Assembly: GCF_001194135.2 (NCBI RefSeq)
Contig: NC_068983.1
Coordinates: 25,006,523 to 25,062,658 of the forward strand
Origin: Octopus bimaculoides
Taxonomy: Eukaryota
Direction: 5' to 3'
Length of the DNA: 56,136 bases
Shown: piece by piece, positions 1 through 56,136 of the stretch
Layout of the letters: every line of letters begins with the position of its first letter
Position numbering within the stretch: the stretch's first letter is position 1
The notes under the pieces: generated by a model
Database searches by the model: none
What the model was told of the DNA's origin: nothing
What the model saw: the letters and a program-made list of their open reading frames with translations, nothing else
Program-made: the position numbers and the translations under genes

Positions 1-259
1 CCCACCCTCACCTCCTCCTCCTCCTCCTCCTACTACCACTACTTTATTTAATTAAATATTGGCCATTAAGACCTTACAAAGAGGGGAAAACAAGGACAGA
101 CAGACATAAAGTAGCTGCTAGACACAGACATTGATGAGATGAAGATGATTACAAAAGTTTGAAGTAAAAATGGGAGGGGTACCGGCGCCCGCCGACCGAT
201 AACCCCTCGAAAACATTGTTCAATAAGTTCAATAACACAATTAATATAAACACAATATT

Positions 260-290
<31 letters not shown>

Positions 291-1263
291 CTACCTACCT
301 ACCTACCTACATGCCTGCCTGCCTACCTAACTCTCTGTCCGTCCGTCAGACCGTGTGTATGTATGTATGTATGTATGTATGTGTGTGTGTGTGTGTGTGT
401 GTATGATTGTTTTTNNNNNNNNNNNNNNNNNNNNNNNNNNNNNNNNNNNNNNNNNNNNNNNTTTTTTTTTTTTTCGTTGATTTGTAAATATTTTCTCTAG
501 GTTTCAAATTCCGCCAAGGTCGACATTACCTTTCATCCTTTCGGGGCGGGGGGTCGATAAATTAAGTACCAGTTGCGTACTGGGGTCGATCTAATTGACT
601 GTCGCCCTCTCCCCCCCAAAAAATTTCAGGCCTTGTGCCTAGAGTGGTAAACAATATTTTCTCTCGGTGAACAGAGCTTGTTACAAACATAGAAACAAAA
701 ACACCATCAACAACAATTATTGTGACTAAGAAAGTCTTGCCTGTTTTCTACTGTTCAACTTATGAAGTGTATCTGTAAAGTTCATGTTAGCCGATGTCTT
801 TCTTTTCTAGAAAATCTTAGCTTCACCAGGCTTCTTTCAGTTTCCGTCTACCAAATCCACTCACAAGGCTTTGGTTGGCCCGAGGCTATAGTAGAAGACA
901 CTTGCCCAAGGTGCCACACAGTGGGACTGAACCCAGAACCTTGTGGTTGGTAAGCAAGCTACTTACCACACAGCCAAGGAGCTCTTTTTTGTCAAAAATT
1001 AAGTTAAAAGAATATGGGAGTTTCTTATAAATGGATAGTATTATAATCTCTTACAAAATCTTTTTCTCAAGTTTTAAACCCCACAAATTAGGGGGTTTCT
1101 TATACATGTTAAAATACGGTAATTAACTGTTGCCTTTCATGCAAAAAAATATTCGACATTGCACTCGTGAATTATAATTATGATATTAGAAATTATTAAC
1201 TAAATGAAAAGAATTAGAAATTATTATTATAACTATTATTATTTTTATTATTATTATTATTAT

Positions 1264-1731
1264 TAAAATGGTGAGCTGGTAAAATCGTTAGCATGTTGGA
1301 CAAAATGCTTAGTGGTATTTCGCCCATCGCTACATCCTGAGTTCGAATTCCACAGAGGTTGACTTTGACTTTCATCTTTCTGGGGTTGATAAATTAAGTA
1401 CCAGTGAAACATTGGGGTCGATGTAATCGACTTAACCCCTCCCCCAAATTTTCTGGCCTTGTGCCTATAGTAGAAAGGATTATTATTATTATTATTAAAG
1501 CAGCAAGCTGGCAGAATCGTTAGCATGCCAGGAAAAATGCTTAGTGGTGTTTCATCTGTCTTTATGTTCTGAGTTCAAATTCCTCCGAGGTCGACTTTGC
1601 TTTCATCATTTCAGGGTCAATAAATCAAATACTAGTTGAGTACTGGGTTGATATAATCAACTTATCACTCCTCCCAAATTCCATGCCTTGTGCCTATAGT
1701 AGAAAGGTTTATTATTATTATTATTATTATA

Positions 1732-1766
<35 letters not shown>

Positions 1767-1990
1767 TAAAGTGGTGAGGTGGCAGAATCAGTAGTACACT
1801 GGGCAAAATGTTGAGGAGCATTTCATCTGTCTGTTTACTCTGAGTTCAAATTCTGCTGAAGTTGACTTCAAATTTCATTGTTTCAGGGTTGATAAAACAA
1901 GTACCAGTTGAACATTGGGGTTGGTGTCATTGACTTAGCCCCTCACCCTAAATTTCAGGCCTTGTGCCTATAGCAAAAAGGATCATCATC
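1264..1990 (+). mobile_element. Three head-to-tail tRNA-derived SINEs with a Nin/Deu-type core, separated by (ATT)n
   Basis: A/B-box-like head (GGCGAGCTGGCAGAATCG...GAGTTCAAATTCC), core GACTTTGCCTTTCATCCTTTCGGGGTCGATAAATTAAGTACCAG and tail CCTTGTGCCTATAGTAGAAAGG(ATT)n. Further copies near 500-650, 24283-24500, 27405-27600 (+) and 25640-26000, 42830-43215, 56040-56136 (-). Confidence 0.85.
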
Positions 1991-2029
1991 ATTATTATTA
2001 TTATTATTATTATTATTTATTATTATTGT

Positions 2030-2440
2030 TGCCAGTGCCCCTGAACTGGCTCATATGCGGGCGACACATGAAATCTTTCGAGCGAGATCATTGCCAGTGC
2101 CCCCGAACTGGCTCTTGTGCGGGGCCATCGTAAGATTTTCGAGCAACATCATTGCCGGTGCCCCTGGACTGGCTCTTGTGCAGGTGGCACATGAGGTTTT
2201 TCGAGTGAGATGAGCATGGCCGTTGTCAGTACCGCCTGACTGGCCTTAGTGCGGGTGACACGTAAAAGCACCCACTACACTCTCTGAGTAGTTGGCGTTA
2301 GGAAGGGCATCCAGCTGTAGAAACTCTGCCAAATCAGATTAGAGCCTGGTGTAGCCATCTGGTTTAACCAGTCCTCAGTCAAATTGTCCAACCCATGCTA
2401 GCATGGAAAGCGGACATTAAACGACGACGACAACAACGAT
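2030..2440 (+). mobile_element. RTE 3'-UTR-derived interspersed repeat (other copies about 5125-5350 +, 6085-6478 +, 14225-14625 -)
   Basis: Same sequence as 16380-16695: internal ~50-bp tandem units (TTGCCAGTGCCCCTGGACTGGCTCTTGTGC...), the GGAAGGGCATCCAGCTGTAGAAAC core and the terminal hairpin. Confidence 0.85.
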
Positions 2441-2459
2441 TATCATTATTATTATTATA

Positions 2460-2830
2460 ATTGCCCTTGTACAGCTTCTAACACTGGAGATGTACTACAG
2501 TGTCAGCTGTTTGCTGCCAGTGAACTAAGGTACCATCTCTTATTTTTCGAGCCCCTTCCAGAGTATTCCAGCAGTTCCAAGAAGTGCTGTTTTCTGCAAG
2601 TGCTCCAGCCTTATTGCAGCCCCTATTTGTTCCATGTACTTCTCGAGATTTTTGTTCACTATTTCCAGGGCTCCGACAATTACTGGTACTTCTGCTACCT
2701 TTTACATCGACCACAAATGCTTAACTTCCCAAGCTAACCTGTCATATCTCTCGACTTTTATTTCTTCCTTATCACATACCTTGTTGTCAGCTGGACATGC
2801 TATATCTATGATCCAGCATTGTTTTCTTTC
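2460..2830 (-). mobile_element. R4/Dong-type non-LTR retrotransposon 3' end (restriction-like endonuclease region), decayed
   Basis: Minus strand reads KQCWIIDIACPADNKVCDKEEIKVERYDRLAWEVKHLWSM*KVAEVPVIVGAL, then after a frameshift NKNLEKYMEQIG...LQKTALLGTAGIL. A short 3' UTR runs into (TAA)n. Confidence 0.8.
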
Positions 2831-3701
2831 TCCCTATATATATATATATATNNNNNNNNNNNNNNNNNNNNNNNNNNNNNNNNNNNNNNNNNNNNNNNNN
2901 NNNNNNNNNNNNNNNNNNNNNNNNNNNNNNNNNNNNNNNTTGATTCCCAGACCGGGCGTTGTGAGTGTTTATTGAGCAAAAACACCTAAAAGCTCCACGA
3001 GGCTCCGGCAGGGGATGGTGGCCACCCCTACTGTACTCTTTCACCATAACTTTCTCTCACTCTTACTTCCTGTTTCTGTTGTGCCTGTAATTCAAAGGGT
3101 CAGCCTCATCACACTCTGTGTCATGCTGAATATCCCTGAGAACTAAGTTAAGGGTACACATGTCAGTGGAGTGCTCAGCCACTTGCATGTTAATTTCACG
3201 AGCGGGCTGTTCCGTTGATCGGATCAACTGGAACCCTCGACGTCGTAAGCGATGGAGTGCCAACAGCAACAGTGTGTGTGTGTGTCTTTGTGTTTGTTCC
3301 CCCACCACCACCACCACTGCTTGATAGCAGGTGGTGGTTTGTTTACATACCCCTAACTTAGTGAACCTGATATTATAAGTACCAAGCTTAAAGGACAATA
3401 AAGAATGAGTTCTGGGATTGATTTTATTTGACTAAACCCTTCAAGGTGACGCCCCAGCATGCCTGCAGTCCATTGATTGAAACAAGTTACAGATAAATGA
3501 TAAAACATTACCATAGTGATAGATATGAATAATTCTCTAAACCCAGTCAGGTACTCATACGTTTTTGCTAAAGATTACTTCTCCTAATTTACAAAAGTTA
3601 TTATCTAGTTATTTATATACAGATCTGGTGATGCAAACTGGAAAATAGAACTCAAAATATGAGTATATGTATATTTATTTTTCACTAATATTTAACAGAA
3701 A

Positions 3702-3752
<51 letters not shown>

Positions 3753-4800
3753 ATGTATGTATATATATACTATTTTAATATTTTAATATTTATTACTTTG
3801 TACTTTTTTGATTTTTATAATAGGTCTNNNNNNNNNNNNNNNNNNNNNNNNNNNNNNNNNNNNNNNNNNNNNNNNNNNNNNNNNNNNNNNNNNNNNNNNN
3901 NNNNNNNNNNNNNNNNNNNNNNNNNNNNNNNNNNNNNNNNNNNNNNNNNNNNNNNNNNNNNNNNNNNNNNNNNNNNNNNNNNNNNNNNNNNNNNNNNNNN
4001 NNNNNNNNNNNNNNNNNNNNNNNNNNNNNNNNNNNNNNNNNNNNNNNNNNNNNNNNNNNNNNNNNNNNNNNNNNNNNNNNNNNNNNNNNNNNNNNNNNNN
4101 NNNNNNNNNNNNNNNNNNNNNNNNNNNNNNNNNNNNNNNNNNNNNNNNNNNNNNNNNNNNNNNNNNNNNNNNNNNNNNNNNNNNNNNNNNNNNNNNNNNN
4201 NNNNNNNNNNNNNNNNNNNNNNNNNNNNNNNNNNNNNNNNNNNNNNNNNNNNNNNNNNNNNNNNNNNNNNNNNNNNNNNNNNNNNNNNNNNNNNNNNNNN
4301 NNNNNNNNNNNNNNNNNNNNNNNNNNNNNNNNNNNNNNNNNNNNNNNNNNNNNNNNNNNNNNNNNNNNNNNNNNNNNNNNNNNNNNNNNNNNNNNNNNNN
4401 NNNNNNNNNNNNNNNNNNNNNNNNNNNNNNNNNNNNNNNNNNNNNNNNNNNNNNNNNNNNNNNNNNNNNNNNNNNNNNNNNNNNNNNNNNNNNNNNNNNN
4501 NNNNNNNNNNNNNNNNNNNNNNNNNNNNNNNNNNNNNNNNNNNNNNNNNNNNNNNNNNNNNNNNNNNNNNNNNNNNNNNNNNNNNNNNNNNNNNNNNNNN
4601 NAGAGAGAGAGAGAGAGAGGCTCAGGAGTGGTTCATAGGCGCAAGAATGGCTGTGTGGTAAGTAGCTTGCTTACCAACCACATGGTTCCAGGTTCATTCC
4701 CACTGCATGGCACGTTGGGCAAGTGTCTTCAACTTCAACCTTGGGCCGACCAAAACCTTATGAGTGGATTTGGTAGATAGAAACTGAAAGAATCCCATCG

Positions 4801-4832
<32 letters not shown>

Positions 4833-4839
4833 TATGTTT

Positions 4840-5045
4840 GTGTGTCTATGTTTGTTCTTCTACCATCATTTGACAACCGATGCTGGTGTGTTTATGTCCC
4901 TGTATCTTAGCAGTTCAGCAAAACTGATTGATAGAATAACTACTAGGCTTACAAAGAATAAGTCCAGGGTTTGATTTGTTCGACTAAAGGTGGTGCTCCA
5001 TCATGGCTGCAGTCAAATGACTGAAACAAATAAAAGAGTAAAAGA
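4840..5045 (+). mobile_element. SINE family with GGTGCTCCAGCATGGCCGCAGTCAAATGACTGAAACAAGTAAAAGAG tail (copies near 3300-3500, 10300-10470, 11790-12020, 13545-13735, 41100-41335, 48165-48357, 55480-55630)
   Basis: Recognisable dispersed copies on both strands, usually next to (CA)n/(TA)n tracts. Confidence 0.78.
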
Positions 5046-5491
5046 TATGTATATATATGTATATATAATATGCATGTATGTATGTGCGTGTGTATTAATA
5101 GTATTGTAAATAAAAACCACCAACCGATCGTGGCCGTTGCCAGCCTCCTCTAGCCCCTGTACCGGTGGCACGTAAAAAGCACCCACTACACTTACACAGT
5201 GATCGGCGTTAGGAAGGGCATCCAGCTGTAGAAACACTGCCAGATCAGATTGGAGCCTGGTGCAGCCTCCTGGCTTCTCAGACCCTAGTCGAACCGTCCA
5301 ACCCATGCTAGCATGGAAAACGAACATTAAACGATGATGATGATGATGATGATCTTACATTATTTTGTTAATTCATTGTGGTACGGTATTATTTCATTGT
5401 CATTTTCATTATTATCTCTTCCATCCTTACTTTCTTAGTATACTTCATTTGTTTGATTTAAGTAACATACATTTTACATTTCTTTCACTAG

Positions 5492-5964
5492 TTACTTCTG
5501 TCCTGTGTGGTCTTATCATATTGGTGTGCAGGGAGAAATTTTTTTCGTGGAAGCAGCTAAAAAACATGGACACTACAGTGAAAATATACAACCAGCCTCC
5601 AACTCTTCTATTAATGTCAGTAAATCTAAACTTTCTCACAGCCAAGATAACAACTCTGACAGTCAAAGCCAAAACCTGTCCAGTTACTCAGAAAGTATTA
5701 ACACTTCAAAATTTGAAACTGACAAAAGTAAAAACCAAAGTGAAGTCTTCTTGTTGCCGGTACCTTGTGAGAAGAACTCTAGCGAACTCACTGATGTTGA
5801 ATATTTTGAGAAGCTCTTCGGAATTGTACTCTGCAGCTATAATGTCAAGTCAACTCTTGTGGAGAATACTGATGGCGATGAAAAGTATAGGGACAAGAAA
5901 AGGTTGATAGTACAGAAAGTAATAATTGGAAGCCAAGCACAGAGGTCACATAAGATACATAAAG
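5492..5964 (+). CDS. INTU: Inturned, first exon found (N-terminal motif, S/N/Q-rich linker, first half of PDZ)
   Basis: Acceptor tttctttcactag|T and donor AAAG|gtaatt; phase 2 in, phase 1 out. Encodes YFCPVWSYHIGVQGEIFFVE...FEKLFGIVL...KRLIVQKVIIGSQAQRSHKIHK(G). Resembles vertebrate INTU LEPEWLDSVQKNGELFYLE and the PDZ start (recalled from memory, not aligned). Confidence 0.9.
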
Positions 5965-7679
5965 GTAATTTGGTTGTTGTTATTTCAGAATCATGTTTCC
6001 ATTTAGACACGACACCATTATTGACATTGTGGGTTAACAGAGTAGAGAAGGAATATTTCCTCTAAATTTACTATAGCTGAAAAGGGCGTGAACGTTGCCA
6101 GGGCCGCTCACTGACCTCCGTGCCGGTGGCATGTAAAAAGCACTATTCGAGCATGATCGTTACCAGTGGCATGTGTAAAACAACATTCTAGCGAGGTCGT
6201 TGCCAGTGCCACTGGACTGGTTCCTGTCCAGGTGACATGTTAAAGACACCATTTGAGCATGGCCATTGCCAGTACTGCATGACTGGCCCTCGTGCCGGTG
6301 GCATGTAAAAGCACCCACTACACTCTCGGAGTGGTTGGCTTTAGGAAGGGCATCCAGCTGTAGAAACTCTGCCAGATCAGATTGGAGCCTAGTGCAACCA
6401 TCTGGCTTGCCAGTCCCCAGTCAAACCGTCCAACCCATGCCAACATGGGAAGCGGACGTTAAGCGATGATGATGATGATANNNNNNNNNNNNNNNNNNNN
6501 NNNNNNNNNNNNNNNNNNNNNNNNNNNNNNNNNNNNNNNNNNNNNNNNNNNNNNNNNNNNNNNNNNNNNNNNNNNNNNNNNNNNNNNNNNNNNNNNNNNN
6601 NNNNNNNNNNNNNNNNNNNNNNNNNNNNNNNNNNNNNNNNNNNNNNNNNNNNNNNNNNNNNNNNNNNNNNNNGTTCATGCAATTAAAAAGACAGCATTAT
6701 TTATGAGATGACCCAGGATATATATGCATGTATGTATGTATGTATGTATGTATGTATGTATGTATGTCTATATATATGTATCATCATCATCGTTTAACGT
6801 CCGCCTTCCATGCTGGCACAGGTGTAATACATAGATTTGCTGATATATATATATATATAAGTATGCTTACACACAGACACAGACACACACACACACACAC
6901 ACGTGTGTGTTTGTGTGAGTTTGTGTTTGTGTGAGTGTGTGTTTGTGTGAGTGTGTGTTTATGTGTGTTTTGGGTGTGTTTATCAATGCAAATATATGAA
7001 TTTATAACTATTACACATCATTTTTACTTATTTTTACCAATGTTTTCTTCTAAAATTACAAACATGAAATACTGAAATACTGAGAGCTAATATTACTTAA
7101 CTTCTTTGATCTATTTGTAATACAATACTTTTTCAGCTAACAATATTTCCATCTCATTAAGTTGCCTAAATTTTCATTTTTACTTTGATGTTGCGATTTA
7201 ATTAAATATTACATTTCTCATTCGTAGAGCAAGAGTTCTTTCCCTTGTCCCATATTAAACCATTTCGGCAGGAATCTTCATTTTCATCGCCATCATAGTC
7301 TTCATCATGAAAATATATACTGTTTTTTGTATTAAATAATTTTCACCAAATATTCAATTAATCAACAAAGTTTCCAATAATAACAAACAAAAAACGTAGT
7401 TTGTACCACAGTTATTGATATGATATATATCACTGAAATATTTTCAAGTTTTGGAAGCAATTAAAGACGATATAATTCTAAGAAAGATAGAAATGTAAAA
7501 TGAGGAAGAGAAGAAGGAGAAGAAGAAGAACAACAACAACAACAACATCAACAACAAAAGATGTCCATGCTGACCTATCTGACAAGCATCCTACAGACCA
7601 AAGCCAATCAATTTATGGCCCATGGATGAATCTACATATTGTCTATTGGCCAACCTACTATTCGAAGTATATTGTTATA

Positions 7680-7931
7680 GGCAGCGAGCTGGCAGAATCG
7701 TTAGCATGCTGGGCAAAATGCTTAATGGTATTTCGTCTGTCTTTATGTTCTGAGTTCAAATGCCACTGGGGTGGGCTTTGTTTTTCATCATTTTGGGGTT
7801 GACAAAATAAAATAAGTACCAACCAGTTGAGTACTGGAGTTCATGTCATCAACTTACCCCATTCCCTGAAATTCCTGGCCTCATGCAAAAAATTGACACT
7901 ATTATTATTATTATTATCATTATTATTATTA

Positions 7932-7970
<39 letters not shown>

Positions 7971-8259
7971 TTTATTATAATAAGGTGGTGAGCTGGCAGA
8001 ATCGTTAGCATGCCAGTTGCAATGCTTAGCAAATATTTCACTTGTCATTACGTTCTGTGTTCAAATTTTGCCAAGGTCATCCTTACCTTTCATCCTTTTG
8101 GGATTGATAAATTTAGTACCAGTGAAACACTGGGGTTGATGTAATCGACTAGTCCCCTCCCTACAAATTTCAGGCCTTGTGCCTTTAGTAGAAAGGATTA
8201 TTATTGTTATTATTGCTGTTGTTGGTATTGTTTTCAAATGTTGGCATGGGACCAGCAAC

Positions 8260-8305
<46 letters not shown>

Positions 8306-8774
8306 ATTATTATTATTATTATTAATCAGAATTGTTAGCATGCTGGCTGAAATGCTTAGCATTATTTTGCCTGCTGCTTTGTTCTCAGTTCGAATTCTGC
8401 CGAGGTTGACTTAGCCTTTCATTCTTTCAGGGTTGATAAATTAAGTACCAGTTACATACTGGGGTTGATATAATCAACTGCTCCCTCCCCACCCACAAAA
8501 ATTGCAGGCCTCCTGCCTACAGTAGAAAGGATTATTATTATCATTATTAAAGTGGTGAGCTAGCAGAATTGTTAGCACGCCAGGCAAAATGCTTAGTGGC
8601 ATTTTGTCTGTCTTTACATTCTCAGTTCAAATTCCCCTGAGGTCAACTCTGCCTTTCATCCTTTTGGGGTTGGTGAAATAAGTACCAGTTAACTACTGGG
8701 CTCGATGTAATTGACTATCCCCATCCCACAAATTTCAGGCCTTATCCGTATAGTAGAAAGGATTATTATTATTA

Positions 8775-8805
<31 letters not shown>

Positions 8806-9660
8806 AAGTTTACTTCCCAATCACAGGATTCTGGGTTCAGTCCCATGACATGGCTTCTTGAACAAGTGTCTTTTACCAACAGAATAAGAACCTGGCGGTG
8901 AGCTGGCAGAAACATTAGCATGCCGGGCGAAATGCTTAGCGGTATTTCGTCTGCCTCTACGTTCTGAGTTCAAACTCCGCCGAGGTCAACTTTGCCTTTC
9001 ATCCTTTCAGGGTCGATTAAATAAGTACCAGTTATGCACTGGGGTCGATATAATCGACTTAATCCATTTTTCTGTCCTTGTTTGTCTCCTCTGTGTGTAG
9101 CCCCTTGTGGGCAGTAAAGAAATAATAAGAATCTGGCTTTAAAAAAAAAGTATGACTGGGGTTGATTTATTTAACTTAAATTCTTCAAGGCAGTACCCCA
9201 GTATGGCCACAGTCTAATAACTAAAACAAGTATAAAATAAAAGATTATTACTAACATCCTTAGCTGGTAGAATTGTTAGCATGCCAGACAAAATGCTTAG
9301 TGGTATTTCTTCTTGTATTGCATTCTGAGTTCAAATTTTTCCAAAGGTCATCCTTTTGGTGGAGTCAATAAAATAATCCATGACCACCCCATCTTCTTAA
9401 TGGTACCTAAGACCACAACATCTAGTGTGTCCTTCTATTAATAACATTATTAACGGTGGTGGGCTGGCAGAACCATTAGCAGACCAGAAAAAATGCTTAG
9501 TGGAGTTTTGTTCATCTTTATGTTCTGAGCTCAAATTCTCCTGTAGTTGACTTTGCCTTTCATATTTTGGAGATTGATAAAATAAGTACCAGTTAAGTAC
9601 TAGAGATGATGTAATTGTCTTTGTTTCCCCTCAGAAACTACTAACCCTGCACCAAAATTT
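7680..9660 (+). mobile_element. Cluster of about 7 same-orientation Nin/Deu-core SINEs with (ATT)n spacers
   Basis: Copies start near 7680, 7981, 8325, 8547, 8894, 9260 (partial) and 9455. Confidence 0.85.
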
Positions 9661-9708
9661 TAAACCAGATGAATACTCTCCCAAAATTTCAGTGTATGTG
9701 GCATGTAA

Positions 9709-10147
9709 TGATATATTACTAGCAATTGATGATAGAGAGAGGGGTCACCCTTTTCATAATCACTATAAAATTTATGTATATGTTCTTTCTCCAGGTGATA
9801 AAAAGCGGGTAACCTTTTCACAACCGCTATATAATTAATGTGTATGTTCTTTCTCAAGGTGTTATGTTACTAGCAGTTGATGATAGAGAGAAGGGTCACC
9901 TTTTTGAAGTCACTATATAATTATTGTATATGTTCTTTTTCCAAGTGGTACGTTGCTAGCAATTGATGATAAAGATTGGTGTCACCTCTTTACGATCCCT
10001 ATGTAATTAATGTATTTGTTCTTTCTCCAGGTGATATGTTGCTAGCAATTGATGACAGAGAGAAGGGTCACCTTTTCGCAATCACTATATAATTAATTTA
10101 TATGTTCTTTCTCCAGGTGATATGTTGCTAGCAATTGATGACAGAGA
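9709..10147 (+). repeat. 86-bp tandem minisatellite made of the 3' splice site plus the first ~31 nt of the INTU PDZ exon
   Basis: Units at about 9709-9794, 9795-9858 (22-nt deletion), 9859-9944, 9945-10030 and 10031-10116. The final partial unit is the real exon start. Confidence 0.93.
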
Positions 10148-10202
10148 AGTCTCTTGGAGTAAATTAGGAACAACCTTGAAGAGTCTCAAGAAACAAGTTC
10201 CA
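10117..10202 (+). CDS. INTU: Inturned exon, second half of PDZ (86 nt)
   Basis: ttctttctccag|GTGAT...GTTCCA|gtaaga; phase 1 to 0. Encodes (G)DMLLAIDDREVSWSKLGTTLKSLKKQVP, the PDZ GD-x-h-h-A-h-D/N motif. Not in the ORF track. Confidence 0.9.
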
Positions 10203-10517
10203 GTAAGAATTAGTAATTTCTCTAAAATCATTTTTCTGCTTTTGAAATTCATTATTGCTTAATATGCTAAGGCAGCTTCACTAAATAAATATTCTTTTAT
10301 AATTTTACTTGTTTTATTATTTATTGGGCTGTGGTCATGCTAAAGCATCAACTTAAAGGGTTCAGTTGAACAAATTGAACCCAGTATATACTTTCAGTCA
10401 GGTAATTATTGTCTTTGTTTATTTTTCGTGAACCCCTAAATTACTGAGATGTAAACAAACCAACACTAGATGCGCAAATCATAATAATGAATGCACATAC
10501 ATACATACATATGCATG

Positions 10518-10565
<48 letters not shown>

Positions 10566-11467
10566 TAGGGTAAAGGTTCCCTTTGGTCATGAATGACAAT
10601 GGGATTGCTCTTAGAAAGTTCCCCTCTGTGGTACAAACCCAGGCAAGGTTGATTATGGAAGACCAGCAGTCACCTAAGCATACCAGTCTTCCCCTTCCAC
10701 CCCACTGATGATAACATTTATCCAAGGAAAAGGCAAAGGCCGATACAGCTTGGCACAAATGACATCGCAACTCATTTCTACAGTCGAGTGAACTGGAGCA
10801 ATATAAAATAAAATGTCTTGCTGAAGAACACAATATACAACTCAGTTTGGGAATTGAACTCACTACCTCATGATTGTGAACCTGATGTTTTAACCACTGG
10901 GTCATGCACCTTCACACACACATACACATATATGTAATATAAAACCAGACTATGGAACTTGGTGTGGGCTTAGCCTTGACAGTTCTTGTCAAGTCATCCA
11001 ACCTATGCCATCATGGATGTGCTTGGATGTGCTTTTAATGTTCCACTGGCATGAGTGCCAATTAGGCATATATATTTATACATATGTGAAAAGTTTCTTT
11101 TAGTTTCATCCATCGGATCAATTCATGAGGCTTTGGTCAGCTGGGGACTATAGAAGAAACTTGCCCATGGTACCATGCAGTGGGACTGAACCTGAAACCA
11201 TGTAGTGAGAAGCAAGCTTCTTATCACATAGTCATGCTGCTTCTATCTACAAGATATTTCAGTATCAAATAAACTAGATGGAAATCAACGCTCTTAGTGT
11301 TACAGCATAAAGATGCCCTTTTTTGTCACCAACCCTTATCTGTTTCTAAGAAACCCTGTCGGCTAACCCATTAAGAAAAAGCAAAGCCCACATAAAAGTG
11401 TGCTTAATCTGGGGCTATACAAATATATGATTATAAAAATATTTTTTCTTTTATAACTATTTTACAG

Positions 11468-11674
11468 ATTAAACTCACTTTTCAAAATCCTGTTGTTGTT
11501 GGATCTACAAATCACAACTCTGTTGGTGGAATGCGGTTACCATTTTGTGAAAATGTCATGCTGGCTGCTAGTGGCGAAGATTTCTCATCATTGGTAGAGC
11601 TGCTTGACATGTACAAATGCAAACTCTTATGTCTTTCGCTGGACATTGTTCAAAGTGATTTAGATTTTGGTCAG
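11468..11674 (+). CDS. INTU: Inturned exon (PDZ end and linker, 207 nt)
   Basis: ttttacag|ATT...CAG|gtaaag; phase 0-0. Encodes IKLTFQNPVV...KLLCLSLDIVQSDLDFGQ (compare INTU VKLTFEN). Confidence 0.9.
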
Positions 11675-12344
11675 GTAAAGAATATTTGTAGCTATATTAT
11701 TTCTGACACAAATTCACTTTCATGTTATTGTTGTTGATTTTTATATATATATGGATATATTCACGTAGGTATGTATATCTTTTATCTCTTATATTTATTT
11801 GTTCCAATCAATAGACTGTGGCCATGCTGGGACACTGCCTTGAAGAATTTTAGTCAAATGGATTGACTCTAGTAATTAATTTTTTTTTTTTTTTTTGGTT
11901 TTTAAGTGTGGTTCTATTGGTTTCTTTTACTGAACTGCTAAGTTACAGGAACATAATTATGCTGACACCAGTAGTCAAATGGTAGTTGAGGACAAACAGA
12001 CATACAGAGACAAACACACACTCACACATGCACATTAATATGGTGGGCTTTTTGCCATTTCTGTCTACCATATCCATTCACAAGGCTTTGGTCAGCCCAA
12101 GGCTGTAGTAAAAGAAACTTGCCCAAGGTGCCACACAGTGGGACTGAATCTGGAACTATGAAGTTGGAAGTCAAATCTACTACATATGTGGGAAATTCTG
12201 TCTGTGGGTGTGTTTGTGGAGATATTAGCTAACTATTCCTACATCATTTTATCGACTTTTATGAAGCTTAACATGTGAATAGAATTCCTGTCTGGAAACC
12301 TCATGGCATACTCAGATTGTTGAAAAAAATCGATAATAGGGTCT

Positions 12345-13272
12345 CAGTCACTTGTCATCTGCTCTGTGAGGCCCAACATTCACAGGTCATGCTTCACCAC
12401 CTCATCCCAGATCTTCCTGGGTCTACCTCTTCCACAGGTTCCCTCTACTGCTAGGATGTGACACTTTTTCACACAGCTGTCCTCATCCATATGCAACACA
12501 TGACCATACCAGTGCAGTCATCTCTCTTGCACACTACATCCGATGCTTCTTAAATCCAACTTTTCTCTCAGGGCACTTATGCACTGTTATGTACGCACAG
12601 TGACATTACACGTCCAGCAGAGCATACTAGCTTAATTTGTTGCAAGCTTACGCATGTCCTCAGTAGTCACAGCCCTTGTTTCATGCCCATGTAGCATGGC
12701 TATTTGCACACATGCGTCATACAATCTACCTTTTACTCTGAGCGAGAGGCCCTTTGTCACCAGCAGAGGTAGGAGCTCTCTGAACTTTGCCCAGACCATT
12801 CTTATTCTAGCAGCTTCACTTTCAGAGCATCCACCCCTGATACTGACTTGGTCCCCTAGGTAACAGAAGCTATGAACTACTTCTAGTTTTTCCTCCTGTC
12901 ATGTGACAGAAGCTGTTCTTTGCACATTTTCAGTGTTTATTGCACCTGAGCATTTGCCACATACAAAAACTATCTTTCCAGTTAGCCTTCCTTTGATATT
13001 GCTGCACCTCTTATGTGTCCATAGCTTACACTGGGTAGATATTATGGAGTTTCTACCTATGCCTTTTCTACAGATTGAGCAGGGCCATCTACCTGAATGG
13101 ATTTGTGGTTTGTCTGCCTTCCTACTTATTAAGACTTTGGATTTAGCTAAGTTGACTTTCAGGCCCTTCGATTCTAATTCTTGCTTCCACACCTGAAACT
13201 TTTCCTCTAGTTCTGATAGTGATTCAGCAATTAGACCAAGGTCATCAGCATAGAGAAGCTCCCAGGGGCATC
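12345..13272 (-). mobile_element. RTE-clade LINE, 5'-truncated, RT C-terminal part with a PHD-like Cys/His insert
   Basis: PWELLYADDL (RT YADD), GLKVNLAKSKVL, FCYLGD, ARIRMVWAKFRELLPLL, LHWYGHV and GRGRPRKIW motifs, with internal stops. Lacks the downstream 3' UTR. Confidence 0.92.
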
Positions 13273-13361
13273 CTATATATATATATATATATATATTGAT
13301 TGACTTTTGACTGAACACTATTCAATTTTTTTTCTCCGTGTTTTTCTCCTTGTCTCCGTAT

Positions 13362-13398
13362 TCTTTCTGTTGAAGAGCGTAGCTCGAAACGTCAAAGA
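13362..13398 (+). ncRNA. Minimal type I hammerhead ribozyme-like motif in a ~200-bp (TA)n-flanked element (Penelope-like or retrozyme)
   Basis: UCUUU-CUGUUGA-A-GAGC(GUA)GCUC-GAA-ACGU-C-AAAGA: 5-bp stem I, 4-bp stem II, palindromic ACGU stem III, GUC triplet. Core has A6U. Confidence 0.6.
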
Positions 13399-13488
13399 CT
13401 TTCCGTATTCCCGAGCGTCATACTAATATATACTTTTGTTATTTACACCACCTGTCCTCGTCTGTTGTTATTATTTGTATATTCTCCC

Positions 13489-13547
<59 letters not shown>

Positions 13548-14620
13548 TTCTCTACCACCACTTAACAACCCCCATAACTTACCAGTTCAGCAAAAGAGAT
13601 CAATAGAACAAGTTCTAGGCTTAAAAAAAAAAGGTACAGGGACTAATTAATTTGACTAAAAATTCTACAAGGCAATGCCCCAGTATGGCTGCTGTATAAT
13701 GACTGAAACAAACAGAAGATAAAAGATAAAAGATAGTAAATATATCCAATATAATCGTTGAAATAATAATAAAAAAAAACAAACTGTGACAGTATGTTAT
13801 CTAGTTAAACTTTTGCAATGGATTCCTCCTCCTCTTCCCCACTATCATCCTCATCATCCTCATCACCACAAGCATCATTTTAATGTTTACTATTTCATGC
13901 CTGGTTGAGTCAGACAGAATTCATTGAAGCAGATCTTTTACAGCTGGATACTCATCCTGTTCTCAACCTTCACTTATTTCAAAGTAACTTGATATATATT
14001 TTGCTAGACAATTGCAAATAAACATCATTTACACAATTTCTATGATGGCAATGTTTAAATTTAGCACATAATGCCAAGTTAAGGTGACATACACTCCCAC
14101 GCTCACACCCACATGTGCATACTTACACACGTGTGTGTGTGTGTGTATGTATTTACAGACACACAGACACACACACGTTTATACATATATCTATATCTAA
14201 CTGTCTATCTATATATCTAATGTCATCATCATCATCATCATCGTCGTTTAACTTCCGCTTTCCATGCTAGTATGGGTTGGACGATATTTGACTGAGGACT
14301 GGTGCAACCGGATGGCTACACCAGGCTCCAATCTGATTTGGCAGAGTTTCTACAGCTGGATGCCCTTCCTAACGCCAACCACTCCGAGAGTGTAGTGGGT
14401 GCTTTCACGTGCCACCGGCATGAAGGCCAGTCATGCGGTACTGACAACGGCCATGCTCAAAATGGTGTATTTTACGTGCCACCTGCACAGGAGCCAGTTC
14501 GGCGGCACTGACAATGATCTCGCTCGAATGTCTTTACACATGCCATCCGGCACAAAAAGGTGTTTTGTATGTGCCACCTGCACAGGAGCCAGTCCAGCGG
14601 CCCTGGCAATGACCTCGCTC

Positions 14621-14659
<39 letters not shown>

Positions 14660-14953
14660 TGTGTGTTTGTAAATCTCTCTTTCTCTGTATATGTATAAAT
14701 CTATATGTGACTACTTTCCAGTTTATGATGACAAAAGTCAGACATAAAGCTTCGGTTGCCCTGGGTCCTCTACCACCCTACTCTCATTATTCTCACTACC
14801 CCAGCAGCTGCCAGCACTACCATTTTCCTCCTCCTCCTCCTCTTCCTCGTCATTGTCATTAACAGCAGCAATTATTGAAGAAGAGGAATAAATTATTGTG
14901 AAATTATTCAGGAAATTAAGTTTACTTATTTTTTGTATTTTATTATTTCACAG

Positions 14954-15063
14954 GAGATCATATATGAGTTTCCATTCCATAATGATAAAGTCAGTCATGT
15001 GAGAGGAATGTTCATCACCCTGAATAAAGTACTAGAAGAAATTGTTCAAAGCCAAACACAGTG
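14954..15063 (+). CDS. INTU: Inturned exon (start of first longin region, 110 nt)
   Basis: tatttcacag|GAG...CAGTG|gtaagt; phase 0 to 2. Encodes EIIYEFPFHNDKVSHVRGMFITLNKVLEEIVQSQTQ (compare INTU LKSVRGIFLTL). Confidence 0.92.
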
Positions 15064-15109
15064 GTAAGTATATAATATATATATATACATAATATATATA
15101 TATATACAT

Positions 15110-15285
15110 AGGCGCAGGAGTGGCTGTGTGGTAAGTAGCTTGCTTACCAACCACATGGTTCCAGGTCAGGTTCAGTCCCACTGCATAGCACTTTGGGCAA
15201 AGTGCCTTTTACTACAACGTCAGGCCAACCAAAGCCTTGTGAGTGGATTTGGTAGACGGAAACTGAAAGAAGCCCGTCGTATATA
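15110..15285 (+). mobile_element. tRNA-derived CORE-like SINE (copies near 826-975 -, 4640-4800 +, 11085-11240 -, 12040-12180 -, 41335-41500 -)
   Basis: GGCGCAGGAGTGGCTGTGTGGTAAG...GGTTCAGTCCCACTGC...TTGGGCAAGTG...GATTTGGTAGACGGAAACTGAAAGAAGCCCG(TA)n; TTGGGCAAGT resembles the CORE domain. Confidence 0.8.
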
Positions 15286-15369
15286 TGTATATATATACGA
15301 CGGTGCTCCAGCATAGCCGCAGTCAAATGACTGAAACAAGTAAAAGAGTAAAAGAGTAAAAGAGAATAT

Positions 15370-15412
<43 letters not shown>

Positions 15413-15949
15413 ATATGTGTGTGCATGTGTATCTCTCTAAATATGTGTATATATGTGTGTGTGTTCATTATTATATATGTTTATATACTAAATTTTCAAA
15501 TAACTTTTCTTCATTCTTAAGACTTGTAACGATTTCCTGCTTTTTAATTTCTAATTTTATACTTTTAATTAATTTATTATTATTTTTTTACCTGTGGTTT
15601 ATATTTCAAATTAATTTTTATTGGATTTTTTTTTCTCTAATTTTTCACTAACTTCTCCTCTCTCCCTGAAATTGCAGCTTTTCTCTGATTTTGTTCATAC
15701 CTTCCTTCCATGCAAAGCATCCAGCACCCATACACTTGCATTCACTTCTAGCACCACCTCCACATTCTCCCTTTTCTTCACACTCACACCTGCTCCTAAC
15801 TCCTCTCCTGTATCCTTTCTACACATATATATATAACAGTTACACACACATAACAATATTTCAGGTTCGTTCTCTCCAATGCCACTATACTTTTGAAATT
15901 GCACTCTTCTTCATACTACTTCCCTCAAAAAAATTCCACGCAAGACCTT

Positions 15950-16695
15950 CGAACATTGGGCCTCACCGAGGCGATGACTACTGACCGAGACCTTTGGAAA
16001 TGTCCTGTGCATGAGAAGATCTGGCAAGCCAAGTGAGACCTAAATTCAAGGCCTCTGCCAGGGGTGTAGCCAGCCCACTTATGCGTACTTTTCCTACATT
16101 GGACACTAAACTCCGCTTGTGAAGACTTGTTGAAGCAAGTGAAATCGAACTAAATTCGACGACTGGCACCCGTGCCAACGTCGTCTCCTTCATTGTACAC
16201 GAAACTCAGCTTGCAAAGACTNNNNNNNNNNTCGACGACTGGCACCCGTGCCAACGTCGTCTCCTTCATTGTACACGAAACTCAGCTTGCAAAGACTTAT
16301 TGGGGCAAGCGAAAGCGAAATCGGGATAGCACCTGTGACCAGAGTCACCTTTCTGGTACTTGTGCCCGTGACATGTATAAGGATTTTCGAGCGAGATCGT
16401 TGCCAGTGCCCCTGGACTGGCTCTTGTGCAGGTGGCACATAAAATACACCATTTTGAGCGTGGCCGTTGCCAGTACCGCCTGACTGGCCTTCGTGCTGCT
16501 GGCACGTAAAAGCACCCACTACACCCTCAGAGTGGTTGGCATTAGGAAGGGCATCCAGATGTAGAAACTCTGCCAAATCAGATTGGAGCCTGGTTTTGCC
16601 ATCCAGTTTCACCAGTCCTCAGTCAAATCGTCCAACCCATGCTAGCATGGAAAGCGGACGTTAAACGATGATGATGATGATGATGATGATGATGA
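15950..16695 (+). mobile_element. 3' end (ORF tail plus 3' UTR) of the same RTE family, with (GAT)n tail
   Basis: 15955-16000 matches the ORF end of the 12.3-13.3 kb copy (GLTEAMTTDRD vs GLTEQMTSD*D). It continues into internal ~50-bp repeats, AGGAAGGGCATCCAG and CCATGCTAGCATGG...GTTAAACGATGATG. Confidence 0.8.
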
Positions 16696-17364
16696 TCACT
16701 CACCCTATATACCTGTCGCCAAACATAGATGCACACCTATGCTTGCATTTACACACCCACTCCTTCACGTTTAACTTCTTCATAGAACAACATTCCCAAC
16801 TGGCTCCGAAAATTTTCACCTGTATTTTTTAACAGCTTTTGATCTTTCTCACACATTCTACGGTCACTCTGTCTCCTGTTGACGGGGGTAATATCCATAA
16901 TGTTAAGACACTTTGCTTTTTTAAATGTTAGATTAATATTATGTTTGTTAAACTCTTTCTGTGCTGCTTTGTCTTTTTTATTTCTCTTATGGTACTACAG
17001 CAACGGTACTGGATATTAATAGTTATCGCCAAGCTAACATGGCAGTCCAGAAAAATAGGACAAATGCTATCATTGATTAGCTCCATGAGGCGGTGGCCTC
17101 TTGGAGCTAATCGACAGCACCATTCGTCCTATTTTTCGTTTAATAGTTAATTACAAGTATACTTTTATTCCTATTTAATAAATTTAATGTTTGTATTAAG
17201 CGAAAACACCTAAAGCTCCATGAGTCACCGGCAGGGGCTGTATTTCAAGCAACCAGCCTTGCTACACACTGTCACGCTGAATCTTGCTAAGAAATACATA
17301 AAAGATACATGTCTGTGGTGTGCTCAATAAAATAAGTTTCTGCTGAGTTCTGGGATCGATGTAA

Positions 17365-18345
17365 TCATCTATCCATTTTCCATAAAATGTGCTAAAATTG
17401 TGCTAAAATTTGGAAATATTATATGGGCATAGCTTTTCATGTAAGTTAGGGAAATCCTAGTAACTATCTGTAGTAAGATAACATTTCTTAAACCTTCTTT
17501 GTGGTAACTGATAGATTCAGCAATACTAAACCTTTCAAACATATTAATGATTTGCTTAATCACTTGTGAAATTTAGCTTTATAAGAAAAAAAAAAGAGAT
17601 ATATAAAAATGTTTGCATAGTATTTTCCTGAGATATCATTAGGTAAAATGATTGGTAAACACTGTTGGGAGTGGTCCCTCTTAGCAAGTTGAGTGAGCAC
17701 TTGCATTTGCTAACTCTGGTTTTGTATATATGGCTTATATAATAAAACAAGATTAAAGCATTTTTCTTTTTTTACTTGCAGTCTATTTTGATTAGATATA
17801 CCCAATATAACCTATTTGCTTATTGCTATGTAAGTGCATGACTATCCTTTGACTTCTCTGCTATGAGATTTTTAAAATTTTCATTTGATATTCTTTAATT
17901 ACCCAAGCTTAACCAGATTCTTACGTTCTGACGATAACTTTCATCACTCACTTTGAATTACTCAAAGATAACAGCCAAGGTCATGCAAGTTAAGAAAATT
18001 TTAATTGCTTCAATCAAAAGCTAATGTAGTTGATAGTGAAAGCAATAGAACTTCATCTATTCATGGTTTCATTTAAAACTATATTTTTACAAGTTTCATC
18101 TACATTAAAGATTCATTTATTGAATAATTTTATCACATAATTAAAAATAAGATAAAATTACACCGGAATCTGAACTTTGATAGTCTTGAATTCTTTGAAA
18201 TAAGTATAAGCTGAATATACTTGACTCTTTTAATATCGATTGTTTGTAAACATGAAGTCTTGGCTTCTGTCTTTTAAAATGATTATGGAAAATGAAGATT
18301 CCAGAATCACTTTTAGATCTAATCAAATAATCGTTCAATTTCATC
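17365..18345 (-). mobile_element. Decayed pogo/Tigger-like DNA transposase
   Basis: Minus strand shows IFNVDET (about 18089-18112, the pogo DDE motif), upstream FHNHFKR, and downstream IFPNFSTILAHFMENG (compare FLPPNTTSLLQPMDQG). Many stops. Confidence 0.5.
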
Positions 18346-18538
18346 CTTCATTGCACCAATCTATTTTTCTAAACAAACAACTGGAAAAGTCTCAATAACA
18401 TTAACTGAAACTACTTAATTGCATACAAAATAATTAACTGGTTGTTATAACACAGATTTACTGTTATAAGTTTTTCCATACATCATTCTGAGACACCTGT
18501 GTCACATCATCAGTGAAGCTTTCTTGGGTCATTGGGTG

Positions 18539-18597
<59 letters not shown>

Positions 18598-18600
<3 letters not shown>

Positions 18601-18819
18601 GAAGGTGGTGAGCAGGCTGAATCGTTAGCACGCTGGGAAAAATGCTTAGCGGCATTTCGTCCGTCTCCTACGTTCTGAGTTCAAATTCCGCCCGAGGTCG
18701 ACTTTGTCTTTCATCCTTTCCGGGTCGATAAAATAAATACCAGTTGACGAACTGGGGTCGCTGTAATTGACTCATCCCCTCCCCCAAAATTGCTGCCCTT
18801 GGGGCAAAATTTGAAACCC

Positions 18820-18872
<53 letters not shown>

Positions 18873-19100
18873 GTCAAGACGGCAGTGAGCTGGAAGAATC
18901 GTCACCGTGCCGGCGGGCAAAATGCTTAGCGGCATTTCGTCCGTCTCCTACGTTCTGAGTTCAAATTCCGCCCGAGGTCGACTTTGCCTTTTATCCTTTC
19001 GGGGTCGATGAAATAAGCACCAGTTGAACACTGGGGACGATGTAATCGACTAACCCCGCTTCCCCCGAATTGCTGGTTTTGTACCAAAATTTGAAATCAT
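18598..19100 (+). mobile_element. Tandem pair of Nin/Deu-core SINEs in (ATT)n
   Basis: Two copies offset by 280 bp, each preceded by a long (ATT)n tract. Confidence 0.85.
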
Positions 19101-19193
19101 TATCATCACCACCACCACTACCCCCCACCCCCCACCATCATCATCATCAATATTATTACGGTGAAGCAATATCCCCTTGTATCTATTTTGCAG

Positions 19194-19283
19194 TTCAAAC
19201 TTGGTGTACCATCATCAGTTGATCAACGTATCATATTACAAAGACGACAACAGTACCCTTTTGTTAGTGCTGCCAACAGATTT
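19194..19283 (+). CDS. INTU: Inturned exon (90 nt)
   Basis: tattttgcag|T...GATTT|gtaagt; phase 2-2. Encodes (C)SNLVYHHQLINVSYYKDDNSTLLLVLPTD (compare [27 protein letters not shown]). Confidence 0.88.
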
Positions 19284-21663
19284 GTAAGTTTCGATATTCT
19301 ATCATTCATTTCGTCTTACGTTAATTAATGAGTTAATTGGATATATAATTAATTAATTATTTGATTAACTTTGTAATTAATTAATTCATCAATTAGCTAT
19401 ATAATTAATTAATTCATATATTCTGCCATTTTCACTACCAGCATTGTTTTCTTGGGACTGTCGAATATATCTAATTATTCCACAGAAAGTCTATTTGTTT
19501 TAAATACTCACCCCAGCATATGTTTATATATATGTATGTATGTATCTGGGTAATATAAGTGTAAATACACACACACACGCGCACAGTGGGATATAGAGAG
19601 AGAGTTTTGTAGGATCAATTAAAAAAGCCCAAAACCCCCTAAAACCATGCACTCAATTCAACTATAATGAATTAATAATCATTTAATAAATACAGGCGTT
19701 ATGAGTGAGCTGCTGAAGGTATCATACGAGAAACGTTTAATATTCTTCTTCCTTTCTTATATCTGAAATTAGGTGTTCTGTGTACAATCCAGCGATCATT
19801 GAAGCCCTTGTAATATAGCTACTCAATGAGAATGTACGAGAATACATGTGAAAAAAGAAGAAACGTTCAAACCTAAATGAGGATAATCCTGTTCTTGGAA
19901 GCTAGGATAGTGTTTAATTATCACATGAAGATTTGTTAGAAAATGTTCTACATTTAAAGGAAGAATATTGCTAATATTAAGTGCATATGGCTAAGAGTGA
20001 CGTAATGAGTTTTATATTTGTGAATATATGAGTCAGTATTGAACATGGAAGTTTACAGTCTTAATTTATAGTATAGAGAGAATGTCAAAATCCAGGGCTA
20101 GCACTTGAATAGGCGAATGGCTAATTTGTATCGAACTTCGTGAGAGGGAGGGCTTTTCAGTTTGATAAAAGAAATTTGTCTAGATACATACATCTCATTA
20201 AAATCTCTGATCTCGAGTTTAGATAGTCAGTGATATCCTTCAACTTAATTAATATGTGTACGGAGTTTGAACGCAGAAGGTAATGCTAGAAGAAATGCTG
20301 CTAAGAATTTTATTCATCTTGCTGACGATGAAAAATAGACTTATAATAAAAATACCAAGGAAGAAGTAAATGAGAACGTAAGAATGGGATGCAAAGGAAT
20401 TATAATAAATAGGTAATTAATGTGCCAGTGATGATAGGGTGTGTATGCATATTTGGTGAGGTGAACTTTATATAAGACTTTGCCTCTCCAAAGCATTTTC
20501 ATAAATTTGCCCTAAACGTCCATTCTTGTTTTTAGACTGTTATTTAGCCCATGTTTCATACGTTCAGAGTAATATAAAGCTTTCCTTTGATAAGTTCCAA
20601 GTTACTCTGTGGTTGAAAAAGCTTGAGATTGTGCATCATATATGATGCATGGAAGTTTCTTTGTATATCACTCATGACACACAGGAGAAGCAAAGGGTTA
20701 AAATTAATATCATGAAGTTATTTTTCTGGGATTTGAATGGGATGGTAGTTATATTTCAAACCACTCCAATATGGATATATTCCAAAGGGTTGCGTGATGC
20801 GGATAAAAATAGCTTCTTTTGAGAACATTTTTGAATAATCATTAATAATTATATTAAATTTTCAGTTGGTTAGATTTATCGTCAAGTTTTATAGTTCTGA
20901 ATTGTATAGAAAAATCTACTTTATAAGTATTTGCCAAAATCTTAACAGTGATCAGTATTCGTTGCTTATAAACTCACGAATCTATTTATCGAAACCCACC
21001 TAACGATATATAATTTAAATTTAGCATTAATCTTAAAGCTAATTCTAACCCTTAATATGATCTAATACTTCTAAGTCAAAATCGGAAAATCTGGATTAAA
21101 ACCGAACAGTAGGAAAACCGACACGCAATTGCATATCTAACAAGACAATGGAGGTAGCAGGGAAAGTGTCACTTCATGGCGATATAAAGGATGAAGCTTT
21201 AATTAGGAGAATTCTGTGAGCTGGAGATTATATAAAACAATAAAAGGAAGGACAGAAGAATCGAGAAAAGGAGAATGTAGGAAAGGACAAACCTTGAAGA
21301 AGAGACGTCGTTATCTACATAGTTTTTATATCTTCAGCAAATGGGGGACAGTGAAAACTGTGAAACTGATTTAAAATAGAAATTAACCCTTTCAATTGGC
21401 TACAATGAATCAGGCAAAGTTGTTTATCTATAATTAAATGTAGTGTTATAAATAAACCTAGTTATATAACTATTTAACTATTTAAGTTCTATATCTATTT
21501 AATGTAGAAAACATTAAGAGCTGATATGCACCTACACATACACACATATCCTTTCATTGGCCCTCAACTCTTGATATAATATGGTGTATCTAGGGTGCCT
21601 AAGCCTGATGGGGCCCGTCCCTCTTGAGATCTGATTAAAGCTGATTCTTTCAGAAGTGAGTTA

Positions 21664-21697
<34 letters not shown>

Positions 21698-24600
21698 TTT
21701 ATTAATGTAGTGGACTGGTATTTATTGAGCTCCGAAAGGATCAAAGGCACAGCCAGAAGAAATGCAGGTTACTCCATCTTTGAAATGAACTTTGTATAGT
21801 GTTACACCATATATACTTAATAAGCGTATATTCACAGCAGCGCTGGACAGAACAGAGTAGACTAGAGACTGGCTGTTGCGACTATATATATATGCACATT
21901 GCCCCTTGGGCAAATGTTTTCTATAAACCTAGGCCAACCAAACCTTACGTGTAGGTTTGGTAGACAGAAACTGAAAGAAACCCGTTGTGTGTGTGTGTAT
22001 ATATATATATGTGTGTGTGTGTATGTATGTATGCATGCATGCATGCGCGCTTAATCTTCATAAATTCACATCGTTTTAATCCGTCCAACTTCTGATGATG
22101 GATCTTTGTGCTTGAAATCCACGAAGCTACTTAGCTTTCCTTTTTCGCACAGTAAGAACTTCTTCGTTTGCATTATTTGCTATTTTTTTTTCTTATTTAT
22201 AAATGAATTTATTGAGCACTCTCGCGAACAGCGTATTGCCTGAATAGTTTCGATCACAGCAGTTAAGATCTGATTTCTTCTTGCCAGAAGGTGCACTTTA
22301 TCCTACGATAATATATTCAAGAGGACAACAAAGAAGATATATCTCAATCGGCAATCTATTTATTTGTTCTTTGCAGCTGTTTTCAGTATAAAACTGTCAA
22401 AACATTCCAAATACTATAAAAATAGTACACTTTAATATTAAGTTCTTGAGAAATAGTCTTTTGACTCTGTTGGTTTACTTGTCCATTTGCCATACAGTTT
22501 CAGTGATTGTTATGTTTTCCTCTCTACATTATTGTTCACTAAGAACTGTTCTGTCTTATTACTCACTCGACGAATTGTTGACAAGAAAGTAGGAAATGAG
22601 AAACAACTAGAAAAGACGTTCGGCTAACAAATGCAACAAAGATACACGCCGAAAGCTTGAATACGTTAAATTCAGTGTTCTATCAACTCCGTGGAAATAA
22701 GGAAAATAATATAGATAAAATAATAACCCCCCCCCCNNNNNNNNNNCCCCCGCTTTTAGAGATTAGGAAGAAGATAACTTGTGTATTTCAGAAATTCAAA
22801 TAGTTTTCCTACATCAAATAAGTAAGAGCGTACAAACGTCAACATTCAGTAAATGCCATTGCAGACGTTACATTAAACGAAGTTGGTAGACCGATAATTT
22901 CGAGCAATCCACATTGAAATCAATAATGTATTTAACAAAACTAGCTGCTAGCATATTTCAACACAATAATACAAACAAATTACAATTTGAAAATTTGGGA
23001 GAAAGAATTCAGAAATATACGTTATGTTCACCAAGAATGCCTATGCTATCTACTTCGCTTGGTTAATAAGGCTTTAGGAATTTAGTGAATAGGAAACGCA
23101 ATCAATCTCAGTTGGCATTTGCGATGATATCTATTTATTTACATGCCCTGTGTCAGGATGAGATCTCTCAAGTGCTGTAAAGCTATTCATCCCAATGGAT
23201 GAATTTCTCTGACCTTCCTTTAACATCTAGTTTGAGTTTGGCAGCTGCTATAAGGCTTTTTCTGTAGCTGCTGATAACTGCACCATGTTGCAGATAGAAG
23301 GCATAACAAGAAATGAAATAAATACAGATATTGCAGTTTGTAATCTGAGTTATGGTTAACGTTATTGCTAAGCAGTTAAGAAGTTCGCGTCACAGCAATG
23401 TAGTTTTCTATCTGATCCAACTCCACAACATGAGGCAAGTCTCTTCTCCCGTAACCTCGGGTTCGTCTATAGTTTCAGAGTGAAATTTAAAAGTAGGATG
23501 TAGAATCCCATCATATATATACGTATGTATAGATGTATATGTGAGTTCGATTCCTGGCAGTGCGCTGTGTCCTTGGGCAAGACACTTTATTGCACGTTTA
23601 GTCCACTCGGCTGGTAAAAATGGGCTGTACCTGTAATTCAAAGGGCAAGCCTTGTCACATTTTATGATAAGAGCCACTTGTACGTTAATTTTATGAACAG
23701 ACTGTTCCATTGATCAAATCAACTGGAGCACACGTTGTCATCATCGACGGACTGCTAGTTTTTAATTTATGTATACATAACTACATAAACATGTATGTAT
23801 GTATGTATGTATGTATGTGTGGAGGCGCAATGGCCCAGTGATTAGGGCAACGGACTCGCGGTCGTAGGATCGCGGTTTTAATTCCCAGACCAGGCGTTGT
23901 GAGTGTTTAGTGAGCGAAAACACCTAAAGTTCCACAAGGCTCCGGCAGGGGATGGTGGCAAACCCTGCTGTACTCTTTCACCACAACTTTCTCTCACTCT
24001 TACTTCCTGTTTCTGTTGTACCTGTATTTCAAAGGGCCAGCCTTGTCACACTGTGTCACGCTGAATATCCCCGAGAACTACGTTAAGGGTACACGTGTCT
24101 GTGGAGTGCTCAGTCACTTGCACGTTAATTTCACGAGTAGTCTGTTCCGTTGATCGGATCAACTGGAATCCTCGTCGCCGTAACCGACGGAGTGCCAACC
24201 ATGTATGTATGTATTTAAGATATGAAATAGTTCCATATTCCGCAGATGTATATAATCTTAACGTAATATACAAATATATTTTAAGGCGGCGAACTGGCAG
24301 AAACATTAGCACGCCGGCGAAATGCTTAACGGTATTTCGTCTGCCGTTACTTTCTGAGTTCAAATCCCGCTGAGGTCGACTTTAGCTTTTATCCTTTCGG
24401 GGTCGATTAAATAAGCACCAGTTACGCACTGGGGAAAGATGTAATCGACTTAATCCCTTTGTTTTTCCTCTTTTTGTTTAGCCCCCTTTGGGCAATAAAG
24501 AAACAAATATATATAAATATGCAGTACATTCATGTATTCGTATGCATATGTATATATTACAGCATTCTTCAGTTTTCCTTATAGGAATGTATGTATATAT

Positions 24601-24733
24601 GTGTGTGTCTGTGTGTGTTTGCAAATATATATATTTATGTATATATATATTTCTTGCTTGTAAACTGAAATGGCGAAATCAAAGCATTCAGCGCCTTGAA
24701 ATGAAATCAGTATATATATATATATATATATAT

Positions 24734-25638
24734 NNNNNNNNNNNNNNNNNNNNNNNNNNNNNNNNNNNNNNNNNNNNNNNNNNNNNNNNNNNNNNNNNNN
24801 NNNNNNNNNNNNNNNNNNNNNNNNNNNNNNNNNNNNNNNNNNNNNNNNNNNNNNNNNNNNNNNNNNNNNNNNNNNNNNNNNNNNNNNNNNNNNNNNNNNN
24901 NNNNNNNNNNNNNNNNNNNNNNNNNNNNNNNNNNNNNNNNNNNNNNNNNNNNNNNNNNNNNNNNNNNNNNNNNNNNNNNNNNNNNNNNNNNNNNNNNNNN
25001 NNNNNNNNNNNNNNNNNNNNNNNNNNNNNNNNNNNNNNNNNNNNNNNNNNNNNNNNNNNNNNNNNNNNNNNNNNNNNNNNNNNNNNNNNNNNNNNNNNNN
25101 NNNNNNNNNNNNNNNNNNNNNNNNNNNNNNNNNNNNNNNNNNNNNNNNNNNNNNNNNNNNNNNNNNNNNNNNNNNNNNNNNNNNNNNNNNNNNNNNNNNN
25201 NNNNNNNNNNNNNNNNNNNNNNNNNNNNNNNNNNNNNNNNNNNNNNNNNNNNNNNNNNNNNNNNNNNNNNNNNNNNNNNNNNNNNNNNNNNNNNNNNNNN
25301 NNNNNNNNNNNNNNNNNNNNNNNNNNNNNNNNNNNNNNNNNNNNNNNNNNNNNNNNNNNNNNNNNNNNNNNNNNNNNNNNNNNNNNNNNNNNNNNNNNNN
25401 NNNNNNNNNNNNNNNNNNNNNNNNNNNNNNNNNNNNNNNNNNNNNNNNNNNNNNNNNNNNNNNNNNNNNNNNNNNNNNNNNNNNNNNNNNNNNNNNNNNN
25501 NNNNNNNNNNNNNNNNNNNNNNNNNNNNNNNNNNNNNNNNNNNNNNNNNNNNNNNNNNNNNNNNNNNNNNNNNNNNNNNNNNNNNNNNNNNNNNNNNNNN
25601 NNNNNNNNNNNNNNNNNNNNNNNNNNNNNNNNNNNNNN
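24734..25638. other. Assembly gap (largest; others include 3828-4601, 6481-6672, 41526-42011, 46793-47110, 48358-48722, 55343-55482)
   Basis: Runs of N, mostly bordered by microsatellites. Confidence 0.99.
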
Positions 25639-26049
25639 CAACTGGTACTTATTTTATCGATTACGAAAGGGATAAAAGGCAAAGCCAACACCGGCGGAAT
25701 TTGAATTCAACGTCAAGTTGGAATAAATGCCGCTAAGCATTTTCCCGGCGCAGTAATGATTCTACCAGCTCATCGCCTTAAGGAATATGACAATAATGGT
25801 TTCAAATTTTGGCCCAAGGACAGCTATTTCGGGGCAGGGACTAGGTTGATTACATTGACACCAGTGCCAACTGATACTTATTTTATCGACCCCGAAATGG
25901 ATGAAAGACAAAATCGACTTCAGCAGAATTTGAATTCAGAGCGTAATGACGGATAAAATGCCGCTAAGCGTGCTAAAGATTCTACCATCTCACCGCCTTA
26001 AGGAATATGATAATATCAACATTAAGTGTAGCAGCTCTTGGACTTGTGA

Positions 26050-26600
26050 CTTATACATCATGTTCATATCGATTGCTTCTGCAATCGAAAAGCAGGAGAT
26101 AACAATAAAGTATCTAATGAACAGAGAGTGAAGCCCTTAACCTCCCAAGATGCAACCATAAATGTTAATTATATCAATCTTCTGTGGCGGATATAATATA
26201 TATAATCAGTAACTGTCCTGAAATGTCATCGAGGTACTAACTCCCATTGCACGGTACAATGCCATTCAAATAATATACAATGCCGCCCACAGAAAAGAAA
26301 AAAAAAAGAACTTGCCTATATAATATATAAAAATAAACATCTTTGTTATTGAAAGAATACATCTATAACAACAGAACGAATATCATCAGAACATTCCAGT
26401 CAAAACGTCTACCAGTTGCAAATAAAACGAGCCTGATATAGTTATTTGGAACTAAAAAGAAAAGATCATGCATAGTCATAGAGGATAACTGCTCTAAGAA
26501 TGTGTGTATCTTTTTCAAAATCAGCGAGAAGGAGGAATATTTATGGACAGTTATTTCGAAACCTATAGCTTTAGCATGACACATTTACATATACAGCAAT
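26050..26600 (+). mobile_element. Second R4/Dong-type non-LTR fragment (CCHC knuckle and PD-(D/E)xK region)
   Basis: Across frames: AIEKQEITIKYLMNR, HKC*LY...IISNCPEMSSRY*LP, EPDIVIWN*KEK and SCIVIE...EKEEY. Confidence 0.68.
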
Positions 26601-27195
26601 AATTGTGGGTACATCAATTTTGTTATTAACTGTCTTGGCAATAATCTGAAAAAAGCTGGGATTTTCGGAGAGGAGAAAGAAACTGTTTAACATGCACTTT
26701 AAAAACGGAATCTCTAACTGAGATATAAAAATTGGCAAGATTTTCCCTAAAGTTCAACACGTAACACTTACAATTGTTGTTATTCAAATTCCAGCGTTAG
26801 AGCTTTTTTCCTTTACTAGAAACCAGCTCCATTCCAGAAAAAATCCTAGTATATGAGAGGGCTTACGCACCAACCAAACAGCCACTGACATAGTATATTG
26901 CAAAGAATTGGATAAATCACATTACTTAAAGTTTCAAAGTGAGAAAAATACTGTTCGTCGTTCTGTTGTCAGTCTCTGAGTCATATCCATCCATCTGTTC
27001 ATGCGCACATGCAAGCGTTCACATACATATATATGCAGATACATACATACATACATACATACATACATACAAAGAACATATATAAATGGACATGCATACA
27101 TGCAAGCATGTTTACATACATACAAACGTGTGTGTGTGTATTCAAAATAAATTGTGAATTATTAATTAGTTTCAGTTTGTTTTTCTTCATATCAG

Positions 27196-27273
27196 ATTTC
27201 CAGAATATGTTACAAGTTTTGTATTGAAGAATTTGGTCCACGTATTAGCTTTGCTTTTTGGAAATCCAATCAG
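27196..27273 (+). CDS. INTU: Inturned exon (78 nt)
   Basis: ttcatatcag|A...ATCAG|gtaaga; phase 2-2. Encodes (L)FPEYVTSFVLKNLVHVLALLFGNPI. Confidence 0.85.
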
Positions 27274-27892
27274 GTAAGAAGTGTTTTTTCTGTTAGTATT
27301 TTTATTGTCTGACTTCGATTGTACATGTTACTAGTTGCGAAAGCTATATTACATAAAAATACAATTCCAACATATGTGTGTGTGTGTGTGTGTGTGTGTG
27401 TTGCGGTGAACTAGCATACCGGGCAAAATGCTTAACGGCATTTCGCCCGTCTTCACATTCCGAGTTCAAATTCCGCTGAGGTCAACTATACCTTTCATCC
27501 TTTTAGGGTCTATAAAATAAGTAGCAGTTAAGCACTGGTTTTGATGTAATCGATTTACCCCCACCTCCGAAATCGCAGGCCTTATGCCAAAGTTTGAAAT
27601 CAGTACATACATACATACATACATACATATAAATATACAAACACACATACATATATACATACTTACTTATATGCATACATATATATGTATTGTTCTTGCC
27701 TTTGAACCACGGAGTAGATGGAACAGGGACAACTGAAGAAGGGAAATATTCTTTATGTTGCATGTCTCGTTTCTCTGTTTGTTTTTTTCGTTGTTCGAAA
27801 AAAAGTTCGTTTTCTGTCTTCGTCTTTATGTTTTCGTTTCTCATTGTGTATAACGTTGTTTGTGATGTCCTGTACCCATATATGCATGTATG

Positions 27893-27928
<36 letters not shown>

Positions 27929-28072
27929 TGTAGGTATGTACATATATGTATGGATATATGCATATATTTATATATGTTTTATGTTATTATACACACATAC
28001 ACAGATATATATTTGGCAGGAATGTCAACAAAAGAAAGAAAGAGACCTCGATATTATGCAAATAGAGGAATG

Positions 28073-28333
28073 TATCTGTAAAGATATGTGACACTTAATC
28101 AGTAGCCATGATAAAACTCCGAGTTTCCGATGCCCGGGCATCGGAAACTAATTTTCCCTGTTTATTTTCCCTGTTTATTTCCCTTTGTTTTTATTTCCAT
28201 AACGGTTATTTTTCAAAAGAATCTCCGGTAGCTGGATAACTGAAGAGATGGATGGAGCGGAACCCCGCCCGGGCATCGGAAACTCGGAGTTTTATCATGG
28301 CTACTGAATAAGTGTCACATATCTTTACAGATA
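28073..28333. mobile_element. MITE / fold-back element with ~67-bp terminal inverted repeats and TA ends
   Basis: 28073-28139 is the reverse complement of 28267-28333 with one mismatch. Contains a 28-bp perfect palindrome at 28122-28149 and internal 13-bp tandem repeats. Confidence 0.85.
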
Positions 28334-28336
28334 TAT

Positions 28337-28397
<61 letters not shown>

Positions 28398-31300
28398 ATT
28401 CCTTCAAAGTTTTATTTCTCATTGCTGAAGTAATTGTTTTCTAAAAAGATTATGCTGTGGAAAGACATGCAGTTTATTGAACTTTCGTTATGTAGTACAC
28501 GTAGATAACTGATATTCACAGAAATAGATGCATGTTTAACAACAACGAAAAGGAAACGACAATAAACACGAAGTAATTATATATATAAATAGATATTTTG
28601 GGTTTAACAGATTCATTTCTATCCGGTGCATCGGCGCTTTACATTTCAGGGAGGCTAATGAGGGATACCTGATTATCTGGTGGGCTCTTTCCTGCAAAAA
28701 TACCTCTCAGGCTAGTTGATCTCTGACAGGACTCTAATCCCTTTACAGGACCAGAACGCAGTTTTCTCGTGCTTTGTCAAACTTCTCTTCTCGGATCTAC
28801 GTATAAGCATCTTTCACCGTTCTAATTACGGATGGAGCGAAACGACATCAACTGTATAGTACTATTTAACCGTATCATTAACATGTGTGTAGGTAACTTA
28901 TAGTGCTAATTTCCATTGCTATAAATCTGAATTATAATACAAGTGTTCACCGCATTTTCTTTATTTCAATCGAAATCATGACAGCAACGTCAAATGCAAA
29001 TCAATACTAGTGTATGACAACTTAAACGGTGATGACCTCGACGAATTCAGCTGATCAAACAACTATATACTGATCGTCGAGAATGACGGCGAAGCCACCA
29101 CAACAGCATCAGAATGCACTTTCGGAGATGTATATTCGCTTCAGTCGCTGTATCAAATCATCTCCAGATATAATGTAAATTCCTTCTTAGTTCCTGTGGG
29201 TCTTTTTAAGGAGATACTTAGCTTTGGCTTCATGGTATAAATCTGATTTGAAGCAAACCTCCCTACTGCAGATAGAATTTGTCTATCGCGGTTAACACTT
29301 AATTTCCAGATGATTTAACCAACATCCTTGAGAAGTAATAAAATTAATTGGTGTAGGATAAAACACGAAACTCTTTCCTACCAGTGATGTAATAGTTCAA
29401 TGATGTATTTTGTGTGTACGAACGCCCGGGAAGATATTGTATTCAATTAACGTTTCGAGTCAGAATAGACATAGTGGCAACTGGTGATAGCTGAGCCAAT
29501 TGGGTATCGGACGGTGAACTGAAAAATCGTGGTATGTATAATGTGTTGTACCTCGTCAAAATATTTAGCCTCTAACAGGTTTTGGCTAAAAAAACGACAA
29601 AAACCAAAAACAGCATAATAAAACAAACGCTCAACTATCAATAAGTTGTCTAATATTTTATGTAGTTCAATATTTTATCCGCTCAGCCATCTCGCCTCTA
29701 AAGCAGCTTAATGCATTGCTATTCAATTACACTTCTCCAGCAGAAGATACGATGAAAAATATAGCTGTCATTTCCATAAGCGAATTGATTTCAGATACTG
29801 TAATGTGCAATGGCTAATTTATCAGGACACGATAGCTATCTTCGTGGCAACATTTTACTGTTTCCAATGGTGCTAGTATGTTATGATGTAGAATTTGAAT
29901 TGACATTTTATGAGTTTGTTATGTTCTGTGATTTATTGGGTTCGTTGGAACGTCAGTGGAGATATTGTGTTCATATAATGGGTCAAGGCAAGATAGAAGG
30001 AGTGAAAACTGTAAATAGCAGAGACGATTAGACGGTTAAGGACTTCGTGTGAATTATTCTTTAATCGGTGCTGCACTCTGGTCAAGATTGTTCGCGTTCA
30101 ATGTCACGCTCTTGCCAGTTGTAAATATGCATCAAGGGCAGCGATACAGCTCACTAACTGTGAAAAGTGTATATACATGAATAGTGACATTTCGTTAACT
30201 CGTACAGTTGTGTCAAATTCCATTTATGAAGTTGATCATAATTAAGACATTAACAACGCTGTTCAGTTCCAGCACTAATTCTCTAATTACGCAACGATAT
30301 CTATATCGATCCAGATTAAACATGAAAATGATCGATAATTATTTCCTCTGGTTTCTTTTATTTAAGCTCATCACTATTAGCTAATAGAAACACTCGTGTT
30401 TAATATAATGCTTTTGAGTTTATACATTATCATTTTTAAATGATTCTATTAAAAGAGTAAGAGCGGTGACCATGATATTTTTCCGGGCTTCCCTGAGTGG
30501 AGTGAAAAAAATATACTCAGGTCGGAGATCTAACCCGAATGGTTGTAATCATTTATGCTCCGCTAAAGGCAGAGAAGGGCCTAATGGTGGTATTAAACTA
30601 GGCGACGGATTAAGTCTAATGCTCAGTAAGGACAGCTCGGCTTACAGCAACTCTTTATCTATTCTTTTTGTCAGCGGCACATCGCAGTCCCAGAAGGCAG
30701 GGTAAGAACTTCTGATTCATTAATCCAAGGGTTACCAAATGTTTTTTTTTTCCAGTGTATCAGTTTGTCATATCCAGCAGTGTTAGTCTACTCCTCATGA
30801 AGAATATACTCTGAAATGGTTGAATACCATAAAATAGACAATAGTGGATACCATTTTATGGATAACATAAAACAATGGATAATTTGTTATTATTACGTCT
30901 TGAAGTCAAGACGTGCAAGCAACATATTTAACAAAATATCGTTTTCCTTCATAAATTCTATTTATTAAATATGAAGGTATATTATTGAAATGGAGTTTTG
31001 ATTACTTCAAATTCCATTTTCTTTTACAAATCTCGCTTACCCAGGTATTTTCTTTTGCGTACTTTATTTTGAAAATCCCTAAAAGTAATCAGTGGATAAC
31101 TAACTATCACCTAGTTGAAGATCTTCATAGTTTTGTTATTGTTTACGCTAAAATCATTGAATAGGAATTCTTTGTCCTATGCATGCGACATCAAACTTTA
31201 CTGTAAATCATTTCAGACATTCGTAAAAAAAAAAAATACAAAAAATCTTTTTCTCTTACTAAGTTTGAAACAAAAATGTTCTGCCAAACTTCGAAAATAT

Positions 31301-32439
31301 GTAGAAAATGTATAACAAATATGTTAAATGCGTTGGTTTTTTTATCCTTTATCACAACATCGACATAGTGTAAATATTTGTGGAAGATATAATAAAGAGT
31401 AAAATAAAATCGAGGAGACACACAACTAGTGAAAGAATATTGAAAATGAAAACAGATTTCACTTGAAATTCGTATCAGCTTTTAGACTCATTCAGAAGTC
31501 GTTTGTTCTGTATTAATGGTTTTATAGATTATGAAATCACACATGCGCAGCGTTATAAGTAGAGTAGAGAGGACGAAATATAGGATGTTCAGTGAATACA
31601 TTTATTTATTCCTTATAATTCTTTCCATTGCTTAAGTTGTTTAGTCCCAGGGCAGCACATACTATTCCGGTTCTCTTTTTAGAATCCAATGTCTTAAAGT
31701 TTTAATGCGTCAAGGAAATATATCATCCGATATACATTAGACATTTAAGACGGCATGGTATAATTTCAGAGTGATTTGGCTGCAACTTCTACGAAGTCGA
31801 GCATAAGATGTATTCATGTGCTCGACTTTCTGTGGAGGCGATAGATAGATGACTGCGTTTTCAAAAAAAAAAAAAAAAAAATGCGTCAATCTTAGTTGCT
31901 ATTTTTTTTTTGCTCCTTACGAATGATTGTTCATGGGATGGACTTGCTTCGACATGAAATAACTGCTCTACATGCTGCAAATTTCAGTATTATAGTTTCA
32001 GCGATATCATTTATCACAGTAGTATTTCGATCAGAATTTGCTTGAAAGTCGGAAGAAATATTTTGCGGTTTTCTTCCGGCTCTTTATTCAAAGAATTTAA
32101 ATCTCGGTGAGGTCAAAATTGCTTGTCATTTCTCCGGAATCGATGAAATAAAGTCCCAGTCTTGAGTTGATGTAATTGACTAACACCTCACCTCAACAAT
32201 TGCTGCCCTTGATCCTAATTCAGAAGCAATTAATTTGAAAGGTTGCATCAAAGTATTGTGTTATTCTCCAAGGATGAACGTCGTTTCTATACTAGACTCC
32301 TACAGTATTTATTTGTCGTTGCCGACGTTTTATCGTATGTCCGATAATTTATTTGGTTTCTTCTTGATCACCTCTTCCCCTCTGTCCATGTTTATGTTTC
32401 TGACGACTAAAGCAGCGTCTATTGCGAAGTTCCCAAGGG

Positions 32440-32945
32440 ATCCGTGGTGGAGGCTTTCGCTGTTGTGTCCTTCATTTCCTTTCATGTCATTTCTGTTCCT
32501 CTTTCCTCTGCCGTTCAGCTTCAAAATGATCTGTCACAGTGGAGATGGAACGATGCCAGCTGGGCCTGTCTTGAGCTTCAATCTCCCGTAGTTTGGGATC
32601 GATTCGAGTCAGTTTTAGGCTTTGCTTCCGCTGATCCTTGTATCAATGGAGGGGACGGCCACAAAGTCTTCTTCCAGAGGAAAGCTCACCATAGAAAATT
32701 TGACGCGGCAGCCTATTTTTTTTTTCATTCTTGCTAGTGACCCACCCATTTCAGACGATGTTTCAGGATGGTAGCCTTGATGCTGCATTTCGTTCTCTCC
32801 AAATCGGAGACATCGGTCACATAGTCGTTCCATTTGATATTCATAATAGAGTGGAGCTTCTGTTGATGAAATCGCTCTAGTTTTTTGACGTCACTTCGGT
32901 AAAGTGTCCAGGTTTCATAATCACAGAGGAGAGTGAACAGTGTTT
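32440..32945 (-). mobile_element. RTE/BovB-like LINE ORF2 C-terminal fragment
   Basis: Minus strand reads LCDYETWTLYRSDVKKLERFHQQKLHSIMNIKWNDYV...LKHRLKWVGH, then RLPRQIFYGELSSGRR..GRP..YKDQRKQSLK..IDP..EAQDRPSW. Confidence 0.85.
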
Positions 32946-33880
32946 ATTATGTTACCTATATTAGTAGTGCAATTGTTGACTCAGCCTAAATTAGCTTTAA
33001 TAAATTCCAACTTAAACTGCACACAGATATAAAATAGAATAAATTATCAAGACAGCTGATTGTATTTTATGGCGTAAAACAAACACTAATCGGGTGACTA
33101 ACGACTCCAACAATAATCTCCGATACAAAAAAAATAAAACATTATCTAAACACTAACAACCGATATCAGTTTTTAAAACGTATCGATAACGTCCAGTAGT
33201 CAAGACAAACTTAGTTAATTAACTGAATGGAAAATTGCATTCCTTTAATCACAATAAAGTAAATGCAATTTCTCGAACTCACTTATATGCAAATGTATTA
33301 AGCTACTAAAAGCGAATCTTGATTTTTGTAAAAAATACATGCACCACAACTGAAGATAGTCTACAGAGCTGAACATGGAAAACACATTGTGATTTTATCC
33401 AGTTTGTTTAAACTTTCAACACTTTAACACCAGTCGGTATTAATATACAAGCGACAGATTTTACTGGAAGAACGATGTGGAAAGAGAAAGGTGAGCTTAA
33501 ACCTCTATAAATAGCCGAGAGGTCACCGCGACAACACCTGTTAAGTCAATTTCTTACTTCCTAGCTAGAGAAGCACTCCATAGGTTATGCTGTTAGGAAG
33601 AGATAACATCATTATGTCAAATTCTGTTTGAGGTTAACATTAGAAATAGATTTGAAAATAGCACAATGAACCTTATTTCGCAATCATACACAACTTTCAC
33701 AAAAGATAAACAAAATTTGCATACGCATTTGTAATCCAATAAACCACCAGATCAGAAATATGAGTACGTAAAAACTCTAATAATCTCAAATAAGGAGAGT
33801 TAGCCATGACAATGGCAAAGAAAATGTTCTATTCGGACCTCAGTGGTTCAGAATTGTCCTCTTCATAAGGGGAACTTATA

Positions 33881-34250
33881 ATGGCTGAAGATATGATGGA
33901 TAAAAAATTAGGAAGAAAGAGTTACGCGGAAGTGACGGAGGAAAAAAGAAAAGAGGTCGACTTGACAAATATAGAAGAGGATGGAAGAATGACACACAGA
34001 GTGGGGGATGACGTTAAGTTGTCACTACCCCAGAAGGTTTTGGAGCAAATGAACAGGAAGACCTTAGTTTATAAGGTATATTCTGTGAAAGAAAGGAGAA
34101 TGGAACACGTGAAGACAGAAGAAATAGAGAAGGCATTCAGTACGGTATGGCAAGATATAACATATCTGCCAAGAGGCAATAAATATGGAACAATTGTGGT
34201 CCATTTTAAGACAGAAGGAATAACAAGAAAACAGGCCACAACAACATCAG
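33881..34250 (+). mobile_element. Probable L1/Tx1-like LINE ORF1 N-terminal remnant
   Basis: 141-aa purine-rich ORF with an N-terminal KSYAEV motif and RRM-like EEIEKAF...YLPRGNKYGTIVVHF. No ORF2 follows. Confidence 0.5.
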
Positions 34251-35019
34251 AGGGAGCAAGCCATCGGACGTCTCCATGCTGGTCAACGTCCATGGGTCAT
34301 TGCTAATGAACTGAACTGCAGTATTCGGACAATTAGGTGGCTAAGGGAATGATACAATGGCTCAAAGAGCACGGATGATCGTCCACGCAGTGGTCGACCT
34401 AGAGTTACAACGGCAAGTCAAGCTCACCACCTTCACCGACAGCACTTGCAGGACCGATTTCGGAGGAAGCAAAATCAGCTTGGCAGACCATAGGGACATA
34501 CCACATACCCATTTGTGCAGAGACAGTTCGTCACCGGCTAAGATCTTTCAATCTGTCGTGTCGACATTTGGCTAGGGGACCCATCCTCACAGATCGTCAT
34601 CGATCAAAAACGTCAGAACTGGCTATTTTCTTTGCTTAGGAAAAATTAAAGTTCTCAATTATCACAGAACTTTTCCTAAAGAAACCATTATAGACTTAGC
34701 AACATTGTTGCCATTGTGCAGTGAGAATGAGTAATTCGCTACTAATAGGAACCATAATAAAAGAAAATTTGGGAAGCATTAATTAACGGAGTGAAACGGT
34801 TGAAAAAATTGCTGCAGTTTTCGATAATTACACTCATCTAAGTCTTGTCCTGCATATAAGATATGCTTTAATTGTGGTAAATTTTGGCCAATTTCTAGAG
34901 ACCCTACACATAATTTAGCCAGTTCGGTTCATAGTGTTGATGCGAAGAATATTAGTCCTAAGCAGTCAGACCATAGGAAAGTGACTTTACGATATTAGCT
35001 GTGTCGTAAATGGTAAATT

Positions 35020-36310
35020 ACATTGGCTTTTTTTTATATATTGGATGAACACCCAATTGAAACTCAATTGGATACTGGTAAAACATGTTTCATCATCATT
35101 TCGGGATTGTTGTTAATAGATTTAGTACTTATCGAATCTACTCACAGACATTTAGCTTGTTATGATGGTTCAAGACTAGAGCCACTTGATGCAGCGGCAA
35201 TTTTGCTTGCCTTTCGAGATAAACAGAATTTCAGTTTTGTTTTGATTGAAAGACCATATAACTTTGGAGTAATCAGTGTACCCATTTTGATAGGTCCATT
35301 GCTTTATGTCTGATAAGGCAATAACGTTAAAGTTTCATTACTGGATGGAAGTAAAATAGCATCTCTTCAGAGCGATTAGTTCCAGTAAGCGTAGGAGCTA
35401 GGTAGAAAATAAAACTCACTGTCTTGATGTAACAGGAAACAACGCTGTCTCCATATGAAAGTATCAACAATGAAATGCTAATTGCTCTGGAGCTAAATGA
35501 TGAATTCTGGCTGATTGGTTCAGATGAAGAGGGCAAGAGGTTGTATGCAATAAATGCAAACAATTGCCTTCACTTAATCAATAGCTTCGGATGGTTCCAA
35601 AAGTTTATGAAGTCTATAACGAAGAAAATTAACGGATTGATTACCTATCAAGGTGACATATTCCTCTTTGCAGCAGCCCAAAATAAAATGGAGAATCGAG
35701 AAACTGCAGTTATTGCGAGACTAATAGACGCCAATGTATCCATTAACCCCAATAAATGCATTAATGATATATCCTTCATAAATTTCATCGCAATGAATAT
35801 TTCAAAGAAGATGAAGCCATTATTTAATTCAACGGACATGATTCAATGGATCAATGTTCTTTAATCTAAGGAAGAAACTGAAAAATATTTCTGTATGAGA
35901 AACAATTATTATCACATGATAATTTAAATGTAGTCGAGCCTCATCTTGCAGCAAAAAAGGTGTTGCTCGAGGAACAAGCCTTTGGGGTTATAAAAAAAAC
36001 CCTGCACAATATTCTGTGTTGGTAACATTTTCTACCATATGTCAAGCAACTGTTAACGTAGAAGCTTCTGGACATTGGAGAATATTGAATGTGAAACCTA
36101 TGCGATGCTGTTGTGCTGATATCTTGAGATATTTACTGTTATGGAAATTTTTCATACAGAACACTGATCATAGACCGTTGAAATATTTTTTTGTTATCAA
36201 GAATCTTGATGTTCCAACAGAACTTCTTAGCGCATTTCCTATATTATCAAAATTCGGTTACAAATTGCCTGGTCTCATAAAACTACAAACCTTGATTGAT
36301 AGTTAAATGA
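35020..36310 (+). mobile_element. Decayed Ty3/Gypsy pol (protease, RT, RNase H)
   Basis: LDTG protease motif with ACYDGSRLEPL; RT-like DEEGKRLYAIN, FQKFMKSI, TYQGDI (degenerate YxDD) and INPNKC; RNase H-like EQAFGVIKK, VEASG and TDHRPL, in Gypsy order. No LTRs or integrase seen. Confidence 0.85.
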
Positions 36311-39250
36311 AGTATGACTAAAATCATTTTGATACAGGATTCATTATATATGTATAACATACTGATATTATGGTCGAATGAACTTTTTCTGGCACTCAAT
36401 TAAAAATAACAAAAATCACTTTAACACAAGTACACCTCATGCTCAATGAAAAATACTGGTGTTGACTAGGTATAGGCAACCACTTTTGAGAAGTGGGCCA
36501 CATGAGACATGAATCAACATCAGGCGTGTCGTACTACTAAAACATAGGGCATAAGTTATCTTCTTCATGAAATTAGGCATTCCACCCAGGTTGCCCATGA
36601 CTGGTCGAGACAAACTCATTTAGAACGACAGTTAACTAAAGATGTTTTTTAATTTGACTGTAGAAAATGATTATCTTTTATAAAATAAAAAAAATCAACA
36701 AAAACAAGCTGCTTGTTTTTGAAAACACATTGAACTTCTTTAGTCCATCAGTCCATAGGGGGTCCAAAGGGACAAATTGCCAGTTTTGTTTTTATAAAAT
36801 GAGGGGCAACAACGTTGCGTATGTTTTTGCAGTCATTAATATTTTGTAACACAGTAATTTGTATCGCATTTTGTTTCAATTCATTTCTGTCATAGAAACA
36901 GCATATCGGTTTCTTTTTATCAATGTTAACTTTTAATGGTATTTTAAATCTTGTGCAAGAATTCAGCTTAAAGGATTATATCAGTATCAATTTTTAAAGA
37001 TAATTCCAATGCATTACAACTTACGGTTTTTGTTTTTACTTTTTGAGAAATATTCTTCCACCAGTTTTAATACTACAAAATTTATATTATCTGAAATCTA
37101 ACATTCACTTTATAATTATTCCATAAGTTAAGTTTAATCATAGCAAGCAGTATGTTGAACCTAAACGTAGCAGTAACAATATTAAAAAAAAGCCTCTCGG
37201 CTTTTGAATTAGAAATATGTAATTACTTGAGGCGCAATTCCTTCGCCAATCTGATTCTCATTGGGAGAAGAAGATCTGATTGATGGTCAATAAGTTCATC
37301 TGATCATCTTAAAAGTTACATGGTAAATTATCAACATAAGATCTTACACATTCTAAAGAAAAAAAAAAAAAAGGAACTACCATGAAAAAAATATCTTAAA
37401 TATATCAAATCTTTGATCAGAAAATAAAATAAAACAGCTGCTTTATAAATATCGTTATCGAAGCTTCAGATTAGGAAAATATGTAACGTGTTTCTAAATT
37501 TTAAAGCTGTTTCTCGTTGGTTTGCCCATGATATTATTTTCATAACTAACTTTATGTCGGTGAAGATAAATTTTCTCTCGTACTTAAATGAAAATGTCAA
37601 TATGCTGAAGTAAAACGATAGCCATGCTTTGTATAAATTACTCTAGAGAAGAATGATGGATGATACAAAAACTGTATTACCAGAAAAAGTGTTTGGAAAA
37701 TTTTATCATAAACTTTTGCGTTATGAGCTCAAATCCCTCTATTGTCGATACAGGAAATACTTTACTCCTTGTATCTTAAATGCAGTACCTTTTTACCAAA
37801 ATAAGAAATTATTAGTTACCTGGGCTTATATTAACGGTCGGATTAAGTGGAGCAGTGGTTCCCAGAGAGCCAAGTCTAAACTATGTAGGAGTTATTAAAC
37901 AGGTTGTTATAATCGAAGGTTTTTCGAAATTGGACGCTAGTTTTATTGCTTTTCCTTTGAAATTTCCCCCTGTTGCATTCAAATGTTGTATGAGACGCTC
38001 TTCTTGTATTGGCATAACTCATAAAGAGAAATGAGAAACATGACTATAATCAGCTTAAACTTATTATTCTAGTAAGTAAACCAAATAGTGTCGAGCATGT
38101 GGCAATGGTTGTGAATTTATCACAGTATTAGGGTGACGTAAACGCACTGGAGATGATTGGGATACTAATTACATCAAATGCTTTTCGGGTTAGAGTTGTA
38201 TTAAGCAGAATAAAACTGAATGAAATTGGGCGTATATGATATTTGCATTTGAACAAAATGTAATTTCATTTATTGTAGAATTATTACTAAAAGAGATTGA
38301 GTTCAGTGTTATTAAGTGGACAGTTTGGGATTTGTTTTATATACGATGATGCTAAATAATATAAGATGAATTTTGGTTTATGGTAGGTTTAATTAAAACG
38401 CGTTTGGCGTGAGTGTTGCATGAAGGCACATGACCTAGTCAGAACGAAATTGGATCATAAGGTTGCACGTTTGATGCCTGGATCGAGCGCCGCGTTGTGT
38501 CCTTGAACAAGACGGTTCGTTTCACGTTGCTCCAACTCACTCAAACAAAACAGTGTGTACCATTTTCAGAAGGAGATCTCTACCAGAATAAAGCTTAGCT
38601 GGTCAAAGGTGGAAAGGCTGAGTGAGTGTTTATGTTTGCTCTTGGCTACATGGATACACAACACATTTACTAGATGTATGGTATAGACACATACGAGTGA
38701 CAGATATGGATGTGGTACGTGAATTATATCTTAATTGTGTTAGCAAAGGCAGCTTTGGGTTTATGAAACAAGTTGGCGATGTGAAATAAGCATAGAATAT
38801 ACTGCAATAATGTACGCAGTCTTTGTGACAAAACCAGTCCAAATAAACGCTAATTATAATTATAATTATTGTTGTGATGTCTTGTATTGGCAGTACTACG
38901 TGGCTATTCAACTTCCTTACTAAAACGTCTTGTGGCGGTAATGTAAGTTGATAGAAATATACAAAAGAAAAAAAGGAATAATGAGAAATATTGTAAAAAA
39001 TGGGCGCCATATTCAGAAATAGTTATTCTATGCCATATTCAAAGGTTTTGAATCCAAGAAATCTAAATGTTATTGTTAAGATACTATTTAATAATTCTTC
39101 GAAACTTTCAAGACCAGCAAGATATGATTCATAGTAGTTCATATCCTCTTTTTACTCCACCACCTCCTCTCTTTTGCTCATTTTTATTGTTATTTTTGTT
39201 ATTATTACTATTGAATGGTCTTATGCTTATGTCAGATATTATTGTTGTTG

Positions 39251-39294
<44 letters not shown>

Positions 39295-40489
39295 GATTAT
39301 TTTCCCTTTGTAAACTGTGTGTGATCAATGAGACAAAGCGCCTAACTAAAACAACAATGAATTTGCATCTTATTTTTTTGTTCTATAATTCTGACTACAT
39401 AACTAATTGAACGTCTCGGGATCGCAGCTGCAATGGATTTGTAAAGGTTAAACTTGGAACAATTTTAAAATTCATTGCAAACATGTCATGTTGTCTTAAC
39501 AAAAATTGATATACAGAACCAGATGGAATTTCTCTTATAATTGTAAGTTCTTAATAAAAAAAATAAAGAAAAAAACAGCAGAAAAAGTAACAAGCAAAAC
39601 TACTGTTTTGATATCCTTAAGGAATCGAAACCCGTATTCTTTTGTTTTATCGAAGTGATGTTACCATTAAATTGCGTTTAGTACATTTTGTCATGAAACT
39701 ATTCAAATTATTTTTGTACTTGAATCTGTGAGATATGGCTAAAATCCTCACATGAATCTTAAAATCAATCTAAGTTTTAAATTTTCAAGGCATTTGAATA
39801 AAATATTTAAACTACGATCGCTTTTATTGACAAAAGTTTACACATTTTGTAAAGATAGGGTTAAAAATCGATCATATAAGTTCCAGTACGTGTTCACTCA
39901 GTACTTATTTTCATCGAACCAAGATTGATAGTATGCCGTTTAATGAATGGAAAATCAAACAATGCAGATATTCACAACGTTTTATGATCACAAGCTCAGT
40001 TTAACGAACAGTTTCAGGACGATCAATTTTAAGAAAAAAAGTTTTAAAACTATAAAGCCCAGGAACAACAAAACCATAAATATTGTTTTGAATATTTTGA
40101 CAACCTACAATACATTATGTATTTCCATAAATGTTTACAGTAATGTAAAATCCTCTATGATATTCACTACCAAAATGTAATTATCCCACTTTTATTCCAT
40201 TTATTTCACTGCTTACATGATTCTTTTGTCTATGCTGAGCAGAAAATAGTCACATAATATCTGCATCACGTTTAAGTAATGACTCATAACCTACTGGGTT
40301 GTTGGAACAACCATGAATAATTCATAGTTATGAAGTAAATAAGAAAGAAGGATAGACTTGAGTAGTCTTCCCATGATTTCTGAAGCTACATAAAATGATT
40401 TGATTTCAGCGTTGCGAGTAACATAAATGTTATTGTTTATAAAGCTTCATACCACTGTCTAGAGACGCCCATGTTACCCGCTAATATTA

Positions 40490-40640
40490 AATATGGTGAT
40501 ATTAGAAACAATACACGTATACACACATGCATTACAAGCACATACGTACATACATAGACGTATATATATATACACACACACACACATCAATGCATAAATG
40601 CAAACATATTCATATATATGTACACAGACCCCACCCCATA

Positions 40641-40728
<88 letters not shown>

Positions 40729-40770
40729 CATGCATACACACACACACACACACATATATATATACTGGTG
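40490..40770. repeat. Compound (TA)n/(CA)n microsatellite, representative of dozens of (TA), (CA), (TATG), (ATT), (CAT) and (AAC) tracts
   Basis: Read directly from the sequence. These tracts generate the poly-YI/VC/I/N ORFs in the track. Confidence 0.97.
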
Positions 40771-43700
40771 TACAGTAAGATGTACAACTTCTACTGCATG
40801 AGTTAGAGCTCTACGTAGACTATTATTATTCATTCAGTTTCCAGTATAATGGTTTGTCGACCACTGCAATTAGCAATGTTACTAGTTATGATATACAGAC
40901 CATACGTAGTAGAAGATTGAATTATAAACCACTATAAATATCTAGTTCCTCCGTACTACCATTGCAGTTATTTGGAACTCAGCTGATGCAATAATGTCTT
41001 CTCTTGGTGATCCATTGCGGTTAGACATCCAAGCAAATTAGGAGCATCTATTTATTCTTTTATTCTTTTATATATGTGTGTGTGTGTGTGTATGCATGTA
41101 TTTATATATTCTTTTATTCTCTTACTTGTTTCAGTCATTTTACTGCAGCCAAGCTTGGTCTTCGCCTTGACACCAAGACATATTTCTTTAGCTGAATACT
41201 TTTTCTATCGGTTTCTTTTGACGAACCGAAACGCTAAGTTACGGGCACGTAAACACACCAACAACGGTTGTCAGAGTGGTGATGGTGGAGAACAAACACA
41301 GACACAAAGACACACACACGCACACACACACATATATACAACGGGATTTTTTCAGTTTCCGTTTACCAATCCACCCATAAGGATTTGATCAGCCCAAGCG
41401 TATAGTAGAAGACACTTGCCCAAGGTACCACGCAGTGGGACTGAAACTCTAGCTATGTGGTTGGAATACAAGCTTTTTACTAAATAGCCACACCTGCGCC
41501 TATGTATATATATATATATATATATNNNNNNNNNNNNNNNNNNNNNNNNNNNNNNNNNNNNNNNNNNNNNNNNNNNNNNNNNNNNNNNNNNNNNNNNNNN
41601 NNNNNNNNNNNNNNNNNNNNNNNNNNNNNNNNNNNNNNNNNNNNNNNNNNNNNNNNNNNNNNNNNNNNNNNNNNNNNNNNNNNNNNNNNNNNNNNNNNNN
41701 NNNNNNNNNNNNNNNNNNNNNNNNNNNNNNNNNNNNNNNNNNNNNNNNNNNNNNNNNNNNNNNNNNNNNNNNNNNNNNNNNNNNNNNNNNNNNNNNNNNN
41801 NNNNNNNNNNNNNNNNNNNNNNNNNNNNNNNNNNNNNNNNNNNNNNNNNNNNNNNNNNNNNNNNNNNNNNNNNNNNNNNNNNNNNNNNNNNNNNNNNNNN
41901 NNNNNNNNNNNNNNNNNNNNNNNNNNNNNNNNNNNNNNNNNNNNNNNNNNNNNNNNNNNNNNNNNNNNNNNNNNNNNNNNNNNNNNNNNNNNNNNNNNNN
42001 NNNNNNNNNNNATGTATATGTATGTGTATATGTATGTATACATGTGTATATGTATGTATATATGTATATGTGTGTATATATGTATATGTATGTATAAGTA
42101 TGTATAAGTATATATATGTATATGTATATAGTTATATACATCCATATTTACGCACGCTCATATACATACACACGCATATGTACATGTATTAAAGGCGGTA
42201 TATGCGGTGTATTCGCATATATATGGCGTTTGTGATGGTTTCCTGTGCTCTCATTCCAAATACCTTATCAGGTCAGCTTTGCTTTCCGTCCTTTCAGCGA
42301 AGATAAAAATGTTATAATCCATGACTTGCAGAATTGTGGGAACGTCGGGCCGGGTGTATTGTGATATAAGTTTCAGTTCTTTGCGTTCTGAGTTCAAATC
42401 CCACTATAGCCTACTTGGGTGGTAAATTTAATCTGTCGCTTGGCTGAATTCTTGCCCTGTATAACACCTTAAGCAACAGTAGTTGACTCTATTCTGTTGT
42501 AAACATTCAGGTCAGTATCTCAGTGTGCAAGTATCTTTTTTCCTACCTTTGCACCTGTATTTTGTTTTTCATGAGTCCGACGACTGAGAAGGAAAGGAAT
42601 TTCTAAGATAACATCACTCTTCACCCCTGAATGGGATACCGATTCGTCGCAGATTTATCTTCCCAGCTAATGTTGGAATTCAAATACAGGTGAGGTGGCT
42701 GGTGCGACGTGAAATGAATCGTTTTGGTCGAGAATACAACGCACCACCCAATTCGGTGGGATCGAAACCATGATACTACAATCATGAGTGTAACACCATG
42801 AACACGTGACACAAAGCCAGCAGTTCCAGGAGAGGGAATGAGTAGATTACATCTACCCTAGTGCACAACTGGTACTTATTTTATCGAAGCCGGAAGGATG
42901 AAAAGGTAAAGTCGACCTTGGTGGAATTTGAACTCAAAATGTAAAGACAGACGAAATGCTGTTAAACATTTTACCCGTCGCGCTAAAATTTCTGTCACCT
43001 TACTTTCCACTCAGATTAATTTCAAATTTTGGCACAAGGCCAGAAATTCTAGGAGATGGGGTGAGGCGATTACATCGACCCTAGTAATCAATTGGTACTT
43101 ATTTTATCAATCCTGGAATGATCAAAGGTAAAGTGGACCTCGGCGGAATTTGGAATCAATACGTAATGTCGGACGAAATGCCGTTAAACATTTAGCTTGG
43201 TGTGCTAACAATTCAACCAGCTCGTCAACTTATTTCCTACTAACATTGAAGACCCTAGAAATTGTCATAGACTCTGACTTACTCTGTATTAAAAGATAAA
43301 AAGCATCATTAAATTCTTAAAATTATTAGAAACAGCATTAGGCATTCTTTTTGTTTTGGATCTTGTTTTATTCTTCCTACAACTGGCAAAAAAGTCTGAA
43401 ATTGTGAGGAAGTGAGCTAGTCAATAGCTGTACTCAACTGGTACTTATTTCACTTAACCCCGAAAATATGAAAGGTATCAACGACCTCGGCGAAACTTGT
43501 ACCATATTATGCTTGTTGTTGTTGCGTTTAGACCTAGGTTGGCCCTGGCCTATGAAAGCTGGGGTCTAACACATCCTACTAATGATCATAGCATCATAGT
43601 TTTGTATACCTATAACTGCATTGTTTAACGTTTCTAAAAGAAAGCAAGGGGTTATTTACTTTCAGGGGAAGTTAAACATTTTCTGAATTGCATGGTATAA

Positions 43701-44195
43701 AAGTATCTTGGAGCAGTCAAAATTGCAACAACGACGTAAAACTTATTTATCTTATGATAATCCTTGATTCAATAATTGTGGTTTGGAGAAGTTAAGCCAC
43801 ACTGATAAACTTTACATTTAATTTGTCGATGAGCATCTGCAGCTTGTGTCCCATTAGACTCTCTTTTCTCTGCAGTGCATCAATAAAATTCTGACAAAAT
43901 TAAACTTGGATATNNNNNNNNNNNNNNNNNNNNNNNNNNNNNNNNNNNNNNNNNNNNNNNNNNNNNNNNNNNNNNNNNNNNNNNNNNNNNNNNNNNNNNN
44001 NNNNNNNNNNNNNATATATGTACATGCAACTACATAATCATATATCCATTTAAATACATATAAAATCACACACACACACACACATATATATGTACATATA
44101 TTTGCATACAGGTATCTGTATATTTGCATACAGGTATATATATTGCGTGTGTATCGTTGGCGATTTTCTGCTTTTCCGTCTTCCCTTCTTTCTAT

Positions 44196-44230
44196 ATTTC
44201 TGATGAAGAGCTCCGCTCAAAACGTGAAAT
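44196..44230 (+). ncRNA. Degenerate hammerhead-like motif of a related element
   Basis: AUUU-CUGAUGA-A-GAGC(UCC)GCUC-AAA-ACGU-G-AAAU: stems intact, but G12A and a GUG triplet. Confidence 0.45.
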
Positions 44231-44469
44231 CCTCTTCCTTTTCTTTCCTTTCCTGAGCGTCCAATAACACTGTACTTATTCCACGTCCTCGCGTTGTTGT
44301 CTTTTCTTGCTTGTTCATGTTTGGATTGATTATATATATATATATATATATAGCAGTGCTTAGAACGAAGTTGTGTAGCGTATGTTCGTCGCACTGATCT
44401 TGATAGAGAAAGGTGAGCAGGGAATCTGAATCAGATTTTGCCAAAAGCTTGGCGATACCTGCTCAGAGG

Positions 44470-44935
44470 CCTTCGCAAAGTTTTCGAAAAGTTCTGCAGA
44501 CAATCAACGAGATCTTTTGCAACTGAAACCCGAGTAGCTTTTTGGTCGGCTGAAAGCAGTTTTGACTCAAACTTGGCAGACACGCGTCTCATGCCCTAAT
44601 CTTCAGTGTCAATGGATTGAACTGAACCGTAACTAAACTGCACATCCGCTGATAACTCATGGATGGTAATTCGAGGATTTTCCCTCACAGCTGTACGCAC
44701 ATCTGCGATGTTTTTCGGCCATTTTGGAAACGTTTGAACCACATGTACATCTGTGTGTGACTCAAACGCTCCTCTCCATACACATTCTGCAACTTTGCGT
44801 AAATCTCTGAGTAGGTATTGCCATGACAACTTTCTCTGTCAAGGTCAATGCGATGATCACACGCTACACACCTTCCTCCCAAGCACTGATGTAAACAGCA
44901 GGAGTGAGCTACAATGTTAAAACTTAGTGCGCATG
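44470..44935 (-). mobile_element. Mariner transposase 5' fragment (HTH domains)
   Basis: EIYAKLQNVYGEERLSHTQMYMWFKRFQNGR, VRTAVRENPRITIHELSADVQFSYGSVQSI and LGMRRVSAKF..KLLSADQK (compare mariner WVPxxL). Confidence 0.88.
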
Positions 44936-45951
44936 NNNNNNNNNNATATACATATCCCGCCACACACATCAAAACACATATAAAATTTGTATAATCCAAA
45001 TTATTCAGGTGCAAATGGAAATGAGATAGTGTATTCGGCTCTGTATTAGCTAGCCTGTGCTTTACAAAGTTGGGCTGTGTCGTCCTAATATATATATTTT
45101 AAAGGAAAACTTAGAGTCATTTAAATAAATACTCTTCTCATATTGCTCTTGTCCTGGTTTAATCTTATTGATGAATGCTTTAGGTCAGTGGACGAAAGAA
45201 TTAATAGAATCAGAAAAATATGAAGTAGTTTGTTATGAAGTGTTACATATAGATGCAGTTTTCCAAGGATAGGAAAAAACTATAACAATCTAGTAATTCT
45301 ATTGTGTTAAAGCTATAAATCAAAATTGATTTCCCGTATTGGCTGAACGCTACACAGAGAGACCCAGTGCTGGAGTGATATTTCCTTTGTTCAACTATGG
45401 AAACATGGAAATCAAGGGTAGCGCTCAAAAGCATTTTACAGGCTCTCTGAGATTGGTAGGAGGGGAGAAGAAAGACATACGTACGTCAGGAAGCTGGTTC
45501 GAATATTTGCAGCAAAATAGATCCATCTAAACTACCCCATGAGTTAGATCATTGGTGTTAAGCCAGGAGATAAAAAAAAAGGCCACAGCGTGATTTGAAT
45601 TCAGAATGAAAGAGGCCGGAAATCCCACAACACATTCTTTCGCTGCCCTAAAGTTTTCACCAGTCCATCGCCTCCTCAATTTTCAACACCAGAAGACAAA
45701 ATAGACCTTTGCGATATTTGAACTAAGATTGCATGTTGCCAGAATAAATACCACAAAACATTGTATTTTGTTTGACTCTACCAATTCGCTTCTAAAAGCC
45801 CAGAAGAGAAATACTACAACGAACAAGCGATCGGCATAATCAGCATAAAAAATCTTAACACAAAAATTATATACTACTTCCATCCACTAACGCTTCATCT
45901 TATGCCTCTACCGTAATAAAATATTCACAAGCTGCTAATATATGATTTCAG

Positions 45952-46114
45952 ACCTTTCAAAGACCCTCAACTTCATCTACAGTTAAACCAGATTCTAGCA
46001 CTTCTCTTCTACGGTTTGGCACCGATTCTTCATGGAAAATCAACTATTACTATGACTTCAATTACAAATGGTTGCTTTGAAGCCCGTTGGTTGTTCTTAG
46101 AAGAAGAAATAAAG
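45952..46114 (+). CDS. INTU: Inturned exon (163 nt)
   Basis: tatgatttcag|A...ATAAAG|gttggt; phase 2 to 0. Encodes (R)PFKDPQLHLQLNQILALLFYG...CFEARWLFLEEEIK (compare PGVRWLTLPLEIK). It was the only phase-compatible, similar exon I found in the 22 kb between its neighbours. Confidence 0.82.
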
Positions 46115-49100
46115 GTTGGTAGCAGTAATTCTTTATATATTTCTTATATATACTGTTGTGGTATCAACACGTGAAAACAAAGGAAAACGTTAAAAAAAAA
46201 AAAAACTTCAATACTTCAGTAAAGTGAATATATTTACATACAATTAAAAGTTTCAAGCTTAGCGATGGCTGATGGAACAAAAAATTATTCCAATAAGCAA
46301 TGACAACCAGCCTGAAGAGTCGCTATTGCAGATTAATATTGTATTGATGAAAATACCAGACATCGCTACTCCTGGAGCCTGTACGTACGTAAAAAAGGTT
46401 CCAGGTGTTGTGATGTTTCCTGTTCACAGTATATAAACAGTTGCATGCACGCGCACTACACAAACACTCACCTCACTCTTTCTTTATATTTTGAACCTGT
46501 GATTATGAAATATTACTTTGCAGCTATATATTTAAAACGGTATCTTCCCAGCCATGTCATTCTAACTTTCATTCCATTACATAATGTTTTTTTTAAACAT
46601 TATGTAAACAAAATTGTGCATTTCGAATAAAATTTTTTAGAGACGATTATAAGTCAGTCGTGTTTATAAATATACGTGCGTCTGTCAGTATTATGCAATG
46701 ATTTATGTGAATACATTTATATACAGACACGCTCATATATATGTATGTATCTATCAATGTACCTATTACACACACACACACACACACACACANNNNNNNN
46801 NNNNNNNNNNNNNNNNNNNNNNNNNNNNNNNNNNNNNNNNNNNNNNNNNNNNNNNNNNNNNNNNNNNNNNNNNNNNNNNNNNNNNNNNNNNNNNNNNNNN
46901 NNNNNNNNNNNNNNNNNNNNNNNNNNNNNNNNNNNNNNNNNNNNNNNNNNNNNNNNNNNNNNNNNNNNNNNNNNNNNNNNNNNNNNNNNNNNNNNNNNNN
47001 NNNNNNNNNNNNNNNNNNNNNNNNNNNNNNNNNNNNNNNNNNNNNNNNNNNNNNNNNNNNNNNNNNNNNNNNNNNNNNNNNNNNNNNNNNNNNNNNNNNN
47101 NNNNNNNNNNATATAACTATATATATAACAATAATAAATCTCTGAGCGAGATATAAACAATAGCTGCACGACATCGTGAAGTATATTTGCCACCTAAATG
47201 TGGCTAACCCCAGGAAGATATCTCCTCCAGCTGGCTATTGACACACTATCTGTGCCCTATCAGTATTTGCAAGGGGAAGTCATCGTTCCCATCCCCAGCC
47301 TGACGTGATATACACGGACCCGTCATACACATGGGCGGGTATTGACCCGTCATAAGCGTGTGACAACAACATATTTTCTTTATTATGATAATGTATATTA
47401 AAAACACAGAAGGACAGTACAGGACGTTACCAATAATTGTGCTAATTGAGTTTATATAACTTTAAAAATTTGATGATATGTATATAAAATTAAAAATTTT
47501 CCACAAACTATGGCCATGAAAGCCAGCGACAACACCTCGATTCTGCCATGGGTAGAATTAAGTAGGGACAATCACGCCCAACCTCCTCACAAAATCTTTC
47601 CATTGTTTCTCATATATACTTCGCGAGCGGTGTCTTCTCTCCAGCTATATCTTGATCTTCATATGGAATCTGAAGTAGAATAGCAAACCAAGGCCGGAGA
47701 TGAAGTATCCTGCCACGATTCCTTGTATTCTTGTTCTCCATGCACACTCTTTCATTAGTACGACCGTACACAGAAAACATGCCTCACCTCCTTTGAAAAT
47801 CCGGTTGGCGGTACAATCTTTATCACAGACTCAACTGTTGAAATAATTTGGAAACATAACATCTAATAACCTAACGGTATGTCTTTTCTACTCCATTAAT
47901 GAGATTTTACTCAATACAATGACTTAATTACTGAATTTAATTCTTTGAGCAAAATTGAAACAGCTGTAAAAGAATATGCTGAATTTTTGCAGATAATAAA
48001 TTATATATATACTACATCTCCACTTTCTGAATTTTTATTTGAATATTTATAAACCAAGATTTATACTTAAACCTATTATTTTATGAATATTACTATTCAT
48101 AAAAAAAGTAATTCATTGGATATGTTTATCCCTTAATGAAGTTACTTCAACCTCTGTTTAAATATATACTCTTTTACTCTTTTACTTGTTTCATTCATTT
48201 GAATGTGACCATGCTGGAGCACCGCCTTTTGTCGAGAAAATCGACCCCAGGACTTATTCTGTGTAAGCCTAGTACTTATTCTCTCGGTCTCTTTTGCCGA
48301 ACTGCTAAGTTACCGGGACGTAAGCACACTAGCATCGGTTATCAAGCGATGTTGGGGNNNNNNNNNNNNNNNNNNNNNNNNNNNNNNNNNNNNNNNNNNN
48401 NNNNNNNNNNNNNNNNNNNNNNNNNNNNNNNNNNNNNNNNNNNNNNNNNNNNNNNNNNNNNNNNNNNNNNNNNNNNNNNNNNNNNNNNNNNNNNNNNNNN
48501 NNNNNNNNNNNNNNNNNNNNNNNNNNNNNNNNNNNNNNNNNNNNNNNNNNNNNNNNNNNNNNNNNNNNNNNNNNNNNNNNNNNNNNNNNNNNNNNNNNNN
48601 NNNNNNNNNNNNNNNNNNNNNNNNNNNNNNNNNNNNNNNNNNNNNNNNNNNNNNNNNNNNNNNNNNNNNNNNNNNNNNNNNNNNNNNNNNNNNNNNNNNN
48701 NNNNNNNNNNNNNNNNNNNNNNGGACATAAATGGTTGAAACAAGTAAACAACGAGAAAAAAAATGGGAAACAGCTGTCTATCTTTCGAGCATTCAAATGA
48801 CAATATGTGTCTTCAAAGGCAGTAGCTCCCATAAATTTTTAAATGAAATTTAGGATTTATTGAGGGTGAAAGGTGGGAACAAAAAAATAACAGTGGAGAC
48901 ATACAAGGAAACCGAACACGACTATCTTTCTCTTCCTGCTCGGACGTCAAAATGACTGGACGTTTGTTCTCTTTCCCTTCTATCTTTTTTCTTTTCAAAA
49001 AAATCTCTCTCTCAGCGTTCACTATTCTCCTTTCGTTCCGGTTTAACCACCCTCCTTGTCTGTTTTTCTTGTATTAATTCGTAGGTTGAGGAGTATATTC

Positions 49101-49661
49101 GAAACATATTGCAGTCAACACCCGTTGCTAGTAAAACCAGCAGCAAACCTGGAACTTGTTCTGGGAGGCCTAGGGTGGGAGCATAAAGGATGCGTGTCCA
49201 GGACATCGAGGCAGGCACAAGAAAGAATATCTGTTAGCGATTGGGAGAATAATGTAATGACAGTTGCTTCTGATAGGGAAATATGAAGGATGATCTGAGG
49301 GATCTAATCTCATGATTCTCCAATGGAGAGCAGACGGAGAAGTTGGATGGTGAAACACTATAGATAAGATTCTGTTGTTCCGTAGATAAGGGATTTTTTT
49401 TTGTGGTGAAAATTGAACTCAACACTACATATTAAATAGGCTAAAGGAATGACTCGTCAAATCCCCAATAATATTATTAATACCATACAGTACTTATTTA
49501 CAGTTGAGCAGGCATGACCATTTCAATGTTGTATCATGACCATTTCAATATTGTATCGTATGAACTATTGATCGCTCGGACGTTTTCTTGCTATCGTTTG
49601 CGTTCGAATAACTACACTTTATTTCGGATATTTTTTAACAAAAGAAATTGTTTCGTTTCAG

Positions 49662-49715
49662 TTGATGTTTGATGAAATACTTAGCAGCTTTGAATCTGGA
49701 GATTTTGTTTCTCAA
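49662..49715 (+). CDS. INTU: Inturned exon (54 nt)
   Basis: tttcgtttcag|TTG...CAA|gtaagt; phase 0-0. Encodes LMFDEILSSFESGDFVSQ (compare MELDMALSDLEAADF). Confidence 0.88.
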
Positions 49716-52058
49716 GTAAGTAGCATATTGATTGATTTTGACTTGTCGAAATGATTTCAGATTCACAGGGATTGAGAAAATAGAAATTATGTTTTTATGA
49801 ATTTTCAGCAATAAAAATAAAACAGTAAAATATTCTGAATTTATACTTCTTGAACAAATCTAAACATAGGAACTTGTTTTGATGATCATATATTTTAGTC
49901 TCACTTTGTTTTCCAAAATAGAAACTTTGCAATCTGTTTGTAGATTCTGCACTAAGCAATATAAACAATATTCCAGTTTATTTTCTCGCTTCTTTAGAAG
50001 TTTATTAACTGATTTTCTGGCAGCAGTAATCTGTAATCAACGTAACATAGGCCCACAAATTACTCATCCTAATAATGTTTCCCAATTCGGAAATATTACC
50101 TATAGAATAACCCATTAAAGTATATCAAAAGGTAAATATTTATTCATCTTAAATTCGACGCATCTCTGTGTCTAGTGAGACCGCGGATCGGCATCTGAAG
50201 GTTTCCTATAGAAGGTGCAGATCTTGGCAATATTCTAATGAAAGAGTATTAGATGCCTCTGGATTAAAGTATCCTCTTTCTACGTCGCAGTTGTCACAGG
50301 AATTGGCGAAGTTTGGTATAGCTTGTTAGCAGCGTTGTCGTTAGAGTTGTTGTCAAAACGTAAAGAGCCAGAACAGTTACTGCATCAGACCGATGCACTA
50401 GCAAATTTGACAGTTTTTCAGCCACTAGAGTAGTACTGTATTTATCAACCCCGAAGAAAATGAAAGGCAAATTTGACCTCGGTGGAATTTGAAGTAAGAG
50501 TATAAAATCCGGACTACGACAAAGCGTTCTTTCCTATGCTTTAACAACTCAAACTTCTCACTAAATACTTGTTTGATAAATAAAGGAGTCAATTGGTGGA
50601 GTTGTTAGAATGTCAGATGTAATGCTTTTCCTTAGCGTTCCCGCTCTGTGAGCTCTGAATTCAAATCCTACCGAAGTCTACTTGGCCTTTAAGACTTATA
50701 AAGTCCCAACAAGTTACTGCTGTCGATTTTTCTTCTCTTCTCACACACTCCTCCCCCTCTCTCTCTTTCATACACACTCTTTCTCGCTGGAAGAAATTGG
50801 AGGTGATCAGATAAGAATAATGTGCCGAACTAGGTTTAAATAGTCAAATACGATGTCTTGACCGCACGCTTCCCTACGTCTCCGTCAAAATTTACTGAGG
50901 ACCATCACTTCACCTGTGTGATAAACTGAATTAATTGAATAATTTTGGATTCCCAGGTATACTCATTAGCTGTTAATGGACCTTATTGACTTCACGTAGT
51001 AGAAGAATGGAATTTTGGCGTTCATGCCTTTCCAAAAGAATGAAACTGACTAACTGAAATAAGTAATAACAGCGATTACACCAATAATATGTTGATGAAT
51101 AATTGATCATATATGTATATATTCATAGAAACATTTCCGTTGTTTTCTTTGTTATCTTCTCACACTTTTACAACGTAAATTGAGAAATAGGCAAAACTGA
51201 AATTAATTTATGTGCATTTAGTATTTTAGCATATATTTAAGGCAATTCAACCTAGAGCAATGGTCATCTCTTAAATGTTACTTCTGTTGTATTTAGAACA
51301 GTTGTAAATGTTCTAAGAAATGTAGCTTTTCGGAAGAGTGACACTATCAAAATAAAGTCTTACAAGCTTATTCTTCCCTCTCTCCCCACTTTCTCTAGTC
51401 CTTCTCTTTCAAAATATTTACTAGTTCACATAATATGACTATTTCAACACCAATGTCTTGAAGTAAATCTTGGAGTTTAAAACTGCTTTATCGTTCTACA
51501 AGTATAAATTGACACAGCTGGAATGAACATTAAATCATTTTGAATGGAAAAAAGGAAAACAGTATTCTCGTGATAGATTCTCCTACATATTGTGAAAGAT
51601 ACATTTGTATAAAAAAGAAACAGGAAAGGGGAAAATGTTTCATTAGATTTTATTCTTACGTCTGAATGTAAAACGGGACGGAATCTCTCCGTAATTGTAT
51701 ACCATCGTTAATTGGTCTGACAGCGATGTGAAAGTCGAGACAAATCACTATCATGGAGGTGAGAATGTATCGCAATAAAGAAAAAGAAAGATGTTTGTTT
51801 TCTATTATTTAAAATCACAAGTTCTTGGAAACTTTTGCTCAGTATTTTTATTTCCACCTATCAACTGTTCAGTATTCCTAAGAGTGATGATAAGAGAAAA
51901 AATACTCTTATACATTTTATAACTTTTTATCACCGACTATTTCATTTAGAACACAATATACAGTAACAATTTAATGCAAATGAATTATAAGAGTTTCGTA
52001 AAACTTTCTTTCCTAACATGACTTGGAATAATTATTAAAATATTTTTTTCATTTCCAG

Positions 52059-52118
52059 CAAGATCTAATCTCTTCCAGACGACAGTTTTGTATAACTGGA
52101 TCTTGTTTAATATTCAAG
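52059..52118 (+). CDS. INTU: Inturned exon (60 nt)
   Basis: ttcatttccag|CAA...AAG|gtaaaa; phase 0-0. Encodes QDLISSRRQFCITGSCLIFK (compare DMRRLYTILGSSLFYK). Confidence 0.9.
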
Positions 52119-53488
52119 GTAAAACTTGTCATTTTCTATTGTCGTCTTTTTATTTAATTATATATGGTACATATTAACAGTATGTGATGTAGTTGAAGCA
52201 GCTTGGAAAATAAATTATCATGTCATATGTTTGATAGCTTGGGCAGTGTCTATATTTGATCACTTTACGTATGAACCAGTATAGCTTTAAAGCAATCGTA
52301 CATACCAAGCCATATTTAGGTAATCGCCTTTGTAGTTTCTCAGTCGCTTCAAATAACCTTCTCAGACATTTAAAATGATCTTTTAATTTAAACATGTTTG
52401 TTGTTGTTGTCAGTGACCATTACTTTTAAAATATTATTAAATTTTGTATCTAAACGATTTAAGGTGAAAAAAAAAAAAAAAAGCAAAACAGATAGGCATA
52501 TTTGTAGCATTTAGTAAATCAAGAATAATGACATTTATTCTAGAAAATGACATTTATGATGACCTTTCTTCCGGAAAATGTCCAAATCTTTATTTAACTG
52601 CTGTTACAATTCGTAGAGTAAAATAGTTTTATAAAGCTTCCAGATTATGAAGATGACAGTACAACTTAGAAATATTAACTGTTTCAAACGATCTATAAAA
52701 AGCCAACTTAATTAACTCAATTGGTAACATAATTCAGCAAAGATGAATAAAGGGTACACAGGTATTTTTATTCACTTAGAAATTTAATTTAATTTTTGTT
52801 TATTCTTCATGGATTATATATCATTGTTATTATGAAACTGGTTATTAATGTCAAAACCAAACATTTACTTTATAACTAGGAATACTCCATAATGTACTAG
52901 CTCCAACAATTGAAGAAGCTATTATGTGGTCTGTTAGCATGCTAGAAATAGCAATCAAATTTCAACATCACATCATAACGTCTTAAAATGGAAGGACAAA
53001 TCTGATAAAGAAATGAGTTACTCTTGGTTTTTGGTTATAGTTCAGCATGATCAGTACTTATCTGGGGGTAAACGACAATATCAGCATATCAGTACATGCT
53101 CCTCAGGAGTCTTTAGCAAAGTATACCGTTGAAAACATCTGAACACATCTTCGGTTCTTTTCCCTGCAACGTTTTTGCTTGCAGACATTACCTGGGAGAT
53201 ATTTAGGCTGAGCATCAGACACATCAATTTCAACAATTTATAGAAGTTGTAGAAATCACACAACCTGTTTTATGCCCCTCTTTCATTTATACATTCATCA
53301 CCAATGCTGTAAATTATGGACATGATTTGATTGATAGTGTACAATAATTTCATTTGATTATAATTCCTGCCGACCAAAATAATCATAAACAAAACTTACG
53401 TAGTAAGAGACATTAGGGCAACTAATTTTTGTAGTTTCTTTCCTCAGTCATTTCTAATAACTTTCTATGACATCTAATGTACTTATTT

Positions 53489-53869
53489 GTGGAGGCGCAA
53501 TGGCCCAGTGGTTAGGGCAGTGGACTCGCGGTCATAGGATCGCGGTTTCGATTCCCAGACCGGGCGTTGTGAGTGTTTATTAAGCGCGAAAACACCTAAA
53601 AGCCCCACGAGGCTCCGGCAAGGGATGGTGGCGAACCCTGCTGTACTTTTTCACCACAACTTCCTCTCACTATTACTTCCTGTTTCTGTTGGGTCTGTAA
53701 TTCAATGGGTCAGCCTTGTCACATTGTGTCACACTGAATATCCCCGAGAACTACGTTAAGGGTACACGTGTCTGTGGAGTGCTCAGCCACTTGCACGTTA
53801 ATTTCACGAGCAGGCTGTTCCGTTGATCGGATCGACTGGAACCCTCGACGTCGTAAGCGACGGAGTGCC

Positions 53870-53905
<36 letters not shown>
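53489..53905 (+). mobile_element. Full-length ~420-bp tRNA-derived SINE with (AAC)n tail and 13-bp TSD (copies near 2940-3270 and 23818-24200)
   Basis: Head GGAGGCGCAATGGCCCAGTGGTTAGGG...GGTTTCGATTCC; TSD AATGTACTTATTT (53476-53488) / AATGTGCTTATTT (53906-53918). Confidence 0.88.
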
Positions 53906-53909
<4 letters not shown>

Positions 53910-54869
53910 TGCTTATTTAATTTAAGATATGTTGTCATTGACCATTTGTTTTAAAGTATCACTCAGTCACGATGTTTAAAGTCTTCTACGCCAACGCACA
54001 TGGCCTAGTGTTTAGAGTGTTCAGATCACAGTCGTAGCTTCGATTCCTAGACCAGTAGCATTTCGTTTTCTCCAGCAACCCGCTTTTTACGTTGTTCCAT
54101 TCTACTCAGCTGAAGATGAATACTAGCCGAATGCTAGTATTCACTCCCTCGAACACTCAGTCACTCAAGCTGCCATATCCTGAATGTTTTAAAAGTTCAA
54201 AGAGTAGGAGTTCCGAGTAGGTGTCTGTGTCTGTCTGCAACTTCATAGATACCTAAGCTAATAAATGAAATCTTGGTATATGCTGGTAGCTCATCCTAGC
54301 TTGTGAATGACGACTAAGTTTACTTAGTGTTTCTATAGCAATACTCATTTATATAGTAATGGGTCATCAACATTTTGAGCGATAATTCCTTTGGGTACTG
54401 GCTTCACGCCTGGCCGATGACACGATGTTAAACTACGATCTCGCTGCAGGTACGAGGTTTCAGCACCTCTCTTCTCAGTCATTCACGCTCTTTTTGCTCG
54501 GTGGCTAATAACATTTCTACATTAACTTAGATCGTCTAAGATAAAGGTGCATGTCTCTGGATGCAGGCTTAGCTAGGTGGAGGTGCTTGTCTCCCCCTTG
54601 TAAACATAAGGAAGCAGGAAATGTGTCAAGGCCGACAGGAAGCTGCACCGCTTCCTAAGTCTAACCAACAGTAGTATTATTCCCTTCAAGGAACTGTCAC
54701 GTTAAGTTGACAGCATACAACTACTTTAAAAACTTTCCGTTCTGTACTTTACCAGATGTAACAACTTGTCCTGAACTTTTGCAAGTGTAATAACTTGTCC
54801 TGTACTTTTCCAGATTTATAATCTTAAGACTATTATTTCTCTTGCTCGCATTTTTCCACGTAATAATTA

Positions 54870-55150
54870 TATACATAATTATATTAAGGGGATCAGGAAA
54901 AACCTTCACCGACACTCTAAAAGATAAATGTCAATGACACTAAAAAAACACCGTAAGTCTTTTTCATTGATTTCAGCCCCAAATTGGTTCCCATACACAA
55001 TTAACTGTGAAGTACTATTTATTATTTTTTATTTACCCGCTTACAACCTGTGCTGTGGGAGATTTACAGCGATTTTTTAGTGCCATTGGTATTTATCTTT
55101 TAGCGTGTCGGTGAAAGTTTTTCTTAATCCCTTTAATATAATTATGTATA
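54870..55150. mobile_element. MITE with ~80-bp imperfect terminal inverted repeats
   Basis: tatacataattatattaagggga...cttcaccgacac...ctaaaaaa pairs with ttttttag...gtgtcggtgaa...tccctttaatataattatgtata; TA-flanked. Confidence 0.8.
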
Positions 55151-55164
55151 TAGTTATGTATGTT

Positions 55165-55203
<39 letters not shown>

Positions 55204-55672
55204 CAGAATGGGACAAGAACGCAAAACACCCGGACAGTTAGGTGATACAAGAAAGGGACAAAATATCCAGATAGACGATACAAAGAAAACACGGACAGGT
55301 CATTCGGAGTTTTCTCTCTTCAGTTGAGATCCAGATTATCTTNNNNNNNNNNNNNNNNNNNNNNNNNNNNNNNNNNNNNNNNNNNNNNNNNNNNNNNNNN
55401 NNNNNNNNNNNNNNNNNNNNNNNNNNNNNNNNNNNNNNNNNNNNNNNNNNNNNNNNNNNNNNNNNNNNNNNNNNNNNNNNNNTGGCAACCGCTGTTGCTT
55501 TGTTTACGTCCCCGTAACTCAGCGGTTCACAAAAGATTATGGATAGAATAAGAAACAAATTAGAAAAATAAATACTGGGGCACTTTATTCGACTAAATCC
55601 TTTAAAGCAGTGTCCCAGCACGGCCGTATCTAATTATTTGCAGCAACTAAAATCAATTTTTGCTTTCTATAG

Positions 55673-55894
55673 GGTCATGTAATATGCAGTCACTTGGAAA
55701 CATCGGATTTGCTTGACGCTTGGCTCCTATGTCAAAGCCTTGGATTGGTGTCTTTCAGTCAGGAACATAATTTCAGCGAGTTAATTGTTTGGCATGAAGT
55801 GTTCTTATCGCGTCTTCAAAACGCTAATGAAATGCTGTTGCCTGCAGGATACAATCGGAAACCAGAGAAATGTTTCATTTTCATTGTTGGGCAG
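55673..55894 (+). CDS. INTU: Inturned exon (222 nt), last one in the window
   Basis: tgctttctatag|GGT...CAG|gtatgt; phase 0-0. Encodes GHVICSHLETSDLLDAWLLCQSLGL...ELIVWHEVF...FIFIVGQ (compare GYLICSHLPKDDLIDI...LIIWREVF). Confidence 0.92.
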
Positions 55895-56136
55895 GTATGT
55901 ATAAAGCCATTTTCTTTTAGCATTGATTAAATATACACCTATATTTCATCAGCATTAAATCTATTTAAACGAATCTATTTATCTCAAAATAAATAAATGG
56001 ACAAATAGACAAATAAATAAATAAATATAATCCTATCTGCTACAGGCACAAAGCCTGAATTTTTGTGGGTAGAGGCATAGTCGATTAAATTGACCCAACT
56101 AATACTTATTTTATCGACCCCTAAAGGACGAAAGAC

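What the first reader, a model, noticed from the sequence alone, without database searches (positions are those of the whole stretch)
9709..10147. Tandem array of duplicated splice acceptors in front of an essential PDZ exon
An 86-bp unit (first ~31 nt of the exon, spacer, branch-like TAATTAAT, polypyrimidine tract, CAG) repeats about 5 times directly upstream of the real acceptor at 10115-10116. Decoy AGs lie at 9793-94 (CAG), 9857-58 (AAG), 9944-45 (shifted AAG) and 10029-30 (CAG). The nearest decoy has the same tgttctttctccag acceptor and an identical first 31 nt. Using it reads GDMLLAIDDREKGHLFAITI then TAA at 10090-10092, which would truncate the PDZ and probably trigger NMD. Distal units are more diverged than the proximal one, suggesting growth next to the exon. 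The array may be a built-in, copy-number-variable unproductive-splicing switch for a ciliogenesis gene.
Basis: partly seen in the sequence, partly recalled or inferred. Interest (0 to 1): 0.8.

Follow-up and report, generated by a model that had tools for sequence, protein, structure and literature searches.

The report
Repeated decoy acceptors in octopus Inturned
An 86-bp piece spanning the end of an intron and the first 31 bases of an exon of the octopus Inturned (cilia/planar-polarity) gene has been copied head to tail, leaving four spare splice acceptors in the intron. The array is real, old and absent from cuttlefish, but nothing available shows it is more than a tolerated duplication.

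Summary
Window 9709-10147 is a degenerate tandem array (period 86; five acceptor modules, five copies of the exon's first 31 nt) abutting the 86-nt PDZ exon (10117-10202) of Octopus bimaculoides Inturned. The array is local, lies in an 18-kb gap-free contig, and its units differ by 12-25%, so it is not a collapse or duplication artefact and it is old. The cuttlefish orthologue has the same 86-nt exon and the same CAG|GTGATAT start, but one acceptor and no repeat, so the array arose in the octopod lineage. Predicted proteins of three Octopus species, and a cuttlefish mRNA for its own single acceptor, show the productive junction. Best reading: serial tandem duplication of a segment straddling the intron-exon junction, tolerated because the last copy stays attached to the exon body. 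The "copy-number-variable unproductive-splicing switch" is untested: no octopus RNA-seq, population data or second octopod locus was reachable. Two oddities keep a functional reading alive: a 45-nt perfect identity between the nearest decoy junction and the real one, and better-preserved splice signals than spacers. Interest is modest.

The parts
5492..5964 (+). Upstream Inturned coding exon (473 nt). It ends in phase 1 (...ATAAAG|gtaatt) and encodes ...VIIGSQAQRSHKIHK(G), the start of the PDZ domain.
   Evidence: Sequence. tblastn with cuttlefish INTU P0003. Identical to O. bimaculoides XP_052822677.1.
5965..10116 (+). Intron of 4152 nt. Its last 408 nt are the array. A SINE copy at about 9436-9633 lies 75 nt upstream of the array.
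9709..9794 (+). Unit 0: exon-head copy (9709-9739) plus acceptor module (9740-9794). It has TTTAT at -20, the tract tgttctttctccag, and CAG at 9792-9794. Using it gives GDKKRVTFSQPLYN* (TAA at 9836).
9795..9858 (+). Unit 1: 64 bp, with the head mostly lost to a 22-bp deletion. The acceptor module has TTAAT at -20 and a weakened AAG at 9856-9858. Using it gives GVMLLAVDDREKGHLFEVTI* (TAA at 9918).
9859..9945 (+). Unit 2: 87 bp. It has a 1-nt insertion (ttccaAG), no yUnAy motif within 50 nt, and the following head has lost its GT (TGGTAC). Using it gives VVRC* (TAG at 9957).
9946..10030 (+). Unit 3: 85 bp. This is the nearest decoy acceptor, with TTAAT at -20, tgttctttctccag and CAG at 10028-10030. 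Its spacer is the most diverged of all (78% to the real tail).
10031..10061 (+). Copy of the exon's first 31 nt, identical 31/31 to 10117-10147. It is part of the 45-nt exact repeat 10017-10061 = 10103-10147. Read from the decoy, it runs into TAA at 10090-10092.
10062..10116 (+). Real acceptor module. It has the branch-point-like TTAAT (A at 10096, 20 nt from the AG), the pyrimidine tract TGTTCTTTCTCC, and AG at 10115-10116. There is no other AG in the preceding 50 nt.
   Evidence: The junction is used in XP_052822677.1, XP_036356853.1 and CAI9719251.1.
10117..10202 (+). PDZ exon, 86 nt, phase 1 to 0. It encodes (G)DMLLAIDDREVSWSKLGTTLKSLKKQVP. Its donor is CCA|gtaaga.
   Evidence: The cuttlefish orthologous exon is also 86 nt.
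11468..11674 (+). Next Inturned exon (207 nt), encoding IKLTFQNPVVVG...DLDFGQ. It completes the PDZ domain.

Best explanation
The array is a degenerate minisatellite. It was made by serial tandem duplication (replication slippage or unequal exchange) of an 86-bp segment that straddles an intron-exon junction of Octopus bimaculoides Inturned. The segment comprises the last 55 nt of the intron (branch-point-like TTAAT, pyrimidine tract, CAG) and the first 31 nt of the 86-nt PDZ exon.

Such a duplication leaves the coding sequence intact. Only the last copy is joined to the rest of the exon, and the earlier copies simply become extra intron. The mRNA is made from the last acceptor (shown at the level of gene models). 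That acceptor is the only one followed by the purine-rich exon body and a donor 86 nt away (the exon-definition advantage is inferred).

The four upstream copies are pseudo-acceptors:
- Two have decayed (CAG to AAG, a 1-nt shift, loss of the branch motif, a 22-bp deletion).
- Two are still intact in their core.

Any use of them would yield stop-containing transcripts, expected to be removed by NMD or re-spliced. The array is therefore a tolerated by-product, not a dedicated switch (inferred).
For: - The array is real and local.
- Each unit is intron tail plus exon head. The tail is unrelated to the rest of the exon (13/55 ungapped matches, alignment score below the shuffle mean), so this is not a whole-exon duplication.
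- The cuttlefish Acanthosepion pharaonis locus L005 has the same 86-nt exon, the same phase and the same cag|GTGATAT start. It has a single acceptor and no tandem repeat within 14000-17500. Its mRNA contig L006 confirms the exon borders.
- Predicted proteins of O. bimaculoides, O. sinensis and O. vulgaris all read ...HKGDMLLAIDDREVSWSKLG.TLKSLKKQVPIKLTFQ, which is the junction 5964>10117.
- Units differ by 12-25% from each other. That is as much as introns differ between O. bimaculoides and another octopod (12-19%). The array has therefore persisted for a long time in a conserved single gene.
- Two of the four decoys carry disabling changes.
- Arrays with period 30 or more cover about 2.5% of the non-N bases of this 100-kb locus. 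A junction falling inside one is not in itself improbable.
- There is no unusual RNA structure (z = -0.45).
Against: - No RNA data for octopus were reachable, so use of the decoys is unknown. Gene models show only the major product.
- Two decoys keep a core identical to the real acceptor. Neither sequence nor exon length (172 nt) obviously excludes the nearest one.
- A 45-nt tract across the nearest decoy junction is identical to the real junction, while the 41 nt just upstream differ at 12 positions.
- Among the decoys, the branch-like and pyrimidine-AG columns vary less than the spacer (7/27 vs 16/30 variable columns, p = 0.058; 13% vs 34% pairwise).
- Both patterns could reflect selection on the decoys rather than gene conversion.
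- A comparable duplication of a donor junction in human FGG is a null allele (PMC9052919), so such duplications are not automatically harmless.
Confidence: 0.6

Rival explanations
1. One reading: the decoys are functional. The array would be a built-in unproductive-splicing (AS-NMD) or decoy device that sets Inturned dosage, possibly tunable through copy number.
For: - All decoys give premature stops at least 110 nt upstream of the exon's 3' end.
- Two decoys are indistinguishable from the real site over 20 nt, and the nearest one over 45 nt.
- Splice-signal columns of the decoys are less diverged than spacers.
- The array is old yet not fully decayed.
- Decoy splice sites that hold introns back are a known mechanism (PMC6097662, PMC7373989).
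Against: - There is no RNA evidence, no population data and no second octopod locus.
- The conservative column test is not significant (p = 0.058).
- Half of the decoys are damaged.
- 12-25% divergence between units speaks against rapid copy-number turnover.
- Inturned is not an RNA-binding protein, so there is no obvious feedback loop.
- Short-tract gene conversion from the constrained real junction explains the 45-nt identity equally well.
Confidence: 0.15
2. The array is self-correcting. Every intact unit boundary is AG|GT (CAG|GTGATA at 9794/9795, 10030/10031 and 10116/10117; AAG|GTGTTA at 9858/9859). A splice to a decoy would rebuild a donor (AAG|GTGATA) that can be re-spliced to the next acceptor 64-86 nt downstream. 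Whole units would then be removed as mini-introns. This follows the Rogers tandem-duplication intron logic and recursive splicing, and would make decoy use harmless.
For: - The boundary sequences can be read directly.
- Each unit carries its own yUnAy motif at -20 and a pyrimidine tract.
- Tandem duplications containing AGGT are spliced out in human cells, with a minimal intron of about 60 nt (PMC3265369).
- Exons that begin with a donor-like sequence can be recursively spliced (PMC6224609, PMC8605326).
- The real donor of the upstream exon also lacks G at +5 (GTAATT).
Against: - GTGATA is a weak donor (no G at +5), and it is fixed by the conserved Gly-Asp codons. It is also present in cuttlefish, which has no array.
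- The same rebuilt donor at the real exon would cause exon skipping if it were efficient.
- Known recursive sites sit in very long introns, not within 400 nt of the exon.
- The unit 2/3 boundary has lost its GT.
- There are no lariat or junction data.
Confidence: 0.1
3. The array is an assembly artefact of the short-read draft.
For: - The window is a gap-rich scaffold with 13 runs of N.
- The only other copy reachable, GCA_001194135.2, is the same sequence and not an independent assembly.
Against: - The array sits in an 18-kb gap-free contig, 6673-24733.
- Units differ by 12-25% and by indels. Artefactual duplication or haplotype doubling does not produce that.
- The longest exact repeat is only 45 nt.
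- At most, identical extra units could have been collapsed, which would make the copy number an underestimate.
Confidence: 0.03

Closest known systems
Tandem genomic duplication containing AG|GT (Rogers model; Hellsten et al. 2011, PMC3265369; Drosophila cases, PMC2891723)
   Same: A head-to-tail duplication places AG|GT at each copy boundary. The redundant copy can be removed from the transcript so the protein is unchanged.
   Different: Here the duplicated segment already spans an existing intron-exon junction. No new intron is needed, because the copies simply extend the old intron. There are also five copies rather than two.
[quoted passage not shown]
   Same: The duplication covers a splice site together with part of the exon. 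The duplicated site competes with the original and gives frameshifted transcripts.
   Different: The FGG case duplicates a donor, is recent, has identical copies and is a null allele. The octopus array duplicates an acceptor, is old and diverged, and is evidently compatible with a working gene.
Unproductive splicing (AS-NMD) through poison alternative 3' splice sites or exons
   Same: An upstream alternative acceptor would add sequence with an in-frame stop more than 50 nt before the next junction.
   Different: Known cases are defined by observed isoforms, regulation (often autoregulation by splicing factors) and strong conservation. None of these could be tested here.
Decoy exons that promote intron retention (Parra et al. 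2018, PMC6097662; PMC7373989)
   Same: Intronic, non-productive splice sites could engage the splicing machinery near a real site.
   Different: Decoy exons are single cryptic exons deep in introns longer than 1 kb and are defined by measured intron retention. Here there are repeated acceptor modules abutting the exon, and retention is unknown.
Recursive splice sites / RS-exons (PMC6224609, PMC8605326)
   Same: An acceptor and a donor-like sequence are juxtaposed: (Y)n CAG|GTGATA.
   Different: The donor half is weak, the intron is only 4.2 kb, the sites are clustered at its 3' end, and the motif is dictated by Gly-Asp codons.
Tandem exon duplication arrays (e.g. 14 copies of an 18-nt exon plus intron in mouse Csn1s1, PMC3048548)
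   Same: A unit containing exon and intron sequence is amplified in tandem inside a gene.
   Different: There whole exons with both splice sites are repeated and included in mRNA. Here only the first 31 nt of the exon are repeated, and every copy reads into a stop.

Membership tests
Junction-spanning tandem duplication (minisatellite) | Head-to-tail direct repeats with a constant period | tested here: met
   TRF gives period 86, 3.7 copies, score 444. The repeat finder gives spacing 64, 86, 86, 86.
Junction-spanning tandem duplication (minisatellite) | The unit contains both intron and exon sequence from either side of one splice site | tested here: met
   The unit is a 55-nt intron tail plus a 31-nt exon head. 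The head is 84-100% identical to the real exon start. The tail is unrelated to the exon remainder.
Junction-spanning tandem duplication (minisatellite) | Absent from an outgroup that has the same junction | tested here: met
   Cuttlefish L005 has an 86-nt exon at 15843-15928, one acceptor and no repeat.
Junction-spanning tandem duplication (minisatellite) | Copy number polymorphic among individuals | not testable with these tools
   Only one assembly of O. bimaculoides was reachable. Its ORFs are not on record in the read-assembly index.
Unproductive splicing switch (AS-NMD) | The alternative site introduces a stop more than 50-55 nt upstream of a downstream exon junction | tested here: met
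   The stops lie 110-364 nt before the exon's 3' end for all four decoys. This is in silico only.
Unproductive splicing switch (AS-NMD) | The alternative junction is observed in RNA and stabilised when NMD is blocked | not testable with these tools
   No octopus transcript contigs were found. Gene models show only the productive junction.
Unproductive splicing switch (AS-NMD) | Alternative sites conserved beyond neutral expectation | tested here: inconclusive
   Signal columns vs spacer among the decoys: 7/27 vs 16/30 variable, p = 0.058. There is a 45-nt exact tract. No second octopod locus was reachable.
Decoy exon (intron-retention type) | A cryptic exon flanked by an acceptor and a donor inside the retained intron | tested here: inconclusive
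   Complete units are bounded by AG and by a GTGATA or GTGTTA donor-like sequence. The donors are weak.
Decoy exon (intron-retention type) | Measured retention of the host intron that depends on the decoy sites | not testable with these tools
   No RNA data were available.
Recursive splice site | Juxtaposed acceptor and strong donor, (Y)nNCAG|GTAAGT | tested here: inconclusive
   CAG|GTGATA occurs at three boundaries. It matches at -3 to +4 but not at +5 or +6.
Recursive splice site | Lies within a very long intron and subdivides it | tested here: not met
   The intron is 4152 nt, and all the sites lie in its last 408 nt.
NAGNAG / short-distance tandem acceptors | Competing AGs a few nucleotides apart that share one branch point and pyrimidine tract | tested here: not met
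   The AGs are 64-87 nt apart, each with its own tract and its own AG-free zone.
Mutually exclusive / tandem exon duplication | The unit is a complete exon with an open frame and both splice sites | tested here: not met
   Only 31 of the 86 exon nucleotides are repeated, and every copy reads into a stop.
Inturned (INTU/PDZD6) gene family (host gene) | An N-terminal PDZ domain followed by three Intu longin-like domains | tested here: met
   The window exons are identical to O. bimaculoides 'protein inturned' XP_052822677.1. PDZ scores 23.7 bits on the spliced peptide. Intu_longin_1 (weak) and Intu_longin_2 are on record for this protein; Intu_longin_3 is not, because its modelled C-terminus departs from the orthologues. 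The cuttlefish orthologue has PDZ and all three longin domains. The top PDB hits are Protein inturned 7q3e_B and 9t1r_B, though weak at E = 0.13.

The most novel reading that the evidence does not exclude
The decoy acceptors are maintained by selection and the array is a working device. One possibility is a graded unproductive-splicing or decoy array that sets Inturned dosage. The other is a chain of self-excising 86-nt mini-introns (AG|GT at each boundary) that makes acceptor choice error-tolerant. The 45-nt perfect identity at the nearest decoy junction, and the better-kept branch and pyrimidine-AG segments, would then be footprints of that function.
Probability: 0.15. Interest if true: 0.6.

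Novelty: new member of a known kind. Interest (0 to 1): 0.3.

Why it matters
If it is only a tolerated duplication, it is a tidy natural counterpart of the classic duplicated-splice-site experiments. Three acceptors with the same 20-nt core lie within 322 nt, and only the last one can produce the protein. That makes the locus a convenient test of how exon context decides between otherwise equal 3' splice sites in a cephalopod, and of how such duplications survive in a conserved gene. If the decoys are used or maintained, it would be an unusual repeat-encoded way to throttle or buffer expression of a ciliogenesis and planar-polarity gene. It does not open a long-standing question on present evidence.

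Tried and rejected
- **Whole-exon duplication, prompted by period 86 = exon 86.** Rejected: the tail is unrelated to the last 55 nt of the exon.
- **Dispersed repeat or SINE origin.** Rejected: the unit has no other copy in the window. The SINE upstream ends at about 9633.
- **Further decayed units upstream of 9709.** None found.
- **Structured RNA.** The fold is no better than shuffles (z = -0.45). There are no Rfam hits in the array.
- **Comparative DNA from other octopods.** The O. sinensis and O. vulgaris gene ranges (155 and 201 kb) are too long for DNA to be returned. Logan contigs of an unnamed octopod cover only the upstream exon.
- **Protein-word searches.** Searches with the exon ORF, and with a six-frame composite of the array, found no called ORFs.
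- **Exact look-ups of four window ORFs over the array and of the upstream exon ORF.** Nothing is on record, so O. bimaculoides read assemblies are not indexed and these negatives say nothing.
- **Metagenome scan for the exon head.** 0 hits.
- **The chromosome-level O. bimaculoides record.** It turned out to be the same sequence as the window, so it gives no independent check.
- **Literature search for tandem repeats of splice acceptors.** No direct precedent found.

Full report
**What is in the sequence**

Tandem Repeats Finder reports one array at 9827-10147 with period 86 (3.7 copies, 81% matches, score 444). It also reports it with period 172 (88%, score 511). The ungapped repeat finder extends it to 9709. 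It resolves five copies of an acceptor module (starts 9740, 9804, 9890, 9976, 10062) and five copies of a segment that begins with the first 31 nt of the exon (starts 9709, 9860, 9946, 10032, 10118).

Cut at the AGs, the units are as follows:

| Unit | Coordinates | Length | Note |
|---|---|---|---|
| u0 | 9709-9794 | 86 bp | |
| u1 | 9795-9858 | 64 bp | 22-bp deletion of the head |
| u2 | 9859-9945 | 87 bp | |
| u3 | 9946-10030 | 85 bp | |
| u4 | 10031-10116 | 86 bp | tail is the real acceptor |
| exon | from 10117 | | |

The unit has no other copy in the 56-kb window. Nothing unit-like lies upstream of 9709. A SINE copy, one of about 19 in the window, ends about 75 nt before the array. No Rfam family matches the array, and the RNA fold is no more stable than shuffled sequence (z = -0.45).

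**The gene and the real exon**

The upstream exon (5492-5964) ends ...ATAAAG|gtaatt in phase 1. The exon at 10117-10202 is 86 nt and ends CCA|gtaaga. The next exon is 11468-11674.

Spliced together, these exons encode ...VIIGSQAQRSHKIHKGDMLLAIDDREVSWSKLGTTLKSLKKQVPIKLTFQ.... The evidence for what this is:
- It hits Pfam PDZ.
- Its best, though weak, PDB matches are Protein inturned, 7q3e_B and 9t1r_B.
- A search of protein representatives returned full-length molluscan proteins with PDZ plus Intu_longin_1, 2 and 3.
- tblastn with them maps ten exons of the 5' half of the gene on the + strand of the window.

Cluster look-up named the relatives: protein inturned of Octopus bimaculoides (XP_052822677.1), O. 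sinensis (XP_036356853.1), O. vulgaris (CAI9719251.1), and INTU of the cuttlefish Acanthosepion pharaonis.

The O. bimaculoides protein is identical to the window's exons. The chromosome record CM046603.1 of GCA_001194135.2 is 100% identical to the window, gaps included. So the window is O. bimaculoides, but that record is not an independent assembly.

All three Octopus models use the junction 5964>10117.

**The decoys**

Joining 5964 to each AG gives the following:

| Acceptor | Distance of stop from exon 3' end | Peptide | Stop |
|---|---|---|---|
| 9794 (CAG) | 364 nt | GDKKRVTFSQPLYN* | TAA 9836 |
| 9858 (AAG) | 282 nt | GVMLLAVDDREKGHLFEVTI* | TAA 9918 |
| 9945 (shifted AAG) | 243 nt | VVRC* | TAG 9957 |
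| 10030 (CAG) | 110 nt | GDMLLAIDDREKGHLFAITI* | TAA 10090-10092 |

By the usual 50-55-nt rule (my knowledge, vertebrate-derived), all four would be NMD substrates.

Four of the five modules have a yUnAy motif exactly 20 nt from the AG; unit 2 has none. All five have a long AG-free zone: the nearest upstream AG is 36 nt before the acceptor AG in unit 2 and more than 50 nt away in the other four.

The acceptors at 9794, 10030 and 10116 share tgttctttctccag|gtgata. By sequence, therefore, two decoys are as good as the real site and two are weakened.

**Age and origin**

Acceptor tails are 75-88% identical to one another and heads 78-87%. There is no gradient towards the exon: identity to the real tail is 86, 82, 88 and 78% from distal to proximal.

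Introns flanking the upstream exon differ by 12-19% between O. bimaculoides and an unnamed octopod recovered from Logan assemblies. The array's copies therefore began to diverge on a similar time scale. Such diverged copies, with indels, in an 18-kb gap-free contig cannot be an assembler's invention. At most, identical units may have been collapsed.

The 55-nt tail shows no similarity to the last 55 nt of the exon. The unit is therefore intron tail plus exon head, not a copy of the whole exon, even though period and exon length are both 86.

The cuttlefish genomic locus (L005) and an mRNA contig (L006) show the same 86-nt exon with the same cag|GTGATAT start. There is one acceptor and no tandem repeat nearby. 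The array is therefore derived within the octopod lineage.

**Most likely explanation (confidence about 0.6)**

A segment straddling the junction was duplicated in tandem several times. This is neutral for coding capacity, because only the last copy remains joined to the exon body.

The last acceptor is the only one followed by the purine-rich remainder of the exon and by a donor 86 nt away. Under exon definition, and given the distance-dependence of exonic enhancers (my knowledge: Berget 1995; Graveley et al. 1998), it should be favoured. This step is inferred.

Occasional decoy use would be cleared by NMD. Long persistence in a conserved single-copy gene shows that the cost is small.

Arrays with period 30 or more cover about 2.5% of the non-N bases of this locus. 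A junction inside one is therefore not in itself remarkable.

**What does not fit neatly**

- The nearest decoy junction is identical to the real one over 45 nt (10017-10061 = 10103-10147), whereas the 41 nt just upstream differ at 12 positions.
- Among the four decoys, the branch-like and pyrimidine-AG columns are less variable than the spacer columns: 13% vs 34% in pairwise counts, and 7/27 vs 16/30 variable columns, p = 0.058.

Short-tract gene conversion from the constrained real junction would explain both patterns, and so would selection on the decoys. With five related copies, the test has little power.

**Rivals**

The anatomy allows it and decoy mechanisms exist (PMC6097662, PMC7373989). 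However, nothing shows use, regulation or copy-number variation, and the divergence between units argues against a fast VNTR.

(b) Self-correction (about 0.1). Intact unit boundaries are AG|GT, so a splice to a decoy rebuilds AAG|GTGATA, which could be re-spliced to the next acceptor. This follows the Rogers/Hellsten duplication-intron logic (PMC3265369) and recursive splicing (PMC6224609, PMC8605326). Against it:
- The donor is weak.
- It is dictated by the Gly-Asp codons, which cuttlefish has too.
- It would also threaten the real exon.

(c) Assembly artefact (about 0.03).

**Comparison with known systems**

It works like a junction-spanning tandem duplication. The nearest analogues are:
- AGGT-containing duplications that create or extend introns.
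- Pathogenic duplications of splice junctions such as FGG (PMC9052919). That case shows such events can be null alleles, which makes the long survival here informative.

It fails the definitions of NAGNAG acceptors, whole-exon duplication arrays (mouse Csn1s1, PMC3048548) and classical recursive sites. Membership in AS-NMD or decoy-exon classes cannot be tested without RNA data. Literature searches found no described tandem array of complete acceptors in front of an exon. It is best filed as a new member of a known kind.

**Verdict**

- Interest is 0.3.

Noticed in passing
window 10117-10202 vs array period; L005 15843-15928: The repeat period (86 bp) equals the length of the PDZ exon (86 nt, also 86 nt in cuttlefish). 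The repeated tail is nevertheless unrelated to the rest of the exon. This is probably coincidence, but it is unexplained.
   Followed up: partly
window 10039-10048, 10125-10134 and the other head copies: The exon head carries a perfect 10-nt palindrome, TTGCTAGCAA, overlapping CAATTG. The cuttlefish exon lacks it. The predicted minimum-energy fold pairs neighbouring heads, but overall stability is not above shuffles. A role in slippage is conceivable.
   Followed up: partly
window 1249-1945, 7688-8145, 8380-9060, 9263-9337, 9436-9633, 18583-19046, 24294-24451, 25640-25969, 27412-27550, 42846-43475: There are about 19 copies (69-85% identical) of one SINE-like element, often with (ATT)n tails. 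One of them ends 75 nt upstream of the array.
   Followed up: partly
window 12899-13318 (-) and 35475-35864 (+): These are intronic retroelement fragments. The first has a reverse-transcriptase motif plus a PHD-like zinc finger. The second has a weak RVT_1 match.
   Followed up: partly
window 55673-55930; proteins P0029, P0030: Older O. bimaculoides gene models cover only part of this gene. XP_014772048.1 (409 aa) starts in the exon near 46060. A 179-aa entry reads through the donor at 55894 into the intron (...IVGQVCIKPFSFSID).
   Followed up: no
L004 (outside the window), C-terminus of XP_052822677.1: The current O. bimaculoides model ends ...KKKAFKIRIVRNFGLNS.... It has no Intu_longin_3 hit, unlike O. 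sinensis and O. vulgaris (...KKKANAKRKNPSRS...YIREHGVLFNC...). The last exons are probably mis-modelled or lie in an assembly gap.
   Followed up: no
window 10487-10609: Several sub-threshold Rfam microRNA-family matches fall on both strands of an (ACAT)n/(TA)n/(AC)n microsatellite. All are far below the gathering scores and are simple-repeat artefacts.
   Followed up: yes
window, 13 runs of N (e.g. 3828-4601, 24734-25638, 41526-42011): The chromosome-level record keeps the same gaps as the window. The locus has therefore not been re-sequenced with long reads in that assembly.
   Followed up: yes
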